From assembly GCA_018062345.1 (NCBI GenBank), contig JAGOSL010000001.1, positions 170,493-234,492 on the forward strand: a stretch of DNA of 64,000 bases, read 5' to 3'. Shown here one piece after another: positions 1 through 64,000 of this stretch. Positions within the stretch are counted from its first letter, which is position 1; each line of letters begins with the position of its first letter. Source of the DNA: Pseudomonadota bacterium. GTDB lineage: Bacteria > Pseudomonadota > Alphaproteobacteria > Paracaedibacterales > CAITNM01. The notes beneath the pieces are model-generated. The model made no database searches, had not been told where the DNA came from, and worked only from the letters and a program-made list of their open reading frames with translations. Both the position numbers and the translations under genes were made by a program.

Positions 1-557
1 CAGAAAGCCAGCCGCCAACTTAGCCCGAAAGAAGTTACAATAGAAGCTAATCCAAGTGCTGCAGAGGTTCCAAGTGAAACAGAAAAAGCAAGTAAAGCAA
101 CGGCTGAATATCTAGCTGGTGGCTGGATGGTTTCGCTTAAATAAAGTTGAGCTCCTGTTATTTCTCCCATAGAAGACATGCCTTGAATAATGCGGCAGAT
201 AGTTACTATCCAGGCAGCTGTAATGCCAATTTGCGAGTAAGTCGGCAAGTTAGCCATCACTAAACATGAAAAAGACATCATGGTTGTGGTGATTACGACT
301 GTTACCTTTCTTCCTACGTTATCGCCAATATATCCGAAAGCAAGAGCGCCTATTGGCCTTAGAAGGTATGTTGAGCAAAAAGCAAAAGCCGTGAGTAAAG
401 CAGCCGTATGCGCATCAGTTTTAGGAAAAAACAGTTCGTTAAGAAGGACTGCCATATGTATATAAATCATGAGGTCGAAGTACTCTAAAAAAGTACCGAT
501 AGAAAGCAAAGCTACCGCTTCACCCTGTTCTTTTTTTAATCCAAACATACTTTTCAT
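1..557 (-). CDS. MFS transporter, metabolite:H+ symporter (ProP-like) family; N-terminal part only, gene runs off the window start
   Basis: Own minus-strand translation from ATG at 557 gives MKSMFGLKKEQGEAVALLSIGTFLEYFDLMIYIHMAV...FGYIGDNVGRK. The FLEYFD and GD..GRK motifs match the complete MFS at 20592-21845 (VEFYDFTIYGFF, GNLGDKIGRKK). It is absent from the ORF track because it is open at the window edge. Confidence 0.75.
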   Translation of the reverse strand, partial: MKSMFGLKKEQGEAVALLSIGTFLEYFDLMIYIHMAVLLNELFFPKTDAHTAALLTAFAFCSTYLLRPIGALAFGYIGDNVGRKVTVVITTTMMSFSCLVMANLPTYSQIGITAAWIVTICRIIQGMSSMGEITGAQLYLSETIQPPARYSAVALLAFSVSLGTSAALGLASIVTSFGLSWRLAF

Positions 558-844
558 CCTTTTGGTAAACAGTTTTAGGGCCGAAGACTAATTTTGTCCT
601 ATTGCCCTAAATAGGATAACAGATAAATTTTTCTTTTTTAGTAAAATTTTACAAGTAGTGTCGCCTAGGCAAACAATCATTATGCCCTCTGTTTATCATC
701 TCTTTGTTATTTTAGCAACGAGCATAGAAAACATTTTTTCACTTTTTTGTTGTATCCTGTAATTTATTTGAAAGAGCATATTTTTCTTACTGAGCAGAAA
801 AATTTTTAATCAATCTTCATAAATATGAGCTAGAATTTTATGTA

Positions 845-1405
845 GTTCAGTGGGATAGGGTTAACACCCTCGCCTTTAGGCGAACACTTTAGTATTATGA
901 CTTCATGGAATATCGTCGCGGCTCACATAGTCTATTTGACCTAAAATATCATGTGGTATTTTGCACAAAATATCGCTTTAGAGTTTTGACAGGACAAGTT
1001 TCAATAAGGACTCGGGAACTCATTAGAGAAGTTTGCGCAGCAAACTACATTGACATAATCAGCGGCAGTATGAGTCCTGATCATGTCCACCTGTTAATTT
1101 CTGTTCCACCAAGCATATCACTTTCAAAAACTGTTCAGTACATCAAGGGAAAGAGCAGCAGGAAATTGCTTCAAGAATTTGAGGTATTGCAGAAAAAATA
1201 TTGGGGGCAGCATCTTTGGGCCAGAGGATACTTTGCAGTGACGGTAGGAAATGTGAATACCGAAGATGTTCAACGTTATATAGAGCAACAGGAAGAGCAT
1301 CACAAAAAAGACGATTTTCGTATTTCAGAATTCTAGCGTTTACGCGTTGAATCTGCTTTGCAAGCGTTAAATCAAACTACCGGCTTTAGACGGTTGTTAT
1401 TGATG
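845..1405 (+). mobile_element. IS200-group (IS200/IS605 family) insertion sequence with tnpA only and no tnpB; boundaries approximate
   Basis: The Y1 transposase ORF is flanked by subterminal hairpins. On the left are AGGGT-TAAC-ACCCT (857-870) and TCGCC-TTTA-GGCGA (870-883). On the right is ACCG-GCTTTAGA-CGGT (1379-1394). Left and right hairpins share a CGsCTTTAGrCG core. Confidence 0.7.
905..1336 (+). CDS. tnpA: IS200/IS605 family Y1 (HUH) transposase TnpA
   Basis: 143 aa. It has YHVVFCTKYR, the HUH motif in SPDHVHLLISVPP, YIKGKSSRKL, and a C-terminal Tyr helix VQRYIEQQEEH. The size is typical for this family. Confidence 0.92.
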   Translation: MEYRRGSHSLFDLKYHVVFCTKYRFRVLTGQVSIRTRELIREVCAANYIDIISGSMSPDHVHLLISVPPSISLSKTVQYIKGKSSRKLLQEFEVLQKKYWGQHLWARGYFAVTVGNVNTEDVQRYIEQQEEHHKKDDFRISEF

Positions 1406-1426
1406 GAGAACTTTTTAACAAACTGT

Positions 1427-2227
1427 ATGAGCGAATCTAAAAAACATCCTTATCATTTGGTCGATCCCAGCCCGTGGCCTTTGGTGTCATCTCTTGCTGT
1501 GTTGGTGTTGGCAGTTGGTGGGGTTTTATTTATGCATCATATTGATCATTGGGTTTTTATAGTTGGAATATTTTTGGTGGTTGCTTGCGCTGTGGGGTGG
1601 TGGTTAGATGTTGTAAAGGAAGCAAACACAATAGGTCTGCACACGCTGGTTGTACAAAATGGATTAAAGATTGGCATGGCTTTATTTATTGCGTCTGAAG
1701 CTATGCTGTTTGTGGCTTTCTTCTGGGGATATCTTCATTCCAGTCTAAACCTTGCGGGGCATGTGGTATTTCAATGGCCGCCTAAAGGTATTGTTACATT
1801 TGATCCGATGCAATTGCCCTACCTCAACACGCTTATACTTCTATTATCTGGTACTACAGTTACGTGGGCGCATCATGAAATGCTAAAAGGAAATTTTTCC
1901 AAAGTTACGCAAGCTCTTATAATTACTGTAATTTTAGGCTTAATTTTTTCGTGTGTTCAAGTTGTTGAATACTCGCACGCGGCCTTTAACCTAAAAGACG
2001 GCATTTATCCGTCTAACTTTTTTATGGCCACTGGATTTCACGGGGCGCATGTTTTAATAGGTACGATATTTTTAGGTATTTGTTTACTGCGTAACATACG
2101 CAGAGAATTTCAGCCAAACCATCATGTTGGTTTCGAAGTTGCTGCTTGGTATTGGCATTTTGTGGATGTTGTGTGGTTGTTTCTATTTGTTACTATTTAT
2201 TGGAATAGTTCTGTGGCAGTGAAGTAG
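1427..2227 (+). CDS. coxC: cytochrome c oxidase subunit III
   Basis: MSESKKHPYHLVDPSPWP is the classical CoxIII N-terminus. Also seen are FFWGYLHSSL, MATGFHGAHVLIGT and AAWYWHFVDVVWLFLF. The track ORF begins at 1358 inside the IS right end, so I moved the start to ATG 1427. Confidence 0.92.
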   Translation: MSESKKHPYHLVDPSPWPLVSSLAVLVLAVGGVLFMHHIDHWVFIVGIFLVVACAVGWWLDVVKEANTIGLHTLVVQNGLKIGMALFIASEAMLFVAFFWGYLHSSLNLAGHVVFQWPPKGIVTFDPMQLPYLNTLILLLSGTTVTWAHHEMLKGNFSKVTQALIITVILGLIFSCVQVVEYSHAAFNLKDGIYPSNFFMATGFHGAHVLIGTIFLGICLLRNIRREFQPNHHVGFEVAAWYWHFVDVVWLFLFVTIYWNSSVAVK

Positions 2228-2541
2228 AAGATCTTCTTGATAAATCTGAGGTGTCTGGAATTGATTGATGTATTGAAAAATTATTGTTGATAAGTATTGC
2301 AATATTAAATCATTCTCTTTTAACTGTTCGGTGGATTCTGGTCCAAAAAATTACATCTTGAGTTAGAACCACTTTATTAAAAGCAATTTAACGAATAATT
2401 GCTTAAGTTATCCCCCTAAAATTTTTAATAAAAGTTAATTAAAAATGTTTTTAATCTGCGAAATATGGGGGGTTTTACAATAAAAGTGGTAAAAATGTGT
2501 CATATACACTACTTTTTTTTAGATAATAGCTAAATACCCCC

Positions 2542-2571
2542 TTGACCGCCGAGCAAAACCGCCCTTATCAT
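2542..2571 (+). promoter_or_regulatory. candidate sigma70-type promoter for hup
   Basis: TTGACC (2542-2547), an 18-nt spacer, then TATCAT (2566-2571), about 40 nt upstream of the hup start. Confidence 0.4.
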
Positions 2572-2610
2572 GAAATTGTAATTAATTAATCTAACGTAGG
2601 AGTGGGTTCC

Positions 2611-2886
2611 GTGAATAAAAGTGATCTAGTAAGCAGCGTTGCAAAAGCATCTGGTTTAACTAAAGCTGATGCAGAGCGCGCAATCGACGCAACTTTTCAA
2701 ACAATTACAAAGTCTCTTAAAAAAGGTGACGATGTTCGTTTGATCGGTTTTGGTACATTTGCAACTGCAAACCGTAAAGCAACTGAGGGCCGTAATCCTC
2801 GCACTGGTGCGAAGATTAAGATCCCTGCTAAGCGCTTACCGAAATTCCGCGCAGGAAAGCAATTGAAAGAAGCAGTTGAAAAATAA
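2611..2886 (+). CDS. hup: DNA-binding protein HU
   Basis: MNKSDLVSSVAKASGLTKADAERAIDATF...GFGTF...RNPRTGAKIKIPA is canonical HU/IHF. The RBS TAGGAG lies at 2597-2602. GTG at 2611 is preferred over GTG at 2602. Confidence 0.9.
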   Translation: MNKSDLVSSVAKASGLTKADAERAIDATFQTITKSLKKGDDVRLIGFGTFATANRKATEGRNPRTGAKIKIPAKRLPKFRAGKQLKEAVEK

Positions 2887-2905
2887 TCTGCTTTTTGCTA
2901 ATACT

Positions 2906-2935
2906 AGGCATGGTTCATTGAACCATGCCTTTTTT
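2906..2935 (+). terminator. rho-independent terminator after hup
   Basis: A 10-bp stem AGGCATGGTT/AACCATGCCT with loop CATTG, followed by TTTTT. Confidence 0.8.
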
Positions 2936-2939
2936 AAAT

Positions 2940-3014
2940 GGGTGATTAGCTCAGCGGTAGAGCGTCTCGTTTACACCGAGAGGGTCGGAGGTTCAATCCC
3001 TTCATCACCCACCA
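2940..3014 (+). tRNA. tRNA-Val (anticodon UAC), CCA encoded
   Basis: Cloverleaf folded by hand. Acceptor GGGTGAT/ATCACCC, D arm GCTC-AGCGGTA-GAGC, anticodon arm TCTCG-TTTACAC-CGAGA, T arm GGAGG-TTCAATC-CCTTC, then ACCA. Confidence 0.9.
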
Positions 3015-3034
3015 TTTTTCTTATTGTTTTTCTT

Positions 3035-3136
3035 ATGTTTCTTTCAGCTTGTGGGCGAAAAGGTAAGCTTGAACCAGACGAAAAAGATTCGTATCCTAGG
3101 CAGTATCCAGCTGCAGTAGAAGATATTTTGAAGTGA
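3035..3136 (+). CDS. small LptM/YifL-like lipoprotein (lipobox LSAC followed by GRKGKLEP); start codon uncertain
   Basis: The frame reads (I)FLIVFLMFLSACGRKGKLEPDEKDSYPRQYPAAVEDILK. The C-G-[RK]-K-G-x-L-x-P signature after the lipobox is the LptM/LPAM_2 pattern. The only ATG (3035) leaves too short a signal peptide, and in-frame ATT codons at 3014 and 3023 abut the tRNA 3' end. The stop overlaps the next gene's start (GTGA). Confidence 0.4.
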   Translation: MFLSACGRKGKLEPDEKDSYPRQYPAAVEDILK

Positions 3137-4440
3137 AGTTGTTACGATTCTTTGTTTTTTCCAGCATTATTAATTTTCCCATTTTTGCCGAATTAAAATC
3201 AGGTAGCGTTATTGTTGACGCGCGTGCAGAAAAGCTGGTGAACAATATTCTTTCTCGCTTGTGTAAATCTAGCAAATTACTTTTTGTTCCTAAAATCTAT
3301 TTTGTTGTTGATAAAAGTATTAACGCTTTTGCTACCGATGAATCCAAGATTTTTATTCACACTGGTCTTATTATCAAATTTAACAATGTGAATCAGCTCA
3401 TTGCTGTGCTTGCGCATGAGTTGGGGCACATTACCGGTGGGCATATGCATCGCATGAGTAATGAAATGAAGGGCGCTAATGTTGCTTCAGTTATTGGTAC
3501 ACTTCTCGGAGGTGTTGCAGCCCTTGCAGGAGGTGGATTTGAGGCGCTTATGGCAGGTAGTATGTTGGGGCAAAGTGCTGCGATGGGAACTTTTGCTAGT
3601 TTTTCAAGGACTCATGAAAAAGAAGCTGATGCAGCAGGGTTTCGCATGCTGCAAGAGGCAAATCTTGGTACTGAGGGTTTTATTGAAACCTTTGAATTGT
3701 TTAAAAAAATGAATGCATTTGGTGAAATTCCCTATTTACAGACCCATCCAAGCGATCAGGATCGTATTGATGCCTTTAAGCATTATCGCGATGCGCATCC
3801 TGATAGAGGTTCAACGCCAATGGAATGGGAGCAAGAATTTCAAATCATTAAAGCAATTTTTATGGCAAACTTGAACAAGCCCTCAGAAACTGAGCGCTAT
3901 TACTATCAAAAAAATACGCCAGCTGCTCACATTGCGCGCGCAATTATCTATTCTAGGAAAGGGTTGTACAGGCAAGCATTTAAAAAGTTGGATGAACTTT
4001 TGAGTGAATCACCTGATAATCCTTACTTACACGAAATGTATGGTCAATTTTTGTTAGAATCAGGGAATGCGCGTGCTGCTGTAGAGCATTTGCGAAAAGC
4101 GGTGAATTTATCTAGAGATGCTTTGTCTATTCGTTTACTTTATGCACAAGCACTGTATACCGATTCTAGCGATAACGCTCAAGAAGCTCTTGATCAACTG
4201 AATCGAATTACTCAGGATGATCCAGATAATATCATGGCTTGGCTGCTTAAAGTAGGAGCTTATCGCAAGCTTGGACAGCAGGGTTTTGCAGATATCGCAC
4301 AAGCAGAAGCTGCAATGCGTATGGGGGATGTGCAACTTGCAATCAGCCGTGCAATGCGTGCGAAAAAAAGCGACAATCCTAAAATAAAAGAGCAGGCAAA
4401 AATGCTTTTGGAAGACTCTCGTCTAAGAAGTGAAGAATAA
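3133..4440 (+). CDS. M48 family metalloprotease with C-terminal TPR region (BepA/YfgC-like)
   Basis: There is an N-terminal signal peptide, the HEXXH motif in AHELGHITGGH, a downstream EKEAD, and a TPR-like helical C-terminal half. Length is 435 aa. Confidence 0.8.
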   Translation: MKLLRFFVFSSIINFPIFAELKSGSVIVDARAEKLVNNILSRLCKSSKLLFVPKIYFVVDKSINAFATDESKIFIHTGLIIKFNNVNQLIAVLAHELGHITGGHMHRMSNEMKGANVASVIGTLLGGVAALAGGGFEALMAGSMLGQSAAMGTFASFSRTHEKEADAAGFRMLQEANLGTEGFIETFELFKKMNAFGEIPYLQTHPSDQDRIDAFKHYRDAHPDRGSTPMEWEQEFQIIKAIFMANLNKPSETERYYYQKNTPAAHIARAIIYSRKGLYRQAFKKLDELLSESPDNPYLHEMYGQFLLESGNARAAVEHLRKAVNLSRDALSIRLLYAQALYTDSSDNAQEALDQLNRITQDDPDNIMAWLLKVGAYRKLGQQGFADIAQAEAAMRMGDVQLAISRAMRAKKSDNPKIKEQAKMLLEDSRLRSEE

Positions 4441-4833
4441 TAAATTTTAGTGTGAAAAATTTACGTTTTAGAATCTAATATTGTTTGCTGAAATTGAAGA
4501 TTCTTTAATATAGATATTACTTATTCTCTATAAACTAGCCGTTATTTGAATTTGATGCTGGTCGTAAAATTTTATTTGAAAAAATATTAGACAATAAATT
4601 TTTTAGAGCGTTTTTTATAAGATTTTTTATTAATTAATAATAAAATTTATTAGCAATTTTCTGATTTATTCCTGTCTTTGTGGGGTATTTAGTGGCTGAG
4701 TTAATAAATAATTTTATTATAAATTTTAGTTTTATTTTATCTTTAATTAACAAATAATAAATATTTACTTAATTTATATTTAATATGTATTTGCAATAAT
4801 AAAAATTATTAATTATTGCAATGGAGCTTAATA

Positions 4834-5988
4834 ATGAAAATTAGTAAAAAATTTATTTCGCTATCCCTACTTGCTTTGTTTCATGTTACGCAACTTAGTG
4901 CATCTGAATGGAACGTCGAAGTTAACGATAGTGATGTGGCATATTTTACTACTGGGTTAACTGTTCACACTTTAAACAAATGGGGAACAGGACAACTTAA
5001 TATTACAGGTGGTGTCTATGACATGGATTTCATAGATGTAAAGGAGGGAACAGTCTATGTAAATGGAGTGAGTGAAGATTATATCTATTTAATTCAACCG
5101 ATCACTTTGACTGCTGGTGAAAAATATCCTGTTAGGAAAGCTATATTGAATGTAAGGGTAGATACTGGAGAAACAGGGTATGATTCGGGATCGATTACTT
5201 CAGCTGTGGTTAGAAAAATTGGTGGTGGTGTAGCTGTTTTCGAAGGTGCTGGTTGTGAAGTTGGTTATTTAGCTGTACTAGATGGTGTAGCTGTTTTGAA
5301 TGCTGCATATCTTATACCTGACATATCAGCTCAACTTGGTGCGTCAATACAGGCAAATAGTGATATTTCTCTTCCTAATGTAACAATGACTGCAGATGGT
5401 TCAATATCATCTTACTTAATACCAGAAGAATACTTGGTAACAATTAAGGATCTTGTGTTAGCTGGGTTTACTTTAACGACAGCTAACAAGAAAACAATCG
5501 TTACTATGTTGGACACTAGCGCTTCAGGTGGTACGATCTCAAATACTGACCAGGTGGTACTAAATGGGGCAAAAGGAAGTAATTTACTAACTAAACTTGA
5601 CAGTGGTCTGATGACAGCAGAGCAAGATTTAAGTAACGCTTCTATGCCAATTGATGTGTTAAAAGGTATATTACAGGTAATAGGTCTTGGTAAATTACCA
5701 ACTGGTGATATTACAATTGATAATGCTCTGGGGCATGAAAGTGTATTCAAATTGAGTGCAAGTAATCTTGCTGGAATTCCTTTAGCTGGAGCAGTTCCTG
5801 GACTTATGGAAATAAAATCAGGATGTACGCTTGAGGTAGATGCTGATCTTTCAGTTCCTTCAGCTAGTAGTGTAAATGATGTCTTTACCGGTGGTTTGAA
5901 AATGAATGGAGGTTCAACGTTGAAACTAGGTAATGGTGTTAATTTTGATCGTGATATTGTGGTGGGTACGGTTGTGCCTCATATATAA
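4834..5988 (+). CDS. secreted protein with autotransporter-passenger-type beta-strand (PATR-like) repeats and no beta-barrel domain
   Basis: Signal peptide MKISKKFISLSLLALFHVTQLSAS. PATR-like segments include LNKWGTGQLNITGGVYDMDFIDVKEGTVYVNG, VRKIGGGVAVFEGAGCEVGYLAVLDGVAVLN and GGLKMNGGSTLKLGNG. RBS GGAG lies at 4823-4826. Confidence 0.5.
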   Translation: MKISKKFISLSLLALFHVTQLSASEWNVEVNDSDVAYFTTGLTVHTLNKWGTGQLNITGGVYDMDFIDVKEGTVYVNGVSEDYIYLIQPITLTAGEKYPVRKAILNVRVDTGETGYDSGSITSAVVRKIGGGVAVFEGAGCEVGYLAVLDGVAVLNAAYLIPDISAQLGASIQANSDISLPNVTMTADGSISSYLIPEEYLVTIKDLVLAGFTLTTANKKTIVTMLDTSASGGTISNTDQVVLNGAKGSNLLTKLDSGLMTAEQDLSNASMPIDVLKGILQVIGLGKLPTGDITIDNALGHESVFKLSASNLAGIPLAGAVPGLMEIKSGCTLEVDADLSVPSASSVNDVFTGGLKMNGGSTLKLGNGVNFDRDIVVGTVVPHI

Positions 5989-6010
5989 GCATAGAACATT
6001 ACTAACTAAT

Positions 6011-6057
6011 GATCCTGCTATATCGTACATTTTGTGCGGGGATAGCAGGATCTTTTT
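6011..6057 (+). terminator. rho-independent terminator
   Basis: An 11-bp perfect stem GATCCTGCTAT/ATAGCAGGATC (6011-6021 and 6042-6052) followed by TTTTT. Confidence 0.7.
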
Positions 6058-6149
6058 AAATTATTGATTCAATTTTTCTGCCCAAAAAAATAATAGAGAA
6101 ATTGTAAAAAAAGGATTAGGGTATTTCTCAGTCATCTTCATTTTAGGGA

Positions 6150-7058
6150 ATGCTTGTGTTGAAATTAGTTTTTGAAAATTTTAAAATTTTGTATCTAATG
6201 TGCTTTTTACATGGTTGTGGGTATGTGAGCGCTGGTTGGTACACTCATGAGCAAGCGATAAATAAATACGATGAATTAAATTTGAAGATTCCGATGCCAG
6301 AAAATGATGGCAGGACGCAAACGCTCAATAAAAAAGGCGCCGCAACGGCGAAGTTCGATTATGCTACGAAAAAGTTTTTGGAATATGCCAAGGGAAAAAA
6401 CGTTTTAGAAATTGGTGGTGCGTACGGAGATGTTATGCTTGCCGCTCTAAAGCAAAGTAAAGATACTCAGTATACCCTTAGCGATTTAGATGAACGCCAT
6501 TTGTTTATAGCAGCTAAAAAATTATCTATCGTGATTGATGAGAAAAAGCTTAAGGAAGAAAGCTTAAATAGAGTGAAATTTATTCAAGCAGATATCACTC
6601 AAGCTAATGATATTAGTGAAATTGGAACATATGACGCTATTTTTGTTGGTAGGGTGCTGCATTTTTTAAACCCAGAACAGTTGCAAGCAACTGTTAGGCA
6701 CCTATTCTTATTGTTAAAGCCAGGAGGTCGAATTTTTGCTGTGGCAGTTACCCCTTATGTAAAACGTTATGAGAGGTTTATTCCAGAATACGAAAGACGT
6801 GTACATGCCGGTGAAAAAAATCCAGGTTTTATCACTTCACTGACAGACTATTTGAATGCTGATGTTACTACCCCAGCGCAAAGCCAAAATATTGCTAGCG
6901 ACCCCTTCTTCTTTTTAGATGATGAAGTAATGAGAAAGCTTTTTGAAAGTAATGATTTTAGGGTTATCGAAAGCAAAATGATGCCGCTATCTTATAGCTC
7001 AGCATCTTGGGCTCTTGATGGTCGTGAGAATGTTATTTTGATTGCTGAAAAGCAGTAA
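6150..7058 (+). CDS. class I SAM-dependent methyltransferase (paralog of 19781-20581); start uncertain
   Basis: Motif I VLEIGGAYGDV, then RVLHFLNPEQL and LKPGGRIFAV. It shares LKIP.P..DG...TLN..G, GAAYG, RV.HFL.P.QL and LKPGG with the second copy. Confidence 0.7.
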   Translation: MLVLKLVFENFKILYLMCFLHGCGYVSAGWYTHEQAINKYDELNLKIPMPENDGRTQTLNKKGAATAKFDYATKKFLEYAKGKNVLEIGGAYGDVMLAALKQSKDTQYTLSDLDERHLFIAAKKLSIVIDEKKLKEESLNRVKFIQADITQANDISEIGTYDAIFVGRVLHFLNPEQLQATVRHLFLLLKPGGRIFAVAVTPYVKRYERFIPEYERRVHAGEKNPGFITSLTDYLNADVTTPAQSQNIASDPFFFLDDEVMRKLFESNDFRVIESKMMPLSYSSASWALDGRENVILIAEKQ

Positions 7059-7101
7059 TTATGCGTAAAATTGCCTAGGCGAGTAAGTTGCAAAAGCTAA
7101 G

Positions 7102-8409
7102 ATGAGCTATGTTTTAAAGAGTGTCATTTTACAGAGAGCTTGTGGCAATCTAAGCTATGAATTAGCAGATATTTTTATAAAGAATGGTGTTATTGAAAAT
7201 ATTGATAGCTCAAAAATAGAACTATCTGATATTTCCTCTGATCATTTTTTTGTAACCCCAGGTTTTGTAAATAGTCATTTGCATCCCAATCAGTTGCTTG
7301 ATCGGCGTATGCTTGACGAGAAGTCGATTACTGACTTACTTAGCGCTATGCACATAGTGCAGCAAAAAACTGACGAGGATCGTTATCACCAAGCTATTTT
7401 TGTGTTGATAGACGCGCTTAAAAGTGGTGCAACAAGCATTTATGCCATAGCATCAAAGCCAGAGCCTGTGATTCGTGCATTTAATGATATTGGTATTACG
7501 GGTGCAATCAGCTGCTTTTTCAATGATGTTTGGGAAGGTGAGGGAAATACTCCAGCTCAAATTAGTTTGCAAGAAGTTGAAAGAAATTTTGCGGAATTTT
7601 TTAAGGCCAATAACAAAGATGTGAAAATTCATATTGGGTCTGCTTCTATTTTAACAGCGTCAAATGAATTGCTAAAATTATTTAATGACATTGCTGCTAG
7701 GTACAATACCAAGGTGAATATTCACATGAGTGAAGGTATTGATTCAGTTGAGAGATGTCGTCAGCATCGTGGAACGACGCCAATAAGATTGCTGGATCAG
7801 CTTGGAATTTTAAATGAGCGATGGAATCTTATTCATGCGGCAACTGTTGATGCAGAAGAAATTAAAATCATTGCGCGTTCTGGTGCTTCAGTTATCCATT
7901 GCCCTGTAAGTAACGCAAAAACAGGTGTGGGTATTGCGCCAATGCTTGATTTTTATAAAAAAGGGGTAAATATTGCGATTGGAACTGATGCGTGTTCGAA
8001 TAACAATACCAACAATATTTTGAATGAGGCATACTTTGCAACGTTGTTGCACAGTGCCATACATAGGGACGCCTTGGTTTTTAACGAAGAAATAATCTTT
8101 GAGTGGCTAATTCCTAACGGGTTAAAGATTATTGACTCCAAGAGAAATGGTAAAATTGAGGTTGGCGAGCGGGCTGATTTATTAATTTGGTCATTGAAAG
8201 ATCCGTGTTTTGTTCCATTGCATTATGGGAAATTTCGTTCAGCGTTTATTAATAATGCACCTGATGCTAAGCCACATACGGTGATATTGGGCGGCAGAAA
8301 AGTGATTGAAAATTATACGTTTACAGGTGATCTTGAAAAACGTGCTACGGATGCCATTAATAGGTGGACAAAAAAGGGCCTTTATCAAAAGGCCCCTGTT
8401 TCTTATTAG
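7102..8409 (+). CDS. amidohydrolase superfamily protein (ATZ/TRZ, MtaD/SsnA-like deaminase)
   Basis: Metal-ligand motifs PGFVNSHLHPNQ, NIHMSEG, HCPVSN and IGTDACSNN. Length is 435 aa. Confidence 0.7.
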   Translation: MSYVLKSVILQRACGNLSYELADIFIKNGVIENIDSSKIELSDISSDHFFVTPGFVNSHLHPNQLLDRRMLDEKSITDLLSAMHIVQQKTDEDRYHQAIFVLIDALKSGATSIYAIASKPEPVIRAFNDIGITGAISCFFNDVWEGEGNTPAQISLQEVERNFAEFFKANNKDVKIHIGSASILTASNELLKLFNDIAARYNTKVNIHMSEGIDSVERCRQHRGTTPIRLLDQLGILNERWNLIHAATVDAEEIKIIARSGASVIHCPVSNAKTGVGIAPMLDFYKKGVNIAIGTDACSNNNTNNILNEAYFATLLHSAIHRDALVFNEEIIFEWLIPNGLKIIDSKRNGKIEVGERADLLIWSLKDPCFVPLHYGKFRSAFINNAPDAKPHTVILGGRKVIENYTFTGDLEKRATDAINRWTKKGLYQKAPVSY

Positions 8410-8411
8410 TA

Positions 8412-8615
8412 CTAGCTCTTAAATTCCAAAATATCACCAGGTTGGCAATCTAGAGCTTTGCAAATGGCTTCAAGGGTTGAAAATCGCATAGCTTTTGCCT
8501 TGCCTGTTTTTAAAATTGAAAGATTTTGAACAGTAATATCAACGGTTTCGCTTAAATCTTGCAGCTTCATTTTCCGACGTGCCAGCATAACATCTAAGTT
8601 TACAATAATAGGCAT
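8412..8615 (-). CDS. XRE/Cro-type HTH transcriptional regulator (YozG-like)
   Basis: 67 aa. MLARRKMKLQDLSETVDITVQNLSILKTGKAKAMRFSTLEAICKALDCQPGDILEF is the typical short-HTH family. Confidence 0.8.
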   Translation of the reverse strand: MPIIVNLDVMLARRKMKLQDLSETVDITVQNLSILKTGKAKAMRFSTLEAICKALDCQPGDILEFKS

Positions 8616-8625
8616 GATGGCTCCT

Positions 8626-9192
8626 TTATACTGTTAGCTGGTTTTCGTCTTGCAAGTTTTGCGCTTCTTGCATAACTAGTGAAATGACAATAAGCAAGAT
8701 CCCAGAAGCTATTGCTTCAAAGTTTGGAGTGCCGAGGCTTACACTAATCCATCGATGGCCAGGAGGGTTTGACAAAGTTGCTGCGGTCGTCATCAAAGCT
8801 TGAACTATTGGAAGAATGAAAATTCCATTTAAAAATGCTAACCAACCAATCCTTTTATATATCTGAGTATTTTCATGCGTGAATATACTTTTTTGTTCAT
8901 AGGCGGCAAATAGTTTTTTAAGAAGTATGTAGCCTAAAATATAAGGAAGCACTTCTAATAACTGACCGAGACAGCCAATAAATTTTGATAAAGGTGTAAG
9001 TTTAATGTTGGCAAAATTAACAATGCCTTCTGGGGTTGTAATTGCCGACATAAAATACTCTTGGCGAATTGCTTCGTTAATTGGTGGCCATTCAATGCAT
9101 AACCATAGAATGATAATGAATGGAGCTGTGCTTACCGCTAGACTGTGGAAGACCTTTTTTAAATATTGGCTTAGTTTTTGCAGGTTTTTCAT
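8626..9192 (-). CDS. DUF2975-like integral membrane protein
   Basis: About 4 TM segments, sitting immediately upstream of the YozG-type HTH on the same strand. This pairing is conserved for the DUF2975 family (recalled, not searched). Confidence 0.5.
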   Translation of the reverse strand: MKNLQKLSQYLKKVFHSLAVSTAPFIIILWLCIEWPPINEAIRQEYFMSAITTPEGIVNFANIKLTPLSKFIGCLGQLLEVLPYILGYILLKKLFAAYEQKSIFTHENTQIYKRIGWLAFLNGIFILPIVQALMTTAATLSNPPGHRWISVSLGTPNFEAIASGILLIVISLVMQEAQNLQDENQLTV

Positions 9193-9277
9193 AAGTAATT
9201 TAGATTAAAGTTAATAAGTGTATTTTACAAAGAAAATATTTTTAGTCAATAAAAAATTAACGATTTTCGATAAAATA

Positions 9278-9955
9278 TTAATGATTAATTACAAAAATAT
9301 CTAAAAATCCTGAGATGTGGGCGCACTCTTGTAAAAATTTGCTTGGTACAAAACATGGTACATGTTCTGCATTAATATCTTTGGCTATGCATAAGTCTAC
9401 AAAGCCATAAAGTGCCATTTCAGAGTTGATAACGACAGCGTCGATGGCGTTATTGCGCAGCGCTTCTTCAATGTTTTGATGAAATGCAGTGCTGGGTTTG
9501 GTTGTGTATAAAATGACTTTGCTGGTTTGAAAGCCGCAGTTGTGTAGAATTTCAGCTACATCATGCCGCAGATGATTACCGCACCCAAAGATGATTGGCC
9601 CATCTTCTGGATTTAAATTTTCTTTAATCCATTCAATCAGGCTTAAAGCTGAAGGGTAAGCTTTATTGGAGGGTGATATGCTATTTTCAAACCCTATAGC
9701 TTTTGCTTTTAAGGCGGTGGCGTTGCCAACGGCGTACACGGGAAGAGAGCGATCCCAATCAGAGCTTTCAAGTGCCAATGCTGCATTGCTAGAGGTTATA
9801 ACAATTGCTTGTGGGGTAATATTGAGTGGTTCAATGGGTGAAAATTCTACATCTAACAACGACTGATGGAGAATTTTTGTGTATCCACAGTGATTCCAGA
9901 ATTTTGTCTCTTTGTCTGAGGGGGGGCGTGTTTGGGTAAGTAAAATGCTTTTCAT
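9278..9955 (-). CDS. hemD: uroporphyrinogen-III synthase
   Basis: 225 aa. ILLTQTRP start, VITSSNAA and YAVGNATALKAKAIGF are typical of the HemD two-lobe pattern. Confidence 0.55.
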   Translation of the reverse strand: MKSILLTQTRPPSDKETKFWNHCGYTKILHQSLLDVEFSPIEPLNITPQAIVITSSNAALALESSDWDRSLPVYAVGNATALKAKAIGFENSISPSNKAYPSALSLIEWIKENLNPEDGPIIFGCGNHLRHDVAEILHNCGFQTSKVILYTTKPSTAFHQNIEEALRNNAIDAVVINSEMALYGFVDLCIAKDINAEHVPCFVPSKFLQECAHISGFLDIFVINH

Positions 9956-10093
9956 GGGTTGAGTATGCGCATACTTTGCATTTTTAAAAAAGGATTTTTT
10001 AAATCATAATAGTTCGGGTTATTTATCTCTCTGTACAAACTTCAAAATCTCTGTGATATTACGCGCATAGCAGACTTAATTTGTAGGCATATC

Positions 10094-10990
10094 ATGGATT
10101 GGGATAGATTAAGAGTTTTTCATATAGTTGCGCAGGCGGGTAGTCTAACAGAAGCTGGGCATGCCCTGAATGTTAGCCAATCTGCAGTAAGTCGCCAGGT
10201 CAGCAGTCTTGAGGCAAGTATCGGCGTAAGTTTGTTTAATCGCCATGCTCGTGGTTTGGTGCTGACTGAACAAGGTGAACATTTATTTAGAATCACGCGT
10301 ATTATTTTTGCACAAGTGAATGCCATTGGCACGGTTATTAGTGAATCGCGAGATGGCTTATCAGGTAGCTTAAGAATTGCCACGACAATTGGAATTGGCT
10401 CAGTTTGGTTGGCATCACGCCTGAAGAAATTTACCCAAGCGTACCCAAAGCTGCGACTAAATATACATTTAACTGACGAAGGTGTAGACTTTACTATGCG
10501 TGAGGCGGATGTTTCGATTAATTATAATGAAGCATTGCCAACCGAAGATGTGACTCAAAAAGAATTGGCAACAATTCGCATGAGTGTTTATGCCAGCAAA
10601 GAATATGTTCAAAATTATGGAATGCCAAAAAAGCCAGAAGAGCTTGATCAGCATCGCCTAATTACGTTTGGTGAAGCAGGGGCGCCGGTTGCTAATGCAA
10701 GCTGGTTATTGCGTTTTGGAACACAGCCAGGGGTGTTGCGGGTGCCGTACCTATCTATCAATAATGCTTTTGGAATGTTACAGGCAGTAAAAGCAGGTAT
10801 TGGTATTGCAATTTTGGCCGATTTTATTGCAGCAGACCATGATGATTTGGTTGAGTTGTTTAGCGATATTCAAACTCCGACCATGACAATGTATATGACT
10901 TATCCTAAAGCGCTGGATGGCCTGGGGCGGATTCGTGCCTTATATGAATTCATTAAGGCAGAGCTGAATAAAAAATCAAAGTCAAAATAG
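10094..10990 (+). CDS. LysR family transcriptional regulator
   Basis: N-terminal wHTH LRVFHIVAQAGSLTEAGHALNVSQSAVSRQVSSLE plus a LysR substrate-binding domain. Length is 298 aa. Confidence 0.9.
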   Translation: MDWDRLRVFHIVAQAGSLTEAGHALNVSQSAVSRQVSSLEASIGVSLFNRHARGLVLTEQGEHLFRITRIIFAQVNAIGTVISESRDGLSGSLRIATTIGIGSVWLASRLKKFTQAYPKLRLNIHLTDEGVDFTMREADVSINYNEALPTEDVTQKELATIRMSVYASKEYVQNYGMPKKPEELDQHRLITFGEAGAPVANASWLLRFGTQPGVLRVPYLSINNAFGMLQAVKAGIGIAILADFIAADHDDLVELFSDIQTPTMTMYMTYPKALDGLGRIRALYEFIKAELNKKSKSK

Positions 10991-11020
10991 GGCAGTTTAA
11001 AGCTTAATATCTTTGGGTGT

Positions 11021-11452
11021 TTATGGCAAAGTCCAATTTTCAAGTGGAAGATTTTGGATATAAGAAAAATGCTTTGTATTGTTCGTAACTAAGGTTAAAG
11101 ATTGGCTTAAAGCATGAGCTGCAATTAAGGTATCCATAACCCCTATATCTTTTCCTTGCAGCAAAAGCTCAGTTCTGACTTTTCCATAAAGCCATGCCGC
11201 CTCTTCGTCAAACTCTAGAACGACAAAAGCGGTAAGCATATGTTCAATGGCATTGATGAGTTTTTCTTGTTTTGGTGTGTTTTTGTTTTTAAGGTTTTCC
11301 AAGCCTCTAGAGACTTCTGCTACAGAAATTACTGAGATCGCAATACTTCCTTCGGGTTCTTTTAGCAGACGTTGAAAAATATTTTTATGAAAAGTGTCAG
11401 TCTTTTTTACTAAATAGCTTAGAGTATCAGTATCCAGCAGGTAGCGAATCAA
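11021..11452 (-). CDS. vapC: type II toxin VapC (PIN-domain ribonuclease)
   Basis: MIRYLLDTDTLSY (first acidic residue), EVSRG, MDTLIAAHA and LVTNNTKHF. It has a 4-nt overlap with the upstream antitoxin. Confidence 0.85.
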   Translation of the reverse strand: MIRYLLDTDTLSYLVKKTDTFHKNIFQRLLKEPEGSIAISVISVAEVSRGLENLKNKNTPKQEKLINAIEHMLTAFVVLEFDEEAAWLYGKVRTELLLQGKDIGVMDTLIAAHALSQSLTLVTNNTKHFSYIQNLPLENWTLP

Positions 11453-11691
11453 AATAGGTTTGCCTTATCTGTATAATCTGGTGCATCGCGGAGAATTTCT
11501 AAATCGTCTGGCAATGCTGCTAAACTTTCTAACAAAGGTTTCCATGAAAGATTAACAGGCTCTAAAATGACTTTATTGCCGCATTTATGGATATAAACAC
11601 TTGAAGTATCTTTAAAACTAAACTTCTTTGGTAAGCGCACAGCTTGGCTTCCTCCGGTGATAAATAATTTTGCTGACTCAAAATTAAGCAT
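11449..11691 (-). CDS. vapB: type II antitoxin VapB (AbrB/SpoVT fold)
   Basis: 80 aa. AKLFITGGSQAVRLPKKF is the swapped-hairpin motif, and the gene is coupled to vapC. Confidence 0.8.
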   Translation of the reverse strand: MLNFESAKLFITGGSQAVRLPKKFSFKDTSSVYIHKCGNKVILEPVNLSWKPLLESLAALPDDLEILRDAPDYTDKANLF

Positions 11692-11801
11692 ACTGACCTC
11701 AAGAATATATGTACTTTATGTATATACAAAAAGTACTAATTTGTCAAGAATTAATATGAGCAAAAGACATTACCCATAAGTAACAACGGATATTAATCAC
11801 T

Positions 11802-11842
11802 GGATTCCATGCCTCCTTCGGAAGGTTCTGAATGACGAGTTG
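11802..11842 (+). repeat. GC-rich hairpin repeat, copy A
   Basis: GGATTCCATGCCTCCTTCGGAAGGTTCTGAATGACGAGTTG. The hairpin closes on a C(UUCG)G tetraloop. It lies about 150 nt upstream of the amidinotransferase. Confidence 0.5.
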
Positions 11843-11997
11843 GCTGGTTAGATTATCCATAAAATTTCTATAATATTGTCATGGATGCTATTTAAACACA
11901 TTAAATTTGAAATTTAAAAATTGGTTTTGGGGTTTTGTTTGCCATATTGATCGAATTTAGATAAGTTGACCTATCATTTTTGATAGGTAGCTGAATA

Positions 11998-13191
11998 ATG
12001 CGTCATGGCGAGTTAGCTCAGGATTTAATTTCTAATGTTGCACCAGCACGCGCCATTAATAGTTATGATGAGTGGTCTTCTTTAAAAGAGGTTATAGTTG
12101 GTTCACCCTTAAGCTATGAAGCGAATGAGTTGGATTTATCGTTTAAGGTTTTTTATGCAGATACTGCGTATTCATCTTTTGGCTATCCTACCTATAAAAA
12201 AAAGAGCGATAATTCAGCTTGTTTGGAGCAAGCAAAAAAACGAGCAATTAACAAAAGGTATTTAGAAGAACTAAATGAAGATGTTGAAGGCTTTGTTGAT
12301 GCTTTAGAAAAAGAAGGAGTTAAAGTTTTTAGGCCTATTGCCTTGAAAGAAGCGACAGAATTTAAAACACCCTATTGGAATGCGACAGGTATTCCGGCGT
12401 TGAACGTGCGTGATCAGGCAATTATATTCGGTGATGAGCTGGTTGAAACAAGCCCGCAAGTTAGGGCGCGTTATTTTGAAAGTGATCTTTTAAAGCCAAT
12501 TTTCTACCGCTATTTTAACTTAGGTTCTAAATGGACGTGTATGCCAAAACCAGTAATGACAGATCATTCTTTCGATTTATCATATGCTAAAGATATAAAA
12601 AGAGAGATGGTTGCTACAGAAGTTCTTTTTCAGCAATCTCGTTCTGATTTTGATGTGGGGTTTGAGATATTATTTGACGGTGCGCAGTGTATTCGTTTTG
12701 GTAAAGACGTGCTCGTTAATGTGACGACTCAGAATCATGAGTTGGGTTTTGAGTGGTTGCAGCAGCATTTGGGATCAAAATTTAGGCTTCATAAAGTTTT
12801 TAAATTAACTGATAATCATATCGACAGCATGATTTTACCTTTGCGTCCAGGTACGCTTTTGTTACGCAGTGCCAAATATTTAAAATTTTTGCCTGATTTT
12901 TTGAGAAAATGGGATATTATTTACCCACCAGAACCCCAATTAAATATTTTTCCAAATTATGAAAGCGATGATTTGGTGTTAACCAGTAAGTATATTGATT
13001 TAAACGTATTGTCACTTGATGAAAATAAAGTGGTAGTGAATTCTTTATTTCCTGAACTTATTGCCACCTTAGAAAAAAATGGATTTACCGTGATTCCGGT
13101 TCGGCATCGACACCGGCGAATTTTTGGAGGAGGATTTCACTGTTTTACCCTAGATACGGTAAGAGAAAGTTCCTTAGAAGATTATAGATAA
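11998..13191 (+). CDS. amidinotransferase (glycine/inosamine amidinotransferase, GATM/StrB1-like)
   Basis: 397 aa. HIDSMILPLRPGTLLL is present. The C-terminal catalytic-Cys region FGGGFHCFTLDTVRESSLEDYR closely resembles the GGGFHCWTCD end of AGAT-type enzymes as I recall them. Confidence 0.75.
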   Translation: MRHGELAQDLISNVAPARAINSYDEWSSLKEVIVGSPLSYEANELDLSFKVFYADTAYSSFGYPTYKKKSDNSACLEQAKKRAINKRYLEELNEDVEGFVDALEKEGVKVFRPIALKEATEFKTPYWNATGIPALNVRDQAIIFGDELVETSPQVRARYFESDLLKPIFYRYFNLGSKWTCMPKPVMTDHSFDLSYAKDIKREMVATEVLFQQSRSDFDVGFEILFDGAQCIRFGKDVLVNVTTQNHELGFEWLQQHLGSKFRLHKVFKLTDNHIDSMILPLRPGTLLLRSAKYLKFLPDFLRKWDIIYPPEPQLNIFPNYESDDLVLTSKYIDLNVLSLDENKVVVNSLFPELIATLEKNGFTVIPVRHRHRRIFGGGFHCFTLDTVRESSLEDYR

Positions 13192-13287
13192 ACTAATTCA
13201 GAATTCATCATATTGAAAAGAGTAAGCATCGTCTGGTTGTAGGCCTGAAACTTAGAAAGTATCCCATTACTATTGATCTTACCCACC

Positions 13288-13337
13288 AGATCATGCCCTC
13301 GTTGGGGGCTAAGGATGAAGCGTTTTAAAGCAGTTTG
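13288..13337 (+). repeat. GC-rich hairpin repeat, copy B
   Basis: AGATCATGCCCTCGTTGGGGGCTAAGGATGAAGCG...CAGTTTG. The hairpin is GCCCTC-GTT-GGGGGC. It lies between the amidinotransferase and the HK. Confidence 0.5.
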
Positions 13338-13394
13338 ACTTATTAAAAAATAGGAATATCTTATACGTTAATGTGAATAAAAAGGCAAAATAAA

Positions 13395-14657
13395 ATGCTT
13401 GAAAAGATTTTATCTTTTTCTGCAAAACGTGTTGAGCTGTTTGGTGCTCAATATAAAGCTTATGGAACCTTGGGTCTTATTAATTTTCCAGTGGCATACT
13501 TTATTTTGCATAACGCTATGCACCAGGATGAGAGTATAGGGCTGCGTTTATGCGCTGCTGTTTTATGTGTGCCTTTGGCTTTTCATACATACCTGCCTGA
13601 AAAATTTAAACCCTACCTTCCTTTGTATTGGCATGGAGTTCTAACGTATAGTTTTCCATTTTTTTGTACTTATATGCTTTTGAAAAATAATGTCTCTTTA
13701 GGATGGCTTACCAATGCGTCGCTAGCACTATTTATTTTTATACTGTTGGTTGATTGGTTAATGTTTGCCATTATTGTTTTTTTTGGAGCAGGGTTAGGGA
13801 TTGCGGCATATGCCATTTTCCATGGCTTTGCGAATTTTTATGTGCAGGCAAGTACAGATGATATTTCGCTAGCATGTAATCAATATTCTTTCATCATTAT
13901 TGTGGGGATTTTTTTCTCACGACATAAAGAGATTGTGAAACTTAAAGAAAGGCTTTGCTCAATGGAAAGTCTTGCGGCAACTATCGCTCATGAGCTGCGC
14001 ACGCCGCTGGCAAGTATTGCCATGGTAGGTGAATTGCTGAAAAAGCAGCTGCCTGTTCTTGAATCAGGGGCAAAGGGGGAAGAGCTGCAAAAGGCGTTAA
14101 AATTAATAGCATCAGTGCCTGAACGAATAAGCACAACAACACGCAACGCGTTTACGGTTATTGATATGGTGCTGATGAACCTGAAGAAAAAGCCCGTGTC
14201 TCATGAGCATAAAAATTGCTTGATGAGCGAGTGTATTGAATCAGCATTGTATGAGTATCCTTTGGAGGAAAAGCAAAAGGAATTAATTCATTGGGACAAA
14301 AGTGTAGATTTTTCCTTCAAGGGGAATGAGCTGTATTTGAAGCATGTGTTGTTTAATTTATTGAAAAATGCCCTGTATTACATGCGTGCGGCGAATAAGG
14401 GGGAATTGTTTATTTGGCTGGAGAAGGGCGATAAATACAATTCGTTGTATTTTAAGGATACCAGCACCGGCATTGCACCAGAGGTTTTACCACATATCTT
14501 TGAAAGCTTTTATTCAAAGACCGCGAGAGGTACAGGTGTGGGGTTGGCATTTTGCAAATCGACGATGCGCGAATTTGGGGGAGATATTGTGTGTGAGTCT
14601 ATGGAGGGTGAGTTCACGACTTTTGTGCTGACGTTTCCGGTGGTGGAAGAGGATTGA
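13395..14657 (+). CDS. membrane sensor histidine kinase with about six closely packed TM helices (CqsS/LqsS-like architecture) and no receiver domain
   Basis: H-box ATIAHELRTPLASI, N-box FNLLKNALYY, G1 FKDTSTGIAPE and G2 GTGVGLAFCKS. The N-terminal 175 aa are almost entirely hydrophobic with minimal loops. Confidence 0.85.
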   Translation: MLEKILSFSAKRVELFGAQYKAYGTLGLINFPVAYFILHNAMHQDESIGLRLCAAVLCVPLAFHTYLPEKFKPYLPLYWHGVLTYSFPFFCTYMLLKNNVSLGWLTNASLALFIFILLVDWLMFAIIVFFGAGLGIAAYAIFHGFANFYVQASTDDISLACNQYSFIIIVGIFFSRHKEIVKLKERLCSMESLAATIAHELRTPLASIAMVGELLKKQLPVLESGAKGEELQKALKLIASVPERISTTTRNAFTVIDMVLMNLKKKPVSHEHKNCLMSECIESALYEYPLEEKQKELIHWDKSVDFSFKGNELYLKHVLFNLLKNALYYMRAANKGELFIWLEKGDKYNSLYFKDTSTGIAPEVLPHIFESFYSKTARGTGVGLAFCKSTMREFGGDIVCESMEGEFTTFVLTFPVVEED

Positions 14658-14669
14658 TGGTATAGGGTT

Positions 14670-14717
14670 GGATCTTCACGCCTTCTTTGAAGGCTCAGGA
14701 TGACGGTGAGAGAGTTG
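14670..14717 (+). repeat. GC-rich hairpin repeat, copy C
   Basis: GGATCTTCACGCCTTCTTTGAAGGCTCAGGATGACGGTGAGAGAGTTG. The hairpin is GCCTTC-TTT-GAAGGC. It starts 13 nt after the HK stop. Confidence 0.5.
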
Positions 14718-14759
14718 TGAGGGGACGCACACTTTACGATACCTTGCGTCAAGGAGTCA

Positions 14760-15737
14760 TCAAGCCGCTCTACTAAAGGCCTCAAATGATAAAATTTGTT
14801 TATTGTCTAGATCAAACCCTCCAGGGCCATACGCATAATAATAAAGCTGATTTCCTTGAAGTTGCTGCGCTGGTCTAACATATTGATACCAATTCGAAGG
14901 GTCAGGAATTTCTATTGTTGCATGATTGTGAAAACATAACATTTTCTTGTGTGCTTGCATCTCATCGAACAGGGGATCAAAGAGTTCATGTGAACTGGTA
15001 ATTGCGTCTAAGTGATCTTGTAAAAAAGTGAAAAGACTACTGGCCTCGCCTTTTTTATTTAAAAGCAAGAACGTTCCTGTGGTTTCATGAAGATAATATT
15101 CGACGATGTTATTTTCTTCAACAAGTTTGAAAAAAAGCTCAATAAATGCTGGGTCTTCTAAAGCGGTGGTTGATTTGTCAAAGGTTGCAGCAGTTGTAAT
15201 AAGGCTTGAGGTTTGTTGAAAGTAGGTGAGTTGAGCTTCGACGATAGCTTTTTTTAATTTCTTAATAGATTCAAATTCATGTTTTTTTATGTATGCTTGG
15301 ATAAGCCCCTGATTAAAAGCATCGATGGCAATGTGTTCATCTTCATCACCTGTCAAAAGAATGCGTTGAATCCATGGATTGTTAATTTTTGAGCAGAGTT
15401 CTATTCCTGTGATGCCAGGCATATGGTAGTCAACAATAATCGTTGAAAGCTGTTTGAAGCGATTGGGGTTATAAACTTCCTTGTACAAATCGTAGATATT
15501 AAAATCAAGGCGCACATGCTGCCATGCATCGGGGTTTGTTTGTTCAACAAGTTGATGAGAGAAAAGTGTGTTTTCTTGATGCGCGTTGATGGTCTCTAGG
15601 GCTTGAAAAGGGTTTTGACAAGGTATGTATGTTGATGTGTCTTCATCAAGGCAGGGGATAAGATTTTCAACTATGCTTTGATCATCGTCGATGATCATTA
15701 CTTGGCTGGGAAGAAAAGTACAAGGGATTTTTTTCAT
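14760..15737 (-). CDS. atypical response regulator: receiver domain with a large insertion plus an uncharacterised C-terminal domain of about 190 aa
   Basis: Acidic pocket MIIDDDQ, phospho-acceptor IIVDYHMPGITG, LLTGDED and YIKKH. About 50 extra residues lie between the acidic pocket and the acceptor Asp. No recognisable DNA-binding output is seen. Start moved to MKKIP. Confidence 0.75.
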   Translation of the reverse strand: MKKIPCTFLPSQVMIIDDDQSIVENLIPCLDEDTSTYIPCQNPFQALETINAHQENTLFSHQLVEQTNPDAWQHVRLDFNIYDLYKEVYNPNRFKQLSTIIVDYHMPGITGIELCSKINNPWIQRILLTGDEDEHIAIDAFNQGLIQAYIKKHEFESIKKLKKAIVEAQLTYFQQTSSLITTAATFDKSTTALEDPAFIELFFKLVEENNIVEYYLHETTGTFLLLNKKGEASSLFTFLQDHLDAITSSHELFDPLFDEMQAHKKMLCFHNHATIEIPDPSNWYQYVRPAQQLQGNQLYYYAYGPGGFDLDNKQILSFEAFSRAA

Positions 15738-16052
15738 AAGATTCAGTCCTTCTTGCAATGAAAGAAGCCAAATTATTCAAGACAGTCTATATAACATAAA
15801 AAAAATAACAACCTATAACTTTTTATAGGTAGCCATACATTTTTAATAAATTTTTCCGGTTCTGCTTTTGTTAGAAAAACTCAGGCAATGTCACGTGTTT
15901 TTCGCGTTAACGATCTAGTAATGCATTTTCACTATCTTTAATTCAATGCGCAGCAACATAGGTTACTGCGGGTAATTAACAAATTCTTTACACGATCTGT
16001 GGATGCAAAAAGGGTTTGTTTTTTGTGTTTAATCATTTTGATGGAGAAATTT

Positions 16053-16358
16053 ATGTATAAGAAATTTTTGTTAAGCTTAGCGTTCGTTGTGTCTTTATCA
16101 GCAAATTTTGATGATAAAAACGGAGAAGAATTTGAAACGAATTTTGGAACAGTGTATCGATCAAGTACAAAATTGTATGTGAACGTAAATGATGCAGGCG
16201 AAATAAAGAAGATGAACGCAAAAAAAGGTGGTCTGCTAGTTTTTAAGGGAGGTCAGAGCCTTGGTGAATTTACTTTTCCTGATAGGTTAGTATTGACACA
16301 TAACATGACAAGAGAGAAATTTGTGCAAGCACTTAGTAATTATTTGATTGATGATTAA
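16053..16358 (+). CDS. small secreted hypothetical protein
   Basis: Signal peptide MYKKFLLSLAFVVSLSA. RBS GGAG at 16043-16046. No family recognised. Confidence 0.5.
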   Translation: MYKKFLLSLAFVVSLSANFDDKNGEEFETNFGTVYRSSTKLYVNVNDAGEIKKMNAKKGGLLVFKGGQSLGEFTFPDRLVLTHNMTREKFVQALSNYLIDD

Positions 16359-17302
16359 CTGACGCTAATTGTTTCAAAGTATTTTTTTAATAGTTGATAA
16401 TTAAGCGTATGACTTGGGTTGCAAGCCTCGTAATGACCAATTAATACATATTCTGCTAGGGCCATATCACCAATGGCATCTAGCAGTTTGTGACGCACAA
16501 GTTCATCACTATACCTTAGGCCTTCTTCATTCATGATAGCACCTTTGTGAATAACAACGGTGTTGTCTAGCGAGGCCCCTTTAGCAAGCCCGGCGGCCCA
16601 TAATTTTTGAGCATCTTCATAAAAACCAAAAGTTCGTGCTTTGGAAACAAGTGTTGCAAAATCATCTTTATAATATGAAAATTGTTGAAATTGTTCTTTT
16701 GTAAGGCCTTCATACCTATCGGTGGGGGTGAATTGCACACTGAACAAATTTGTATCATGAGGGCTTAACTGTGCCCAGCCATGTTCGTTTTCAACTCTTA
16801 TAGTTGTTGTGATTTTTAATGTGGGGCGTTGCTTGGATTGACTGATAATGCCTGATTCCTTAAGAGAGTTGCAGAATTCTTCAGAGCATCCATCCATAAT
16901 TGGGACTTCTGGCCCATCAATGGTAATTAGTGCATTGGTTATACCCATACCGTAAAGGGCTGCAAGTATGTGCTCAATTGTAGCAACAGACGTTCCATCA
17001 GCATTTGCAATGGTTGTGCACATATTGGTGGAAACTACAGTTTTCCAGCTAGCATGAATGCGATTTTGTTGCCCTTCGATGTCTGTGCGCTCAAAAATAA
17101 TTCCCTGATCAATTGCTGCTGGGTGCACAATCATGCATACAGCTTTTCCTGAATGAATGCCAACACCATGAAAAATCACTGGGCATGAAACAGTTTGTTG
17201 ATTCGAAAAATTTGAATATGGGACCTTATGCTTTTCCAGCTGACGGACTTTCACCTCATCTGGTAAAGCATTAGCTGTATTATTAGCAACAGAATACATC
17301 AC
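16355..17302 (-). CDS. lpxC: UDP-3-O-acyl-N-acetylglucosamine deacetylase
   Basis: FHGVGIHSG, ATIEHILAAL, FVRHKLLDAIGD-like (LVRHKLLDAIGDMAL) and NPSHTLN. Length is 315 aa. Confidence 0.92.
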   Translation of the reverse strand: MMYSVANNTANALPDEVKVRQLEKHKVPYSNFSNQQTVSCPVIFHGVGIHSGKAVCMIVHPAAIDQGIIFERTDIEGQQNRIHASWKTVVSTNMCTTIANADGTSVATIEHILAALYGMGITNALITIDGPEVPIMDGCSEEFCNSLKESGIISQSKQRPTLKITTTIRVENEHGWAQLSPHDTNLFSVQFTPTDRYEGLTKEQFQQFSYYKDDFATLVSKARTFGFYEDAQKLWAAGLAKGASLDNTVVIHKGAIMNEEGLRYSDELVRHKLLDAIGDMALAEYVLIGHYEACNPSHTLNYQLLKKYFETISVS

Positions 17303-17424
17303 TCCTCCACCTGTGTATGATGCCTTAAAGGGAGGGCAAATTTCAAATATAGATATGTTACTAAATTTTACCTTCTAAACGATTTATGGAGCATTATTTT
17401 CTAAAATTTGCTAGTTTTTGTGTG

Positions 17425-17838
17425 ATGACAGACATACATTTTACTTTAGATTCTATTGTTGATGCAGCAAAAGAAGTGGCCTCTTTGCTGCGACCTGGCT
17501 TGCCCTTGTTATTGTATGGCGAAATGGGTGCTGGAAAAACAACCTTGTCCAAGTATGCTATCAATGCTTTGGGGTGTGAAGAGGAAGTTACTAGTCCAAC
17601 TTTTACAATTATGCAGTCTTATGCAACACAAGCTGGGCCTTTATGGCATGTTGATTTGTACCGTTTAGAGGAACAGCCTCTTGATGAACTGGGGCTTGAT
17701 GAGTTGTGTAGAGGCACTATGATGATTATTGAGTGGCCGCAAAGATTAGGCAGTAGACTGTTTCCAAGATACATAAAAGGGGTATTATCAGTTCAACAAG
17801 ATGGAAGTCGAATGCTCAGTTTGGAGATCGTAGAATGA
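17425..17838 (+). CDS. tsaE: tRNA t6A37 biosynthesis ATPase TsaE; start ambiguous (17386 or 17425)
   Basis: Walker A YGEMGAGKTTL, SPTFTI and HVDLYRL. Confidence 0.85.
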   Translation: MTDIHFTLDSIVDAAKEVASLLRPGLPLLLYGEMGAGKTTLSKYAINALGCEEEVTSPTFTIMQSYATQAGPLWHVDLYRLEEQPLDELGLDELCRGTMMIIEWPQRLGSRLFPRYIKGVLSVQQDGSRMLSLEIVE

Positions 17839-18815
17839 GTGAGCGTTCTCCCAATTTTTTAGGCAAATACAATCATTTTAATAAACAGTATTTAACTGCT
17901 GATTTCTCACCACGTAAGTATTTTAGATGGCAGCATGAAAATACGTCGCGGGTGTTGATGGATTCTCCAAATTTGGAATCGCTAAGCGCTTTTATGGTTG
18001 TGGGTAACTACCTGAGAGAGCAAGGGTTGAGTGCGCCTGAAATTATAGAGGCAGACACTGAGAATGGTTTTTTGCTTTTAGAAGATTTTGGTGATGCTAC
18101 GTTCACAAAAGTTTTGCAAACAGATTTAACACGAGAACACCAAATTTATATTTCTGCTGTTGATGTGCTTGTGCATTTGCAAGAACGCACAGATACGGTG
18201 TTACCTTTTTTAAAAGAGTATACCGTTGATTTTGGCCTGAATAAGGTTAAGCAGTTCTTGATGCATTATTATCCAAGGGTAATGCAAGAAGAAATCTCAA
18301 ATTCAAATGAACAGAGTTACCTGACTGCTTGGGAAAGTGCGTTGAGATTAGCGCTGCAGACCAAAAAAAGCATTTTCATGCGTGATTATCACGTGGATAA
18401 TTTAATGGATTTAAAAGATCGCAGAGCCCCTAAAAATATTGGCTTACTTGACTTTCAGGATGCTGTTTGGGGACCTATAGCAGGAGATTTGGTTTCGTTG
18501 CTTGAAGATGCAAGGCGAGAAGTTTCGCCTGAGTTAACAAAGCAAATGTGGAGAAGATTTTTAGATGCTCACCCCAAAGGAGATCATCAAGAGATTTACG
18601 TGGCCGGAAATATTTTAAGTGCTGTGCGTCATGCGCGAATTCTGGGGTTATTTACAAAAGTTGCTAGCGAACGGAATGATAAAAGGTTTTTGAAACAAAT
18701 TCCACATTTATGGACACTACTGCAAAGATGCTGTGAACTTGAAGAATTGAAGCCGGTCAGGCAGTGGTTTGATGTGCATGTTCCTCAAGTAAAACGAGTG
18801 ATTCCACAATTATGA
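17835..18815 (+). CDS. amgK: aminoglycoside-phosphotransferase-fold kinase, AmgK-like (anomeric MurNAc/GlcNAc kinase)
   Basis: LLLEDFGD, catalytic DYHVDNLM and LLDFQDA. It has a 4-nt overlap with tsaE and with murU, which is the conserved alphaproteobacterial tsaE-amgK-murU order. Confidence 0.7.
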   Translation: MSERSPNFLGKYNHFNKQYLTADFSPRKYFRWQHENTSRVLMDSPNLESLSAFMVVGNYLREQGLSAPEIIEADTENGFLLLEDFGDATFTKVLQTDLTREHQIYISAVDVLVHLQERTDTVLPFLKEYTVDFGLNKVKQFLMHYYPRVMQEEISNSNEQSYLTAWESALRLALQTKKSIFMRDYHVDNLMDLKDRRAPKNIGLLDFQDAVWGPIAGDLVSLLEDARREVSPELTKQMWRRFLDAHPKGDHQEIYVAGNILSAVRHARILGLFTKVASERNDKRFLKQIPHLWTLLQRCCELEELKPVRQWFDVHVPQVKRVIPQL

Positions 18816-19525
18816 TAAATATTTCTTCAACTGCTATGATTTTAGCGGCAGGGTTTGGTAAGCGCCTTGGAGATATTACAAAGCACACACCAAAGCCATT
18901 AGTGTCGGTTGGCAATACTTGCTGTTTGGATATTTCTATAAATGCCTTAAAAAACGCAGGGTTTAAAAGAATTATTATTAATACTCATTATCTTGCCGAG
19001 CAAATTGCTGAGCATGTGAAACGCTATGATGATTTAGAAATACTTTTAAGTTATGAGCCCGTATTACTTGAAACTGCAGGTGGAATACGCAATGTTCTGC
19101 CTGAATTTGATGACAGGCCGTTCGTGACGATAAATGCAGATATGTACTGGCATGACACAAACCCTTCAGTTGTTCATCGCATGGCTCAAGAAATGCGAGA
19201 AACTGATGATTTTTGCTTGTGCGTAACGCCGCTTGATAATGCGAAAAGCTACTCGGGTTTAGGGGATTTTGTTCTTGAAAATGGCTTATTACGCAAACCC
19301 ACAGATGATGACTCAAATACAAGTAAGTATGTCTATATTGGAATACAGTTGGTTAATCCAAAAGTCATCAAGCCGCTAAGATTAGAGCCGTTGGCGTTGT
19401 CAGGCCTTTATAAGCAATCAGCACAAACAAAATCACTTCGTGGTATTACTTTTGAAGGCACTTGGATTGATGTGGGTAATGTGAATGGCTTGGCATTGGC
19501 GAGAAAGTTGCAGGCAGAACATTAA
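18812..19525 (+). CDS. murU: nucleotidyltransferase, MurU-like (MurNAc-1-P uridylyltransferase)
   Basis: MILAAGFGKRLGDITKHTPKPL is the sugar-nucleotidyltransferase signature. The gene is coupled to amgK. Confidence 0.7.
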   Translation: MINISSTAMILAAGFGKRLGDITKHTPKPLVSVGNTCCLDISINALKNAGFKRIIINTHYLAEQIAEHVKRYDDLEILLSYEPVLLETAGGIRNVLPEFDDRPFVTINADMYWHDTNPSVVHRMAQEMRETDDFCLCVTPLDNAKSYSGLGDFVLENGLLRKPTDDDSNTSKYVYIGIQLVNPKVIKPLRLEPLALSGLYKQSAQTKSLRGITFEGTWIDVGNVNGLALARKLQAEH

Positions 19526-19780
19526 CTCTATTTTTTATAGAAACTGTACAATTATACAGGTACTTTTTGACAGTTCAGTCTGTTTTAATATGATCTGAAA
19601 CTAATGATTTCAAAGCGATTGGAAGTTTTACTATTTTTGCATAAAGTACCAGGTGGACAGTACCGTTTTTTCATGCGACGAAGGACATGCTATCACAAAC
19701 GATGACAGATGGTCATAGTGTGACTTCATGTTATAGTTTTGTGGTTTTCTTTGGATGCTGTGATGGGAAGGATGGTTTCT

Positions 19781-20581
19781 ATGTCTGATTATCATGATTT
19801 TGTTATTTCTGCAGAGTTGAAGCTACTGGAAGAAGAATCTAAAGATTTAAAAATTCCTGCTCCTGCTCCTGATGGAAAAATTCCTACTTTGAATCAAACA
19901 GGGTATATGACACCAGAGAGTGATAAACTTTCTGATGATTTTATTGATTGCGCGGCTGAATGGGGTAAAGAAGGAATCCCCTCAATAGATATTGGTGCAG
20001 CTTATGGTGTTATTTCGTTAAAGGCACTTGAAAGAGGGGCTATTTTAATTGCCAACGATGTTGAAAAAAGACATTTACTTATTTTGCGAAAAAACGTGCC
20101 GAAAAAAAATTTAAGCCGGCTTCTTTTGAATATTTATTCATTCCCAGAAGAAACAGTTTTTCCTGCTAATTCAATAGGGGCAATTTTGTTGAGAAGAGTT
20201 ATTCACTTTCTGAGGCCTGCACAGTTAGAAGTAGCAATAGATAAAGTTACTCAGTGGCTAAAGCCTGGAGGAAGTGTTTTTATTATCACAATGAGCCCTT
20301 ACCATTACTCTTTGAAAGATTTTGATAAAATTTATGAAGAGCGTTGGGATCAAAAGAATCTCTGGCCAGGGGAAATATTCACCATGCGTGATTATGCGCC
20401 ACATTGTGCAAAAGATATTTCGAACTATTTACACGTGATGGACACGCGTCCTTTGATCCAAGCGCTAGAGAAAAGAGGATTAATCATAAAGCAAGCCTTC
20501 CTTTTTGGGTATAAACGTGCAAAATCACGAGGTGACGATATTAATGGCTACTGCGCGATAGAAGCTCAAAAGTCTTATTAA
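19781..20581 (+). CDS. class I SAM-dependent methyltransferase (paralog of 6150-7058)
   Basis: SIDIGAAYGVISL, RVIHFLRPAQL and LKPGGSVFII. RBS GGAAGGA at 19766-19772, followed by ATG at 19781. Confidence 0.7.
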   Translation: MSDYHDFVISAELKLLEEESKDLKIPAPAPDGKIPTLNQTGYMTPESDKLSDDFIDCAAEWGKEGIPSIDIGAAYGVISLKALERGAILIANDVEKRHLLILRKNVPKKNLSRLLLNIYSFPEETVFPANSIGAILLRRVIHFLRPAQLEVAIDKVTQWLKPGGSVFIITMSPYHYSLKDFDKIYEERWDQKNLWPGEIFTMRDYAPHCAKDISNYLHVMDTRPLIQALEKRGLIIKQAFLFGYKRAKSRGDDINGYCAIEAQKSY

Positions 20582-20591
20582 TGGAGCGAAT

Positions 20592-21845
20592 ATGATAAAA
20601 TTACCCAAGAAAATTCTGGCTTCTTCAATACTTGGTGGCATGGTGGAATTTTATGATTTTACAATTTATGGATTTTTTGCACCGATTATTGGCCCCTTAT
20701 TTTTTCCATCTCATGATGCGCTTGTGTCTACCCTTTTAGGGTATGCTGTCTTTGCTGTGGGTTTTATTTTGCGGCCTTTGGGGGCAATGTTTTTTGGTAA
20801 TTTGGGCGATAAGATTGGTCGAAAAAAAGGGTTATGTTTGTCATTGTTTTTGATGGCTTTTGCAACCGGCATGATGGGAATTCTTCCCACTTATGCTGAG
20901 TGGGGTATATATGCTTCATTTTTAATGATTTTTGCACGCATACTTCAAGGGCTATCAGCAGGTGGGGAGTATTCTGGAGGAATTATTTTTGCCGTAGAGC
21001 ACTCTCCTTCTAACGCAAAAGGTCGCGCTGGAAGCATTGTTGTTGCAGGGTGTATGAGTGGGGTGTTTTTGGGGGCTTTAGCTTCATACCTTTGCAGTTT
21101 GCCTTTTTTGAGTAGTTGTGCTTGGGGGTGGAGAATTCCTTTTCTTTTAGGATTTTTTATCTCGATTATAGGATTATATATTCGCACTAATACGTCAGAA
21201 TCAGTGGAATTTAAAAGAAGCAAAATAATAGAAAATCCGCTTTCATATGGGATTAAAAATTATCCCTATCAATGCATAGCAGCTGTTGGAATTGCAGCGT
21301 TTAGTGGTGTGTTTTATCCTATTCTTTCTATGTTTATGCCAACATACTTAACCAAGGTTTTGGGGATGCCGCTGAGCCAAGCGAAATTGTTTTCTCTTGT
21401 TATGACAGTAACAATGGTAAGCTTAATTCCTGTATTTGGGTCTATTTCTGATAAACTTGGCAGGCTTTTAATGATGAGATTAAGTGCAATTTTGGTAAGC
21501 GTGCTTATATTTCCTTATCTATGGAGTCTTGAGTATTCTTCTTTTATGGGCATTCTTGCATCAGGTATGTGTGTTACTTGTGTTGTGGCTATGTTTATGG
21601 GCTGTATGAATACTTATCTCTTGGAAATTTTTCCTGTTAATGTGCGCTATAGCTGTTTTGGGTTTTTCTACAGCATTGGAATGGGGATTTTTGGAGGTAC
21701 TGCTCCAATGATAGGCACTTATTTTTTAACGTTACCTTCTAGTTTTATTATCCTCGGTATTTATTTGATTTTTGGTTGCATGTTGGGGTTATTGGGTGTT
21801 GCAGCCTCAAGGCGACATGTCGGTGTGAATACTAGTCTCGCTTGA
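20592..21845 (+). CDS. MFS transporter, metabolite:H+ symporter (ProP-like) family
   Basis: 417 aa with 12 TM. GGMVEFYDFTIYGFFAP and GNLGDKIGRKKG motifs. Confidence 0.85.
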   Translation: MIKLPKKILASSILGGMVEFYDFTIYGFFAPIIGPLFFPSHDALVSTLLGYAVFAVGFILRPLGAMFFGNLGDKIGRKKGLCLSLFLMAFATGMMGILPTYAEWGIYASFLMIFARILQGLSAGGEYSGGIIFAVEHSPSNAKGRAGSIVVAGCMSGVFLGALASYLCSLPFLSSCAWGWRIPFLLGFFISIIGLYIRTNTSESVEFKRSKIIENPLSYGIKNYPYQCIAAVGIAAFSGVFYPILSMFMPTYLTKVLGMPLSQAKLFSLVMTVTMVSLIPVFGSISDKLGRLLMMRLSAILVSVLIFPYLWSLEYSSFMGILASGMCVTCVVAMFMGCMNTYLLEIFPVNVRYSCFGFFYSIGMGIFGGTAPMIGTYFLTLPSSFIILGIYLIFGCMLGLLGVAASRRHVGVNTSLA

Positions 21846-22606
21846 GAAGCAGATTTAAGTAAATCTGTTTTTTTATCGACTCCTAATTTGCGCTTAATGT
21901 TTTCGATATACCATTCAATCGTTCGGGGAGAACGATTAATGCATCGTGCTATTTCTTTACTTGTATATCCTGCGCTTATAAAATCTAAACATTCTCGTTC
22001 GCGTGTTGTTAATAAAGTTTCTGGAGTCTTTATTTTTTTTATGGGTTCCTCTGGTTGATTTTTTGCAGAGAAAATGTTTGGATTAACAGTAGATTGAGAA
22101 AATTGAAGGAATTCACTTCTTTTGGCAATGCTTAACAGTTTTTCTTTAAAATCAGTGTAATACTGTTCGAGTAAGTGGGATTGGTTAAGGTAATAATTTA
22201 CCCAATCGGCTCCCCCTTCTGCGTTAGAAAAATAAAATCCTTCAATAAAATCATTACATTTGATGTAGCAACAAATGGTATTCCATATTCCTAATTGATA
22301 TAAATGTCGAGACAATTCATCTTTGACTGCTGGTAAGCCCATGCGAACTATATGGTATTTTCCTGAATGATAAGTATTAGTGACTTCTGTTTCGTAGCGA
22401 CCTAACATTATTTCTGATAAATGATTAATGAAAAAGTGGTTCCATTGCTTATTATCTGACCAACCAAAGCTTTTGCCCGATCGATCAAAGCAGCGATAAC
22501 CAAATACACTGGTTTGTAAAAAGGTTGGTAAAAGAGGTTTTAGATTCGTGGTTAAAGTGTCCGTAAAAGCCAAATGATTTGAAGGTATCATCACTTTATT
22601 GCCCAT
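21761..22606 (-). CDS. LuxR-family transcriptional regulator with an uncharacterised N-terminal domain
   Basis: C-terminal HTH LTTRERECLDFISAGYTSKEIARCINRSPRTIEWYIENIKRKLGV. The roughly 190-aa N-terminal domain was not recognised. Its 3' end overlaps the convergent MFS gene by 85 nt. Confidence 0.8.
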   Translation of the reverse strand: MGNKVMIPSNHLAFTDTLTTNLKPLLPTFLQTSVFGYRCFDRSGKSFGWSDNKQWNHFFINHLSEIMLGRYETEVTNTYHSGKYHIVRMGLPAVKDELSRHLYQLGIWNTICCYIKCNDFIEGFYFSNAEGGADWVNYYLNQSHLLEQYYTDFKEKLLSIAKRSEFLQFSQSTVNPNIFSAKNQPEEPIKKIKTPETLLTTRERECLDFISAGYTSKEIARCINRSPRTIEWYIENIKRKLGVDKKTDLLKSASQARLVFTPTCRLEAATPNNPNMQPKIK

Positions 22607-22695
22607 TTTTTATTAGGTTTATACACCATACAAAGAAATGAAAAAATTATATACCCAGAAAAAACTACATAATGTTATAGGTTTCTCTAGAGTTT

Positions 22696-22710
22696 TAGAA
22701 AAATTTTCTA
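22696..22710. promoter_or_regulatory. 15-bp perfect palindrome in the divergent luxR-family / ORF22844 promoter region (candidate operator)
   Basis: TAGAAAA-A-TTTTCTA. An adjacent 8-bp palindrome CTCTAGAG lies at 22685-22692. Confidence 0.3.
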
Positions 22711-22843
22711 GGTCTACATTTTTTATGTTCTCCCAACTACATCCCCGTATTTTTTTCGTAATAACTACGAAAGACATTGGTTCCTAATTTTGACTAAATC
22801 TATACTCAGCTAAAGCGCTAATTCAATTAATAAAAGGTGAGAA

Positions 22844-23188
22844 ATGAAGGTAGAAATACTTACTGAAGATGAATGCGCAGCCTTACCTGCTCGAGAAAAA
22901 GCTCGTTTACAAATTTGGCCAAGAATTGGAATTCGTTTAGAGAAAGTAATGGCAGTGACAGGGCATATGGAGGATCTTGCCCGATTATTGCGTGAAGATG
23001 AAGGGTATGCTGGTATGTATACAATTGAGGAGCAGATTCAGCGTGCCTCAGATCGACTTCGTGCATCTATTCGAATTTTTGAGAAAGCTCACCAGGTAAA
23101 AGTAGAGATTTTTACGCCTTATAGTCCTTTCGAAGATTATACGGAACAATTTATTGGCTCAATTAAAAAACCAGAGGAAGTGTCTTAA
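22844..23188 (+). CDS. hypothetical protein (114 aa)
   Basis: Clean ORF with RBS-like AAGGTGAG upstream. No family recognised. Confidence 0.45.
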   Translation: MKVEILTEDECAALPAREKARLQIWPRIGIRLEKVMAVTGHMEDLARLLREDEGYAGMYTIEEQIQRASDRLRASIRIFEKAHQVKVEIFTPYSPFEDYTEQFIGSIKKPEEVS

Positions 23189-23322
23189 TACGTGCAATAT
23201 AATCAGATTCAGGTTTTACTTGGTTAGAATTTTGTTTGTCTTATAGTAATTACGTTTTGATTAACTAATTATTAATGTCACTCATGATATCTTGAAAGTA
23301 CTATAAAAGTATTTCGTTTTTC

Positions 23323-23709
23323 ATGAGCAGTATATTTGTAGTTTTATTATTGATGATTAGCACGCTATATGCAGGTATGGAAGAACGAGAGGGTCGTTCT
23401 TCTAAACGCGCTTTTGTTGCTATGAAGCGCATGTATTGGGCTGATCAACAAGAAGAAGCTGCTGATAAAAGGCGAAAAAAATATCGACTTGGTAATACAG
23501 CAAACAAGGATTCAAGTCCTGTCGCTAAGCGTCAGCTAATTCCTGTTAAAATGTCAGTTCTAGAAGATAAGATCCGTCTAAGCTATGAACCTGCAGCCTA
23601 TAAAGCAGAGAAAAATTTGCATTTCGTCGGGCATCAAGATAAATCTCAACTAATTTCGCAAGCGCGTGAGCCTGATTTTCTTTCTCATAAAGAACAAAAA
23701 TCAGGATAA
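23323..23709 (+). CDS. hypothetical secreted, basic protein (128 aa)
   Basis: N-terminal hydrophobic signal MSSIFVVLLLMISTLYAG followed by a Lys/Arg-rich body. No family recognised. Confidence 0.4.
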   Translation: MSSIFVVLLLMISTLYAGMEEREGRSSKRAFVAMKRMYWADQQEEAADKRRKKYRLGNTANKDSSPVAKRQLIPVKMSVLEDKIRLSYEPAAYKAEKNLHFVGHQDKSQLISQAREPDFLSHKEQKSG

Positions 23710-23849
23710 GATTCTGGGCTAATATTGCTATTGTGGACTCGTCTAATAGATCACTCATCTTATTTTTTAAATTAACTGCTTAGCTTAGCTATTAACGAAA
23801 AATTTATTAGATTTTGTGATAATAAAAAGAAAAATTAAGGCAATTTTCT

Positions 23850-25703
23850 TTGAGCTCAGCGAGTGCATTTAATAAACTTGATTTTTTAAAGCCGCTACAG
23901 CGTGCACGTTTGGCAACTGTTGCAACAGAGGAGGTAGTAGGATCAGGCAAAGTTATCTTTAAAGAAGGTTCTGCATCGAAATTCTTTTATGTGTTGCTTG
24001 AAGGAAAGGTTGAAATTCAGAACAAAGTTAGAAAAGAAGTTATTTCAAAGGGGAATTTTTTTGGTACTGAAGTGCCTTGTGGTATTGAACAGTACCTTTT
24101 TACCGCTGTTACAAAAAGCAAATGTACGCTTTTAAAAATAAAAAAGGAAGTTTTGTACGATACGATTGATCAACTTGATTTACAAAAATTTCAGAAACGA
24201 TTTTTACAAAATTTTGTTGGCACATTTTATTCGCAAAAATTTTTAGTATTTAAAAAAGACTCAGCAGAGCAGTTGTTTGCTCAAGCAGATCGATTTTGGA
24301 TTGATGGTTTGGGCTGGATATTAGCCGCTGTCGTTCCATTCATTATGCATTGGCTTCTCAATAAAACGACAATGAATCATCAAAGTCAGATTTTCTTGTC
24401 GATTCTTTCGGCATGGTCAGTCATTGCAACTTTTCGTTTGCTTTCAGATTATGTGGCCACAATGATGACAATTTTTCTTTTAATTGGCGGAGGTGTTGTT
24501 AAAACAAAGGTTATTTTGGCGGGGTTTAGCTCAAGCAATTTCATTGTGGCTTTAAGTCTTTTGGGTCTTTCAAGTGTGTTGGTTTCCTCGGGTGTTGCTT
24601 ATCGAGTATTGATAAAAATTTTAAAATTTTGTAGGCCAACTTATTGGGGTGACAATTTAATTTTATTAAGCATCGGTGGGTGGCTAACTTTAGGAGTTCC
24701 CTCATTTTTGATGCGCATGGATATGATGAAAATTTTCTACCAAGATGCTTTGCGAGTTCGTAATTTATCAGAAAATTCTAAGCAAGCGCAGGCAATGGGT
24801 TTTAGTGCGTACTGCGGGGCTGGAATTTTTTCTCAAAGTATTTTAAGCGCGTCAATGATGCATTTTGTATTGCTAGGATTTTTTTGGGGGCAATACTCTA
24901 GTCAGTTTGATTGGTGGGAATGGCTTTTTGCTTCTTTAGGTTCTCTTACTGTGCTTCTGGTGGGATATTTTCTCGTGGTTTACTTTTCTTTTGGCAAAAG
25001 AGATAAGTATCAATCGCCGCTTAATGCTGATAAAAATCACTTAGAAGATATACTAGAGATTTTGGGGCCAACTTCTTCTACTGAAAAGGCTTCTTTAATT
25101 TGTATGTTTGGGGCAATTTTAAGCCTTGCAACTGTTAGCTTGCATGACATAGCACCTGATGTCATTTGTTTGTTGATTTTGCTTTTTCTTTTTACTTTTC
25201 AGTTTATGAATGATAAGGGATTTCAAACACGCATCAAATGGGATTTCCTTATTTTTATGTGCGGTTTGTCAGGTATTGCTTTTGCTGCCAGTGACGTCGG
25301 GCTTATAGGCTGGCTTGAAGACAATACAAAATGGATGGGCGAGTATTTTAACCACCATTTTTTTGAACTAACAACGTTTATGATTGTTTTTACACTTTTA
25401 ATGCAGTTAATCCTTCCAAGAGATGTGAACATTAATATCTTAAGCATTATGTTTATTCCACTATTTCAAAAAAATGGTGTTAATCCATGGATTGCGGTTT
25501 TTGTTATTAACACCATTGGTAGAGTTTGGTTCTTCGAATATCAAGAGCCTGAATATGCAATTTTCACAAAGAATACCAAGAATTTTTCGCTTGATATGTC
25601 AGGCGTGATTAAGAAAACACGAATAAGATTGAATATATTCTATATTATTTCAATTTATGTTGGGATTTATTACTGGAAGTGGATTGGGATTTTGTCATGG
25701 TAA
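23850..25703 (+). CDS. fusion of an N-terminal cyclic-nucleotide-binding-like (CAP-fold) domain to a DASS/SLC13-like (ion-transporter superfamily) permease
   Basis: The N-terminal 125 aa carry GKVIFKEGSASKFFYVLLEGKVEI...GNFFGTE. At least 10 hydrophobic helices follow, including GFSSSNFIVALSLLGLSSVLVSSGVAYRVLIKIL. TTG start. Confidence 0.6.
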   Translation: MSSASAFNKLDFLKPLQRARLATVATEEVVGSGKVIFKEGSASKFFYVLLEGKVEIQNKVRKEVISKGNFFGTEVPCGIEQYLFTAVTKSKCTLLKIKKEVLYDTIDQLDLQKFQKRFLQNFVGTFYSQKFLVFKKDSAEQLFAQADRFWIDGLGWILAAVVPFIMHWLLNKTTMNHQSQIFLSILSAWSVIATFRLLSDYVATMMTIFLLIGGGVVKTKVILAGFSSSNFIVALSLLGLSSVLVSSGVAYRVLIKILKFCRPTYWGDNLILLSIGGWLTLGVPSFLMRMDMMKIFYQDALRVRNLSENSKQAQAMGFSAYCGAGIFSQSILSASMMHFVLLGFFWGQYSSQFDWWEWLFASLGSLTVLLVGYFLVVYFSFGKRDKYQSPLNADKNHLEDILEILGPTSSTEKASLICMFGAILSLATVSLHDIAPDVICLLILLFLFTFQFMNDKGFQTRIKWDFLIFMCGLSGIAFAASDVGLIGWLEDNTKWMGEYFNHHFFELTTFMIVFTLLMQLILPRDVNINILSIMFIPLFQKNGVNPWIAVFVINTIGRVWFFEYQEPEYAIFTKNTKNFSLDMSGVIKKTRIRLNIFYIISIYVGIYYWKWIGILSW

Positions 25704-26764
25704 GTAGTATTAACGAAGCCAAGCAAAAATCTTTAATTCTAAAAATGCTAAAAGGCATAGTTTTTTCAAGTCTATTGGGGCTTTTGCTATTTTATAATTT
25801 AAGTCGACCCAAGATTATGATTGTGCATAGCTATGATCCAACTTTGGATATTGTGGAAGATTTCGATAAGGGGGTGAAGAAAAGTTTAGAAAATAAAATT
25901 GGTCCATTGGTGCAAAGTTATTATCTTAATATGTTTAGTAAAAATACGATCAAGCAAAAAACTGAAGCTGGAGTTGAGGCCAGGGCATCTGTTGATCGTT
26001 TTAAGCCTGATATACTAATTGCTATTGGTGACGAAGCTCAAGAATTTGTTGCAAAATTTTATTTAGGCGAAAAGAAAATGAAAGTGATTTTTGCCGGTGT
26101 GAAAGGAGATTTAGAAAAAATCGGATATATCCCAGAGAAAAATGTAAGTGGAATCATTGAAATGCCTCAGCTTCAAGAATTAAATAAATTAATTAATCAT
26201 ATGTTTCCTGGGAAAAAAAATATTCGTTTAGCGCATTTAGGAGATACATCGACAATTGTAAGTTTGACAGAGGAAATGTTGACTCAATACGTGTGGAAAA
26301 ATGTCAAATTTCAAGATTCAGTAAAAGTACTTGATATTAATAATTTTAAAAAAGCAGCACAGCTTTTGGATAAACATTGTGATGTATTGCTTATTTCAAG
26401 TTACAGGGGATTAAAAAGCGGTCTCGATACTGAAGAAGATATTATTTCCACAGAAGCCATGCAGTGGGTTATAAACAACACTTCAATACCTATTGTTTCA
26501 ACGTTTGGGTATGCCGTTGAAGAAGGGGCGGGTGTTGCTATTGTCTCATCAGCATATGAGCAAGGAACGCTTGCGATGGATTTAGCGCTAAAAATGCTAG
26601 AGGATGATTCCCACCATGCCAGTGCGATTTCTAAGGTTTTTGCTGTATACCTTAATGATACCCATTTAAGTAAATGTAATATTCAAATCCCCTTAATTTA
26701 TCGATCTTTTGCGGTTGGCACTCAAAAACTATTTGAAACAGCTAAATCAGAGGAAAGTTTATGA
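25697..26764 (+). CDS. membrane-anchored periplasmic binding protein, ABC_sub_bind (PF04392)-like
   Basis: One N-terminal TM (IVFSSLLGLLLFYNL). It then has IMIVHSYDPT...FKPDILIAIGDEAQEF...VIFAGV...NVSGIIE...IPIVSTF...EQGTLAMDLALKML, which matches the family pattern from memory. The ATG overlaps the upstream stop (ATGGTAA). GTG at 25679 is an alternative start. Confidence 0.55.
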   Translation: MVSSINEAKQKSLILKMLKGIVFSSLLGLLLFYNLSRPKIMIVHSYDPTLDIVEDFDKGVKKSLENKIGPLVQSYYLNMFSKNTIKQKTEAGVEARASVDRFKPDILIAIGDEAQEFVAKFYLGEKKMKVIFAGVKGDLEKIGYIPEKNVSGIIEMPQLQELNKLINHMFPGKKNIRLAHLGDTSTIVSLTEEMLTQYVWKNVKFQDSVKVLDINNFKKAAQLLDKHCDVLLISSYRGLKSGLDTEEDIISTEAMQWVINNTSIPIVSTFGYAVEEGAGVAIVSSAYEQGTLAMDLALKMLEDDSHHASAISKVFAVYLNDTHLSKCNIQIPLIYRSFAVGTQKLFETAKSEESL

Positions 26765-27699
26765 GAACGTTTATAGCTTTCATATTTTTCTTTGCATGCT
26801 TTTCTATTGATGGACGTATCCAAATACGTCAAACAGGATCCTCTACTATATATCCATTTGCGGTAAAAGTGGCTCGTGAGTTTTCTAAAAAAGCAGAATA
26901 TGTATATCCTTTGATTGAAAGCACAGGCACTGGTGATGGTTTTATAGATATTGTAAAAACAAAAAATGGTAATTGGTGCGATATTGTTGGCGCTTCTAGG
27001 CCGATTAAGCGGTCAGAATTAGAAAAATGTAAAAAAGCAGGCGTTATTTCAATGATGGAATTATGTATTGGTCTTGATGGCATTGCTTTAGCTACTCAAA
27101 AATCTTTGAAAGGATTTGAAGATTTTCGAGTACAGGATCTTTATGCTGCAATTGCTATGAAAATTAAAAATGATAAAGGGGTTTTGGTCGATAATCCTTA
27201 CCAAAAATGGAATGAAATTAATCCTAATTTACCAAATATTCCTATTCGTATTTTAATACCCTCTAAATCTCATGGTACGCGTGATGCTTTTGAAAATCTT
27301 ATTATGCATGGTGGGTGTGAAATTAGAAAAGGCAACGAGGTGCGTGAAATTAGTGCTTATGAGGTTGCGGATAATCATCATCTACTGTTTGATTTTTTGG
27401 AACGCAATACTGATGTAGTAGCGTTTATAGCGGCAAGTCTTTTGCAAAGTCGAGATCATATAAAAGCTTTACGAATAAATGGTGTAGAGCCAACTTATTT
27501 GAATATTCAAAATGAAACTTATCCCTTAATTCGAAAGCTGTTTATCTATGTTCGAAAGGAAAATTATGCAACCACAGAAAGTTTGCAAGCTTATGTAAAT
27601 GAGTGGTTTAGCCCTGAGGCCATTGGAGAGCATGGTTATCTTACAAAAATGGGTTTAGTCTCTCTTCCTGAAGGTACTAAAAACAGCAAAATTCTTTGA
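26761..27699 (+). CDS. PstS-family (PBP_like_2) periplasmic substrate-binding protein
   Basis: Signal peptide, then RQTGSSTIYPFAVKVAREF. ATGA overlap with the upstream gene. No pstCAB is adjacent. Confidence 0.65.
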   Translation: MRTFIAFIFFFACFSIDGRIQIRQTGSSTIYPFAVKVAREFSKKAEYVYPLIESTGTGDGFIDIVKTKNGNWCDIVGASRPIKRSELEKCKKAGVISMMELCIGLDGIALATQKSLKGFEDFRVQDLYAAIAMKIKNDKGVLVDNPYQKWNEINPNLPNIPIRILIPSKSHGTRDAFENLIMHGGCEIRKGNEVREISAYEVADNHHLLFDFLERNTDVVAFIAASLLQSRDHIKALRINGVEPTYLNIQNETYPLIRKLFIYVRKENYATTESLQAYVNEWFSPEAIGEHGYLTKMGLVSLPEGTKNSKIL

Positions 27700-27745
27700 T
27701 TTTGGTTGGCACGACTTTTGCATAAATAGTGCAAAAGGAGAAATC

Positions 27746-28492
27746 ATGAGCAAACTTTTAGTCGTAGTATGTTTGTCTTTGCTTGGATTATTTGCAAGTT
27801 CACAATACGAATCATTTATAAAAATGCAAGAAGATGCTCATGGGATTCCTTCATTGTTGTTGCGTGCTGTTTCCAATGTGGAATCAGGGCGTTTGATGGG
27901 AGGAAAAATTTCTCCATGGCCTTGGACAATTAATGTTGAAGGTAAAGGGTATATCTTTGAAACTAAGCAAAAGGCAATTCAGGCAGTTGAAAGATTTCAA
28001 AGAATGGGGGCGAAGAGTATCGATGTAGGAATCATGCAAATTAACTTGCGTCATCATCCTCACGCTTTTCGTAACCTTGAGGAAGCTTTTGATCCGCAAC
28101 TTAATGTTTCATACGGTGCTAAATTTTTAAAGCAATTATTTCAACAACATAAAAGTTGGCATTCAGCAATTGGCCATTATCACTCAGCTACACCTAAATA
28201 TCATAATGCTTATAAGCAAAGAGTAATGAGTAACTGGGCACGGCTTACCAACAATAAGAGCCAAACGCCTCGTTTGGAGCGAGCAGTAATGAAATTTGAT
28301 AATGTAGATGAGCTTGCAAAGGTGCCTAAAGTTGTAAAAAAAATTGAGCGGCAAAACATCACTCCTTTTGCAAGGGTTAAAAAGGTTTATTATTCCCTAG
28401 ATTCAGGAGCGCCTTCTCAAGCGATACAAACTAAAAAAACTAGTTATGCATTGGAAGATGCATCGAGTAAGCAGTATTATTCCTTAGATTAA
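27746..28492 (+). CDS. lytic transglycosylase (SLT domain)
   Basis: Signal peptide, catalytic VESGR, PWPWTINVEGKGY and DVGIMQIN. Confidence 0.8.
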   Translation: MSKLLVVVCLSLLGLFASSQYESFIKMQEDAHGIPSLLLRAVSNVESGRLMGGKISPWPWTINVEGKGYIFETKQKAIQAVERFQRMGAKSIDVGIMQINLRHHPHAFRNLEEAFDPQLNVSYGAKFLKQLFQQHKSWHSAIGHYHSATPKYHNAYKQRVMSNWARLTNNKSQTPRLERAVMKFDNVDELAKVPKVVKKIERQNITPFARVKKVYYSLDSGAPSQAIQTKKTSYALEDASSKQYYSLD

Positions 28493-28680
28493 AGTAATTG
28501 GGTATTTTTAGTCAGCTACTTTTCAAATTCGAAATGCTGGAATTTATCAGAGCTAAAAATTTTTGATAGCCTTTCTCAAACTGCTTGATCAAAACTTGTG
28601 AAAATTGTTTGATCTTTTACGTAGTAAGAGTTTTTTAAAAAATTACAATGCCTACATCAACTTAATTTTTGAGGCAAAGC

Positions 28681-29100
28681 ATGACAGTAATTTTAAGAAA
28701 AATCCCAGCTTATAATCCTTTAAATGATTCTGTGTATATGTCCCCCAGAATGAAACAGTATTTTGAGGAAAAACTCTATCAAGAATTACAAAAATTAATT
28801 GAAGAAGAAATTTTTCTGTCTGAATCTCTTGCAGAGGTTTCAAAGCGTGAGCCTGATTTTGTTGATCAGAGTGCCGAGGAAAGATTACGCTTTAATAACT
28901 ATGTCTATCACGAACATGAGCAGCATTTGCGGCATGATGTCGAGTCAGCCCTAAAGCGCTTGGAAGATGGCAGTTATGGGTATTGTGTTGCAACGGGTAA
29001 GCCGATAGGAATTGAAAGGCTTATCGCTGCGCCTTATGCGCTTTATTGCTTTGATGTGCAAGCGCAAGTTGAGCATGAAGAACACCGAAAATGGGGGTAA
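28681..29100 (+). CDS. dksA: DksA/TraR-family RNA polymerase-binding factor with a degenerate zinc finger
   Basis: Coiled-coil tip DFVDQSAEE and GSYGYCVATGKPIGIERLIAAPYALYCFDVQ. Only the first Cys of each CxxC pair is retained (CxxT...CxxV). Confidence 0.75.
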   Translation: MTVILRKIPAYNPLNDSVYMSPRMKQYFEEKLYQELQKLIEEEIFLSESLAEVSKREPDFVDQSAEERLRFNNYVYHEHEQHLRHDVESALKRLEDGSYGYCVATGKPIGIERLIAAPYALYCFDVQAQVEHEEHRKWG

Positions 29101-29101
29101 A

Positions 29102-29647
29102 CTATGCCATCTGTTTTTCATGGTCGAGCAGCCATTTCTTACGTGAAATGCCACCGCCATAACCTCCAAGTTTTCCGTCACTGTTGATGATACGATGACA
29201 TGGAATGATTATCGCAATATTATTGGCGCCATTAGCATTAGCAACGGCTCGAAATGCTAAAGGTCTTTCAAGTGCTATTGCTTGATCAGCATAGCTTCTA
29301 GTTTGCCCATATGGAGTGCGAATTAGTTCTTTCCATGCATTTTTCTGAAATGGGCTACCTGTAAGAATAAGCGGGATGCTAAATTTTTTTAATTTACGTT
29401 CGAAGTAAGTTTTAAGTTCTGATTCTACTGATTCGATAATGGGGGTCATTCCAGGAATGATATTTGCGTTTGCATTCGCGCAGAATTTCTCGATTTTTCC
29501 CTTAAGCTTTTGTCTTTCAACGAACTCTAAAAAATACAAGGATTTTTCATCAGCGACAGCTACCATAAAGCCTAGAGGTGTTTCTATCGATGATGATTTC
29601 AGTATTATGTGTTGTTTTATTTGCCTTGAAGAAAATACATTTTTCAC
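29102..29647 (-). CDS. ogt: methylated-DNA--protein-cysteine methyltransferase
   Basis: IIIPCHRII active site, and YGQTRSYADQA. Confidence 0.88.
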   Translation of the reverse strand: MKNVFSSRQIKQHIILKSSSIETPLGFMVAVADEKSLYFLEFVERQKLKGKIEKFCANANANIIPGMTPIIESVESELKTYFERKLKKFSIPLILTGSPFQKNAWKELIRTPYGQTRSYADQAIALERPLAFRAVANANGANNIAIIIPCHRIINSDGKLGGYGGGISRKKWLLDHEKQMA

Positions 29648-29702
29648 TGGAGTGTCCCGTATTCAATGGATACCGTAAAATACAAGATCACTTTCTATAA
29701 AA

Positions 29703-30125
29703 TCAATCTTTTTTGTATAATATGTATGGTTCTGCTGTGTCTTGGTGTATAGATGCTTGATGCCAGCCATGTTTTTCATAAAAACTACATACTCTTAAAT
29801 TATCCATCGCAACTTTAAGAGTCATTGGTCGTTCAAGGTTTTTTTCGGCGATTTGTAGCAACTGTGTGCCTTTGCCGCACCTTTGGTGGGATGGGTGAAT
29901 AAACAAATTATGGATAAAATTATCAGCAGAATACACAGATACAAAACCGATGATTACAGTATTTTCTTCCATTACCCATACTTCATCATCTGCTGTTGAT
30001 TTCTGGTAATCTCCAATCTGAAATTCATTTTTAGGGCGTGAAGCAAATGTTTCCTGGCGAGTAAATTGAAAAAATATTTCAAGCTGCTGAATATCTTCGT
30101 GCTTGGCTCTGCGAATGCTTATCAT
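29703..30125 (-). CDS. GNAT family N-acetyltransferase
   Basis: LFIHPSHQRCGKGTQLL is the acetyl-CoA binding motif A. Length is 140 aa. Confidence 0.8.
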   Translation of the reverse strand: MISIRRAKHEDIQQLEIFFQFTRQETFASRPKNEFQIGDYQKSTADDEVWVMEENTVIIGFVSVYSADNFIHNLFIHPSHQRCGKGTQLLQIAEKNLERPMTLKVAMDNLRVCSFYEKHGWHQASIHQDTAEPYILYKKD

Positions 30126-30141
30126 TTACACTGATCCCAGT

Positions 30142-30741
30142 TTAAATTAGCGTATTCAAAAAATCTAATATAAAATTTGCAATGGCGAAAATTAGTTTAT
30201 GAACAGGGCCGCTAAATATCAGCAAAGCGCCAATTACGATCAACAAGCCAAAACGCTCAAAAAAGCGAAATAATTGATGGTGTTGGGGTAAAAAGCACGT
30301 GATCATTCGGCCTCCATCAAGTGGCAAAATAGGAAGTAAATTAAATGCAGCTAAAATAATATTAATTTGAACTGCTGTGTTCATTATTTCAGTGCTAAAA
30401 ATGCCAATTTTCCAAAGAATCCCCGCGATAAGAGCTAGGAAAATATTCATCAAAGGGCCAGCAAAAGCTACAAAGAATACGCCAATTTTTTGTGGCCTAA
30501 GGTTTGAAAAATTTACAGGAACAGGTTTTGCCCAACCGATCAGTATTGGTGCATGGGCTATAAATAATATGAGGGGTAGAAATATTGATCCTAGGGGATC
30601 GATATGATTAAGGGGGTTCGCACTCAGACGCCCTTCATGCTGAGCAGTGCGATCACCAAACGCGTAGGCCATTAATCCATGCCCTAACTCGTGCAGAACG
30701 ATAGATACAACCAAACACAATATTTTTACTATAAATTCCAT
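30142..30741 (-). CDS. site-2 protease (M50) family membrane metalloprotease
   Basis: HELGHGLMA in TM1, NLLPILPLDGG, and about 6 TM. Length is 199 aa. Confidence 0.8.
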   Translation of the reverse strand: MEFIVKILCLVVSIVLHELGHGLMAYAFGDRTAQHEGRLSANPLNHIDPLGSIFLPLILFIAHAPILIGWAKPVPVNFSNLRPQKIGVFFVAFAGPLMNIFLALIAGILWKIGIFSTEIMNTAVQINIILAAFNLLPILPLDGGRMITCFLPQHHQLFRFFERFGLLIVIGALLIFSGPVHKLIFAIANFILDFLNTLI

Positions 30742-30971
30742 AATTTCCGCCGTTTTAGAACTTAAAAAATAATTTTATGAATTTTTAATGCTAACTCAAG
30801 TTTGCTTACACATCTTTTTTGTGAAATTCAAGACTTGAAATTCATCTTTTTTTGCTTATTAATAAGTCTACCTTCTGACGTTCAATGTACTTGATTCTTA
30901 AGATATTTTCTAAAGAATAGTGCATTTTTGTCGGCTGAGTGTGGTTTTATTTTTTTAGCAGTGAGGTTTTA

Positions 30972-33900
30972 ATGAAAATACACCGTCGTTTTACGGTTGC
31001 TGGGCAATCCCCATATGAAGGAATTGATTTCCGCTTAACTGCTAGTGAAATAAAAAATCCTGATGGGTCAGTGGTTTTTCTTCAGGAAAATATTGAGGTT
31101 CCTGCTCATTGGTCGCAAGTGGCGAGTGACGTTATTGCGCAGAAGTATTTTCGCAAGGCTGGTATTCCAGATGAGCTTGTTACAGTAAAAGAAGATGGCG
31201 TTCCAAATTGGCTTCAACGCAAAAAAGCAAAAGCTGGATGTTCACTGCGTGGTGAAAATTCTGCTAAAGAAGTCTTTAATCGTTTGGCTGGTACCTGGAC
31301 CTATTGGGGCTGGAAAAATGGGTATTTTGATACAGAAGAAGACGCTCTCGCTTTTTATGATGAAATGCAGTACATGCTGTGTATGCAAGTTGCTGCTCCT
31401 AATTCACCTCAGTGGTTTAATACGGGTATTTACTGGGCATATGGCGTTGATGGTCCGGCTCAAGGGCATTTTTTCGTTGATGAAAAAACAGGCCAACTAA
31501 AACAGTCTACTTCAGCGTATGAGCGTCCTCAACCTCATGCTTGTTTTATTCAATCAGTTAGTGACGATTTGGTAAATGATGGTGGTATTATGGACCTTTG
31601 GGTTCGTGAAGCGCGTTTGTTTAAGTATGGGTCAGGAACTGGGTCTAATTTTTCACGGTTGCGTGGGTCTGGTGAAAAACTATCAGGTGGTGGAGTTTCT
31701 TCAGGTTTGATGAGTTTCTTGCGCATTGGTGACCGTTCTGCTGGTGCTATTAAATCAGGTGGAACTACGCGCCGTGCAGCAAAAATGGTGGTTCTTGATA
31801 TTGACCATCCAGATGTTATTGATTTTATCGACTGGAAAGTTATTGAAGAGCAAAAAGTAGCTGCTCTGGTAACTGGATCTAGGCTAAACCAGATTCATTT
31901 AAACGAAATTGTGACAGCCTGTATCAATAATGATTTGAAAGAAGCTGATCGCTTTGATGCTAAGACAAACCCTGGTTTAAAATCTGCAATTCGTGCAGCA
32001 CGAACTGCATTGGTTCCTGAAAACTATATAAGACGTGCTATTCACATGGCTCAGCTTGGATATACTAGTTATCCATTCCCTACCTACAACACAGATTGGG
32101 ATAGTGAGGCATATGGGACAGTTTCTGGGCAAAATTCAAACAATACAGTACGTGTTACAAATGCATTCTTAGAGAGTGTTTTGGAAGATAAAGAATGGAG
32201 CTTAACATCAAGAACAAACGGGGAGGCACTGAAGAAGCTTCCTGCGAAAGAATTGTGGGATAAGATTGGTTTTGCAGCGTGGGCATGCGCTGATCCAGGT
32301 ATACAATTTGATACAACGATTAATGAATGGCACACTTGCCCAAATAGCGGGCGAATTGACGCCTCTAATCCTTGTTCTGAATACATGTTTCTTAATGATA
32401 CAGCGTGTAACCTTGCTTCAATCAATTTGGTTACTTTGTATAAAGATAATAAGTTTGATATTGGTGCTTATGAGCATGCTATTTCACTTTGGACAATTGT
32501 TCTTGAAATAGCTGTGTTAATGGCGCAGTTCCCTTCTCGTGCAATTGCTCAGCTATCATATGATTTCCGCACGCTTGGGCTTGGATATGGAAATCTAGGC
32601 GGGCTTTTGATGGCTATGGGGATTGCTTATGATAGCCCAGAAGGTAGATGTATTGGCGGTGCACTTGCGGCAGTTTTGACAGGTGTAAGTTATAGAACAT
32701 CAGCATTGATGTCGAAAGAGCTTGGTGCCTTCCCAGGATATGCAAAGAATAAAGAGCCTATGCTAAAGGTAATGCGCAACCATCGTCGTGCTGCTTATGG
32801 GGAGACACAAGGGTATGAAGGCTTATCAATAGTTCCTGTGCCACTTCGTGCGAGTGATTGTACTGTTCCTGGGTTAATTGAGGCAGCATGCCAAGCTTGG
32901 GAAGAAGCAGTATCACTTGGTGAGCAGTTTGGGTACCGTAATGCACAGACTACTTGTATAGCGCCAACTGGTACAATTGGATTAGTGATGGATTGCGATA
33001 CAACAGGTATTGAGCCAGATTTTGCTTTAGTGAAATTCAAAAAACTTGCTGGTGGTGGATACTTTAAGATTATCAACCAAATGGTGCCATCTGCGTTGAA
33101 AATTTTGGGATATAGCGCTGAAGAAATGCAAGATATTGCTAATTATGCGGTTGGGTATGGTTCAATTAAAGACTCACCTACAGTTAATTACGCAGCTTTG
33201 AAGGGTAAAGGGTTTACAGATAAAGAGCTGAAATTGCTTGAAGGTGCGTTGAAAAATGTCTTCGATATTAAGTTTGCCTTTAATAAATACACGTTGGGCG
33301 AAGATTTTTGCAAAACAGTTCTAAAGCTAAGTGATGAGCAATTAAGCGATTCAGGCTTTGATATGTTGACTCACCTTGGATTTAGTAAACAAGATATTGA
33401 GTCCGCCAATATTTATTGTTGCGGTGCAATGACTCTTGAGGGAGCTCCTCATTTGAAAATTGAGCATCTTCCTGTTTTTGATTGCGCTAATCCGTGTGGT
33501 CGTACAGGAAAGAGATTTTTATCATTTGATAGTCACATTGAAATGATGGCAGCAGTGCAGCCATTTATTAGTGGTGCAATTTCAAAAACTGTTAACATGC
33601 CAGCTCAAGCAACAATTGAGGATTGTCAATCAGCGTATATGAAATCATGGCGTTTGTGCTTGAAAGCAAATGCTTTGTATCGTGACGGCTCTAAGCTTTC
33701 TCAGCCCCTTAATAGTTTGGCTTTTGATGAAGACGAAGCTGAAGATATTGCGAAAATGCCACAAACTCAAAAAGCCCAAGTTATAGCTGAAAAGATTGTG
33801 GAGCGGGTGATTGAGCGGGTAGTTTACGAATCAAAGCGTCAAAAGTTACCAAACCGTCGCGGTGGATATACTCAAAAAGCTGTTGTTGGTGGGCATAAGA

Positions 33901-34550
33901 TTTATATTCGTACTGGTGAGTATGATGATGGAAAACTTGGAGAAATCTTCGTTGATATGCATAAAGAAGGGGCATCGTTCCGTTCGCTAATGCATAATTT
34001 TGCTATGGCAATATCGATTGGCTTGCAATATGGAGTGCCTCTTGATGAATACGTTGAAGCCTTTACATTTACTCGTTTTGAGCCATCCGGTATGGTTGAG
34101 GGGAACGATTGGGTGAAAATGGCGACATCGATTCTCGACTATATTTTCCGTGATTTAGCAATTAACTACTTAGGTCGCAATGATCTTGCTCATGTGCAGC
34201 CCAATGATTTAACGCCAGACACGATTGGTGATAGAACCGATTACATGGTAAATCGTTCATCAGAAAGTGAAGGTTCATTGGTTGTTGAAGCAACAGTGAT
34301 TCGTGATGAGGTTGTTTCAATGAATATGAATGGACAAATGGACAGCTTTGAGAATAAAGCGACCGGTACTTACGGTACCTCAAATGTTGTGTCTTACTCA
34401 ACTTCGAAACGTAAAGTTGAAAAATCTGCTCAAGCAAAGCTTCAAGGTTATGAAGGTGATGCGTGTGGAGAGTGTGGAAACTTCACGATGGTTCGAAATG
34501 GTACTTGTTTGAAATGTGTGACGTGCGGTTCTACGAGCGGATGTTCTTAA
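30972..34550 (+). CDS. nrdJ: class II (adenosylcobalamin-dependent) ribonucleoside-diphosphate reductase
   Basis: About 1190 aa. [62 protein letters not shown] and a C-terminal Cys-rich tail [27 protein letters not shown]. Start moved to ATG 30972 (RBS GTGAGG). Confidence 0.92.
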
Positions 34551-34571
34551 CACATTGATTCTTTCATAATG

Positions 34572-34596
34572 GCCGCATGTATATGCGGCTTTTCTG
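34572..34596 (+). terminator. rho-independent terminator after nrdJ
   Basis: GCCGCAT-GTAT-ATGCGGC followed by TTTTCT. Confidence 0.65.
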
Positions 34597-34662
34597 TTGG
34601 TATCAAAAAATAGAAAGAGGCATCGTTCACTAAACGTATGGTTTGAGCAGCAAGGAGAACAA

Positions 34663-35259
34663 ATGAACCCCCTAAGTATTGAGTTTTTGGTTATTATTAT
34701 TGCTGTGGCAACGTATTTTTTTGCAGCAATTCCTTTTGGTTTAGTTTTTTCAAAGCTTTCAGGGCTAGGAGATATTAGAAATATTGGCTCAGGAAATATC
34801 GGAGCGACTAATGTTTTGCGTACTGGCAATAAGAAAATTGCTGCGTTAACGCTACTTTTTGATGCCATAAAAGGAGCAATAGCAGTGCTGGTTAGTGCTC
34901 ATTTCATTCCTGGGCATGAATATGCAATTGGATTTCTGGCAATTTTTGCACATATTTTCCCGGTCTATTTGAAATTTAAAGGGGGAAAGGGCGTTGCAAC
35001 TACACTTGGCGTGTATTTTTCTTGGAGCCCTTTATTGGGCTTTCTTGTGTTAGCAACATGGTTGATTACAGCAAAGTTGTTCAAAGTGTCTTCATTATCG
35101 GCCCTTGTGGCGGCAATTTTTGCACCAATTTTTGTTTATTTCTTAGGTGTTAATTCTGAGATACTTCCTTTTACGGCGTTGATAACAGCTACACTTTTTT
35201 ACACGCACCGAGATAACATTAAAAGGATTCTAAATAAAAAAGAATCAATCATTTCTTAA
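34663..35259 (+). CDS. plsY: glycerol-3-phosphate acyltransferase PlsY
   Basis: GSGNIGATNVLRTG and KGGKGVAT. RBS AAGGAG at 34652-34657. Confidence 0.9.
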   Translation: MNPLSIEFLVIIIAVATYFFAAIPFGLVFSKLSGLGDIRNIGSGNIGATNVLRTGNKKIAALTLLFDAIKGAIAVLVSAHFIPGHEYAIGFLAIFAHIFPVYLKFKGGKGVATTLGVYFSWSPLLGFLVLATWLITAKLFKVSSLSALVAAIFAPIFVYFLGVNSEILPFTALITATLFYTHRDNIKRILNKKESIIS

Positions 35260-35271
35260 AAAGGGGTAAAT

Positions 35272-35826
35272 ATGGTTCAAATCACGCGTGTGTATACACG
35301 CTCAGGAGACAAAGGGAAGACATCACTTGGGGATGGAACTCGAAGAAAAAAGTCGGATATCCGCTTTGAAACGATAGGCACTATTGATGAGGCTAATTCC
35401 TACTGCGGACTGATGGTGCCTGAAATCTCTCCGAAGCTTCAAAAACTTATTAAGCATATTCAAAATGATTTATTTGATTTAGGGGCTGATTTGGCTGTGC
35501 CTCAGGGTGAGGCGCTGCGTATTAGTGCTGACCATGTGGAATTTTTAGAAAATCAAATCGATGCTTTTAATGAATTCCTTAAACCTTTGGATTCTTTTGT
35601 TCTTCCGGGTGGAACTAGGGCGAGTGCATTGATGCACGTGGCAAGAACCATAGTAAGACGGGCTGAGCGCTGTATGGTTCTTTTAAACGAATATGAGCTT
35701 GTAAATAGCAATGCGATGAAATATATGAACCGTTTATCCGATTTGCTGTTCGTGCTATGCCGTCATTTAAATGACGATGGAAAGTCAGATGTTCTTTGGG
35801 TTCCTGGTGGAAAAAGAAAGTCTTAG
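35272..35826 (+). CDS. ATP:cob(I)alamin adenosyltransferase, PduO/MMAB type
   Basis: ITRVYTRSGDKGKTSL N-terminus, DLFDLGADLA and RTIVRRAER. Confidence 0.88.
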   Translation: MVQITRVYTRSGDKGKTSLGDGTRRKKSDIRFETIGTIDEANSYCGLMVPEISPKLQKLIKHIQNDLFDLGADLAVPQGEALRISADHVEFLENQIDAFNEFLKPLDSFVLPGGTRASALMHVARTIVRRAERCMVLLNEYELVNSNAMKYMNRLSDLLFVLCRHLNDDGKSDVLWVPGGKRKS

Positions 35827-35838
35827 TACTTATAAAAA

Positions 35839-35915
35839 TGGTCGGGACGAGAGGATTCGAACCTCCGACATCCAGTACCCAAAACTGGCGCGCTACCAGG
35901 CTGCGCTACGTCCCG
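35839..35915 (-). tRNA. tRNA-Pro (anticodon UGG), CCA encoded
   Basis: The reverse complement is CGGGACGTAGCGCAGCCTGGTAGCGCGCCAGTTTTGGGTACTGGATGTCGGAGGTTCGAATCCTCTCGTCCCGACCA. The anticodon loop is TTTGGGT and the T loop is GGTTCGAATCC. Confidence 0.9.
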
Positions 35916-36012
35916 AACAGCTTATACACTATCTGAAAAAAAAGAGATTGCCAAGCGAAATAACTGTTAGTTGGGTTTTTTCCTAGTTCAGCAGTTTTGA
36001 AAAAATTTTTGT

Positions 36013-36366
36013 TTAGAAGCATAGGCAGCCGATCCATACTAGAATTACCAATGCAAATGCTAAGAAAACAGCTGCAGACGCTGCATCTTTTACAAATCCA
36101 ATGGCGAGATCATGCTCCATTGTGACTCTGTCAGCTAAGCGTTCTATAGCGCAGTTTATCAGTTCCAGACAAAGAACTAGCATGTATACAGATAGCATAA
36201 GAACTTTTCTGAAGAGGGTAACAGGTAAAAAGCCTAATACTATTAATAAAAAAGGAAGAAGATATATTTCTAATCGAAAAGAGTAATCATTGTTAAATGC
36301 TGCTTTTATGCCAGTGCAGGAGTATTTAAAACTGTTTTGAATTTTTCTTATCATAGCGCTTACCAT
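36013..36366 (-). CDS. dgkA: diacylglycerol kinase
   Basis: 117 aa with 3 TM. RLEIYL, LELINCAIERLADRV and VKDAASAAVF. Confidence 0.85.
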   Translation of the reverse strand: MVSAMIRKIQNSFKYSCTGIKAAFNNDYSFRLEIYLLPFLLIVLGFLPVTLFRKVLMLSVYMLVLCLELINCAIERLADRVTMEHDLAIGFVKDAASAAVFLAFALVILVWIGCLCF

Positions 36367-36421
36367 TTATTTACACTTACTTTGCTAAAGTTTTGAATAA
36401 GTAGCAAGAATTAGGTGTCAT

Positions 36422-36856
36422 TTGGGAAAATTTTTTAATTCTTTGCAGAAATTATTGCGAGTAAAACGGTATTCTATTGATCAATTGCGTCGACAAGTAG
36501 CGTTACTTAATGAACAAATTGATTTGCGCCTTTTGGCAATTGAAAAAAATATCGCTTATATCAATACGGAGCGCTTAATTGCATCTGTTAATATTAATGG
36601 ATCTGACACGCTTGTGGCATTTATGGAGCAAAAAATGCTTCAGAATAAGCAGTATGAAATGGAAAGAGAAGAATTACAAATGATGGTTAAAAAGCTTCAA
36701 GATCAATTATATGAAGCTTATGTGGAAGAAAAACAGCTTGAAAAAGTTCAATCTCAAGAAAAAATACGTATGACCATTGAAGAAAAACGTAGAGAAAACC
36801 AAGTAATGGATGAAATGGCAACCCAGACAAATAGAAAAAATTTGCTTAAATATTAA
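36422..36856 (+). CDS. fliJ: flagellar export protein FliJ (alphaproteobacterial type)
   Basis: 144-aa coiled coil. LLRVKRYSIDQLRRQVALLNEQID and the C-terminal EKVQSQEKIRMTIEEKRRENQVMDEMA parallel the Caulobacter-type FliJ pattern (RLRRFQVDEKRRQVAQIE ... E..E.DE.A) as I recall it. TTG start. Confidence 0.6.
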   Translation: MGKFFNSLQKLLRVKRYSIDQLRRQVALLNEQIDLRLLAIEKNIAYINTERLIASVNINGSDTLVAFMEQKMLQNKQYEMEREELQMMVKKLQDQLYEAYVEEKQLEKVQSQEKIRMTIEEKRRENQVMDEMATQTNRKNLLKY

Positions 36857-36925
36857 ATAAAACTTACAATATAGTGTAGTATTGATCTACATAAGTTAAA
36901 TTTACAGCGTGAGGGTAAAGAAACT

Positions 36926-37597
36926 ATGGGTAAATATCTTTCAGAAGTCTTAGGAACTTGTTTGTTCGTGCTTTTTGGTTGTGGAAGTGCTGTTTTGGCA
37001 GGAGGTCATATAGGGTTAGTTGGGGTAGCGTTATCATTCGGATTTGCGTTACTTATGCTTACCTACTGGTTGGAGCCAATTTCCGGCTGTCATCTCAATC
37101 CTGCTGTTACGCTAGTTTTGGCTTTTTCTAAGAAATTTCCAATGCGTGATATCGTCCCATATATTATTGCTCAATTAGTTGGTGGTATTCTTGGTGGGTA
37201 CTTATTATTGCACATCGCCCAAGGCCATGCACATTTCAGTGTGGAGGCAGGATTTGCATGTAATGGATTTGGCGAGTATTCTCCGGGTGGATACTCAGAG
37301 CTTAGTGGTCTAATTACAGAGGTTGTCATGACAACTGTGCTACTGTTAGCCGCACTTGCAATAAAATGTAAGAAATTTCCTGTTGATGCCTCCGGGCTTT
37401 TCATGGGGGTAACGCTTGCATCAATTCATCTGTTGAGTCTTCCTGTCACAAATACTTCCGTAAATATAGCCAGAAGCTTAGGTGTTGCTGTAATTCATGG
37501 TGGATGGGCAATGCAGCAATTGTGGTTATTTGGGGTGGCACAACTTCTTGCTGTGGTAATTGCAGTTGTTATATTTAAAGTTTTAGAAGATGAATAA
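36926..37597 (+). CDS. aqpZ: aquaporin Z-like MIP channel with a variant second NPA box (NIA)
   Basis: SGCHLNPAVT is the first NPA box. NTSVNIARSLG is the second box, read from codons AAT ATA GCC. 6 TM, 223 aa. Confidence 0.88.
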   Translation: MGKYLSEVLGTCLFVLFGCGSAVLAGGHIGLVGVALSFGFALLMLTYWLEPISGCHLNPAVTLVLAFSKKFPMRDIVPYIIAQLVGGILGGYLLLHIAQGHAHFSVEAGFACNGFGEYSPGGYSELSGLITEVVMTTVLLLAALAIKCKKFPVDASGLFMGVTLASIHLLSLPVTNTSVNIARSLGVAVIHGGWAMQQLWLFGVAQLLAVVIAVVIFKVLEDE

Positions 37598-37638
37598 GGA
37601 TTTTAAAATCAAGATAATCCCCCTTAAGGTATTAGAAA

Positions 37639-37662
37639 AGGGCCCTCATTATCGAGGGCCCT
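37639..37662. terminator. bidirectional hairpin terminator between aqpZ and a small minus-strand ORF
   Basis: A 9-bp GC-rich stem AGGGCCCTC/GAGGGCCCT with loop ATTATC. There are A/T runs on both sides. Confidence 0.7.
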
Positions 37663-37678
37663 TTAATTATTAATTTTT

Positions 37679-37831
37679 TTAGTCTTCTTTTGAGCTTTGA
37701 TTGGGCGTTCTCTTTTCTTCAAAACTCAGGTCCTTTTCTTTAATTTTTTGCTGTTCAAATGAAGATGGTCCTGACAATAAAATTTCGAGGGCTTTGGCAA
37801 TTTCGTTATTTTTACCTTCTTTTATAAACAT
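37679..37831 (-). CDS. possible small protein (50 aa), below the ORF-track cutoff
   Basis: Own translation gives MFIKEGKNNEIAKALEILLSGPSSFEQQKIKEKDLSFEEKRTPNQSSKED. AAGGAA lies 8 nt upstream of the ATG, and the ORF ends at the bidirectional terminator. Confidence 0.3.
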   Translation of the reverse strand: MFIKEGKNNEIAKALEILLSGPSSFEQQKIKEKDLSFEEKRTPNQSSKED

Positions 37832-38024
37832 TGGGGTATTCCTTTTGCAAATCCTGCCGTGAGGGTAAAAAAATTTTTCCTTAGTTACTACGTGGAATTT
37901 TATTGAAAATTCACTTTGCTATCTGATTTTATTCTGTTGTATACGCTCGCGATGTCCAATATCCCTTTAAGTATTGAATTTTGGGATTTTTGTTGCAATT
38001 TTGATGCATCAATAAAAGTCTTAA

Positions 38025-38327
38025 TTAGCTTGGGGTGTCTTCTAAAGGGGTGTCAGGAAGCTTGCTTTTTAAAACCCCTGTATTATGAGATAAGTTTATT
38101 TCTAAAGACCTTGCTCTTTCTTCTCCAGTAGTTAGCCTGCTTTCCACTTCTTTAGAAAAAGTTTTAAAGGAATTTTGTAAGTTTGTAATATCATTCTCTA
38201 TGACATCAAGTTTTCTTCTTTCCTCTTTCCTATTTTTCCATTTTTCTATGATGAGCGGAGGTAGTAATCCTGCAAAAAAACCAAGAAGGGCGGGTATTAA
38301 AAATTTCCAATCTAAAGACATCATCAT
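38025..38327 (-). CDS. hypothetical single-pass membrane protein with a coiled-coil tail; start ambiguous (38381 or the MMM cluster near 38327)
   Basis: TM segment FLIPALLGFFAGLLPPLII followed by a charged helix. It sits downstream of rimM on the same strand. Confidence 0.4.
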   Translation of the reverse strand: MMMSLDWKFLIPALLGFFAGLLPPLIIEKWKNRKEERRKLDVIENDITNLQNSFKTFSKEVESRLTTGEERARSLEINLSHNTGVLKSKLPDTPLEDTPS

Positions 38328-38432
38328 CCCCTTTATTTTGATTAAAGCAATTACTAATAAGCCTAAGCTTAGATAGCACAATAAGGTCTTAGATACAAAT
38401 CTTGGTGTGAATTTACAATTTAATATAACTGC

Positions 38433-38921
38433 TTAAATCAGGAAATGATCTTCTTCACACTCAAGTTTGTCGGAAAGAATGGTGCAACTGGTTAAATGTA
38501 TGTTTCCTGTTTTTCCTGATTGCGTTTGAACTTCACAAAAGGTTCCAGCGCCGAAGTCAAAAACTCCTATTACGTGACCTAATATTTTATTATTTGCTAT
38601 CAGCGGTAGCCCTATTAATTGTTCGTAATAGATTTCATCATCAGAAGGAGGAGGGAGCTGATGGTCAAAAATGAAAATTTTACTACCCTTTAAAAGTTCA
38701 GCCTGATTCCGGGTTGTTACTCCATCAATTGAAGCAATAGCAATGGTTGGGGCTTTGATAGTTAAACTTGTAATTGATATAGGCTCCTGCTTTTCATTAA
38801 CAAGAGACCCGTACATAGTTAGGCTATCGGACGAGCTTGCAAAGATTTTAATTTTCACTTGGCCTTTAATGCCATGGGCTGCTGTGATTTGTCCAAGGCA
38901 AATCAAATGGTTCATTGGCAA
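38433..38921 (-). CDS. rimM: 16S rRNA processing protein RimM
   Basis: ICLGQITAAHGIKGQVKIKIF is the RimM N-terminal motif, followed by a PRC barrel. Length is 162 aa. Confidence 0.85.
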   Translation of the reverse strand: MPMNHLICLGQITAAHGIKGQVKIKIFASSSDSLTMYGSLVNEKQEPISITSLTIKAPTIAIASIDGVTTRNQAELLKGSKIFIFDHQLPPPSDDEIYYEQLIGLPLIANNKILGHVIGVFDFGAGTFCEVQTQSGKTGNIHLTSCTILSDKLECEEDHFLI

Positions 38922-39081
38922 CTCACATTATCTTAAAAATGAATTTAGAAGGTTGGGGCAAAGATTTTTCTTCCTGATCTTTGAAAATAGGGTGAATATC
39001 CAGTGAGTAAGGTTACTATTAGTTCACTGGATTGCCACACTCAGTATATAGTCTCGCAAGTAATTCTTGCATAGGCTATAT

Positions 39082-39543
39082 TTATTCGGCTGCTGGTGCT
39101 TCTGTAGCAGCTTCTTCTGTAGTTACCGGAGCGTCTTCTACTGGTGCAGTAGTTTCAGCGGCTGGTACTTCAACAACAGTTTCTTCCGCTGCTTGTGCCG
39201 CAGCAGCAGCGGCTTCTTCAGCTGCTTTTAAACGATCTTGTGCTTTTTTCTTAGGCAGTGATTTCTTAGGAGTCACACTGTTGGCTGGTTTTTTCAACAG
39301 GTCGATATTCGCTAAAAAGCCAATAACGCGATCAGTTGGTTGTGCGCCAACAGAAAGCCAATATTTTGCGCGATCAGCGTCGATTATAACACGCTCTTTA
39401 TTCCCGTGCTCTAAAAACGGATTGTATGAACCAATACGTTCAACAAAACGACCATCTCTTGGTGCAGTCGCTTCAGCTACCACAATACGGTAGAAAGGAC
39501 GCTTCTTCGCGCCACCACGCGCTAAGCGAATTTTTAATGCCAT
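39082..39543 (-). CDS. rpsP: 30S ribosomal protein S16 with a long Ala/Glu/Thr-rich C-terminal extension
   Basis: [42 protein letters not shown]. Length is 153 aa against about 85 aa for the core. Confidence 0.92.
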
Positions 39544-39566
39544 GTGTATTACTCCTTAAACACTCT

Positions 39567-40919
39567 TTATATTCCACGCATCATTGCGCCTAAACCTTGG
39601 CGCATGAAACCCTTTTTCCCTATCTTTCCCATTCGTTTGAACATTGTTTGCATTTGTTCAAACTGCTTGAGCAAGCGGTTAACTTCCATTACTTGCACCC
39701 CAGCACCTAATGCAATACGCTTGCGGCGTGATCCATTTAGGATATTGGGAGTTCGTCGCTCTTTTTTTGTCATTGATCTAATAACAGCAAGTTGACGGCG
39801 AACAAGGCTGTCATCAAGGCCAGCCCCTTCCAGTTTATCTTGTATTTTGCCAATTCCGGGCAAAAAACCAAGCATACTAGAAAGCCCGCCCATTTTTTGC
39901 ATGCCTTCTAATTGTTTGGCCATATCATTCAGATCAAAATGCCCTTTTTCTAATTTTTTTGCAAGCTTTTCTTGATCTTCACTTTCAGCAAGTGCAGAAG
40001 CTCTTTCTACTAAGGCAATAATATCGCCCATATCAAGGATACGGCTGGCAACGCGATGGGGGTCAAATATCTCTAATTGGTCAATACGCTCGCCCATTCC
40101 AAGAAATTTAATCGGGCATCCAGTTACGTGACGCATAGAAAGAGCGGCGCCCCCGCGGCCGTCACCATCTGCTCGTGTGAGGATAATTGATGTTAGGCCT
40201 ATAGCATCATGGAAGCTTTTTGCTATATTTACAGCATCTTGTCCAGTGAGACTGTCAGCTACTAAGAATGTTTCTATAGGCTTTGATAGAGATTTTATTT
40301 CTTTTAATTCTGCCATCAATTCATCGTCGATGTGTAAACGTCCGGCAGTATCTAAAATAATAACATCTGTATTTTGGGTTTTTGCTGCGGTCATTGCACG
40401 CTTTGTTATCGCAAGTGGCTTCTCGCTATCAACAATAGGCAAACTTGGAATGTTCATTTGCTTAGCCAGCGTTTCCAATTGTAATTGAGCGGCAGGGCGG
40501 TATACGTCTAATGAGGCTAATAAAACATTTTTTCCAAACTTAGTGGTAAGTAATTTTGCGAGTTTTGCTGAAGTGGTAGTTTTTCCTGATCCTTGCAAAC
40601 CAGTCATTAAAATGACCATAGGTGAAGGGGCAGCAAGATTGATGGGTTCAGGCTCACCACCTAAAGCATGAATCAATTGTTCATTTACAATTTTTACAAC
40701 CATTTGGGCAGGATTAATGCTTTTGACAAGCTCTTGCCCAATAGCCTTTTCTTTTGCTTGTTCGATAAATTCTTTGACAACGGGTAAGGCTACGTCTGCC
40801 TCAAGAAGGGCAATGCGAATTTCACGCATCGCTGTGTTGACGTCATCTTCTGAAAGGGCGCCACGACCTTTTAAGCGATCAAAGATTCCGGATAAGCGAT
40901 CAGATAGTGATTTGTACAT
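39567..40919 (-). CDS. ffh: signal recognition particle protein Ffh
   Basis: GLQGSGKTTT, DTAGRL, TRADGDGRGGAALS and a Met-rich M domain. Confidence 0.95.
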   Translation of the reverse strand: MYKSLSDRLSGIFDRLKGRGALSEDDVNTAMREIRIALLEADVALPVVKEFIEQAKEKAIGQELVKSINPAQMVVKIVNEQLIHALGGEPEPINLAAPSPMVILMTGLQGSGKTTTSAKLAKLLTTKFGKNVLLASLDVYRPAAQLQLETLAKQMNIPSLPIVDSEKPLAITKRAMTAAKTQNTDVIILDTAGRLHIDDELMAELKEIKSLSKPIETFLVADSLTGQDAVNIAKSFHDAIGLTSIILTRADGDGRGGAALSMRHVTGCPIKFLGMGERIDQLEIFDPHRVASRILDMGDIIALVERASALAESEDQEKLAKKLEKGHFDLNDMAKQLEGMQKMGGLSSMLGFLPGIGKIQDKLEGAGLDDSLVRRQLAVIRSMTKKERRTPNILNGSRRKRIALGAGVQVMEVNRLLKQFEQMQTMFKRMGKIGKKGFMRQGLGAMMRGI

Positions 40920-40998
40920 ATGCCCTCGTAAAATGTATTTTTAAAATAGGGAATATCAGGGGAAATTACAAGAATGAGTATACCCAATATTTTTGCTG

Positions 40999-42192
40999 CT
41001 AATCGTATTCCGTATTTACTAAATTATCCCAGTCAGGAAAATCATCATTGAAATTATTCTTGGCAAGTTGTTCAGATGAAATAGATGCTAATGTCTGAGG
41101 AAGAAGAAATGGGAGATCATCAGCTGTTATTTCATCATCGCTATCTTCTTCGCTTGAGGTCCAAGATTTTTGCTTTGATCTTTTTAGCAGTGAACTTCTT
41201 TTAAGAGTATTTGGAGTAATCATCTTTCCATTGTCATCGAATTCTAAGCTATTTCTTCTGCCTCGAAAGCTTTTAAGTGTCTTATTTTTAAGCAACTCTA
41301 TTCTATCTGGAAATTGAACGCTGCGTGAGTTGGTTTTTAAAGCCTTTTCAGGCCCCAACCTGCAAGATGTTTCAATGCTGAGTTCTCCGCCGGCCCTAAT
41401 TCCATCATAGATTATTTGTGGTGCTATATATGCACGAAACTTAGCAGTAAGAGCAACCATAGATGAAAACATAAAAATAGTGTATTTGGGTTTTTTTGAT
41501 AGGTTTGGTATGTGTTGTGTGCAACCTTTTATCCAGATTGCTAAATTAGGGTAATGTGATTTGAATTCTTTTTTAAAATTTAGTAGTGGGTTTAAGTTAG
41601 CTGTATATCCAATAATATGGCGAAGAGCTAAGTTAAGCTCTACATCTTCATTTGTGCCATCTAGATCATCCCATATTTTTGAAAAGACTCGAGCGAAAGT
41701 TTCTAACTTCCATAAGTTTCCTGTATTTCTGCAAGGGTCTGGAGTGTTGATGATCTTTAAAAAAATGAATAATGTATTGCGTGTGATATCTTGTTCATAC
41801 AAGGGGTTGAAATATATTTGGGAAGTTACTTGCCGTTTCAAAGTGTATGCTTTAAGAATTTTCTCGGAAAGTATTTTTATTTCGTCAAGAACAGGTCTTT
41901 GAGAAAAAATCTCATTAATAATTTGACCAAAAAGAGGCGTTTGTTCAAAATTTATAGCTGGGACTCGAGGAGCATGACTAAGTAGGTGTTGAAAAATAGC
42001 TGGATTAATAGCTATTTTTTCAGTCCAAAAATTGGGAATAAAAGTGCTAGGAACTAAGTAAAGACCCGCAACAAAGGGCTGCATAGCATAATTTTGATCT
42101 TGCTCAAATTCTTTGTCATCTTTTGCTTCAGCACTGTATAATGCGAAAACTATTACGATAGCTAAAAAACTTAGAATAAAATGTCGAAACAT
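40999..42192 (-). CDS. secreted hypothetical protein, family A paralog 1 (397 aa)
   Basis: Signal peptide MFRHFILSFLAIVIVFALYSAEA. It aligns by eye to ORF 56617-57525 (for example FIFLKIINTPDP vs TSFLSIINTPSV, HYPNLAIW vs PYPDLAEW, and APQII vs ASQII). Confidence 0.6.
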   Translation of the reverse strand: MFRHFILSFLAIVIVFALYSAEAKDDKEFEQDQNYAMQPFVAGLYLVPSTFIPNFWTEKIAINPAIFQHLLSHAPRVPAINFEQTPLFGQIINEIFSQRPVLDEIKILSEKILKAYTLKRQVTSQIYFNPLYEQDITRNTLFIFLKIINTPDPCRNTGNLWKLETFARVFSKIWDDLDGTNEDVELNLALRHIIGYTANLNPLLNFKKEFKSHYPNLAIWIKGCTQHIPNLSKKPKYTIFMFSSMVALTAKFRAYIAPQIIYDGIRAGGELSIETSCRLGPEKALKTNSRSVQFPDRIELLKNKTLKSFRGRRNSLEFDDNGKMITPNTLKRSSLLKRSKQKSWTSSEEDSDDEITADDLPFLLPQTLASISSEQLAKNNFNDDFPDWDNLVNTEYD

Positions 42193-42341
42193 CTGCTGAG
42201 TGTGAATGCTTTTCTTATTAAAGTATAAAGTCCAAATTTTCAGATACTCAAGAAATATATTCTAGGTGGACGGTGCCACCTTGGCGTATTACCTGAAACA
42301 ATTTTTTTATTTCTAAGATTGCTGCTCAAAAATTCTGTTTG

Positions 42342-42356
42342 TGGCATGATTTTTGT
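42342..42356 (+). promoter_or_regulatory. possible sigma54 (-24/-12) promoter upstream of fliD
   Basis: TGGCAT-GATTT-TTGT against the consensus TGGCAC-N5-TTGC, about 40 nt upstream of the fliD ATG. There are two mismatches, so support is weak. Confidence 0.3.
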
Positions 42357-42395
42357 ATATAAGAACATACTATATAGTAAACAAAAGGTAGTTAC

Positions 42396-44243
42396 ATGCC
42401 TGGCGAAGTTAGCATGGGTAGAGCCATTGTGGATCCAAAAGGTCAAAAGCCTGTACGTGTTGGTATGAATCACGGTGGTCTTGATATGCAAGCAACCGGT
42501 AAAGAAATAAAAGAAGCTACTCTTGCCTCTACAAAAAAGCAAAGCGATGCTATTGAGAAAAATAAAACAGGGGTTCTTCCAGCTATCAGCGCTTTGCAAG
42601 AAAAAGTTAAATTATTACAAAGTGATGCTATTGCACTTAGTAACTACCTTGGAGATCGGCCTGGAATTGAAAGCAGTTTTAAAAGTCTTGTTCCTACAGT
42701 TTCTAAATCTGGAGAATTCTCAACAACTTCATTTGTGGACGTTACTCTAGATAGTGCCGTTGCTAAACCAACATCTGGATCAGTTTCCATGCGTGTTCTT
42801 CAGCTAGCAGTTGAGGACTCACGTATAACGGTAGATACAATCAAAGATTCAAGTAATAATCCCATTACATCAATTAACCAAGAGTTAGGCATATCAGGTA
42901 GTTTCACAATTAATGGTGGCGCCACAATTAATGTAAGAACAACTGATACATTGTACTCAATTGTTTCAGCAATTAACAATTCAAACTCAGGTGTGCAGGC
43001 AAATTTTTCCCAAAATGGTTTCGAACACTATTTAACATTAACAGGAACAAAACTTGCAAAGTCTCTCTTTTTTTCAGATAACGACGGCCTGCTGCAAACT
43101 CATTTTGGTATCGACACGGGGCCTACAGATATAGGAAACTTACAGGCAAAAATAGAATGTGATGTAACCGATGGCAAAAGAGGTGTCGTCACAAAAACCT
43201 ATGAATTTGACTCTAATATCGTTAAAGACCTAATTCCGGGTGCAACCCTAAAGCTTTTGAATACCACAAAAAATAGTGGTGGTGGTTATGACAACCTCAA
43301 TATTAATATTAGCAATAATAGCAAAGAAGCATGCGACAAAATTCTCGCATTCTACCAACACTATAATGAGATACGAGAAACTCTTAACAGAAATCTAATG
43401 ACAGATGACGATGGAAATCCCTTGGATCCAGAAGCTGTTATGGTAAGGTCGCCCTTGATTAAAAAACTTAATGAAGATTTGAGAGCGATTTCTCATTTTA
43501 CATTAGTAGGCTCGGAAAGAGATGATTTTGTAACAGTTAGAGATATAGGAATCGTGCGCGATGAAACAGCTACAGGGTTTCAAGCGGGTATATTTACAAT
43601 AGCTGATGCACAAAAACTTTTAGCAGCAATCCAAAATAATTTTGAGAAAGTCAAAAAGTTATTTGGAAATTACACTACAGTCTCAAATAGTAACTTTCGC
43701 GTAACGGATCTTGGTCCTTCTCTTGACCCTATGCTTGCGGGACGACCAATAACTGTTACGCTTAGCAATGTTGGCGGTAAATATTATTCCAGATTTTTAT
43801 GCGGCAATAACGATACAGGAAATGTAGAGCAAAAATCCTCATCCCGTCTGGTGGGAAAGGAAAATAGTGTTTTTGATAAAATTACGATCGACTATAAGGG
43901 GGCTCCTGTTCAAGATGGAGATAGTGTTACCTTTACTTTGACAGCAACCCAAGGGCTTGGCGTCTCAGTTAGCAATACACTAGGAAGCCTTTTAACAAAA
44001 GAAACTATTGATAAAAAAACCGGTAGAGTAGTAGAGGCAGATGGCGATTTTTCCATTGAGGTAAAACGCATACAACAAAAAAATGAAAAATTAGAAAAGC
44101 AAGTTAAAAGGATTGAAAAAAATGCTGAACGTGAAGAAAAAAGGTGGATAGCTCAGGCTGCACGCTATGATGCAATGAAAGCCAGCTATTCTAGCCTTTC
44201 AAAGCAACTAGAAAGTATGTCGATGGCTCACAGAAGAGATTAG
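42396..44243 (+). CDS. fliD: flagellar filament cap protein FliD (hook-associated protein 2)
   Basis: 615 aa. It has an N-terminal heptad region (ISALQEKVKLLQSDAIALSNYL) and a C-terminal coiled coil (RWIAQAARYDAMKASYSSLSKQLESM). It is followed by fliS. Confidence 0.7.
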   Translation: MPGEVSMGRAIVDPKGQKPVRVGMNHGGLDMQATGKEIKEATLASTKKQSDAIEKNKTGVLPAISALQEKVKLLQSDAIALSNYLGDRPGIESSFKSLVPTVSKSGEFSTTSFVDVTLDSAVAKPTSGSVSMRVLQLAVEDSRITVDTIKDSSNNPITSINQELGISGSFTINGGATINVRTTDTLYSIVSAINNSNSGVQANFSQNGFEHYLTLTGTKLAKSLFFSDNDGLLQTHFGIDTGPTDIGNLQAKIECDVTDGKRGVVTKTYEFDSNIVKDLIPGATLKLLNTTKNSGGGYDNLNINISNNSKEACDKILAFYQHYNEIRETLNRNLMTDDDGNPLDPEAVMVRSPLIKKLNEDLRAISHFTLVGSERDDFVTVRDIGIVRDETATGFQAGIFTIADAQKLLAAIQNNFEKVKKLFGNYTTVSNSNFRVTDLGPSLDPMLAGRPITVTLSNVGGKYYSRFLCGNNDTGNVEQKSSSRLVGKENSVFDKITIDYKGAPVQDGDSVTFTLTATQGLGVSVSNTLGSLLTKETIDKKTGRVVEADGDFSIEVKRIQQKNEKLEKQVKRIEKNAEREEKRWIAQAARYDAMKASYSSLSKQLESMSMAHRRD

Positions 44244-44252
44244 GACTTAATT

Positions 44253-44648
44253 ATGTATAATCGCTATAAACAAACATCCGTCCAAGGGTTAACAGTTAAT
44301 CGGCAGATTGCAACTGTCATAAAAGATATTCATATGAAGTTGCAAGAAAGCGAACGCTTATTTAGAAGTTATAAATTAGCTGCCAGTATAGAAAGCGGTG
44401 AAAAAGCTGTTTATAAATCAATTGCTCTTTCAAATATTATGGAAGGGTATATAGATCAAACGATAAAAAAGAATCAAGGAAATTCAGAAGTTTTAGAGGG
44501 TCTGAAAGAGCTGCAACTGCATTTTAATAGTTTGCATCACACGATTAACCAATATGTTATCAAGCGTAATAAAGAGTTATATGAAAAAATAATTCTTAAT
44601 TTAAAAGCAATGGAAAATTTTTGGAATGAATTGCCTGCTGTAGAATAG
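44253..44648 (+). CDS. fliS: flagellar export chaperone FliS
   Basis: 131-aa helical protein immediately downstream of fliD. YKQTSVQG start and a C-terminal ...MENFWNEL. Confidence 0.55.
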   Translation: MYNRYKQTSVQGLTVNRQIATVIKDIHMKLQESERLFRSYKLAASIESGEKAVYKSIALSNIMEGYIDQTIKKNQGNSEVLEGLKELQLHFNSLHHTINQYVIKRNKELYEKIILNLKAMENFWNELPAVE

Positions 44649-44655
44649 AAAGCTT

Positions 44656-46011
44656 TTACCTATCAATTCTTATTCCAAAAGCTTTTAATTCTTTAAGAAT
44701 TGTTTGTAAATCTTGTTCAGTATTGCCTTCTGCTCTTACGATTAATGCACTTTGGGTGTTAGATGCGCGTACTAACCACCAGCCGTAAGTATTCTCAACG
44801 CGAACACCATCAATTTCATTAAAGCTTTTCCCTGCATCAGTTAGTTTTTTCTTTAAATCATGAATGATTTGAAGTTTCTCTCTTTCATTACAGTTAAGGC
44901 GTATTTCAGGAGTGCTGTAAGCTTTTGGAAGCTGGGCTACTAAATCAGAGAAATTTACTTCAAGTTTTTGAATATAATTCAGCAGGAAAATCGCAGCATA
45001 CAATCCATCGTCAAAACCGTAATAATCATGTTTAAAAAACATGTGCCCGCTCATTTCACCAGCAAATATAGCATTATGTTGAATCATCGCCTGTTTTATC
45101 CAAGAATGTCCTGTCCGCTCCATCACTGGTTTTCCACCAGCCGCTGTAATAGCATTGAATGTATGATTGCTGCACTTGACATCGGCAATAATTGTACCGC
45201 CTTTCGCATCTTGCAAAATCGCATGGCTTATAATCGCGACTAGCTCATCACCCGCAATAATACGCCCCGTGGAGTCTACAATTCCCACGCGGTCTGCATC
45301 ACCATCAAAAGCAAAGCCAATATCGCAATTATTTTCTTTTACAGCTGCAATAAGGTGACTTAAATTTTCAGGTACACTTGGGTCGGGGTGGTGATTGGGG
45401 AAATTGCAATCAATATTCGTAAATAATGGCACATGACTATGTTTAGAAAGGTCTTTGCAAAATGCTTCTATAACGGGTCCCGCAGCGCCATTTCCGGCAT
45501 CCCAGGCAATTCTTAGCGGCTTTTTAAAAGTGTGCCCTAACAACACTCGTTTAACGTATTTATCAAAAACATCTTTGTGTTCTGTATAATTTCCACCAGG
45601 TTTTTTTGTCACCTCTTGCAGAAGTAGATTTTGAATTTGTGTTCCAAAAAATGGTTTGTTCCTTAAGGTGATTTTAATGCCGTTATCATCCTTGGGATTA
45701 TGTGATCCTGTAATCATTAACGTTGCATCGGCATTCAGCTCAAAACCAGCGAAATAGCTCATAGGGGTTGGGCCCACGCCAATATCTAGTACCTCAAGGC
45801 CACAATCTATTAAAGCGTTACATAAAACTGCATGAAGTGCTGGCGAACTACTGCGCCCATCGCGGCAAACTACAACTGTTTTTCCACCATTGTCGCGCAA
45901 TAAGCTACCGAAGTGTTCACCTAACCACGTGGCATCAGCCTCAAAAAGGTTCTTGCCATAGGTGCCGCGTATATCATATTCACGCAAAATAATGGGGTTA
46001 GGCTGATACAT
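44656..46011 (-). CDS. phosphomannomutase/phosphoglucomutase
   Basis: Phosphoserine loop ITGSHNPKDDNG, metal loop FDGDADR and GEMSGH. Length is 451 aa. Confidence 0.9.
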   Translation of the reverse strand: MYQPNPIILREYDIRGTYGKNLFEADATWLGEHFGSLLRDNGGKTVVVCRDGRSSSPALHAVLCNALIDCGLEVLDIGVGPTPMSYFAGFELNADATLMITGSHNPKDDNGIKITLRNKPFFGTQIQNLLLQEVTKKPGGNYTEHKDVFDKYVKRVLLGHTFKKPLRIAWDAGNGAAGPVIEAFCKDLSKHSHVPLFTNIDCNFPNHHPDPSVPENLSHLIAAVKENNCDIGFAFDGDADRVGIVDSTGRIIAGDELVAIISHAILQDAKGGTIIADVKCSNHTFNAITAAGGKPVMERTGHSWIKQAMIQHNAIFAGEMSGHMFFKHDYYGFDDGLYAAIFLLNYIQKLEVNFSDLVAQLPKAYSTPEIRLNCNEREKLQIIHDLKKKLTDAGKSFNEIDGVRVENTYGWWLVRASNTQSALIVRAEGNTEQDLQTILKELKAFGIRIDR

Positions 46012-46225
46012 GCTCTATCGTTGTTAAAAATATGGGATATTCTAAATCATTCACAAAAAAAATAGCAATAATTTATCCTGCTCAAAATTTTACAAAGAAA
46101 TATGTATTGCAAAAAATTACAGCTATCACTAAATAATAAATGAAAGAAATCAGGCATTACAACAATATCAGCAACTGATGCAACAAATGGCTGCTCTACC
46201 ACGAGCGTGTGATGTAGAAAATAAT

Positions 46226-47104
46226 TTAAGCTGATAGAGGTATTTTAAGGTTTGTAAACACAGATTTCAAATAGGGACGAAGTTCAGGGTCACTTGCTGC
46301 CAGGGCAAGATTTGCCTGTAACCAGCCTACTTTTGTGCCGCAGTCATAGCGCTCACCAGAAAAACGAAACCCCGTTAAAGGAACATTAGCTCCAAGCATC
46401 GATTGTAACCCGTCTGTTAGCTGAATTTCCCCTCCAGTACCAGCTTTTTTTAAGCCCAACGGCTCAAAGATTGAAGTGCTTAAAATATAGCGGCCAATAA
46501 TCGCGGTTGAAGAAGGGGCTGCAGATATATCCGGTTTTTCAATAACGGCTTTTGCATTTACCTTTGCGCCTGACTGCGACCCAATATCAAGAACGCCATA
46601 ACGATTAACTTCATTTTTTGGCACATCAATTACAGCCACCATGTTGCCATCGTCTTTAGTGTAAGAATCAACCATTTGTTTTAGGCAAGGAACTTTTGAT
46701 TGAATTAAATCATCAGCAAGTAAAAGTGCAAATGCATCTTCTTGGATAAAATGGCGTGCACACCAAACTGCATGTCCTAACCCTAATGGTTCATGCTGAC
46801 GAACGAATAATGCTTGCCCTTCTGGAATGCGAATTGAGCGAATTTTTTCAAGGTCTTCTATTTTTCCGCGAGCTTGCAAAGTCGATTCAAGCCCGCTATG
46901 GCTATCAAAATGATTCTCGATTGCTTCTTTACCTTGAGAAGTTATAAAAATAAATTTTTCAATTCCTGCTGCTTTTGCTTCTTCAACTGCATATTGAATA
47001 AGTGGCTTGTCAACAACTACTAGCATTTCCTTTGGGATAGCTTTTGTAGCTGGCAAAAAACGGCTTCCAAGTCCAGCTACTGGGAAAACAGCAGTTTTAA
47101 TCAT
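46226..47104 (-). CDS. galU: UTP--glucose-1-phosphate uridylyltransferase
   Basis: AVFPVAGLGSRFLPATKAIPKEML and VEKP. TGATG overlap with mipZ. Confidence 0.92.
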   Translation of the reverse strand: MIKTAVFPVAGLGSRFLPATKAIPKEMLVVVDKPLIQYAVEEAKAAGIEKFIFITSQGKEAIENHFDSHSGLESTLQARGKIEDLEKIRSIRIPEGQALFVRQHEPLGLGHAVWCARHFIQEDAFALLLADDLIQSKVPCLKQMVDSYTKDDGNMVAVIDVPKNEVNRYGVLDIGSQSGAKVNAKAVIEKPDISAAPSSTAIIGRYILSTSIFEPLGLKKAGTGGEIQLTDGLQSMLGANVPLTGFRFSGERYDCGTKVGWLQANLALAASDPELRPYLKSVFTNLKIPLSA

Positions 47105-47931
47105 CAGGCAACTTTCCTGCTTTGTTTCGGAATTTGAATCATTTCTAGCAGCTGGTTTAGTTCTTGGCGAGCAGCAACATGAGAAATATTCATCGCAACT
47201 CTTGCTTCGCGTAAATCAAGTAACGTAATTCCATTTAAAAATAACTCACGGAAAATTACACGCTCACCAAAACCTGCAACCAGGCGAAAACCTATTCGCT
47301 TTGAAAGATTCTCCAAAGCTTTGCGCATTTCTTCCTTATTACGTGAATTTACAGAAGTTAAACGGTTGCGCAGCACAATCCAATCGATAGCTCTGCGATC
47401 ACCGCGTATTGCGCGTTGTTTTTTTTGCTCCCATACCATTTCTGAATAGGTGCTAGGACGAACAACTTCTAAAGTTTCGGGGTTTAATCGCGCCAACATA
47501 TCAAGATCGATAAAACTGTCATTTAACGGAGTAATCAACGTGTTCGCAAAGCTATGTGCTAAGCGTGATAAATACATATCACTACCAGGTGTATCAACTA
47601 CTATATAGTCACAGGCTGCCAGTTTTTCCATGGCTTCTTTAAAATTTTTTTCATCTTCTGCTTGAGCTTCCTCAACTATAGATTTTTCTGAACGAAAAAC
47701 TGGATAATGCTCAGGTAAAGGTAAGTGTTCATCAGGTTTAGCTTCACTTCGCAGGCGGCGATTCTCAACATAGCGAGACAACGTTCCCTGACGCGCGTCC
47801 ACATCAATACTACCCACCTTGTATCCTTGGCGTAAAAGGGACGTGATAATATGCATTGCTGCAGTTGATTTACCCGTCCCGCCTTTTTCGTTGCCCAATA
47901 CAACAACATAAGGATTATGATTTTCAGACAC
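47104..47931 (-). CDS. mipZ: ParA-like division-plane positioning ATPase MipZ
   Basis: VVVLGNEKGGTGKSTAAMHIITSLL...GSIDVDARQGTLSRYVENRR closely follows the Caulobacter MipZ N-terminus as recalled. Length is 275 aa. Confidence 0.8.
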   Translation of the reverse strand: MSENHNPYVVVLGNEKGGTGKSTAAMHIITSLLRQGYKVGSIDVDARQGTLSRYVENRRLRSEAKPDEHLPLPEHYPVFRSEKSIVEEAQAEDEKNFKEAMEKLAACDYIVVDTPGSDMYLSRLAHSFANTLITPLNDSFIDLDMLARLNPETLEVVRPSTYSEMVWEQKKQRAIRGDRRAIDWIVLRNRLTSVNSRNKEEMRKALENLSKRIGFRLVAGFGERVIFRELFLNGITLLDLREARVAMNISHVAARQELNQLLEMIQIPKQSRKVA

Positions 47932-48082
47932 TTGATATTCCTTTGCTTAAATTCTGATTTCATAATAGAAAGAAATAAGGAATAAATTCAAGATTTTATT
48001 ATCAGAGATTAAATATTACTAAATTTAATTGATTATTAATTTAAAATTTTAACAGTGCATTGGTAATTTAAGGTCTATGCTT

Positions 48083-48112
48083 AAAAAACAGGCCCTCACT
48101 GGTTAATGAGGG
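48083..48112 (-). terminator. rho-independent terminator for ORF 48131-49549
   Basis: Minus strand reads CCCTCA-TTAACCAG-TGAGGG followed by CCTGTTTTTT. Confidence 0.7.
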
Positions 48113-48130
48113 TCTATTTAAATAAACTAA

Positions 48131-49549
48131 TTAGACTTCTTCATTAGCAACATTGTTAGCACCTGAAGTTGTTAAAAGAGCTGCTTCGTTTAATTCTTCT
48201 TCAGAAGATGTTTGGGGCAACTCCTTCTCGATAATTTTATGTTCAGAATCATCATCAATAACATCCAAATCTAGACGTATTCCAGGTAATTCAGAAACCT
48301 CTGCCAACGTACTAGTTTTAAGCAATGCCTGAGCTCCTAACATTTTTGCTAAAAAGTTAGTTGTTGCTGTTCTCAGGTTAATCATAAATTCTGAATTTAG
48401 GTCTATTCCAGTTAGGAAAACAGCATCATCAATCATGGAAATTGAGCCATCACTCTTTACAACTAATTTTTGCGAAGCAGAAGTTGATGGTAGAGTTCCG
48501 TGTAATGTATAAATTTTACTAGCTAGAATATTGGTGGGACTTTGATCTGTCACAAACGAAGTTGCTGCAGGAACAGTTGAGGGCTTTATCATAACCCCAA
48601 AAAGCGCATCAAAAGCTGCGTAAGCCAAAGTTTTTCTAACATCAAGCTCTCTAATTTGTAATACTTGTAAAGCATCTGGTTGTATTGAAGTGCTTAATCC
48701 TCCCCATGCAGATTTCGTAGCTGCCTTATTAACCTCTTGAATCTGCCCTAGAATTGATTGCAAATATTCACCAATTATCGGAACAATTCCGCGCATCTGC
48801 GGGATGATATTTACCAAAAAACTTGCTCGTGTAAGATTGTCAGCTGTATTAGTATCACAAGCAATATTACGTACGCACTTTAAAAGTGAGTCTAGTTGCT
48901 GATTCAGTGATACCGCAAGATCCACAGGAGAAGTTAGGTACCGGCGAATATTCAAAAAATAAACTTGTTCAGCAATAGGTAGAGAAGAAGTTTTTTGTTC
49001 TATCGCAAGATATAATGAACACAGCTGTCCTGGCACAACCTCGCTTTGTTCTGAAAGTACCGAAAATGCATGCACACCAGGGCTTTGAAGTTGTTGATGG
49101 GCTTCGTACACATCATCTTGTAACAACTCAATTTCATCGCTTAACTTATTTATTTCAGTCTGCAATGAAATAATAATATCTTGATTTTTTTTATTGGTGC
49201 TAAGAATGCCTGCTTTTGCCCCAACGCAATATGATAAGCAGCCCTTAACTTTTGGTTTATTAGTTACAGATGCTTGAGCATCTTCAAAAAATCTTATAGG
49301 TAAAGAAGAACTCGAAATTTGTTTGATTAATTCTTGTTTAAGAACATCTTTATCTATCGTATCTATTAATTTTTCTACATAAGCAGCAAATATTTTTGGT
49401 CCTTGCTCTCCTGAAAAGCGTCCCGTTTCTTGACTTAGCTCTGAAAGAGTATCTAAAGAATATTCTGTGCTTGCAGCATCTAAGCTTTGAATGTGTAAAA
49501 CACCACCCAGTAGCAGAGCAATTGCCGTAAATTTTAGGGATGACTTCAT
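48131..49549 (-). CDS. secreted hypothetical protein (472 aa)
   Basis: Signal peptide MKSSLKFTAIALLLGGVLHIQSLDAA, a helical body and an acidic C-terminus. No family recognised. Confidence 0.55.
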   Translation of the reverse strand: MKSSLKFTAIALLLGGVLHIQSLDAASTEYSLDTLSELSQETGRFSGEQGPKIFAAYVEKLIDTIDKDVLKQELIKQISSSSLPIRFFEDAQASVTNKPKVKGCLSYCVGAKAGILSTNKKNQDIIISLQTEINKLSDEIELLQDDVYEAHQQLQSPGVHAFSVLSEQSEVVPGQLCSLYLAIEQKTSSLPIAEQVYFLNIRRYLTSPVDLAVSLNQQLDSLLKCVRNIACDTNTADNLTRASFLVNIIPQMRGIVPIIGEYLQSILGQIQEVNKAATKSAWGGLSTSIQPDALQVLQIRELDVRKTLAYAAFDALFGVMIKPSTVPAATSFVTDQSPTNILASKIYTLHGTLPSTSASQKLVVKSDGSISMIDDAVFLTGIDLNSEFMINLRTATTNFLAKMLGAQALLKTSTLAEVSELPGIRLDLDVIDDDSEHKIIEKELPQTSSEEELNEAALLTTSGANNVANEEV

Positions 49550-49622
49550 ATAGTAACTCCTGAAAAAATGATACTTACCTAATTAGTGTAGGCCTCAAGA
49601 TGAAAAAATAAAGCACTTTTTC

Positions 49623-50528
49623 TTACTGTTTTTTATCTTTTTCAAAAAGAACTTTTATTTTACTGCTAAGTAATAATGCCACATCTAGTGAATGGAATTT
49701 AAGCGGTAATACTTGCTGCTCAATTGTCTGAGTGATCGATACTTGTTTTATTACTGATTTTTCAACACGCATAGCCGCTTTTGCAGATAACACTGCATGT
49801 GTTACAACTGCCTCAACAGATAAGGCTCCTTGCTTTACAAGAAATTCTGCAGCACAACACAAAGTACTTCCGGTATCAATAATATCATCCACCAAAATGC
49901 AATCATAACCGGCTACATTCGTATTAAGCCCACTCATCTGGCATGTAGTGTCTGCCTTTCTAATTTTATTCATGACTGCAAAATTACATCCAAGTGCTTG
50001 GCTTAGCTTTTGTGCACGTATCCTACTTCCCGCATCGGGAGAAACAATCATTAAATTTTTGCGATTCCTTAAAAAATCAGCAAATAATGGTGTTGTTTCG
50101 ACATTTTGTACGGGAATGGAAAAAAAATCAGTAATATTTTGAGCGTGTAAATCAACCGTGATCAAATGATCAACTCCAACTACTTCAAAAAGTGTTGATA
50201 CCACTTGCGCAGATATTGGCCCGTTCAAGCTTGTAACTTTGTTTTGGCGGGCATATCCAAAATAGGGCAGTACTGCAATCACCCGGCTGGCCCCTGAATA
50301 CTTTACAGCATTAACCAGTAGTAATAGTTCCATTAAATGATCATTCACTGGATTTGAGGTTGATTGCACAATAACCACATCTTTTCCACGTAGGTCATTT
50401 GCTACTTCAACTCGAAGCTCTCTATCTTCGAAGTAAGCAGTTTGTGCATCCACAAAATCTATGCCAAGCATGTTACTAAGTTTTTTTGCTAACTTTAGGC
50501 TACTGCTGCCGGCAATAAGTTTGGTCAT
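49623..50528 (-). CDS. prs: ribose-phosphate pyrophosphokinase
   Basis: VLPYFGYARQ, the PRPP loop ILVDDIIDTGSTL, and DLHA. Confidence 0.92.
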   Translation of the reverse strand: MTKLIAGSSSLKLAKKLSNMLGIDFVDAQTAYFEDRELRVEVANDLRGKDVVIVQSTSNPVNDHLMELLLLVNAVKYSGASRVIAVLPYFGYARQNKVTSLNGPISAQVVSTLFEVVGVDHLITVDLHAQNITDFFSIPVQNVETTPLFADFLRNRKNLMIVSPDAGSRIRAQKLSQALGCNFAVMNKIRKADTTCQMSGLNTNVAGYDCILVDDIIDTGSTLCCAAEFLVKQGALSVEAVVTHAVLSAKAAMRVEKSVIKQVSITQTIEQQVLPLKFHSLDVALLLSSKIKVLFEKDKKQ

Positions 50529-50603
50529 AGAAAAAATGTTCTGAATTTTTAATAAGAGTAGAATATAAGCGACAGAAAATCTTCATTAAAAGTGGTTTTA
50601 AAA

Positions 50604-51485
50604 TTAATAAAAAAAATCAGGATTCTCAGTGGATTTTCTCCTTTTCTTTCTTTGCTCTTGTTCTTGAGCAGAAGCGTAAATACAAGAAAACCTGTCTTCA
50701 CTTGTTGTTGCTTCATCCTCTAAAGAGTTAAAGTAACTTGCTGCGATTTTACGAGCATTTTTTAATTTTTTAGATCTAGTTTTTCTTATTATTTTTGACA
50801 ATCTTGCCTTTGTATACCAAGGAACAATTTCATCTTCTGAGGAGAAAAATTCTTCAAGAGAATTTTCTGCATATCTATGATGACCCAACAAAGAATCATT
50901 CTGCAAAATATCGCAAGCCGTGAACGCTTTTGCTGAAATTTCAAGATTCTTCCAAACTGAAATCGCGTGCTTATGATGCGCCTTGAACTCAGGATTATTT
51001 AAAATCTTGCAAGCAATAACTTCTTTCGCTAAAGAAACTGACGAATGAGTGCTTTTATCAGAACTGAAGTCTTTCCATGCTCTTATTGCTGCTTCATGCT
51101 CGTAATATTCTCCTAAGGACGTATTTGTGAACAGCTGCAAAGCAATGAATGCTTTTGCTTTAATAGGAAAATCTCTTTCAGTAATCAGAACAGCTGCAGT
51201 AGCCGCTACTTGTATGTGCAATTCTTCTAACTCTCTTTTAAGCAAAATGGTATTTATAAGGTTTGCTTTGATGCTAGAAGAAACTTTTGAGTTTTCAAGG
51301 TAGGGCAATGCTTCTTCTGCTCTTGCTTGATGATATTGACTCAAATCTTTATTTGCCAAAACATGACTAATAATTTCTGCATAATAATCAGGGTGATGAA
51401 TCGGCCCTTCCATTGCATGGAAAGAACTTATGAATTGCGTCATTGAAAAACATAGGCCACTGATTTTAAAAACAATTTTTAGCAA
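50604..51485 (-). CDS. hypothetical helical-repeat protein with a basic C-terminal tail
   Basis: Three to four tandem units of about 45 aa (PIKAKAFIALQLFTN, VSLAKEVIACKILNN, ISAKAFTACDILQND), each preceded by an aromatic/His-x2-A-x3-W/L segment. The tail is EQEQRKKRRKSTE. Confidence 0.5.
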   Translation of the reverse strand: MLKIVFKISGLCFSMTQFISSFHAMEGPIHHPDYYAEIISHVLANKDLSQYHQARAEEALPYLENSKVSSSIKANLINTILLKRELEELHIQVAATAAVLITERDFPIKAKAFIALQLFTNTSLGEYYEHEAAIRAWKDFSSDKSTHSSVSLAKEVIACKILNNPEFKAHHKHAISVWKNLEISAKAFTACDILQNDSLLGHHRYAENSLEEFFSSEDEIVPWYTKARLSKIIRKTRSKKLKNARKIAASYFNSLEDEATTSEDRFSCIYASAQEQEQRKKRRKSTENPDFFY

Positions 51486-51552
51486 TACATTGATCTTTTC
51501 ATTAATTTAAACCAGAAATATATAGTATTATATTTCTAATTTCAACAGATCA

Positions 51553-52647
51553 TCAAGTTTTAGTTGCCGTGATCATCCATGAATTACGCCTTCCGTTGAA
51601 AGAATTTATCGGAACTCGTTCGTGCTGAATATTTAAAAATCCTTGTTTTTGCAAGAATTTGTTAATAGAAGAATCTGGTTGTGATTGTTCGAGTCTTTCT
51701 AATTCAAGTGCCACAACTGCGCTAAGAGATAACTGAAAGTGTTCTGCCTTGGTTAAGAAATCTTCAGCAAAAATACCTATTTCTGTATTTAGCAGCGCGA
51801 AATACTCAGTTTCATCAAGACGAATTAATCCAGTAGCAGTAGTCATTGCTTCCTGCACTGACCTTATAGCTTGCTCGCAAAGCGCCACTTTTTCTTTGCC
51901 CCTAGAAATTAATTCTTCTATTTTTTCGGGTAAAGCGCCTTGAGAAGATAATCGCTCTGTTGTTTCACTCCATACTTGCTCAGTCTCAGAAGACATTGCT
52001 GCCTTTAATAAATCTGGAAATAAAGGGTATGCATAAAAACTAAATGGATTTTTAATTATTGCTTCTTGGTTTTTAGAAATTAAAGGAAGGTGTTCTATGA
52101 AAAGATTAGCTCCTGACCGCATATTATTTGCTAAATTTTTAATAGCTCTTGGCATAAGAAAAAAATCTATAGTTGGTGGAGTGTCCATATCCTCAAGCAT
52201 TTTAGCTATTAGCTTTTTGCGTATTTTTGCTGGATAATTTGCTAATTTCTCAGAAACCTTTGCTACTATAGATTTTTTTATTTCTGGATCATTAGCTGCA
52301 GCTATCCTTTCTAAATCAAGAGCTGTTCGTACTCCTTCGCTAGGAAAAAGTTCCATGAATACAGCAGCAATAGGTTTTTTAAAACCAAATATGCAAACAT
52401 CTGTTCCAGAAATATGATTTGCTATTCCAGTATCAGGGCGCAAATCTAAAGTTGTGGCTCTACCACCAAATGTAAGGGTATGTGTAAAATCAGTTTCAGA
52501 ATTATGATAATAAGATTCAAGATACGGGTTGTTAATCTGACCAACAGTCCTATTGCTACCAACTACTAGATATAACTCTTCAGCACCATAAATAACTGAA
52601 AAAATTATCAAAATAAAAAATAAGCCAACTCTATTGATTTTTCTCAT
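51553..52647 (-). CDS. secreted hypothetical protein (364 aa)
   Basis: Signal peptide MRKINRVGLFFILIIFSVIYGA. No family recognised. Confidence 0.55.
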   Translation of the reverse strand: MRKINRVGLFFILIIFSVIYGAEELYLVVGSNRTVGQINNPYLESYYHNSETDFTHTLTFGGRATTLDLRPDTGIANHISGTDVCIFGFKKPIAAVFMELFPSEGVRTALDLERIAAANDPEIKKSIVAKVSEKLANYPAKIRKKLIAKMLEDMDTPPTIDFFLMPRAIKNLANNMRSGANLFIEHLPLISKNQEAIIKNPFSFYAYPLFPDLLKAAMSSETEQVWSETTERLSSQGALPEKIEELISRGKEKVALCEQAIRSVQEAMTTATGLIRLDETEYFALLNTEIGIFAEDFLTKAEHFQLSLSAVVALELERLEQSQPDSSINKFLQKQGFLNIQHERVPINSFNGRRNSWMITATKT

Positions 52648-52732
52648 ATTGCATTTCTTAAAACTAATGAATTGTAAAAATAATATAATATAAGAAGCTT
52701 TTTAGAAACTTTTATTTTCAAAATTTTTATTT

Positions 52733-53482
52733 CTACAACAAGCCAATCGTTGAAAGTTGATTGCCATAGAAAGATTCCCCACGATGGGCAGAGCGCCTGC
52801 AGCTGAAATATTCATCCTCCAGCGCATAAGTATCTAAACTCAGTACCTCAGTATTTTTAATGCCCTGTGTTTCAAGTTCATGTAATACATATCCAGCTAA
52901 ATCAAAAAGATAATAACTTAAACGTACTGACGAAATAAAAAATTTTTCCTGCTTTGCAGCAGCAAAAACTTCTTGGCCCACTTCGTAACTTTTTTGATGA
53001 ATACATGGGCCAATAGCTGCTGTAATATTTTCCTTTTTAGCACCCAGCGACTGCATAGCATCAATGGTTTTTTCAACAATACCAGCAACTGCACTGCGCC
53101 AACCAGCGTGAATGGCGCCTATAATTCCTTCAAAAGGATCTGTTAGCAAGATTGGTGCGCAATCCGCCGTTTGAATAGCGAGTAATCGACCAGGCATTTT
53201 ACTAACCATCGCGTCGCTTTGATGCCCATTTATTGTGTTTTTATCGACAATTAATACATCACTTTTGTGCACTTGGCGCAGCGTCACCATATGAGAAATT
53301 CCCATCACGCTACATATACGCTGGCGATTTTCAATAATATTAGCATCGTCATCATCTTTGTGAAACCCGGTATTAAGGCTTGTATAAATTCCTTGGCTCA
53401 CGCCTCCCTGACGACCAAAAAAGCCATGCACAATATTTTTGTGATCAAGTTTTTTAGCTTTTTGAAATGGAGGCGTTACCAT
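52733..53482 (-). CDS. pgeF: peptidoglycan editing factor PgeF / YfiH (laccase-domain protein)
   Basis: HGFFGRQGGVS, LRQVHKSDV, TADCAPIL and AIHAGWR. Confidence 0.88.
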   Translation of the reverse strand: MVTPPFQKAKKLDHKNIVHGFFGRQGGVSQGIYTSLNTGFHKDDDDANIIENRQRICSVMGISHMVTLRQVHKSDVLIVDKNTINGHQSDAMVSKMPGRLLAIQTADCAPILLTDPFEGIIGAIHAGWRSAVAGIVEKTIDAMQSLGAKKENITAAIGPCIHQKSYEVGQEVFAAAKQEKFFISSVRLSYYLFDLAGYVLHELETQGIKNTEVLSLDTYALEDEYFSCRRSAHRGESFYGNQLSTIGLL

Positions 53483-54501
53483 TGAAAAACCTCAAGTACT
53501 TTAAAGCGTTGCCCCATTTCACTCGGTGCTACCAAACGGGTCGCTCCTGTTGTTAAGCTAAATCGTTGCTCAGGTGAAGCAATGCCAATTAGCTTTTCAA
53601 GGCGTTGTTCAATACCTAAACGCAACAAGAAATTTCCTTGTGGTTGAAACCTGAAATTTATAGCAATGCTGCACAATTTATGAAAATCAACCTGATGTGA
53701 TAAATCAGCAAAACTTAAACTCTGCAGCACATTAACTGGTTTATGCTGAAACAATGCTTGCAGCGTATCACCAAAGCGTGCTTCAGATGGGGTGTCATCA
53801 CCGTAGTCAATAATTAATGCCACCCCAGGACTAAGATAATTCATAATTTCATGCATCACTGCCTCTGCAGCAGGGCATGATTCTTTAATAGTTTTTGGAT
53901 TTCCAGGCGGAGAAAAAATCAGTGTATTTTCTTGTTCGCTATAACGCACCTTTCGTTCTTCGTGTCCAATGAACTGACGAATAGGCAATGTATCAAAAAA
54001 TTCATTAGCAACAATTATTGTAAAATCTGCACCTTTTGGTACTTCTGAAAGACTTGTGTGCCAGAAAATCGAAGGAAAATCACCTAATGCTTCACGCTGT
54101 TGCTCGCGAAGCGGCGCACAAATTTCGATACAACTAACTGTTAAACTTTCCAAAAAACCTTCCTGACGAGCCCCGATACGTAAAATATCTTGCATTAATG
54201 TTCCTCTGCCAGGCCCTAATTCAATTAGATGTAACGACGCGGGCATTCCTGCTTCTTGCCATTGAGCAATACACCAAAAAGCAAGCATTTCACCAAATAG
54301 CTGAGAAATTTCAGGTGCTGTTATAAAATCACCCTGAGAACCAATAACACTGTTGTGCACATAGTACCCAAACTCTGGATGGTAAAGACCAAGTTTTTGA
54401 GCTTCTTCTACTGTGACAGGACCGTTTTTTCGGATGTAGTCTTGAATACACGAAGGCGCACCATCATCAATATGATGCTTAGCAAAAGCATGAGCGTACA
54501 T
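53476..54501 (-). CDS. class I SAM-dependent methyltransferase, MidA/NDUFAF7 (DUF185) family
   Basis: GLYHPEFGYY, GDFITAPEISQLFGEMLA and LIELGPGRGTLMQDIL. Confidence 0.85.
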   Translation of the reverse strand: MYAHAFAKHHIDDGAPSCIQDYIRKNGPVTVEEAQKLGLYHPEFGYYVHNSVIGSQGDFITAPEISQLFGEMLAFWCIAQWQEAGMPASLHLIELGPGRGTLMQDILRIGARQEGFLESLTVSCIEICAPLREQQREALGDFPSIFWHTSLSEVPKGADFTIIVANEFFDTLPIRQFIGHEERKVRYSEQENTLIFSPPGNPKTIKESCPAAEAVMHEIMNYLSPGVALIIDYGDDTPSEARFGDTLQALFQHKPVNVLQSLSFADLSHQVDFHKLCSIAINFRFQPQGNFLLRLGIEQRLEKLIGIASPEQRFSLTTGATRLVAPSEMGQRFKVLEVFQW

Positions 54502-55238
54502 AATATAACACCAACCCCTAGATTATATGTGCCCAACTGCACAATCACCTCTTGTATTTTAAACGCTTCAACGCTTAAGCGAAAGAGTGCATATAAGCTC
54601 AAAAACAAACAGCCTGTTAATCCCTTGCATTTCCTGACTACTGGAACTGTTTTATAAATAAAGTTCAAAGTAAAAAATAATACTAAACCCTCTAAAAGTG
54701 CCTCGTAAATCTGGGTTGGGTGCTGTGCCACTATTTGTTTTGGAAATATTACTCCCCAAGGCATTTTTGTTTCTACTCCGCATAATTCAGCATTGATAAA
54801 ATTTGCTAGTCTGCCAAAAAATAAACCAATAGGTGAAATAAGAGCCATTAAATCGCCAAGGCTATAAAAATCCAAATGATGACGTTTTGCATAAGCAATA
54901 GCCATAACAACAACACCCAGCAGGCCACCATGAAATGACATCCCGCCTTGCCAAACTTGTAAAATTTCTAATGGGTGATTTAAGTAATAGCCAGGGTCAT
55001 AAAGCATAGTATGACCTAAACGTCCGCCTATAACAATTCCTACAACAGCATGTGGTAAAAGGTCATCAAACAATTTGGGGGTAATATTAAATTCAAAACG
55101 CCTAATCAGTGCATGAGCCCAGTGACATGCCAAAATAATACCAACTACATAAGCAATTCCGTACCAGTGTACTTTCAAAGGTCCAAGTGTTACTGCAACG
55201 GGGTCAATAGCAGGAAAAGAAATCACTACAACATGCAT
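54408..55238 (-). CDS. lgt: prolipoprotein diacylglyceryl transferase
   Basis: IDPVAVTLGPLKVHWYGIAYVVG, GGRLGH, QGGMSFHGG and GRLANFINAEL. Confidence 0.9.
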   Translation of the reverse strand: MHVVVISFPAIDPVAVTLGPLKVHWYGIAYVVGIILACHWAHALIRRFEFNITPKLFDDLLPHAVVGIVIGGRLGHTMLYDPGYYLNHPLEILQVWQGGMSFHGGLLGVVVMAIAYAKRHHLDFYSLGDLMALISPIGLFFGRLANFINAELCGVETKMPWGVIFPKQIVAQHPTQIYEALLEGLVLFFTLNFIYKTVPVVRKCKGLTGCLFLSLYALFRLSVEAFKIQEVIVQLGTYNLGVGVILCTLMLLLSIILMMVRLRVFKTTSEKTVLSQ

Positions 55239-55402
55239 CTTTGGAAACTAATTTCACAACTTTATCATATAATACCAAACGCGAAAAGACGATGCTTGTG
55301 CGCCTATTGAAGGGGTAAATAAAAACTATTTTTTGAAAGAGTTTTAACTTTCTAATTTATATGGTGGATAACACACTAAAAGTGCCTAGGATTATAAAAA
55401 TT

Positions 55403-56176
55403 TCACATGCTAAAGCTATTTACTAGACTACCACACAACATATTCCAGCCATCAATCAATACAAAGAAAATAATTTTAAATGGCATGGAAATCAGCATTG
55501 GCGGCAGCATCATCATCCCCATACTCATTAGAATGCTAGCAATTACCATGTCGATTACCACGAAAGGTAAATAAATCAAAAAACCGATTTCAAAACCTCG
55601 ACGTAGCTCACTAATCACAAAAGCTGGCACTAAAATTCGCATAGGAACATCTTTTGCTGATTTAATATTGGTTTCCTTACCTAGGAACATAAACAGTTCA
55701 AGATCTTTTTCTCTTACATTTTTACGCATAAAAGCATGAATTGGAGCGCAAATTTTTTCATAAGCTGTTTCATAAGAAATTTTATCATCCATTAAGGGCG
55801 CTACTCCATCTTGATAAGATTTATTAAGTACAGGCCCCATAATGAACAGTGTCAAAAATAGTGCGAGACTAATTAGAATCATATTTGGGGGGGATTGTTG
55901 CGTTCCTAGTGCATTTCTGAGGAAGGAAAACACAACTACAATACGCGTGAATGAAGTGACTACAACAATGATTGATGGAGCTATTGTTAGTAACGCCATC
56001 AAAGCGCTTAATTGAATCATACGACCAATAAGACTGCCGCTGCTATCGCCCAAATTTAAAGTAAAGCTATCAGCACATAGCGGCGTTTGCATAAAAATAA
56101 ATAGAAATGCCCCAATACAACACAAATTATTGATGTGAAAACGTTTTGGCCGAAAATTTTTCAAAAAATTAAACAT
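55403..56176 (-). CDS. fliP: flagellar export apparatus protein FliP
   Basis: TSFTRIVVVFSFLRNALGTQQSPPNMILISLALFLTLFIMGPV is canonical FliP. Start moved to MFNFLK, which overlaps the fliO stop by 8 nt. Confidence 0.9.
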   Translation of the reverse strand: MFNFLKNFRPKRFHINNLCCIGAFLFIFMQTPLCADSFTLNLGDSSGSLIGRMIQLSALMALLTIAPSIIVVVTSFTRIVVVFSFLRNALGTQQSPPNMILISLALFLTLFIMGPVLNKSYQDGVAPLMDDKISYETAYEKICAPIHAFMRKNVREKDLELFMFLGKETNIKSAKDVPMRILVPAFVISELRRGFEIGFLIYLPFVVIDMVIASILMSMGMMMLPPMLISMPFKIIFFVLIDGWNMLCGSLVNSFSM

Positions 56177-56468
56177 GCTGACGATCAAGATCCGCCACTT
56201 CGATGGAAAGGGCTGCGGGTGTTGTTTCAAGCAAAACATCATTGTTAGGGCCTAATAATAGCACATGACGTTTGCCACGATGAGTAATGTTAACGATGCG
56301 TCTTTTACCATCAATCATTATTGGTGGCTCAATAATCACTCCCTGCTGTTTAGCATTGAAAAGCGGAAAGCTCGAAAATTTTCCTGATTGCTGAAAATAG
56401 CGCAGCGCTAGAGCAAACAAGCCAATCAATCCAAAAACAACAAAAATCGCTGCTATCACATTAAGCAT
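56169..56468 (-). CDS. fliO: flagellar biosynthesis protein FliO
   Basis: 99 aa, single N-terminal TM (IAAIFVVFGLIGLFALAL), coupled directly to fliP. Confidence 0.6.
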   Translation of the reverse strand: MLNVIAAIFVVFGLIGLFALALRYFQQSGKFSSFPLFNAKQQGVIIEPPIMIDGKRRIVNITHRGKRHVLLLGPNNDVLLETTPAALSIEVADLDRQHV

Positions 56469-56616
56469 ACTTTACCTTTTTTTTGCCGTTCTTTAATGCT
56501 AGCTCACATTTTTTTTAAAAAGCAAGTGAAAGTAAAAAGTTGTTCGCAGCATATCCGGCTTTCCTTTTTATATTAAAACTTTTATAATTCGCGAAAAATT
56601 AATACAAAATAAAACA

Positions 56617-57525
56617 ATGATTAAATTACTTATTTTAACTTTTTTGTGCGCAACCGTTTATAGGGCGGGCGCTACCGAGATAGATGAAGAAGGTCTGGTA
56701 CCACATAATAAACTCACAAAGTTTCCCTATTTTAAAAAAATTCAACACTCAGCTGATTTATCCAATGGAGTCTTTTGCTCTCAAATTTTTCCTGAATTAT
56801 TAAAACAATACCCAAGAATCTTTTTAGTGCCAGTAAACAGACAACTTGTAAGTCAATATCTTGAAGCAATTAAAGCTACCCCAACCATTAAGGATGAAAT
56901 AACCAAATTTGCAAATGACACCCTAAGTATTTATGCGTGTGCAAATGAAGAAAAAATTTCTAGTAAATTTAATCTGATCTATGAGTATGATCTTGGTGTT
57001 TTGCGCATGGCGCTGACTTCTTTTTTAAGTATTATAAACACTCCCAGTGTGGTCGATAATTTAGCAGAGTGGCGAATAGAAGCAATGATAAGATCCCTCA
57101 CATCTATTTTCTCCATTTTATCTCCACAAGAAAGTAATCATGATTTATATACCAGGCTTCCGATAAGAATAATGGAAATTCTCTTATTTCCTTCAGGGAA
57201 AATATTTGAACATCCTTATCCTGACTTAGCAGAGTGGGCAAGAAGTATTCCTAATCAGTCGGGAAAATTAGCTTTTCCAGTTTTTGCGCTTTCGCTTATG
57301 CACTCATTGGCTTTTAAAGTAAAGGCTCCCTTTGCATCGCAAATAATTGTGGCTCAAGATTGGCAAGAGACGTTATCTACTCAGCAATCAATTACTTCTG
57401 TTACGCAAACATTAGTGCAGACAAATCCTTCAAATACTTTTTCTGGTTTTATAGCACCTACTCCTAAAAAAAAGGGGAAGATTTTACGGCGATTCACCGA
57501 AAAACTTCGTGATTTTGAAAAATAG
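56617..57525 (+). CDS. secreted hypothetical protein, family A paralog 2 (302 aa)
   Basis: Signal peptide MIKLLILTFLCATVYRAGA. Homologous by eye to ORF 40999-42192 across about 200 aa. Confidence 0.6.
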   Translation: MIKLLILTFLCATVYRAGATEIDEEGLVPHNKLTKFPYFKKIQHSADLSNGVFCSQIFPELLKQYPRIFLVPVNRQLVSQYLEAIKATPTIKDEITKFANDTLSIYACANEEKISSKFNLIYEYDLGVLRMALTSFLSIINTPSVVDNLAEWRIEAMIRSLTSIFSILSPQESNHDLYTRLPIRIMEILLFPSGKIFEHPYPDLAEWARSIPNQSGKLAFPVFALSLMHSLAFKVKAPFASQIIVAQDWQETLSTQQSITSVTQTLVQTNPSNTFSGFIAPTPKKKGKILRRFTEKLRDFEK

Positions 57526-57748
57526 CTGCCTTTCAATTTTTTAACCGCCTAACGATGAATATCGTATAGTGGAAATCATTGAAAGTATTCGAGTTTATCA
57601 GCGTGGATAAAGTAATTAATTAAAATTATTTTAAAATTTTATTACTTGCTGATGAATTGTTTAAAGAAAAATTGACTCTCTTCTTAAATTAATAAACAGT
57701 TAAATAATTGATATTAAAATTTTTATATAATATAAATTCGCAATACAT

Positions 57749-59233
57749 ATGATTAAGAAATTTATTCTAACATTTTGGCTGATCTCTTTTTTTGTGTTTT
57801 TCTCCACAGCTGCCTTCTGCATGCACTACGATCCTACAAATTTTCCTAATATTGGTGATTTGTGGATTAATCCTGTTCTTACTCGCCCTTGTCTCACGAA
57901 AAAATTCTGGAGAAAGCAAAGTGGTGACCACTTAATTTCATATAGCGAAACAGGCTTAACCATAATGAAATTAAAATATTTTCCAGCAAGAGGTGATCAT
58001 TTTGAAACCAAAATGGAGCTCACAAATGTATGGAATTTTCCTATTCAACTGCTTCGTGGAAAAATAAAATATTCCAATGATAATTCAGAAGTTCTTGCAT
58101 TACAGGACTATAAAAATGCTTGCTATTTTTGGCATTTTCCTGAGTTAAGAGACGCCACTAGTGCAAAAGAACGCAAGGAAGAATATGATAGTTTATTTGA
58201 CAAGCTAGTCAGAAGACTTAAAGCACGGAACAGTTTTTATGAAGGTCGCGCAATATCAATTTATGATCTTTATCTTGATCAGAATAATCATATTGTTGGC
58301 TTGCAATTTGGATTTCCTGAAAATTTTTCTTTAAAAGGAAATATTACTCAAAAGGAATTCGACATAAGCTGGATCACTACGCCTCTAGATTTAAGTGTGG
58401 ATGAATATGAATTTCATGAACCCCTGCAAAGGCATAACGCAAATATTTCTGGGCGGGTAATTCCCTACTATTACGTAGCTCCTTCTTCCCATGCCATGCC
58501 GATTGAAAAAACTATTGTAATGCTTTCTGGTGGCCCAAAGCTCCAGTATATTGGAGAATACTCATCCATAATAAAAATGTTCAGTGACGCAGGGTGGGCT
58601 ACTATTCTTCCCCAAGAGAGTCTGCGTACAGGTTTTGGTTGGAAACATTTCTCTACTGGTATTGGAGAGATAGGACGAAAAAACATGCATCAGCTCCTTC
58701 ACGTTTTTCACGATGCAATAGACAAAGGTCTAATTACAAATACTAGCCAAATATATTTTTATGGTCGCAGTTATGGTGGTTTTGTTGGGACTCTTTTTTC
58801 TGTGAAATGGGACGATTTGCATAAAGAGGCAGGCCTTGCAAAACGATTTAATTTTCAATTAATCATGGCTGAAGCTTCCCTAGTGGATCTTAGTCCCTTA
58901 AGGCCAGTTTCTTTTTATCTGCCATTTATTGGAGATATAGATCTTGAAAGATTTCGCAAGATTTTTATGCCTCTGCATAACATTAAGTCAGGCGAATCAT
59001 TGTCGGCACCATTAATTATGATTCATGGCTATAGTGATAAAAAATGCCCACCTTCAGAAATTCAAGAATTTTCGCAAAAACTACTTTCTGCTGGCTGCGA
59101 ACACTCTCTATTATGGCACGATGGAGGGCATGGTGTTCAACACTCAACTTATTCTAATTTTTTGTTAGCTCAAGCTCAGGCAAAAGAAACTGACAATTTA
59201 GAAAGGCAGATAGGTCTAATAAAAACTTTTTAA
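57749..59233 (+). CDS. secreted S9-type serine peptidase / alpha-beta hydrolase with an unrecognised N-terminal domain
   Basis: Signal peptide. Nucleophile elbow GRSYGG, acid IHGYSDKKCP and His DGGHGV lie in the order Ser-Asp-His. Confidence 0.7.
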   Translation: MIKKFILTFWLISFFVFFSTAAFCMHYDPTNFPNIGDLWINPVLTRPCLTKKFWRKQSGDHLISYSETGLTIMKLKYFPARGDHFETKMELTNVWNFPIQLLRGKIKYSNDNSEVLALQDYKNACYFWHFPELRDATSAKERKEEYDSLFDKLVRRLKARNSFYEGRAISIYDLYLDQNNHIVGLQFGFPENFSLKGNITQKEFDISWITTPLDLSVDEYEFHEPLQRHNANISGRVIPYYYVAPSSHAMPIEKTIVMLSGGPKLQYIGEYSSIIKMFSDAGWATILPQESLRTGFGWKHFSTGIGEIGRKNMHQLLHVFHDAIDKGLITNTSQIYFYGRSYGGFVGTLFSVKWDDLHKEAGLAKRFNFQLIMAEASLVDLSPLRPVSFYLPFIGDIDLERFRKIFMPLHNIKSGESLSAPLIMIHGYSDKKCPPSEIQEFSQKLLSAGCEHSLLWHDGGHGVQHSTYSNFLLAQAQAKETDNLERQIGLIKTF

Positions 59234-59300
59234 ATTCTCTATTCCACATTTCAAATTTTGCTTTTAGACTATTCGTTCTGTACATAATTTTAATGTGGAT

Positions 59301-59780
59301 ATGATTAAGAAGTTTATTTTTCAATTTTTATATATGGTTATTATCAATTTAGCTCTAGGTAACGTGCACGGGGTATTTGACAATGTAATTGAGATTAAAC
59401 GAAACACACAGAAAACATCAGTATATCCATTGGTAATTAACCTAGATTGTGAATTACAAAAATCAGGAATATTTTTTATTCTGGTAGATAATACGTCTGG
59501 TTACATAGGAGTGTCTAATGGAAGTAATAATTTTTTCTGGGCACATTTTTCAAAAGCTCCTGATTGTTATGAATTTTTAGCTGAGGTTTTTTACAGTAAT
59601 CCTTACCGCTATAATCTTCCGCTTAAATTGCGAAAAGCTCCTTCCACATACGAAGAATGGCTTAAAATATTAAATAATTCAGCAATTTCTAAAAAAGCAC
59701 CAACAAACGCATCGACTCTTCTCATAACTGTGGAAAAAAAGCAGATATTTCGCAGGGATAGGGGATATAGTTTTGGTTAG
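59301..59780 (+). CDS. secreted hypothetical protein
   Basis: Signal-like N-terminus MIKKFIFQFLYMVIINLALG. No family recognised. Confidence 0.45.
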   Translation: MIKKFIFQFLYMVIINLALGNVHGVFDNVIEIKRNTQKTSVYPLVINLDCELQKSGIFFILVDNTSGYIGVSNGSNNFFWAHFSKAPDCYEFLAEVFYSNPYRYNLPLKLRKAPSTYEEWLKILNNSAISKKAPTNASTLLITVEKKQIFRRDRGYSFG

Positions 59781-59793
59781 AAAGACAATAGAT

Positions 59794-60390
59794 TTACGCA
59801 ACCTTATAGCGATGGGTGAGAGCAGTTGAAAGTGTGCCATCATCAAGATAATCTAGCTCGCCCCCCACAGGCACACCGTGTGCAAGGCTAGAAATATTTT
59901 CCACATATGCTGCAATGCGTTCGCGTACATAATGCATTGTGGTTTGTCCATCAAGAGTTGCGCTAAGGGCAAAGATGACTTCTTGAAATGAAGTGGTTTG
60001 CACTTTTTCAAGTAAATGTTGAAAATTTAGTTGTTCTGGCCCTATACCTTGCATAGCGGACAAATTTCCTCCTAATACAAAATATTGCCCACGATATGTA
60101 TTTGAGCGTTCCATCGCCCATAAGTCACTAACTGATTCTACAATGCAAAGTGTGTGTGGGTCTCGTTTAGAGTCACGGCACAAGCTACAAATTGGATGGC
60201 TATCAAGATTGAAGCAACGCTGACAAATTTGAATGGTTTGGTACGCGCAAGAAAGGGCTTCAATAAGCGGCGTCATGTGGGATTCTTTTTTTTGTAGCAG
60301 ATGCAGAGCAGCTCTTCGCCCAGATCTGGGGCCAAGCCCAGGAAGCCGGCTCAAAAGCTGTATCAGCCGTTGAATTTCGGGGCTATTCAT
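59794..60390 (-). CDS. recR: recombination protein RecR
   Basis: LPGLGPRSGRRAALHLL, the C4 zinc finger CQRC...CSLC, and the Toprim segment CIVESVSDLWAME. Confidence 0.92.
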   Translation of the reverse strand: MNSPEIQRLIQLLSRLPGLGPRSGRRAALHLLQKKESHMTPLIEALSCAYQTIQICQRCFNLDSHPICSLCRDSKRDPHTLCIVESVSDLWAMERSNTYRGQYFVLGGNLSAMQGIGPEQLNFQHLLEKVQTTSFQEVIFALSATLDGQTTMHYVRERIAAYVENISSLAHGVPVGGELDYLDDGTLSTALTHRYKVA

Positions 60391-60433
60391 TGTAGAGTTT
60401 CCAAATGCACATACATTTAATTAGCACGGTTTT

Positions 60434-61342
60434 GTGATAACGACTAGTCCCCTTCGTATAGGAACCAGGAAATCTGCGTTAGCAATTGTGCAAGCCAGGC
60501 AAGTGATTGCGGCTATGGATATCGGCACAAATTATGAGCTGCTACCCATTGTCAGTTCTGGTGATAGGATAGAAGGACCTTTACACAGTTGTGGAGGGAA
60601 ATCTTTATTCACAAAAGAGCTAGATGCTGCCTTGTTGCAAGGTGAAGTAGATCTTGTTGTGCATTCTATGAAGGATGTAGAAACTCCACTCCCTGAGGGG
60701 CTTGAGCTTGCTGCAGTGCCCTTTCGCCTTGATCCAAGAGATGTGTTGATTACCAATCCAAGTGTTGAAATTGAAAATAGTGATACACCTATCACTATCG
60801 GAACATCATCTTTACGTCGAGGTCATCAACTAAGGTTTCGTTATCCTCATATCTCTATTTTGCCATGCAGAGGTAATATCCAAAATCGCCTACAAAAATA
60901 TGCTAATGGAGAATTTGGTGGGATTATTCTAGCTGTAGCTGGATTAATGCGCATGGGGCTTTTTAATGAAAATCGTATCGATAGCATTATGGCTGATGTA
61001 CAGATTCTTGATACTCATTCCTACGTGCCAGCGCCAGGGCAAGGCGCGCTAGCCGTAGTGAAGCGAAAAGATGATGTGCGATTTGACACGGTGCTGCAAA
61101 AAGTAAATTGCCCAAGCAGTTTTCTGGCTGTGAAAATCGAGAGAATGATTACAGATGCTCTTAATTTGTCATGTCATGATGCGGTTGGTGTATACGCATT
61201 AATTGAAGGCGCTCTATTCTCGGTGCATATTATTTTGTTCACGCCTCAAGGACAAATTGAAAAAAAAGCCAATGGATTGTTGAAGAATCGTGACAAAATT
61301 ATCCCAGCATTTATTGAGGAAATTCAGCAGCTGAGGGTATAG
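60434..61342 (+). CDS. hemC: hydroxymethylbilane synthase (porphobilinogen deaminase)
   Basis: LRIGTRKSALAIVQA, GGKSLFTKELD, AVHSMKDV-like (VVHSMKDV) and GTSSLRR. GTG start. Confidence 0.9.
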   Translation: MITTSPLRIGTRKSALAIVQARQVIAAMDIGTNYELLPIVSSGDRIEGPLHSCGGKSLFTKELDAALLQGEVDLVVHSMKDVETPLPEGLELAAVPFRLDPRDVLITNPSVEIENSDTPITIGTSSLRRGHQLRFRYPHISILPCRGNIQNRLQKYANGEFGGIILAVAGLMRMGLFNENRIDSIMADVQILDTHSYVPAPGQGALAVVKRKDDVRFDTVLQKVNCPSSFLAVKIERMITDALNLSCHDAVGVYALIEGALFSVHIILFTPQGQIEKKANGLLKNRDKIIPAFIEEIQQLRV

Positions 61343-61344
61343 CT

Positions 61345-62319
61345 TTATCTTTGGTCCAGCTTAAATTCAATGCGACGATTGCGATCAAGCTTTGCTTCTT
61401 CTGTACTAAGAGGCTGAAACTCTCCAAAACCAGCTGCCACTAAATGTTTTCCATCAATGCCTTTTTTAATCATGTATTGCACCACAGCAATGGCCCGCGC
61501 AGATGAAAGTTCCCAGTTCGAAGGAAATTGTGGGCTTTTTATGGGCCGTTTATCTGTATGGCCATCCACGCGCAGGATCCATTTAATTTCAGGGGGAATT
61601 TTGCTCCCAATTTCTTTAAGAGCATTAATAAGTTCGATGAGTTGTTTTTTTCCTTCTTCACCAAGTTCAGCCGATCCTATTTCAAATAGAACTTCTGATT
61701 GGAAAACGAATCTATCATCAACAACTCGTACATCGCTGCGATCACCTAGGATTTTTTTTAACTGAGCGAAGAATTGTGAGCGGAACTGTCCTACCTTGAT
61801 TGAACTTTTGTATTTTTCCTGGTCTTTTTCTAAATTTTGTAAACCAAGCTGAAGTTTTTTGACCTCTTCATCTTTTTGTGCTGAGTCAGCCTGCGCTTGG
61901 TCAAGGAGATATTGCAAGTGCTTTAGGCGCTCCTCTAGTTTTTCTAAATCGGTCTTGATGCGTTCATTTGTTGTGCGTTGGTCGCTGTGTTGTTGTTTTT
62001 CAAGGTTTAAATCTTGAGCAAGCTTTGCTAACTGTGTATTAAGATTTGTAATCAGTTCTTCTAAAGAAGTTACTTTTGCCGATGCAGCTGTGTGTTGATT
62101 TTTTGCTTTTTCTAAGCTCTGTTCAAATAATCTTAACTGCGCTTGCAGCCGTGTGACCTCAGAATCTTTTGTGTTGATTGTCTCAACTAAAAACACTTGG
62201 GCAACTAAAAACGTCATAAGGACAAAAATAATTGCCATTAGCACTGTTGAAAGAGCATCTACGAAAGTAGGCCATACTTCAAGACGAACAGAAGACCGAG
62301 GTCGTGCGAAAAACATCAA
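61345..62319 (-). CDS. MotB-like protein: TM helix with a conserved Asp, a coiled coil of about 170 aa, and an OmpA/MotB peptidoglycan-binding domain
   Basis: WPTFVDALSTVLMAIIFVL is a MotB-type TM with Asp. A long heptad region follows. The C-terminal part reads VDGHTDKRPI...SNWELSSARAIAVVQYM...GFGEFQPL...NRRIEF. Confidence 0.7.
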   Translation of the reverse strand: MMFFARPRSSVRLEVWPTFVDALSTVLMAIIFVLMTFLVAQVFLVETINTKDSEVTRLQAQLRLFEQSLEKAKNQHTAASAKVTSLEELITNLNTQLAKLAQDLNLEKQQHSDQRTTNERIKTDLEKLEERLKHLQYLLDQAQADSAQKDEEVKKLQLGLQNLEKDQEKYKSSIKVGQFRSQFFAQLKKILGDRSDVRVVDDRFVFQSEVLFEIGSAELGEEGKKQLIELINALKEIGSKIPPEIKWILRVDGHTDKRPIKSPQFPSNWELSSARAIAVVQYMIKKGIDGKHLVAAGFGEFQPLSTEEAKLDRNRRIEFKLDQR

Positions 62320-62349
62320 AAACTCATGAAAATAAGAACACTTAAATTC

Positions 62350-62910
62350 TTACGTATTTTTTAGGAATCTCCAAAAGGTTTTTGCATATTGAAGTCCAGA
62401 GGCAACAGTAAATAGGCTTGTTAAAATGAGAAGAATACTTTCACTGAACAAAAGTAGAGAACTAACCGAGGTAACTTGTAGCCTATATGTTACAACTAAA
62501 ATGCATAGTATTTGTAAAAAGGTATTGATTTTGCTGGCTTTAGTTGGCGACAAGTCATTCTTGTATGGTGATCTCATCATTGAAAACCCACCAAGAGTAA
62601 TTAATATGTCGCGTGCAAGGCACAAACACACAAAAGTTAATGGCATGGCTTTTAAATACCCAAGAGTTGCAAATATTGCGATCATTAATGTTTTATCAGC
62701 TATAGGGTCGAATATCTTACCAAATAGTGATTCTTGATTGAATTTACGAGCAAAAAATCCATCTAACCAATCGGTTGTTCCAAGTGCTAACGTCAACCAA
62801 AAGGCTAAAAAATACTCGTGAGAAAAATATAGATAAACAAGCACCGGTGCGCCAAAAAAGCGAACACCGGTAAGGGTATTGGGAATATTAACCAACAATT
62901 TCCATTTCAC
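62350..62910 (-). CDS. pgsA: CDP-diacylglycerol--glycerol-3-phosphate 3-phosphatidyltransferase
   Basis: CDP-alcohol motif [27 protein letters not shown]. The start is set at GTG 62910 ([18 protein letters not shown]) and overlaps the ndk end by 23 nt. The longer track ORF is probably over-extended. Confidence 0.8.
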
Positions 62911-63310
62911 TGAAGAAAAAAGCAATTTCTTTAGCTGCATTCTCTGCAGAGTCGGATCCATGAACAGAATTAGCTTCAATAGATTCTGCAAATTCTTGAC
63001 GAATTGTTCCTTCTTTCGCGTTAGCAGGATTTGTAGCGCCCATGATGTCGCGGTATTTTGCTATAGCTTCATCACCTTCCAGAGCTTGAACTACAACAGG
63101 TCCGCTGATCATGAATTGGCATAGCTCACCAAAAAAAGAGCGTTCAGCGTGCACCGCATAAAATGCCTGTGCTTGAGCTAAGCTTAATTGTAAACGCTTT
63201 TGTGCAACAATACGTAAGCCCGCTGCTTCGATTTTTGCATTGATTTTCCCTGTAATGTTACGACGAGTCGCATCAGGTTTTAGGATAGAAAGAGTTCTTT
63301 GTGTGTTCAT
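62888..63310 (-). CDS. ndk: nucleoside diphosphate kinase
   Basis: [10 protein letters not shown] and NSVHGSDS (catalytic His). Length is 140 aa. Confidence 0.95.
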
Positions 63311-63377
63311 ACAACTTTTACATATACTTTAGGGTGACTAGTGTATGTTATCAGGCTATCCTTTGCAAGGATATATA

Positions 63378-63896
63378 ATGGCTTTTGATATGACTAAGAT
63401 TTTGGGACTTGATCCTGGGCTTCAATGCACAGGATGGGGGATAGTGCAAAAAAAAGAAAACTCACTGAGTTACGTAGCGCATGGTGTGGTAAAAACAGAT
63501 GCAAAACTACCCTTGGCGGAGAGATTGAACACTTTATATCAAGGATTATCTAAGGTGCTAGAACAATTCCAACCCCAAGAAGCAGCAGTTGAAGAAACGT
63601 TTGTTAATCAAAATCCTGTTTCGACGCTAAAACTTGGTATGGCGCGTGGTGTCGTTTTGTTTACGCCTGCTTCTTTTGGGTTGGGTGTTTGGGAATATTC
63701 AGCAAATAAAGTGAAAAAATCAGTCGTTGGCTCAGGGCATGCGCAAAAGCATCAGGTGGCTCAAATGGTGTCTTGGCTTTTGCCAGCAATGCCTAAGAAT
63801 GTTGTCGATGATGCTGCTGATGCTTTGGCTGTTGCTATTTGTCATGCACATCATCGTGCGCTTAATGAAAAGCTAAAGGATATATCTCGGCTATAG
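63378..63896 (+). CDS. ruvC: crossover junction endodeoxyribonuclease RuvC
   Basis: ILGLDPGLQCTGWGIV, AVEETFV and DAADALAVAICHA. RBS AAGGA at 63367-63371. Confidence 0.9.
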   Translation: MAFDMTKILGLDPGLQCTGWGIVQKKENSLSYVAHGVVKTDAKLPLAERLNTLYQGLSKVLEQFQPQEAAVEETFVNQNPVSTLKLGMARGVVLFTPASFGLGVWEYSANKVKKSVVGSGHAQKHQVAQMVSWLLPAMPKNVVDDAADALAVAICHAHHRALNEKLKDISRL

Positions 63897-63968
63897 TTTC
63901 TGACTTGGCATTGTTGGAATTCTCGCCTACTCTAAGTGAATTCAAAAAAATAAAATTTAGGAGAGTTT

Positions 63969-64000
63969 ATGTCTTTTTCGGTAAAGGAATCACCAACTCA
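63969..64000 (+). CDS. 5' end of an unidentified CDS (runs off the window end)
   Basis: AGGAGAG RBS followed by ATG TCT TTT TCG GTA AAG GAA. Too short to identify. Confidence 0.3.
   Translation, partial: MSFSVKESPT

Follow-up and report, generated by a model that had tools for sequence, protein, structure and literature searches.

Hairpin repeats around an amidinotransferase-kinase module are probably copies of a dispersed CGTC-tagged, Ssn-related palindrome

Analysis of three hairpin repeats in a 64-kb stretch of DNA (the whole stretch analysed, hereafter the window) indicated that they are very probably copies of a dispersed palindromic repeat, of the CGTC-tagged REP and Ssn-related class, rather than a regulator specific to the locus. 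The copies, referred to as A, B, and C, lie in successive spacers around a glycine amidinotransferase gene and a histidine kinase gene (Table 1). The spacer of A is bounded by a divergent PIN/antitoxin pair on one side and the amidinotransferase gene on the other, that of B separates the two genes, which run in the same direction, and that of C lies between the convergent kinase and response-regulator-like genes, with C starting 11 nt past the kinase stop codon; the three singletons occupy one divergent, one same-direction, and one convergent setting. The amidinotransferase gave no Pfam or NCBIfam match at E ≤ 1e-3. MipZ, together with an SRP54 of the same 90%-identity cluster that is labelled Alphaproteobacteria, indicates an alphaproteobacterial host; a Legionella-like one was considered at first and rejected. 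The preliminary description of three same-orientation repeats on the plus strand was borne out, with coordinates essentially as claimed, while none of the origins it offered (a cis-regulatory RNA, a set of protein-binding sites, or cassette scars) proved to be the main answer; a widespread dispersed repeat took their place.

Table 1. Repeat copies and neighbouring genes in the window (repeat sequences on the plus strand, divided into structural segments)
Feature	Position	Strand	Description
Copy A	11800..11837	+	slightly damaged in internal loop and inner stem; CTGG-ATTCC-ATG-CCTCC-TTCG-GAAGG-TTC-TGAAT-GACG
Glycine amidinotransferase gene	11998..13191	+	397 aa; between A and B; named after homologues
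Copy B	13286..13320	+	decayed; CCAG-ATC-(3 nt deleted)-AT-GCCCTC-GTT-GGGGGC-TAAG-GAT-GAAG
Histidine kinase gene	13395..14657	+	420 aa; HisKA + HATPase_c; between B and C
Copy C	14669..14705	+	intact; TGG-ATCTT-CAC-GCCTTC-TTT-GAAGGC-TC-AGGAT-GACG
Response-regulator-like gene	14760..15758	-	332 aa; convergent with kinase gene
Decayed head-to-head doublet	38964-39003 / 39027-39063	- / +	same family; 23-nt spacer, tags outward

The window copies were searched with two covariance models, one built only from copies in relatives (R1) and the other only from unrelated genomes (R2). R1 recovered copy A with 27.2 bits (E=4e-5), and R2 recovered both copy C (39 bits, E=3e-10) and copy A (19.3 bits, E=9e-4). 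With a sequence-only family HMM, copy C outscored all 100 dinucleotide shuffles of the window. Copy B was recovered independently in the window by neither R1 (8.4 bits, E=6.6) nor R2; it has lost 3 nt from the 5' arm, and its tag has changed from CGTC to CTTC. Copies B and C are nevertheless reciprocal best non-self nhmmer matches (E 0.25-0.35), the minimum-energy RNA fold of each is the family fold, and the orthologous spacer of B in a relative (locus L004) has two repeat copies. On the minus strand, A and C have CGTCAT and B has CTTCAT, all three keep the AT...AT start of the stem, and the tail is CCAG for copy A, CTGG for copy B, and CCAA for copy C. Copy C is identical at 39 of 41 positions to a copy at another position in the relative L003 (1795-1835), where the amidinotransferase shares only 76% identity with that of the window. 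A loose structural descriptor that caught only C gave 0.7 matches per shuffled window and was dropped as too unspecific.

Several details of the first description changed on inspection. The variable 3' stretch ending in AGTT(T)G is conserved in no other copy and lies outside the element, and the hairpin given for copy A had counted one G twice, the actual sequence being GCCTCC-TTCG-GAAGGT. The copies had been called GC-rich islands in AT-rich spacers; this holds for A and B (copies 51-58%, spacers 27-29% GC), but not for C, where the remaining spacer is itself 51% GC. The suspected compensatory change proved real at the level of the family. Among 5 copies, both sides are altered at 9 of the 11 pairs, and 96% are paired, compared with 35-49% when the partners are slid; across 115 copies the values are 95% and 23-45%.

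The element spans about 37 nt, and its minus strand follows the pattern CGTC-AT-NNN-GA-(variable 6-bp hairpin)-GTG-NNN-AT-CCAG. An unpaired CGTC tag is followed by an outer stem of 5 bp that always starts with AT (A-U is the first pair in 109 of 112 distinct family rows, and U-A the second in all 112), then by a conserved internal loop with GA facing GTG, an inner hairpin with 6 bp of unconstrained sequence and a loop of 3-5 nt, and a CCA(G) tail that stays unpaired. The scan patterns presupposed the tag, and the model alignment likewise has CGTC as its consensus; the GTC ahead of the palindrome and the C behind it are near-invariant in the family consensus. Covarying stems combined with fixed unpaired bases are the pattern to be expected from recognition of the folded single strand by a protein. 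The folds of single copies are modest, with RNA z-scores of +0.7 to -1.0; the RNA hairpins of A to C reach -7.5 to -10.6 kcal/mol, not better than shuffles, and as DNA, A reaches -2.2 and B -3.5 kcal/mol. These unremarkable z-scores, for RNA and DNA alike, mean that thermodynamics alone cannot validate the hairpins.

Scanning of genomes with this pattern identified at least 120 loci carrying the element, and covariance-model searches yielded hundreds of copies with strong covariation. Of the loci listed, 104 contained 229 model matches, and metagenome contigs added 169 copies; the outer stem is perfect in 106 of the 132 pattern matches listed, and in 61 of these the 6-bp inner stem is as well. 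The hosts among the matches listed include Alphaproteobacteria (Rickettsia, Wolbachia, Rhodomicrobium, and Acetobacteraceae among them) and, beyond these, Bdellovibrionota, Riflebacteria, Elusimicrobium, Nitrospinota, and others. Copies are often paired: among the matches listed, doublets with the tags outside (HH) number 64, those with the tags inside (TT) 13, and tandem ones (HT) 16, with a median spacer of 22 bp. The intergenic settings among the matches listed are same-direction in 69 cases, convergent in 57, and divergent in 14, and singletons of the family show no preference for the direction of transcription, 8 being oriented with it and 14 against it.

Comparison with the CGTC-tagged REPs, described as families CGTC-1 to CGTC-4 (Di Nocera, De Gregorio, Rocco, BMC Genomics 2013;14:522, PMC3733652), revealed a close likeness. 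Its definition comprises a CGTC tag (with the variants TGTC or CCTC), a stem starting with AT, and a CCA tail, all of which the element has. Both are found mainly in Alphaproteobacteria, flank no transposase gene, form doublets mostly with the tags outside and with spacers of 20-100 bp, and lie between same-direction and convergent ORFs. The difference is in the stem: the published stems are uninterrupted, with 8-9 bp and loops of 4-5 nt, whereas the element has two tiers, the outer stem being separated from the inner one by an internal loop with 3 nt on one side and 2 nt on the other. By the same published definitions, this interrupted stem places the element outside all four families, and the paper's lists of intragenic copies contain no peptides that the two-tier variant could encode.

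The second relative of the element is found among the substrates of the Ssn single-strand DNA nucleases, GIY-YIG proteins of the cd10448 type (Nat Commun 2025;16:2388, PMC11893778). In Neisseria, the NTS repeat (CGTCATTCCCGCG...GGGAATCYRG) has to be single-stranded DNA for a GIY-YIG protein of 94 aa to bind and cut it, and the gene of this protein is flanked by NTS hairpins; the recognition determinants are a GTC that precedes the palindrome and a C that immediately follows it (PMC11893778). Copies A and C keep both determinants, and B keeps the C only, with TTC in place of GTC. Like NTS and the Ssn-related motifs (SRM), the element has an unpaired CGTC ahead of the palindrome, a stem whose first pairs are AT, and C-Y-R-G behind the palindrome, forms a hairpin with covarying stems, and occurs in hundreds of dispersed intergenic copies that cluster around particular genes; it also directly flanks single-domain GIY-YIG genes of about 95 aa and shares hosts with NTS/SRM in Rickettsia, Wolbachia, Sphingomonadales, and other Alphaproteobacteria. 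It differs from NTS/SRM, which have one stem of 8-9 bp, in its interrupted, two-tier stem, and in that the 64-kb window is without an Ssn gene. The published SRM search sequence (HGTCWYN(0-2)YYVSBRHN(0-5)WNVSBRGN(0-2)RNCYNB; PMC11893778), used as a regular expression that matches canonical NTS, matched none of A, B, and C and none of the 229 family copies among the matches listed. The repeats are of the same class as Neisseria NTS and the Ssn-related motifs, and the two-tier hairpin, fitting neither the four CGTC families nor the SRM search pattern, is a new structural variant of it. This variant, very abundant in Alphaproteobacteria and present in other phyla too, is missed by both published descriptors.

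Analysis of the genes beside the repeats supported the link to these nucleases. PF01541 GIY-YIG genes of 95-119 aa are present in 11 repeat-bearing loci among the matches listed, ten as intact or cut genes and one (L026) as a split pseudogene, with the repeats 0-250 bp away and mostly on both sides. When the look-up started from the protein instead, both of the two GIY-YIG homologues were flanked by repeats on both sides. The first neighbour-enrichment screen, in which only ORFs of at least 100 aa were used, returned housekeeping genes beside the repeats and only generic families (SDR, ABC, and kinases); the 95-aa GIY-YIG gene was missed in it because of the length cut-off. Two window copies are directly connected with such loci: the ends of copy A, CTGGATTCC and TCTGAATGACG, are identical in the repeat directly after the GIY-YIG gene of L253 (3289-3329), and the outer-stem type of copy C is that of the repeats flanking the GIY-YIG gene of L170. 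The 64-kb window and the related loci L002-L004 contain no GIY-YIG ORF, and among the 120 closest homologues none lies on a contig of 259,380 bp, the size of the one bearing the genes of the window. By analogy with the published Ssn work, an Ssn-type nuclease would bind the folded CGTC...CCAG strand, which would be the minus strand for all three window copies, and cut it near the tag, and the family may be spread or maintained through this interaction of nuclease and hairpin. The copies in the window would then be passengers that built up in the intergenic spacers of this amidinotransferase-kinase-regulator module, not dedicated regulators. Judged from gene neighbourhood, the variant would extend the natural substrate range of these ssDNA nucleases, and it offers a test case for how they read a hairpin in which an internal loop is combined with an apical stem of any sequence. 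The two-tier hairpin resembles the engineered loop extensions that the Ssn authors used for programmable cutting (PMC11893778).

Other partners and element types fitted less well. The GTAG REPs and REPINs of RAYT (TnpA-REP) transposases resemble the element in several ways: they are short palindromes outside genes, carry a conserved tetranucleotide that is unpaired at their foot, form inverted doublets, are read as folded single strands, and may affect mRNA. They differ in the tag, which is CGTC here and not GTAG or GTGG, and in the partner, which is a GIY-YIG protein here and not a tyrosine transposase of the Y1 HUH type. RAYT/IS200 as the partner enzyme was rejected: the only Y1 gene in the window scored 37.6 bits on the RAYT model (cut-off 80) and is not flanked by repeats. 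This gene, at 905-1336, encodes an ordinary transposase of the IS200 type (NF033573, 155 bits), and its flanks, with the hairpins in them, are unrelated to the repeat. Integron attC sites were rejected as well, since their core sites are RYYYAAC / GTTRRRY, and the conserved ends of the element are CGTC and CCAG instead. Scans of the window genes listed no integrase. A search for the sequence strings in the literature returned primer coincidences only.

A post-transcriptional role of the family copies at this locus is possible, and we entertain it tentatively as an addition to the dispersed-repeat explanation, with which it is compatible. As RNA structures at the 3' ends of the amidinotransferase and kinase messages, the hairpins would stop 3' exonucleases or adjust how strongly the two genes are expressed relative to each other, and copy C, just past the stop codon, could damp kinase translation. 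Copies B and C are indeed downstream of genes, B in a same-direction spacer and C in a convergent one, and have the family fold as their minimum-energy RNA fold. REPs have been reported to stabilise mRNA, to terminate transcription, and to affect translation (PMC6006769), and to lie mostly downstream of ORFs (PMC3733652). The hairpins, however, are weak and no better than shuffles, no predicted promoter or T-tract terminator overlaps A, B, or C, and the family singletons are indifferent to the direction of transcription. The spacers of L003 and L002 that correspond to those of the window are without repeats, and SsnA does not bind RNA (PMC11893778), which further argues against such a role.

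Comparison with relatives revealed three genomes in which the copies are concentrated at one and the same gene module, a pattern that a purely random passenger model does not explain. The response-regulator-like gene is the third member of a module conserved in L003 and L004, and across the window, L003, and L004, all intact copies are inside this module or next to it, with eight full copies and one partial copy in about 13 kb and none in about 81 kb of flanks; the copies at L004 12642-12742 form an HH doublet. One reading, speculative and rather unlikely in our judgement, is that the two-tier hairpin marks an undescribed Ssn/SRM specificity class, whose nuclease would recognise a 5-bp foot and a fixed internal loop whatever the apical hairpin, and is selectively kept around the module, in this low-GC lineage of Alphaproteobacteria, as a ssDNA "fence" that limits recombinational replacement, or else promotes transfer. 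More generally, the copies might mark or control movement of the module, either as a fence like the NTS-gene-NTS arrangement that reduces recombinational replacement in Neisseria or as acquisition boundaries or recombination sites, a reading that we regard as improbable. The module neighbourhood differs between the window and L003/L004, the upstream edge of the module has copy A in the window and copy L003a in L003, and NTS repeats form non-random clusters around genes and reduce transformation when flanking a gene (PMC11893778). Yet the window was chosen for its cluster, and the unbiased replicate (3 insertion sites, L003/L004) reaches only about p=0.02. The amidinotransferase-kinase pair of L002 has no copies, the copies of the module lie inside it and not just at its edges, and neither an adjacent integrase or recombinase, nor target duplications or attC-like core sites, nor an Ssn gene was found in the 64-kb window. 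Distant amidinotransferase loci (L244-L248) have neither the kinase module nor the repeat.

A cis-regulatory RNA specific to the locus, or a set of sites bound by the response regulator or the LysR protein encoded nearby, is a highly unlikely explanation. Regulatory genes are indeed close by, and the copies are oriented as the two genes. However, the same element adjoins unrelated housekeeping genes in many phyla (ETF, YajC, GST, and PstS-like genes among them), in both orientations and mostly as inverted doublets. In the orthologous spacers of relatives the module's repeats are present, absent, or duplicated, varying by spacer, which counts against the earlier locus-specific reading. The Rfam search that had been recommended gave no family match in the window, with only tRNAs at the gathering score and nothing credible among the remaining noise at E ≤ 10. 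The hairpins being a dispersed palindromic repeat, the two genes are not to be annotated with a dedicated RNA regulator; for the window, where a "new riboswitch-like element" had seemed to be present, this is mainly a clean-up. Chance similarity, made conspicuous by GC-rich stretches in AT-rich spacers and rightly raised as needing exclusion, can be dismissed: pairwise E-values among the window copies are only 0.25-0.9 and the independent models miss B, for which alone chance keeps a low level of possibility, but it is refuted for A and C by the models trained on other genomes, by the shuffles that never reached the score of C, and by the hundreds of homologous, covarying copies.

The claim that the repeats occur only at this locus stood for intact copies but not for the family as a whole, since a decayed doublet was found 24 kb away, giving a total of three copies and one relic doublet within the 64 kb. 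Its minus half scored 14.8 bits with R1 (E=0.11), and its plus half, which begins CTGGATTGCCAC, scored 9.9 bits with the family HMM, a value reached by 1 of 100 shuffles. The doublet sits between the S16 and RimM genes.

The amidinotransferase-kinase-regulator module carries three hairpin repeats, A, B and C, and their placement in its spacers in a common orientation, as given in the preliminary description, was borne out with small corrections: one copy lies in each of three spacers, and all are read on the plus strand. Within the window alone the statistics were weak, with pairwise E-values of 0.25–0.9 among A, B and C, and the top non-self match of each being another of the three. The question was therefore decided with sequences from elsewhere.

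Features of the window and of the repeat-flanked GIY-YIG gene in L170, a locus from another source
Feature	Position	Strand	Remarks
IS200/IS605-family Y1 transposase gene	905-1336	+	143 aa; Pfam Y1_Tnp E=4e-44; NCBIfam IS200 155 bits
PIN/antitoxin pair	11021-11691	-	
Copy A	11800-11837	+	CTGGATTCCATGCCTCCTTCGGAAGGTTCTGAATGACG
Glycine amidinotransferase gene	11998-13191	+	397 aa
Copy B	13286-13320	+	CCAGATCATGCCCTCGTTGGGGGCTAAGGATGAAG
Histidine kinase gene	13395-14657	+	HisKA/HATPase
Copy C	14669-14705	+	TGGATCTTCACGCCTTCTTTGAAGGCTCAGGATGACG
Response-regulator-like gene	14760-15758	-	convergent with kinase gene
Decayed head-to-head doublet	38964-39003; 39027-39063	-; +	spacer 23 nt; S16/RimM gene interval
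L170 repeat	554-594	+	
L170 GIY-YIG gene	608-907	-	
L170 repeat	913-953	-	

Comparison with contigs from other genomes located the whole module in L003 and L004, with protein identities of 67–84% to the window module, and its first two genes in L002 (amidinotransferase 79%, cut kinase ORF 57%); the GC content of the three contigs is similar, at 35–38%. The L003 contig bears a repeat identical to C at 39 of 41 positions, which precedes the amidinotransferase gene by approximately 850 bp; the L003 spacers that correspond to those of the window (just 10 and 49 bp) hold no repeat. In L004, one inverted repeat pair lies in the amidinotransferase/kinase spacer and a second in the kinase/regulator spacer, while the repeat is absent from L002. 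Alignment of the full-length copies revealed the plus-strand anatomy CTRG-AT-NNN-CAC-(6-bp stem, 3–5 nt loop)-TC-NNN'-AT-GACG, consisting of an outer stem of 5 bp and an inner stem of 6 bp. The compensatory change suspected in the hairpin is real: both sides have changed in 9 of 11 pairs, in an alignment of just five sequences, and 96% of positions are paired, versus 35–49% with slid partners. The covariance model R1, built from five aligned copies with A and the L004 copy L004a left out, matched A at 27.2 bits (E=4e-5) and L004a at 31 bits, with B scoring merely 8.4 bits.

To determine the breadth of the family, we scanned species-representative genomes with a pattern of the unpaired bases alone, which returned at least 120 loci. 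The majority are from Alphaproteobacteria (Rickettsia, Wolbachia, Midichloriaceae, Holosporales, Rhodomicrobium, Acetobacteraceae and Sphingomonadaceae), with Bdellovibrionota, Riflebacteria, Elusimicrobium, Nitrospinota and more among the matches listed. A perfect outer stem is present in 106 of the 132 pattern matches listed (chance expectation ~5%), and perfect outer and inner stems in 61 (~0.3%). R1 found at least 229 copies in these loci, spread over 104 of them, and a metagenome scan with the outer-stem type of C added 169 copies. The model R2, trained on 115 foreign copies only, recovered two of the window copies, C at 39 bits (E=3e-10) and A at 19.3 bits (E=9e-4), and a sequence-only HMM from the same foreign copies scored C above all 100 shuffled windows. 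Since models trained on foreign copies find both, and C exceeds every shuffle, A and C are family members beyond reasonable doubt; for B, decay of a former copy is the most plausible reading. The claim that the repeats occur only at this locus held in part: an HMM of A, B and C found no further match anywhere in the window, but the decayed doublet in the S16/RimM interval indicates that the family extends beyond the amidinotransferase locus and is decaying in this genome.

Across the family, the GACG/CGTC ends of neighbouring copies point outward in 64 inverted doublets and inward in 13, with 16 pairs in tandem; the median spacer is 22 bp. The decayed doublet of the window has the outward-pointing form too. 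The flanking ORFs run in the same direction at 69 sites, converge at 57 and diverge at 14, and the orientation of singletons is unbiased with respect to transcription. Repeats or doublets also form tandem arrays of regular period in L112 (1914-2856, ~212 bp), L064 (5743-6317, ~105 bp) and L047 (3108-3728, ~146 bp), and an eight-copy block stands beside a GIY-YIG gene in L233 (420-794). Two sub-types are conspicuous among the metagenome loci L125–L243 (for example L185 and L197) and the Rickettsia loci L012, L078 and L089. One is the exact sequence GGATCCTCACGGCGCTTGGATCGCGCCTCAGGATGACG, present 69 times and typically arranged in inverted pairs 190–270 bp apart, which resemble composite miniature elements; in the other, the inner part does not form a hairpin, as in ...CACGCTCACTTCGTTCGCTCAGG... 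and ...CACGCTCCTTACAGTCGCTCGC....

Read on the minus strand, the element is CGTC-AT...AT-CCA(G). CGTC-tagged REPs are described as having an unpaired CGTC tag, an AT-first stem and a CCA tail, as occurring mostly in tags-outside doublets in spacers between same-direction or convergent ORFs, and as being mainly alphaproteobacterial and devoid of a dedicated transposase (PMC3733652). The ends of our element, its doublet arrangement and its position relative to ORFs match this published definition. The stems differ: by the text description, those of the four published families, CGTC-1 to CGTC-4, are uninterrupted (8–9 bp, loops of 4–5 nt; PMC3733652), whereas ours is two-tiered. CGTC-1 (CGTCATTCCCGC...) and CGTC-3 (CGTCATCGCCGGGCTTGACCCGGCGATCCA) could be reconstructed from the peptides in that paper's supplement, whose lists contain no peptide encodable by the two-tier form (PMC3733652). 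A and C belong to a cross-phylum repeat family under structural constraint, with ends as in CGTC REPs and Ssn-related motifs (SRMs). The repeat type is already known, and the element adds a new structural variant to it.

The Neisseria hairpin NTS (CGTCATTCCCGCGMAVGCGGGAATCYRG; PMC11893778) is the reconstructed CGTC-1 repeat plus flanks. SsnA, a 94-aa single-domain GIY-YIG protein, is reported to bind and cut NTS solely as single-stranded DNA, with cleavage governed by the three bases preceding the palindrome and binding by the C right after it; such hairpins flank ssn genes across bacteria, NTS repeats are concentrated near certain genes, and in the presence of SsnA, transforming DNA that contains NTS is integrated at a lower frequency (PMC11893778). 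A small-ORF re-screen over all fetched loci revealed GIY-YIG (PF01541) genes of 95–119 aa in 11 repeat-bearing loci, approximately 9 of them independent; ten carry intact or cut genes, and L026 a split pseudogene. The L170 repeats share the outer-stem type ATCCT/AGGAT with C and the L003 copy L003a, and the genes in L083, L217, L222, L230 and L152 likewise have repeats on both sides. In an unbiased check, two homologues were fetched by protein sequence alone, and each proved to have two-tier repeats on either side; one of these repeats (L253 3289-3329) has ATTCC...TGAAT ends identical to those of A. Elsewhere, the family brackets Ssn-like genes. The 95-aa GIY-YIG protein P0174 (L253–L259), indexed with identical sequence in 197 blocks of the collection, is always encoded between dnaJ and a Peptidase_S24 gene with two-tier repeats flanking, the downstream repeat beginning at the first base past the stop codon. 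A canonical NTS is recognised by the published SRM search expression, which fails on A, B and C and on all family copies (0 of 229). The 64-kb window contains no GIY-YIG ORF.

By analogy with NTS, the element probably serves an Ssn-like nuclease as a target in folded, single-stranded DNA, in which case the minus strand would be the cleavable one in A, B and C. Judged by sequence, both published determinants appear to be retained in A and C and one to be lost in B. The preliminary interpretation was partly supported; the copies are probably passengers in the module spacers rather than regulators of the module, and the genes adjoining copies elsewhere are ordinary housekeeping genes. This does not account for the location of every intact copy of the window, L003 and L004 at the module; L002 has none, and a replicate free of selection bias gave only approximately p=0.02 for this clustering. 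A secondary role in mRNA is possible but unsupported, finding no backing in fold strength, terminator features or orientation.

The amidinotransferase, named glycine amidinotransferase by the sources, has more than 1800 homologues, and many at ~65% identity belong to cyanobacteria and actinomycetes; no Pfam or NCBIfam model matched it at E≤1e-3. Its gene is linked to a histidine kinase gene in four related contigs and, in three of the four, also to an atypical response regulator. A half-site comprising the repeat's tag and outer arm (CGTCATGGCGAG, 11999-12020, minus strand) overlaps the annotated amidinotransferase start (ATGCGTCATGGCGAG, M-R-H-G-E), where the N-terminus is unconserved in L003 and L004. 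This half-site may be due to chance, as its family-HMM score of 7.2 bits was equalled in 11 of 100 shuffles.

The Y1 transposase scored under the cut-off of the RAYT model. Small hairpins upstream of its gene (AGGGTTAACACCCT, TCGCCTTTAGGCGA; flanks ~840-900 and 1337-1400) are unrelated to the repeat, and an identical protein under two NCBI accessions with the same organism label suggests at least two copies. Positive GC skew extends over the first ~38 kb and gives way to negative values past ~44 kb, with a cumulative peak near 42–44 kb; the change (~38000-46000) may mark the boundary of an inversion or a terminus of replication. Despite a GC content of 38%, the genes of the window indicate that the host is probably an alphaproteobacterium and not a gammaproteobacterium resembling Legionella; they include COX3, class II ribonucleotide reductase, FliP and MipZ, the last typical of Alphaproteobacteria; the SRP54 that shares a 90%-identity cluster with that of the window carries an Alphaproteobacteria label.

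Follow-up and report, generated by a model that had tools for sequence, protein, structure and literature searches.

A predicted amidinotransferase gene in the synthase position of a putative Lqs/Cqs-type quorum-sensing receptor locus

LqsA and CqsA, the synthases of the Lqs and Cqs quorum-sensing systems, belong to the AONS enzyme class. The Lqs genes of Legionella pneumophila are arranged as lqsA-lqsR-hdeD-lqsS, and the sensor kinase LqsS belongs to the same six-TM family as CqsS of Vibrio. Published features of these systems include LqsS H200, LqsR D108 and the convergent arrangement of lqsS and lqsR, and CqsA/CqsS of V. cholerae makes and detects amino-modified analogues of CAI-1 (PMC3376566). 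Receptor-only lqs loci are common, occurring in 20 of 58 Legionella species (PMC8023197), and the locus described here offers a concrete hypothesis for what such receptors listen to. The LqsR orthologue PhcX is tied to a different quorum-sensing system in Ralstonia (PMC10653808). Ralstonia PhcX/Phc and the receptor-only Legionella loci both illustrate LqsR-family modules losing LqsA, a precedent for the pattern seen here (PMC10653808, PMC8023197); in Ralstonia, however, the regulator alone has moved, beside phc genes, whereas here an LqsS-type kinase and an LqsR-type regulator remain together and the newcomer is an amidinotransferase gene.

Among the amidinotransferases with solved structures are human GATM (AGAT; PDB 1jdw/2jdx), whose close prokaryotic relatives include CyrA and AmtA, StrB1 of Streptomyces griseus (PDB 1bwd), HsvA, and SxtG (PDB 6u1r). 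The 300-flap, which determines specificity, reads D298-P-N300-P-M302 in hAGAT, D-I-F245-P-S247 in CyrA, and D-M-H-P-M in AmtA (PMC4887976). SxtG belongs to a large cluster of toxin genes, has no sensor-kinase link, and in the saxitoxin pathway amidinates alpha-aminoketones supplied by an AONS-type enzyme (PMC12371840). No literature tying amidinotransferases to quorum sensing or to Legionella was found in the papers searched.

The window is the whole 64-kb stretch of DNA that was analysed; the Ffh protein of its host is 64-67% identical to those of Ca. Odyssella, Ca. Paracaedibacter, and Ca. Finniella, all endosymbionts of protists. By sequence, the host appears to be an uncultured alphaproteobacterium resembling Paracaedibacter and Odyssella, not Legionella, and is probably a protist symbiont. 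Affiliation with the Legionellales is rejected because the named Ffh relatives are Paracaedibacteraceae and Odyssella.

The amidinotransferase gene (AT) lies at 11998..13191 on the plus strand and encodes 397 aa from an ATG start, ending in ...FGGGFHCFTLDTVRESSLEDYR. Full-length PDB matches found with phmmer include human GATM (2e-48), StrB1 (5.5e-48), SxtG (1e-47), and HsvA (1e-42); the alignment with the solved amidinotransferases spans AT residues 19-396, and the bit scores for StrB1 (167), GATM (168), and SxtG (166) are nearly equal. A Foldseek search with a predicted model of moderate quality (pLDDT 66.7, pTM 0.74) returned only amidinotransferases as its top seven matches, with E values of 1e-23 to 1e-26 and SxtG ranked first; the weaker matches to DDAH and ADI reach only 1e-9. 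AT has no Pfam or NCBIfam match, and the family was assigned through these PDB sequence and fold searches. Cys382, His274, and Asp227 of AT align with the hAGAT triad C407/H303/D254, and Asp139 and Asp276 align with the pair that binds the arginine guanidino group (hAGAT D170/D305). All five residues are invariant in 24 clade members, and AT is under strong purifying selection (dN/dS, or omega, 0.07-0.11). By its sequence AT is thus a member of the amidinotransferase family (GATM/StrB1/SxtG/HsvA) within the guanidino-group-modifying superfamily, with a resemblance far beyond chance, and is predicted to be a catalytically competent, L-arginine-dependent enzyme. The preliminary description of this DNA had recognised an amidinotransferase in the same open reading frame, and had named an alignment of the Asp-His-Cys triad as a check; coordinates, length, and C-terminus agree with the ORF list, and both the family and the triad are borne out.

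The type proposed there, “eukaryote/actinomycete-type (GATM/StrB1-like)”, holds for the family and is imprecise beyond it. AT shares the fold, triad, Asp170/Asp305 pair, and Ser355 of GATM, but similarity falls short of orthologue level (33% identity, with AT equidistant from GATM, StrB1, and SxtG). The AT flap reads L-T-D-N before His274, one residue shorter than the D-P-N-P-M of hAGAT and without equivalents of Asn300 and Met302, and Arg322 aligns with a Lys. The gene context of AT also lacks the creatine, cylindrospermopsin, or phaseolotoxin genes of the GATM/CyrA/AmtA group. StrB1 shares the fold, triad, and short flap of AT and has the highest identity among the solved structures (38%), but by score it is no closer than GATM or SxtG, and no aminocyclitol, aminoglycoside, or inositol genes lie near AT (aminocyclitol and aminoglycoside genes are absent within ~10 kb on each side). 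SxtG is ~30% identical. AT is 55-80% identical to the members of its own clade, which is widespread in free-living cyanobacteria and actinomycetes and occurs also in proteobacteria. As judged from these comparisons, this large, highly conserved bacterial clade is neither of the GATM/CyrA/AmtA type nor StrB1, and it has no characterised member. The database name “glycine amidinotransferase” is a generic label for the clade and is unsupported for AT. A second 397-aa ORF without Pfam matches (40999-42192) was considered as an AT paralogue and rejected.

AT is followed on the same strand by a 203-nt intergenic spacer (13192..13394), in agreement with the preliminary description. The spacer contains no predicted terminator and one weak promoter-like site (13335-13362), and a search of the spacer and the AT leader for riboswitches or known RNAs returned nothing credible. 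The next same-strand ORF (13395..14657, plus strand) encodes a sensor histidine kinase (HK) of 420 aa with HisKA and HATPase_c domains, assigned to the CqsS/LqsS family. The candidate LqsR-family response regulator gene (RR; 14760..15758, minus strand) is convergent with HK; its product has 332 aa if translation begins at a TTG codon, and 325 aa in the MAG annotation. Within ~5 kb on each side of AT are genes for a LysR regulator, a VapBC toxin-antitoxin, a HemD-like protein, the RR, LpxC, TsaE, and a pair comprising an APH-like kinase and an NTP-transferase. No other biosynthetic genes were found in this interval, as had been noted earlier, and no linked genes were seen that would consume the AT product or supply its amine acceptor. 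A methyltransferase and an amidohydrolase at 6150-8409 are the nearest possibly relevant enzymes.

HK shows about six hydrophobic segments between residues 22 and 178, and its phospho-acceptor His199, in the motif AHELRTPL, is invariant among the homologs aligned. Its full-length homologs are named “CAI-1 autoinducer sensor kinase CqsS” by JGI, and the family call draws on these named homologs and on sequence features. RR carries a receiver Asp110 within VDYHMPG and a C-terminal domain of the orphan LqsR type. It matches PDB 6sy9 over its full length (E = 2e-48), an entry annotated just “Response regulator” that we take to be L. pneumophila LqsR; the code itself was not found in searchable papers. 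Subtraction of a 20-residue tag from Asp128 of this entry gives D108, the published LqsR site (PMC3376566). HK and RR are read as LqsS- and LqsR-like because His199, Asp110, and the convergent layout match published LqsS H200, LqsR D108, and convergent lqsS/lqsR. RR homologs also adjoin CqsS-like kinases in six other loci (L019, L020, L023, L024, L026, and L029), four of which (L023, L024, L026, and L029) hold an LqsA-like gene as well. From these features, HK and RR are predicted to be receptors in quorum sensing, HK of the CqsS/LqsS family and RR of the LqsR family.

In contrast to the Lqs and Cqs clusters, the window locus lacks LqsA/CqsA and hdeD, has AT directly upstream of the kinase, and belongs to a Holosporales-like alphaproteobacterial host. 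Canonical comparators were the full-length CqsS-like loci from a metagenome scan with an HK alignment, which had picked generic His-kinase patterns; about 8 of 80 loci were full-length CqsS-like and none fell in the close clade. Among these distant CqsS-like loci, a PF00155 LqsA-like gene adjoins the kinase in L023-L026 and L029, and in L025 this gene immediately precedes the kinase gene, in the same orientation. Two LqsA-like probes (tblastn, E <= 1e-3) match beside the kinase in each of these five loci, but found no match in the 64-kb window or in L001-L003, L009-L012, L099, and L100. AT occupies the slot where canonical clusters hold the LqsA/CqsA synthase, and the synthase is absent from the DNA examined around the locus.

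Four deeply diverged loci with three different flanking contexts share the order AT then HK, in the same orientation: the window (gap 203 nt), L002 (153 nt), L003 (~63 nt), and L099 (10 nt). The L003 context contains a resolvase. The preliminary description had named, as evidence against its idea, homologs that are never linked to two-component genes. The outcome is split: the four closest homologs show the linkage, in each case to a CqsS/LqsS-type kinase, and none of the more distant ones examined does (10 contexts, 48-69% identity). A genome scan with AT retrieved just five distant loci, at 48-51% identity, and a CqsS-like kinase is present at none of them. The linkage is confined to a narrow clade (at least 72% AT identity) and could go back to no more than one or two events. 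Sister lineages carry the HK-RR locus intact at the orthologous site without AT, and no AT remnants are visible in their spacers of 60-291 nt. Because these lineages keep HK and RR intact, the receptors function without AT in cis.

Elsewhere, clade members lie beside an NRPS (L016), among MatE/PhyH/SDF genes (L015), in a phosphonate cluster (L017), and in a P450/methyltransferase cluster (L018), and one 69% relative adjoins a eukaryote-like mitochondrial-carrier gene. No partner gene such as a methyltransferase, oxygenase, or exporter recurs by sequence across AT loci, save an SDF transporter common to L013 and L015. A 283-aa ORF seemed to be shared by L013, where it is upstream of AT, and L019, where it is upstream of HK, and was rejected as a common partner because the two ORFs are unrelated; one has no Pfam match and the other is weakly WelO5-like. 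The HK-linked ATs differ from the broad clade at two conserved positions only, L99F and M225L, and for this reason probably carry out the same chemistry as the homologs in NRPS, phosphonate, and P450 clusters. Divergence limited to these two positions fits AT as a generic supplier of building blocks.

The histories of the enzyme and the kinase do not fully agree. By neighbour-joining, the only tree method used, the four linked ATs group as a single clade (99.8% bootstrap), with the window and L003 as sisters (89%); the L003 HK, which is incomplete at a contig end, has a sensor domain outside all others, AT-negative ones included (78%), and the grouping of window and L003 sensor domains as sisters receives 0.4%. 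This discordance indicates that re-coupling or movement of AT, or of the module, took place. The full-length HK tree places three AT-positive kinases (window, L002, and L099) together with P0122 in one clade that is sister to the AT-negative kinases. Sensor-domain identity between AT-positive and AT-negative kinases is 62%, compared with 75% within each group, whereas kinase-domain identity is 71% between and 73-76% within groups. In a comparison of three sequences with three, the 178-aa sensor holds 13 of the 16 fixed differences (Fisher p = 0.0016); TM1-3, the published ligand-binding half, accounts for 11 of those 13.

Upstream of AT, a predicted sigma70-type promoter at 11939..11967 (plus strand) consists of a -35 element TTGCCA (11939-11944), a 17-nt spacer, and a -10 element TAAGTT (11962-11967). 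The upstream alignment of the window, L002, L099, and L003 shows conserved TTGC[T/C]A, the 17-nt spacer, and TAAGTT/TAAGAT/TATCTT. Synonymous sites are saturated between these loci (dS 1.2-2.8), and the conserved element is interpreted as a promoter from its sequence.

That the AT product acts as a signal for HK and RR was proposed in the preliminary description; the quorum-sensing receptor neighbours, the synthase slot, and the four conserved loci favour the proposal, the sister lineages without AT count against it, and the case is circumstantial. The reading adopted here, tentatively but as a serious possibility, is that AT makes or tailors a cue sensed by the adjacent kinase; from adjacency we infer a functional coupling in which the AT product is the ligand. 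The AT gene would have been acquired horizontally with its own promoter and would now be the first gene before a resident Lqs/Cqs-type HK/RR pair. Transcription would start at that promoter and read through into the HK gene, giving co-transcription. The enzyme would take the amidino group from arginine and pass it, via a Cys382 amidino-thioester, to a primary amine, and the guanidino product would be the cue bound by the membrane sensor domain of HK, or, alternatively, the product would be a tailored form of an alpha-aminoketone-type signal. HK, through His199, would then set the phosphorylation state of Asp110 in the LqsR-type RR. A more specific version, which is doubtful, makes AT the signal-producing arm of a re-wired Lqs/Cqs system. 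AT would then yield either a guanidino autoinducer de novo or a guanidinylated alpha-aminoketone, an amino-AHK becoming a guanidino-ketone or a cyclic 2-aminoimidazoline-type signal, which would be sensed by a sensor-diverged LqsS-like kinase and passed to LqsR. The action of SxtG on alpha-aminoketones supplies the chemical logic proposed for AT paired with an AHK-type sensor. Against a signalling role, six-TM CqsS-type sensors typically have hydrophobic ligands, which AT cannot make by itself, and an amine acceptor is required.

AT might instead be co-expressed metabolic cargo, its product a generic guanidino metabolite (homoarginine, guanidinoacetate, or some other amidinated amine, for example) that serves the cell itself as a building block, nitrogen or osmotic compound, or toxin precursor. 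Its position would then only tie AT expression to the quorum-sensing locus, and the kinase, in a receptor-only “eavesdropping” locus, would sense alpha-hydroxyketone-type signals from a synthase encoded at another site in the genome or from other bacteria. The near identity of HK-linked ATs at conserved positions to members in unrelated biosynthetic contexts (L015-L018), the intact HK-RR of AT-negative sisters, the precedent of receptor-only loci in 20/58 Legionella species (PMC8023197), and the conserved predicted promoter of AT all agree with such a role. It leaves unexplained why AT sits beside the same kinase type in three genomic contexts, why the AT and HK histories disagree, and why AT-positive and AT-negative kinases differ mainly in the ligand-binding sensor half, and no linked pathway consumes the product; on balance, cargo of this kind is a rather unlikely account. 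Chance is a further explanation, in which a horizontally acquired AT landed once in a permissive site upstream of HK and was then inherited with no functional relation. A single insertion is compatible with the one clade formed by AT-positive kinases and P0122 in the full-length tree, with the clean spacers of AT-negative loci, and with the lack of kinase linkage in all more distant homologs. This is nevertheless unlikely: the adjacency has outlasted synonymous-site saturation and the rearrangement of both flanks, the gap is merely 10 nt in L099, and L003, with a window-like AT and a basal HK in a resolvase context, requires a second event that preserved the pairing.

The preliminary description also suggested that AT manipulates host arginine or creatine, and no support was found for this. 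That a symbiont enzyme alters arginine or guanidino-compound pools of its host is highly improbable, even though the organism is related to protist endosymbionts (by Ffh) and the 69% relative lies beside a eukaryote-like carrier gene. AT has no signal peptide and, as in all homologs, no extension past the conserved catalytic segment at its C-terminus; its clade is common among cyanobacteria and actinomycetes that are free-living; and no link to a secretion system exists in the 64-kb window.

AT is a defined, conserved, and mobile gene in a synthase slot, and its enzyme class is new to quorum sensing in the papers searched. If the signal reading is true, protist-associated alphaproteobacteria would use a quorum-sensing signal of a new chemical class, together with an autoinducer synthase of a new class. 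Definition of the acceptor used by the AT clade would give a new annotation to hundreds of natural-product cluster genes.

A perfect 8-bp inverted repeat, ACCTATCA-TTTT-TGATAGGT, was located by script and by reading at 11969..11988 on the plus strand, between the predicted -10 element and the AT start codon. Possible roles are as an operator or as a hairpin in the leader, and in the other loci its left half only (CCTATC / GTATC) is conserved.

The amidinotransferase (AT) gene is an ATG-initiated open reading frame of 397 aa on the forward strand (11998-13191) that ends in FGGGFHCFTLDTVRESSLEDYR; coordinates, length and C-terminus, as first described, were borne out by the ORF call. The 203-nt gap to the histidine kinase (HK) on the same strand is also correct, as the 420-aa HK ORF begins at 13395. 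Amidinotransferases transfer the amidino group of arginine to a primary amine via a Cys-bound intermediate. No Pfam or NCBIfam model catches the AT protein. A phmmer search of all PDB chains returns full-length matches (AT residues 19-396) to human L-arginine:glycine amidinotransferase (2jdx, 2e-48), StrB1 (5.5e-48), SxtG (1e-47), and HsvA (1e-42). In a residue-by-residue alignment, the GATM triad C407/H303/D254 corresponds to AT C382/H274/D227 and the guanidino-binding D170 and D305 to D139 and D276; S355 is kept, and Lys occupies the position of R322. The Asp-His-Cys triad, whose conservation the preliminary description left to an alignment, is invariant in 24 clade members, as are D139 and D276 (alignment A1). 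The AlphaFold model is of moderate confidence (pLDDT 66.7, pTM 0.74), and its best seven PDB matches are exclusively amidinotransferases, with DDAH and arginine deiminases far behind. The PDB matches, the residue alignment, and the fold search therefore confirm that the resemblance to amidinotransferases is not due to chance.

Of the original GATM/StrB1-like label, family membership stands and the subfamily does not. AT is 33% identical to GATM and 38% to StrB1, and its phmmer bit scores against GATM, StrB1, and SxtG are practically equal. Database proteins matching AT at E <= 1e-5 number 1,847; the best 120 of these (55-100% identity, most automatically named “glycine amidinotransferase”) come from cyanobacteria (Nostoc, Moorena, Planktothrix, Aphanizomenon), Streptomyces and other actinomycetes, Legionellaceae/Tatlockia MAGs, Thiomargarita, Desulfobacteraceae, and Anaerolineae. 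The “300-flap,” the segment before the catalytic His, determines acceptor specificity in hAGAT, CyrA, and AmtA (PMC4887976). In GATM/hAGAT the flap reads D-P-N-P-M-H; AT has L-T-D-N-H, shorter by one residue. Because of these identities, the equal scores, the separate 55-100% clade, and the shorter flap, AT falls outside both the glycine-specific GATM/CyrA subfamily and StrB1. No characterised member of its clade was found in the literature searched: the family is a known one, and AT extends it by a new member from an uncharacterised clade.

The HK (13395-14657, forward strand) has HisKA and HATPase_c domains, about six hydrophobic segments within residues 22-178, and an invariant His199 in the motif AHELRTPL. 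Its full-length homologs at 37-40% identity carry the JGI name “CAI-1 autoinducer sensor kinase/phosphatase CqsS.” The convergent response regulator (RR; 14760-15758, minus strand) has a full-length match in PDB 6sy9 (E = 2e-48). The entry is labelled only “Response regulator,” and we take it to be L. pneumophila LqsR. This identity, for which the literature searched gave no confirmation, is backed indirectly in three ways. RR homologs adjoin distant CqsS-like kinases at loci that also contain an LqsA-like PF00155 gene. The conserved Asp of 6sy9 is chain residue 128; allowing for a 20-residue tag, this is D108, at which LqsR is phosphorylated according to PMC3376566. Finally, the receiver domain (aa 80-160) and orphan C-terminal domain of LqsR, His200 of LqsS, and the convergence of lqsS and lqsR (PMC3376566) are all matched by the window's RR and HK. 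The HK domains and CqsS-named homologs, together with the RR match to 6sy9, identify the pair as a receptor module of the known Lqs/Cqs quorum-sensing family. The ligands of CqsS/LqsS-type sensors are alpha-hydroxy- or alpha-amino-ketones carrying an acyl tail. In V. cholerae, CqsS has a slight preference for the amino form (PMC3376566). LqsR orthologues are on record in 16 Alphaproteobacteria, and the attachment of the Ralstonia orthologue PhcX to the unrelated Phc system (PMC10653808) is the nearest evolutionary precedent for the window's combination.

The order AT, HK on the same strand, and convergent RR also occurs in L002 (AT 75%, HK 72% identical) and L099 (76% and 72%); in L003 an AT (79-80%) is followed by an HK cut by the contig end. 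AT-HK spacers are 203 nt in the window (no terminator predicted), 153 nt in L002, ~63 nt in L003, and 10 nt in L099. The flanks are of three types: those of the window, those of the L002/L099 pair, and those of L003 (a resolvase and a RecD2-like helicase). Values of dS between these AT-bearing loci are saturated (1.2-2.8), and omega of 0.07-0.11 for the AT, HK, and RR genes indicates strong purifying selection. The AT-kinase association is real and recurs in several deeply diverged lineages. A promoter-like block upstream of AT is kept in all four loci (-35 TTGC[T/C]A, 17-nt spacer, -10 TAAGTT, TAAGAT or TATCTT), and this conservation suggests that AT travels with its own predicted expression signal. 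The literature searched does not describe an AT that, with its own predicted promoter, occupies the synthase position of an lqsS-lqsR locus. Besides the resolvase and helicase, L003 encodes a small protein weakly matching a LuxR-type autoinducer-binding domain; these genes (888-1349 and 7247-7864, both minus strand) suggest a mobile context for the AT-kinase pair.

Sister loci L009/L010, L011/L012, and L100-L102 encode kinases 61-68% identical to the window HK and share the L002 neighbourhood (upstream, a ~160-aa secreted protein; downstream, SDR, dCTP deaminase, and EPSP synthase), L011/L012 and L100-L102 also having an HTH gene and a 112-aa ORF. No AT separates the kinase from the upstream gene in any of them, an arrangement that points to a resident receptor pair with AT as an add-on. 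In L009/L010 two ORFs of 222 and 113 aa (2620-3594, minus strand) make up the LqsR-like regulator; the break is either a frameshift/pseudogene or an assembly error and could mean that the receptor module is decaying in this lineage. A window ORF (22859-23182, forward strand) is 69% identical to the 112-aa ORF found beyond the RR and HTH gene in L002 and L011; by this homology, ~7 kb of other genes separate the trio from its ancestral downstream neighbours.

Two analyses, both with few sequences and simple methods, concern tree discordance and sensor divergence. By neighbour joining, the four kinase-linked ATs are monophyletic (99.8% bootstrap), with window and L003 as sisters (89%), whereas in the sensor-domain tree the L003 kinase falls outside all others, including those without AT (78%), and a window-L003 sister pair receives 0.4%. 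This discordance suggests that AT, or the module, was re-coupled or moved at least once, with the place before this kinase type kept. When three kinases with AT were compared with three without, sensor identity (residues 1-178) was 75.3% and 74.9% within the respective groups and 62.0% between them; for the kinase domain (residues 179-420) the values were 72.6%, 75.6%, and 70.6%. The 178-aa sensor holds 13 of the 16 fixed differences (Fisher p = 0.0016), 11 of them within residues 1-98, the stretch that CqsS mutagenesis work reviewed in PMC3376566 marks as the conserved ligand-binding half (TM1-3). In TM6, position 166 shows a Phe/Cys difference close to the expected site of the CqsS “gatekeeper” residues. 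As mapped without direct CqsS/LqsS alignment, placement of the differences in the ligand-binding region or near gatekeepers is a lead only.

At distant metagenome loci with full-length CqsS-like kinases (L023, L024, L025, L026, L029), an LqsA/CqsA-like alpha-oxoamine-synthase gene adjoins the kinase; in L025 this gene immediately precedes the kinase in the same orientation, the position of AT in the window. The LqsA-like probes that match at those loci matched neither the 64-kb window nor any other locus of its kinase clade, and Pfam scans found no PF00155 enzyme among ten mid-sized window ORFs. At another distant locus, L019 (5075-8252, low-GC), a 283-aa ORF without Pfam match lies upstream of, and nearly abuts, a CqsS-like kinase (38% identity) with an LqsR-like regulator; the locus yielded no LqsA-like gene, and the ORF may likewise fill the synthase slot in a non-canonical way.

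More distant AT homologs occur in other contexts. In a Legionellaceae MAG (L016) the homolog adjoins a 2,315-aa NRPS, in L015 a MatE exporter and a PhyH oxygenase flank it, and in Streptomyces (L018) it is found among P450s and a methyltransferase. In L013 (7050-11361) a 69%-identical AT is flanked by a eukaryote-type mitochondrial-carrier gene and a WelO5-like Fe/2OG enzyme (a weak match, E = 4.5e-5, below the Pfam cut-off), with transposases nearby. In Moorena producens JHB (L017; CP017708.2 4492907-4514061) a 64%-identical AT lies inside a phosphonate-type cluster (PEP mutase, TPP decarboxylase, aminotransferase, LicD, CDP-alcohol phosphatidyltransferase, several methyltransferases), a setting that may point to an aminophosphonate head group as the amidination target. 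Linkage to two-component genes, which the preliminary description named as a test, holds for L002, L003, and L099 and fails for homologs at <=69% identity, none of which, among all examined, is linked to a CqsS-type kinase.

From the genomic arrangement we infer a possible functional AT-HK link. The likeliest single explanation, tentative as it is, is that AT provides or modifies the molecule to which the HK responds, in which case AT would fill the synthase slot as a non-orthologous enzyme. LqsA, CqsA, and the AONS domain of SxtA belong to the same enzyme class. SxtG amidinates alpha-aminoketones from that SxtA domain (PMC12371840), a precedent for such chemistry. Three points count against this reading: no linked gene supplies an amine acceptor, receptors are intact in the sister lineages lacking AT, and kinase-linked ATs have only two clade-specific substitutions (L99F and M225L), so their chemistry is probably that of homologs in NRPS and phosphonate clusters. 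Somewhat less probably, AT is co-expressed metabolic cargo beside receptors that eavesdrop on foreign alpha-hydroxyketones, as known for many Legionella species without lqsA (PMC8023197). The AT-HK adjacency, found under three flank types, is unlikely to have been inherited by chance, and an AT directed at the host, as also proposed initially, is very improbable, even if the organism is possibly protist-associated.

The window (GC 37.6%) most likely derives from a Holosporales-type alphaproteobacterium, not Legionella. Its Ffh is 67% identical to that of Ca. Odyssella thessalonicensis, 66% to Ca. Odyssella acanthamoebae, 65% to Ca. Paracaedibacter symbiosus, and 64% to Ca. Finniella inopinata; other relatives are Paracaedibacteraceae or “Alphaproteobacteria” MAGs and, in addition, a large uncultured group at 79-99%. 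Between a LysR regulator and AT lies a VapBC-type pair (11021-11691, minus strand; a 143-aa PIN-domain toxin and an 80-aa MazE/AbrB-like antitoxin with a 4-nt overlap), which may mark a recombination-prone spot. Two class-I SAM methyltransferases (6150-7058, followed by a 435-aa amidohydrolase, and 19739-20581, both forward) flank the trio at ~5-6 kb on each side. They share an N-terminal motif (KIPMPENDGRTQTLNKKG and KIPAPAPDGKIPTLNQTG), appear paralogous, and have no similarity to the methyltransferases adjoining AT homologs elsewhere. Four ORFs of 360-470 aa with N-terminal signal-peptide-like segments and no Pfam match (4816-5988, forward; 40999-42192, 48131-49549, and 51553-52647, minus) could encode secreted or effector-like symbiont proteins. 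Around 38 kb gene orientation changes from mostly forward to mostly reverse, and within ~38000-58000 the initially positive GC skew becomes negative at ~44-46 kb and positive again at ~57-58 kb; these switches could reflect an inversion or the origin or terminus of replication.

Follow-up and report, generated by a model that had tools for sequence, protein, structure and literature searches.

A probable synthase-less LqsS/LqsR-type receptor pair in an alphaproteobacterial genome

Introduction

In Legionella pneumophila, the sensor kinase LqsS is autophosphorylated on His200 and inhibited by LAI-1, and the response regulator LqsR dimerizes in a manner that depends on its phospho-acceptor, Asp108 (PMC5289986). 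The phospho-acceptor histidines of LqsS and of CqsS are H200 and H194, respectively (PMC3376566). A crystal structure covers the C-terminal half of LqsR, which is described as a degenerate GGDEF-like fold, and cyclase activity was not detected (PMC10653808). Genes for LqsR and LqsS but not for LqsA are listed for Odyssella, two Paracaedibacter species and a Rickettsiales endosymbiont of Stachyamoeba; Anadelfobacter possesses lqsR alone in the whole-genome orthology, and in Cupriavidus and Caballeronia lqsR is located on a different replicon or contig from lqsA-lqsS (PMC10653808, Table S5). Given that no lqsA is tabled for Odyssella and Paracaedibacter, LqsS/LqsR pairs devoid of the synthase are already known.

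Here we describe two convergent genes found in a 64 kb stretch of alphaproteobacterial DNA (hereafter, the window), from an uncultured relative of amoeba symbionts. The two genes probably encode a cognate Lqs-type two-component system, most likely a receptor pair without a synthase (an "orphan" pair), given that no LqsA is linked to them and none is present genome-wide in related symbionts. The assignment draws on the observed homology, domain layout, conserved phosphorylation sites, adjacency of the genes and absence of lqsA from the window, and extends by inference to phosphotransfer from kinase to regulator, the type of ligand, whether it inhibits or stimulates, and the source of the signal.

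The sensor kinase

The kinase gene (13395..14657, plus strand) encodes a predicted LqsS-type sensor histidine kinase of 420 aa. The first-pass annotation had described convergent kinase and regulator ORFs at this position and a kinase with a HisKA/HATPase core and no receiver, and both descriptions are borne out: Pfam detects HisKA and HATPase_c (PF02518, E 2.7e-20; residues 311-416, 14325..14642, plus strand), there is no Pfam match to Response_reg in this protein, and the chain stops after HATPase_c at residue 420. Because it lacks a receiver domain, the kinase is, judging from its domain composition, LqsS-like rather than CqsS-like, which refines the earlier joint label "CqsS/LqsS-like". 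The predicted phospho-acceptor, His199 (codon 13989..13991, plus strand; translation TIAHELRT), is equivalent to LqsS His200 and is part of the sequence AHELRTPL, in which AHE-R is invariant across the kinase alignment.

The homology covers the full length of the kinase, including the six-helix membrane domain, with LqsS of Legionella, Nitrococcus and Burkholderiales among the partners, and the identity to kinases encoded next to lqsR is 33-47% over ~400-440 residues (50 genome loci, Legionella LqsS included). Some of the homologues carry the JGI label CqsS, and the best NCBIfam match is the LuxN kinase core, far under the cut-off. Homologues of the kinase and the regulator number in the hundreds, which identifies both as conserved genes and not chance ORFs; LqsS-type kinases as a whole run to thousands, and the LqsR family comprises 363 clusters at E <= 1e-30. 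A metagenome scan with the kinase alignment was set aside because it captured generic kinase-core patterns, almost all of the 80 loci being unrelated kinases.

The membrane sensor domain of the CqsS/LqsS type spans residues ~18-176 (13446..13922, plus strand). The count of six helices is based on the AlphaFold2 model (mean pLDDT 85.7) and the alignment, not on plain hydropathy, which is weakly indicative (three clear hydrophobic stretches). The helices in the model comprise residues 18-41, 48-62, 72-97, 102-118, 121-143 and 154-225; the loops connecting the six membrane helices are no longer than 10 residues, as expected from the earlier description of six packed transmembrane helices with essentially no periplasmic loop, and the sixth helix is continuous with the one that bears His199. 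Compared with the sensor domains of LqsA-linked kinases, the identity is 26-34%, the alignment is colinear without large gaps and the shared motifs are kept; the domain is also colinear with that of L. pneumophila LqsS, and the shared motifs are again present. The residues at the specificity positions of this kinase are W104/N107, Y164/F166/V170 and F173/F174, and at the published specificity positions they differ from those of both LqsS and CqsS (N107; F173/F174 in place of small residues). Because the identity to the LqsA-linked receptors is so low and the specificity residues differ, the ligand of this kinase may be other than an alpha-hydroxyketone.

The response regulator

The regulator gene (14760..15737, minus strand) encodes an LqsR-family response regulator, as indicated by phmmer and Foldseek. 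The mechanical ORF opens at TTG 15758 (332 aa); the protein is taken to be 325 aa long, as previously proposed from its MKKIP start, because ATG 15737 is preceded by AAGGA 9 nt upstream, the homologues begin M-K-x-I-P and the gene callers give 325 aa. Residues 10-328 of the 332-aa form match residues 25-349 of L. pneumophila LqsR (PDB 6SY9; phmmer E 2e-48), and the regulator is 29-39% identical over ~300-340 aa to LqsR homologues (80 genome loci fetched). The top Foldseek match of the structure model is 6sy9 as well (E 1.9e-18), the model itself being poor (pLDDT 61.5; built from a 9-sequence alignment), and no independent fold call for the C-terminal domain was drawn from it. Lack of significant similarity to the Lqs proteins had been named beforehand as a refuting outcome; strong similarity was found for both proteins: the 6SY9 match and the identity of the kinase to lqsR-adjacent kinases support the original proposal of an Lqs-type signaling module.

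The receiver domain (residues ~10-152; 15282..15710, minus strand) is supported by a partial Pfam match to Response_reg (residues 98-165 of the 332-aa ORF) and by the AlphaFold2 model. It contains the insertion that had been noticed in the first-pass annotation, which is, however, ~40-45 and not 50 residues long and is located between helix 2 and strand 3 (model residues ~52-96, from the AlphaFold2 secondary structure) rather than directly after the DDD pocket. The predicted phospho-acceptor, for which the aspartate in IIVDYHMPG had been put forward, corresponds to position 103 in the 325-aa form (codon 15429..15431, minus strand; translation TIIVDYHMP); it aligns with VVVDYAMPG of LqsR and is equivalent to LqsR Asp108. 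The regulator alignment shows no variation at D110 and K159 and almost none at D24/D25 and T136 (332-aa numbering).

The C-terminal domain (residues ~185-325; 14763..15185, minus strand) was delimited by alignment with the C-terminal domain of 6sy9, and its residues E220, Y222, G228, F230, W290, P296 and Y306 (332-aa numbering) are invariant across the family. Pfam detects no domain in this half of the protein, as the first reading had it; the suggestion that the domain is without a known relative has to be abandoned because the 6SY9 match spans the whole length, and the description of the LqsR C-terminal half as uncharacterized is superseded by the crystal structure (PMC10653808). The alignment identifies this half as an LqsR-type degenerate GGDEF-like domain. 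A match to a well-known output domain had been the other refuting outcome; the domain matches that of LqsR itself and none of the ordinary kind.

Absence of LqsA from the window, and related loci

No LqsA or CqsA was detected in the 64 kb window by blastp (at 1e-5), tblastn (nothing under E = 1) or Pfam analysis of the long ORFs, in agreement with the first-pass annotation, and lqsA is absent within 10 kb in ~14 loci of the alphaproteobacterial clade. In the regulator tree, the window protein falls in this clade, which consists of alphaproteobacterial protist symbionts (Odyssella, Paracaedibacter, Nucleicultricaceae); the kinase-regulator pair is the sole neighborhood conserved across 23 loci of two LqsA-less clades. 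One Paracaedibacteraceae MAG (L171) encodes an aminotransferase next to a related kinase. This protein was rejected as a candidate LqsA, being 31% identical compared with 49% among true LqsA; from its sequence, it reads as an alphaproteobacterial 5-aminolevulinate synthase.

Enzyme genes upstream of the kinase

A conserved neighbor located directly 5' of the kinase gene encodes a putative amidinotransferase of 397 aa (11998..13191, plus strand). Homology to the AGAT / StrB1 / SxtG family covers the entire protein, with PDB matches to AGAT, StrB1, SxtG and HsvA at E ~1e-48 (2jdx, 1bwd and 6u1r among the entries), and the equivalents of AGAT Asp254, His303, Asp305 and Cys407 are all present (FD-G, H-I-D and GGGFHC). 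Its identity to "glycine amidinotransferases" from cyanobacteria, Streptomyces and Legionellaceae is 60-69%. The amidinotransferase and kinase genes are adjacent in four lineages (the window with L083 and L173; L001/L003; L088; L174), with gaps of 10 to 203 bp and different outer flanks; there is no amidinotransferase at the kinase-regulator loci L084-L087. The linkage appears to be old because the sensor domain of the L174 kinase is only 57% identical to that of the window kinase. A functional link between amidinotransferase and kinase is suspected, and the enzyme may serve as an alternative signal synthase. A 398-aa protein encoded 5' of the L169 kinase turned out to be unrelated to the amidinotransferase.

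The same slot is occupied by an EgtD-like methyltransferase in the LqsA-less loci L004, L008, L009 and L172, being the gene that immediately precedes the kinase in Odyssella, Paracaedibacter symbiosus, L004 and L172, and by a cyclodipeptide synthase in L015 and, weakly, L012/L068. The presence of a conserved enzyme gene directly 5' of the kinase suggests that the cell may itself make a different kind of signal, contrary to the designation "orphan".

Intergenic regions

The convergent kinase and regulator genes are separated by 102 bp (14658..14759), in which no terminator was found by pattern scan and the fold stability is about that of shuffled sequence (z = -0.23). There is a promoter-like site just 5' of the kinase gene. 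Rfam and tRNA scans of the window yielded nothing relevant.

A palindrome, ACCTATAACTTTTTATAGGT (15811..15830), is located 74-93 nt upstream of the regulator start codon and is a candidate operator; a second copy, ACCTATCATTTTTGATAGGT (11969..11988), stops 9 nt short of the amidinotransferase start codon. The two copies differ at one mirrored pair of positions, yet each is a perfect 8-4-8 palindrome. ACCTAT-N8-ATAGGT has two matches in the 64 kb window against 0.09 expected. The lqsR-upstream ACCTAT-N8-ATAGGT is found at equal distance in L001/L003, L084/85 and L086/87, and L088 has a degenerate version of it. The amidinotransferase-upstream palindrome recurs in L083 and L173, contigs of the same species; in L003 and L088, the homologous sequence has no palindromic symmetry. 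An XRE-type regulator encoded beside lqsR in relatives is a candidate for the protein that binds ACCTAT-N8-ATAGGT. A 23-nt direct repeat flanking the three genes was considered as the ends of a mobile cassette and rejected: the lqsR-upstream copy is retained by relatives in which the other is missing, and therefore an operator-like element is likelier than a cassette end.

Proposed mechanism and alternative interpretations

In the proposed mechanism, the LqsS-like kinase would detect a small lipophilic ligand with its six-helix bundle, the last helix of which leads straight into the one bearing His199. After autophosphorylation, His199 would donate its phosphoryl group to Asp103 of the regulator. 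If the L. pneumophila proteins are a guide, the kinase should be less active when the ligand is bound and the regulator should dimerize once phosphorylated; the output would be conveyed via the degenerate GGDEF-like C-terminal domain. The signal could originate from other bacteria, from the host or from an enzyme other than LqsA.

Several other interpretations of the locus have to be considered. The possibility that this is an ordinary two-component system, resembling the Lqs and Cqs proteins in the generic kinase and receiver cores alone, is suggested by the Pfam and NCBIfam results, which give only generic domains, with the LuxN core far below the cut-off. The alignment of the regulator C-terminal half with LqsR and of the kinase membrane domain with LqsS-type sensors, along with the location of the two genes next to each other as in Lqs loci, argues that this interpretation is already refuted, its probability being negligible. 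It also is unlikely that the pair is part of a complete Lqs system that senses its own alpha-hydroxyketone produced by an lqsA or cqsA gene located elsewhere in the genome. Unlinked lqsA genes do occur, for example, in Cupriavidus and Caballeronia (Table S5), and 64 kb of the genome are covered here; however, lqsA is missing within 10 kb in the ~14 loci of the alphaproteobacterial clade, no lqsA is listed for Odyssella, P. acanthamoebae, P. symbiosus, Anadelfobacter or the Stachyamoeba endosymbiont, and the single aminotransferase neighboring a related kinase (L171) is, by its sequence, apparently a 5-aminolevulinate synthase.

A third interpretation combines the amidinotransferase, the kinase and the regulator in one cassette, in which a guanidino-type signal would be sensed by the kinase, a new synthase-receptor pairing. 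The amidinotransferase-kinase order is kept in four lineages with entirely different upstream flanks, the linkage is old, as judged by the L174 sensor domain (57% identity), the catalytic residues of the enzyme are intact, the rare palindrome occurs exactly twice in 64 kb, 5' of the amidinotransferase and 5' of lqsR, and other small-molecule enzymes occupy the same slot in other LqsA-less loci. Nevertheless, we consider this scenario improbable: the amidinotransferase resembles a widely shared metabolic enzyme with a role of its own (60-69% identity), L084-L087 retain the kinase and regulator without it, polar guanidino compounds would be an odd fit for a receptor without a periplasmic domain, the second copy of the palindrome is palindromic in this species only, the kinase gene is immediately preceded by a promoter-like site, and adjacency at ~70% protein identity is explicable as inherited synteny. 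Equally doubtful is the broader proposition that LqsA-less kinases pair with synthases encoded in the upstream slot, with the amidinotransferase and lqsR genes sharing an operator within one cassette and the product representing a new class of autoinducers. The slot enzymes under this proposition would be the amidinotransferase (the window and three lineages), the EgtD-like methyltransferase (Odyssella, Paracaedibacter and two other lineages) and the cyclodipeptide synthase (Nucleicultricaceae and, possibly, some gammaproteobacterial MAGs).

Implications

As a synthase-less LqsS/LqsR pair, the locus is largely ordinary, one more example of a kind already catalogued in related symbionts: pairs of this sort were on record from the amoeba symbionts Odyssella and Paracaedibacter, and the window adds one. 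It reinforces the ecological point that bacteria sharing protist hosts with Legionella carry Lqs-type receptors without the synthase, and such receptors fit eavesdropping on the signals of others or on host cues, as well as gene exchange inside amoebae. What is possibly novel is the intact amidinotransferase 5' of the kinase in four lineages, together with the palindrome that it has in common with the lqsR upstream region. If the upstream enzymes were cognate synthases, the Lqs receptor chassis would have been re-used with several signal chemistries, providing testable autoinducer candidates, although this would not bear on the role of the LqsR output domain.

Comparison with known systems

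Among the systems close to the window pair is LqsS-LqsR of L. pneumophila, from which it differs in its host, an alphaproteobacterium. LqsS is a six-helix kinase without a receiver, as here (His200 vs His199), and LqsR is of equal length and shares the receiver insertion and the C-terminal domain (Asp108 vs Asp103); the Legionella regulator and kinase are ~33% and ~35% identical, respectively, to those of the window. The residues of the sensor differ, with LqsS Ser111 replaced by Trp104 and T175/L176 by the bulky F173/F174. The L. pneumophila cluster is lqsA-lqsR-hdeD-lqsS, whereas the window pair lacks lqsA and hdeD; in the L. pneumophila locus L047, lqsS and lqsR share a strand, hdeD separates the two and lqsA converges on lqsR, whereas the window genes are convergent and adjacent. 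CqsS, the CAI-1 receptor of V. cholerae, belongs to the same six-helix sensor class, and its head-group residue W104 corresponds to Trp104 of the window kinase by transitive alignment through LqsS, an indirect comparison. Unlike the window kinase, which has no receiver and an LqsR partner, CqsS is of the hybrid type, carrying a receiver at its C-terminus and signaling via LuxU and LuxO.

The pairs of Ca. Odyssella thessalonicensis, Ca. Paracaedibacter acanthamoebae, P. symbiosus and the Stachyamoeba endosymbiont lack lqsA, like that of the window (Liu et al. 2023). The Odyssella, Paracaedibacter and Stachyamoeba-endosymbiont pairs, which are known from a supplementary table listing alone (Table S5), belong to the same regulator clade, with kinases 44-47% and regulators ~35% identical to those of the window. 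One of the Odyssella lqsS/lqsR pairs is convergent, as in the window; in Odyssella and P. symbiosus, the gene 5' of the kinase encodes the EgtD-like methyltransferase, compared with the amidinotransferase here. A precedent for an LqsR-type regulator without LqsA is PhcX of Ralstonia solanacearum, a member of the same family that has been rewired to the Phc system (PMC10653808). PhcX has lost its LqsS partner and adjoins phcBSRQ, whereas the window regulator retains an LqsS-type kinase alongside.

The LqsS-type kinase

The kinase gene (13395-14657, + strand; 420 aa) and the regulator gene are convergent and separated by 102 bp. When the kinase was compared with the ORFs of 80 fetched genome loci encoding LqsR relatives, the kinases adjoining lqsR in 50 of these loci, the Legionella LqsS genes among them, matched it over the full length (33-47% identity across ~400-440 residues), and on the strength of these alignments it would be classified as an LqsS-type receptor. 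Identity to the LqsA-linked kinases is 39-47% in the kinase core and 26-34% in the membrane domain (residues 15-178; 159 aligned positions), where the alignment with the N-terminus of Legionella pneumophila LqsS is colinear and includes the common motifs FP..Y, E..LR, WP, YW, PFF.T..LLKN and LLVDW. The NCBIfam matches of both the kinase and the regulator are generic and far below threshold, the best one for the kinase being the LuxN kinase core.

The first-pass annotation, which had proposed an Lqs-type kinase/regulator module from the sequence alone, described the kinase as carrying about six transmembrane helices, a HisKA/HATPase core and no receiver domain. All of this is confirmed by Pfam (HisKA and HATPase_c, no receiver domain found) and by an AlphaFold2 model built from 38 sequences (pLDDT 85.7) with helices at residues 18-41, 48-62, 72-97, 102-118, 121-143 and 154-225. 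The model thus predicts six membrane helices, with no connecting loop longer than 10 residues, and the sixth continues into the helix that bears His199; in LqsS and CqsS, both six-helix receptors, the histidine used is His200 and His194, respectively (PMC3376566). Of the dual label "CqsS/LqsS-like", the LqsS part stands, whereas the CqsS part does not, given the absence of a receiver domain.

The LqsR-family regulator

The mechanical ORF of the regulator (14760-15758, - strand; 332 aa) starts at a TTG codon, but the start is most likely ATG 15737, which yields the 325-aa protein beginning with MKKIP anticipated by the first-pass annotation: AAGGA lies 9 nt 5′ of this ATG, the homologues start with M-K-x-I-P, and independent gene calls on near-identical contigs give a 325-aa regulator. 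In the 332-aa ORF, Pfam recognizes only a partial receiver (residues 98-165) and has no match in the C-terminal half. A sequence search of the PDB aligned query residues 10-328 with residues 25-349 of chain 6sy9_A (E 2e-48), followed only by isolated receiver domains at E ~1e-4; the same entry, named as the L. pneumophila LqsR structure, ranked first in Foldseek with a poor model of the regulator (pLDDT 61.5). With the regulator aligned on LqsR over its full length and the kinase matching LqsS, the proposal of an Lqs-type module is well supported, and the regulator is, judging by homology, an LqsR.

The receiver retains its acidic pocket as well as the conserved Thr and Lys, and the acceptor Asp in IIVDYHMPG aligns with that in VVVDYAMPG of LqsR; in the numbering of the 325-aa protein this is Asp103, within the range of ~103-110 given in the first reading, and it corresponds to LqsR Asp108. 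The DDD pocket and the acceptor Asp are 85 residues apart in the regulator; in CheY the corresponding distance is ~44. The insertion that was postulated in the receiver thus exists, but not as ~50 residues directly after the DDD pocket: the model places 40-45 additional residues between helix 2 and strand 3. Because the alignment is continuous, LqsR has the same insertion.

The C-terminal half, previously considered an output domain of unknown kind, has a solved relative in 6sy9: it aligns as a homolog of the LqsR C-terminal half, with residues invariant across the family. In LqsR, this domain is described as a five-stranded antiparallel sheet similar to the PleD GGDEF domain; its motif is degenerate, and cyclase activity was not detected (PMC10653808). 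The LqsR family is not rare: among 1.84 billion representatives, 363 clusters at 50% identity reach E <= 1e-30. In two loci, L084 (2618-3594) and L085 (2312-3288), which lack the amidinotransferase described below, gene calling splits the LqsR-like gene into pieces of 222 and 113 aa, which suggests a frameshift or a pseudogene.

Phyletic distribution and the absence of a linked LqsA gene

No LqsA-like gene was detected in the window by blastp against the full set of ORFs of 80 aa or longer (threshold 1e-5), tblastn gave nothing below E = 1, and Pfam identified no class I/II aminotransferase among the long ORFs, in agreement with the initial failure to see a CqsA/LqsA gene here. The region has a G+C content of ~38%. 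Elsewhere in the window are a 281-aa protein (21761-22606, - strand) with a C-terminal LuxR/GerE helix-turn-helix and an N-terminal part without assignment, and a FliD flagellar cap gene (42396-44243, + strand), so the organism encodes at least one flagellar gene.

The closest genome locus belongs to an "Alphaproteobacteria bacterium" MAG (regulator 67%, kinase 72% identical), followed by Candidatus Odyssella, Paracaedibacter, Holosporaceae and Nucleicultricaceae, and then by Legionella (~33%). The neighbor-joining tree of the regulators comprises three groups: Legionella with beta- and gammaproteobacteria such as Nitrococcus, where lqsA is convergent on lqsR in most members; the alphaproteobacterial symbionts including the window, none of which has lqsA within 10 kb; and further gammaproteobacterial MAGs, likewise without lqsA. 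Apart from the kinase and regulator genes, nothing in the neighborhood is consistently conserved in the two groups that lack lqsA. LqsR genes from contigs labeled Myxococcales, Myxococcota and Opitutia (L005, L006 and L063) fall inside the symbiont clade, which could reflect binning error or horizontal transfer. Two LqsR paralogs occur in one locus of a Legionellales MAG (L082, 8886-9908 and 9986-10990) and in Odyssella thessalonicensis (L008, 9932-10999 and 16799-17818), where the second converges on the kinase, like the regulator of the window.

Since no synthase is linked to the pair and none is found in the related genomes, the simplest interpretation is that the two proteins form a receptor pair for a signal that the cell does not make with LqsA.

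The enzyme slot upstream of the kinase

The kinase gene is immediately preceded by an intact gene for an amidinotransferase of the AGAT/StrB1/SxtG family (11998-13191, + strand), which matches AGAT, StrB1, SxtG and HsvA at E ~1e-48 and retains the catalytic Asp, His, Asp and Cys. Its adjacency to the kinase is kept in four lineages with differing outer flanks. The order amidinotransferase, kinase, convergent regulator is found in two loci of the same species (L083 and L173), in L001/L003 (kinase 72% identical, gap ~150 bp) and in L088 (71%, 10 bp); in L174 (amidinotransferase 79%, kinase sensor domain 57% identical, gap 64 bp) the contig ends within the kinase gene and shows the order as far as that gene. 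Further upstream, the window has a PIN-toxin pair and a LysR regulator gene, L001/L003 and L088 have a gene for a small 175/176-aa protein, and L174 has resolvase, helicase and ParA-like genes. In the more distant L084-L087 (kinase 61-65% identical), both members of the two-component pair are present but the amidinotransferase is absent.

The PIN-domain protein (143 aa) has an overlapping 80-aa partner upstream; located at 11021-11691 (- strand), with the LysR regulator on one side and the amidinotransferase on the other, the two resemble a toxin-antitoxin pair of the VapBC type. In L174, where the amidinotransferase-kinase pair adjoins a resolvase, a RecD2-like helicase and a ParA-like ATPase (1222-5864), the cassette may be carried by a plasmid or some other mobile element. 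The window has hemD (HEM4) 3.4 kb upstream of the kinase (9278-9955, - strand) and hemC 46 kb away (60434-61342, + strand), and in the L. pneumophila locus L047 the pair of genes immediately preceding lqsS (5888-7602) seems to be hemC and hemD; the parallel is probably a coincidence.

In other LqsA-less loci, different small-molecule enzymes precede the LqsS-like kinase on the same strand at 4-80 bp, with a slight overlap in L068. These are an EgtD-like methyltransferase (Methyltransf_33), sometimes with a second methyltransferase (L004, 11560-13751; Odyssella L008, 19221-20198; Paracaedibacter L009, 7532-8530; L172, 3863-5985), a cyclodipeptide synthase in a Nucleicultricaceae contig (L015, 2-322; E 3e-15) and, by weak matches, in L012 (7565-8305) and L068 (7575-8363), and a family of unknown function common to L014 (1335-2675) and L076 (7516-8799).

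A perfect 8-4-8 palindrome, ACCTAT-N8-ATAGGT, is located at 15811-15830, 74-93 nt upstream of the regulator start codon, and a second copy at 11969-11988 stops 9 nt short of the start codon of the amidinotransferase gene; the 64 kb contain no third match, even when one mismatch is tolerated (two matches against 0.09 expected). The lqsR-side palindrome lies at the same distance upstream of the lqsR-like gene in every relative of the clade examined (degenerate in L088) and, beyond this clade, in no other of the 174 loci fetched. Divergent from the regulator is a small ORF (15999-16358, + strand; listed as 119 aa, but 101 aa in the gene call of L083) with a signal-peptide-like N-terminus, no Pfam or NCBIfam match and no counterpart beside lqsR among the called genes of L001 or L088.

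The recurrence of small-molecule enzymes in this slot is suggestive of alternative signal synthases serving the LqsA-less kinases, all the more as the amidinotransferase-kinase order recurs with different genes further upstream each time and, in the window species, the palindrome precedes both the amidinotransferase and the regulator. Such a role is nevertheless improbable. The amidinotransferase is 60-69% identical to cyanobacterial, Streptomyces and Legionellaceae enzymes, and its role is therefore probably general metabolic; its likely products would be polar; some relatives do without it; and in other lineages the site of the second palindrome copy lacks the palindromic symmetry. The conserved enzyme slot is the sole part of the finding that could be new.

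Comparison with known Lqs and Cqs systems

Among 6,937 representative Proteobacteria, Liu et al. (2023, PMC10653808) found LqsR/PhcX orthologs in 310, including 16 Alphaproteobacteria. According to Table S5 of that study, lqsR and lqsS occur without lqsA in Ca. Odyssella thessalonicensis, Ca. Paracaedibacter acanthamoebae, Ca. P. symbiosus and a Rickettsiales endosymbiont of Stachyamoeba, as well as in many Burkholderia species; Ca. Anadelfobacter has lqsR alone, and free-living alphaproteobacteria such as Kordiimonas, Rhodomicrobium and Niveispirillum possess the full lqsA-lqsS-lqsR set. A full-text search returned, among the matches listed, no papers combining LqsR or LqsS with these symbiont names. 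The synthase-less pairs of protist symbionts are accordingly on record only as table entries, to which the window adds a new, uncultured member.

Specificity positions of the kinase were assigned by alignment through LqsS, with roles taken from PMC3376566. The head-group positions are W104/S107 in CqsS, S111/S114 in LqsS and W104/N107 in the window kinase; the gatekeepers are F160/F162/F166, I166/F168/A172 and Y164/F166/V170, respectively; and acyl-tail length is read by C170 in CqsS and T175/L176 in LqsS, corresponding to F173/F174 here. These residues make the ligand class plausible but do not specify the ligand.

In L. pneumophila, LqsS and LqsT autophosphorylate on His200 and His204, respectively, LAI-1 inhibits this autophosphorylation, and LqsR takes the phosphate on Asp108 and then dimerizes (PMC5289986). 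By homology, a lipophilic ligand would bind within the six-helix bundle of the window kinase, and phosphate would pass from His199 to Asp103 of the regulator in the same chain as in L. pneumophila.
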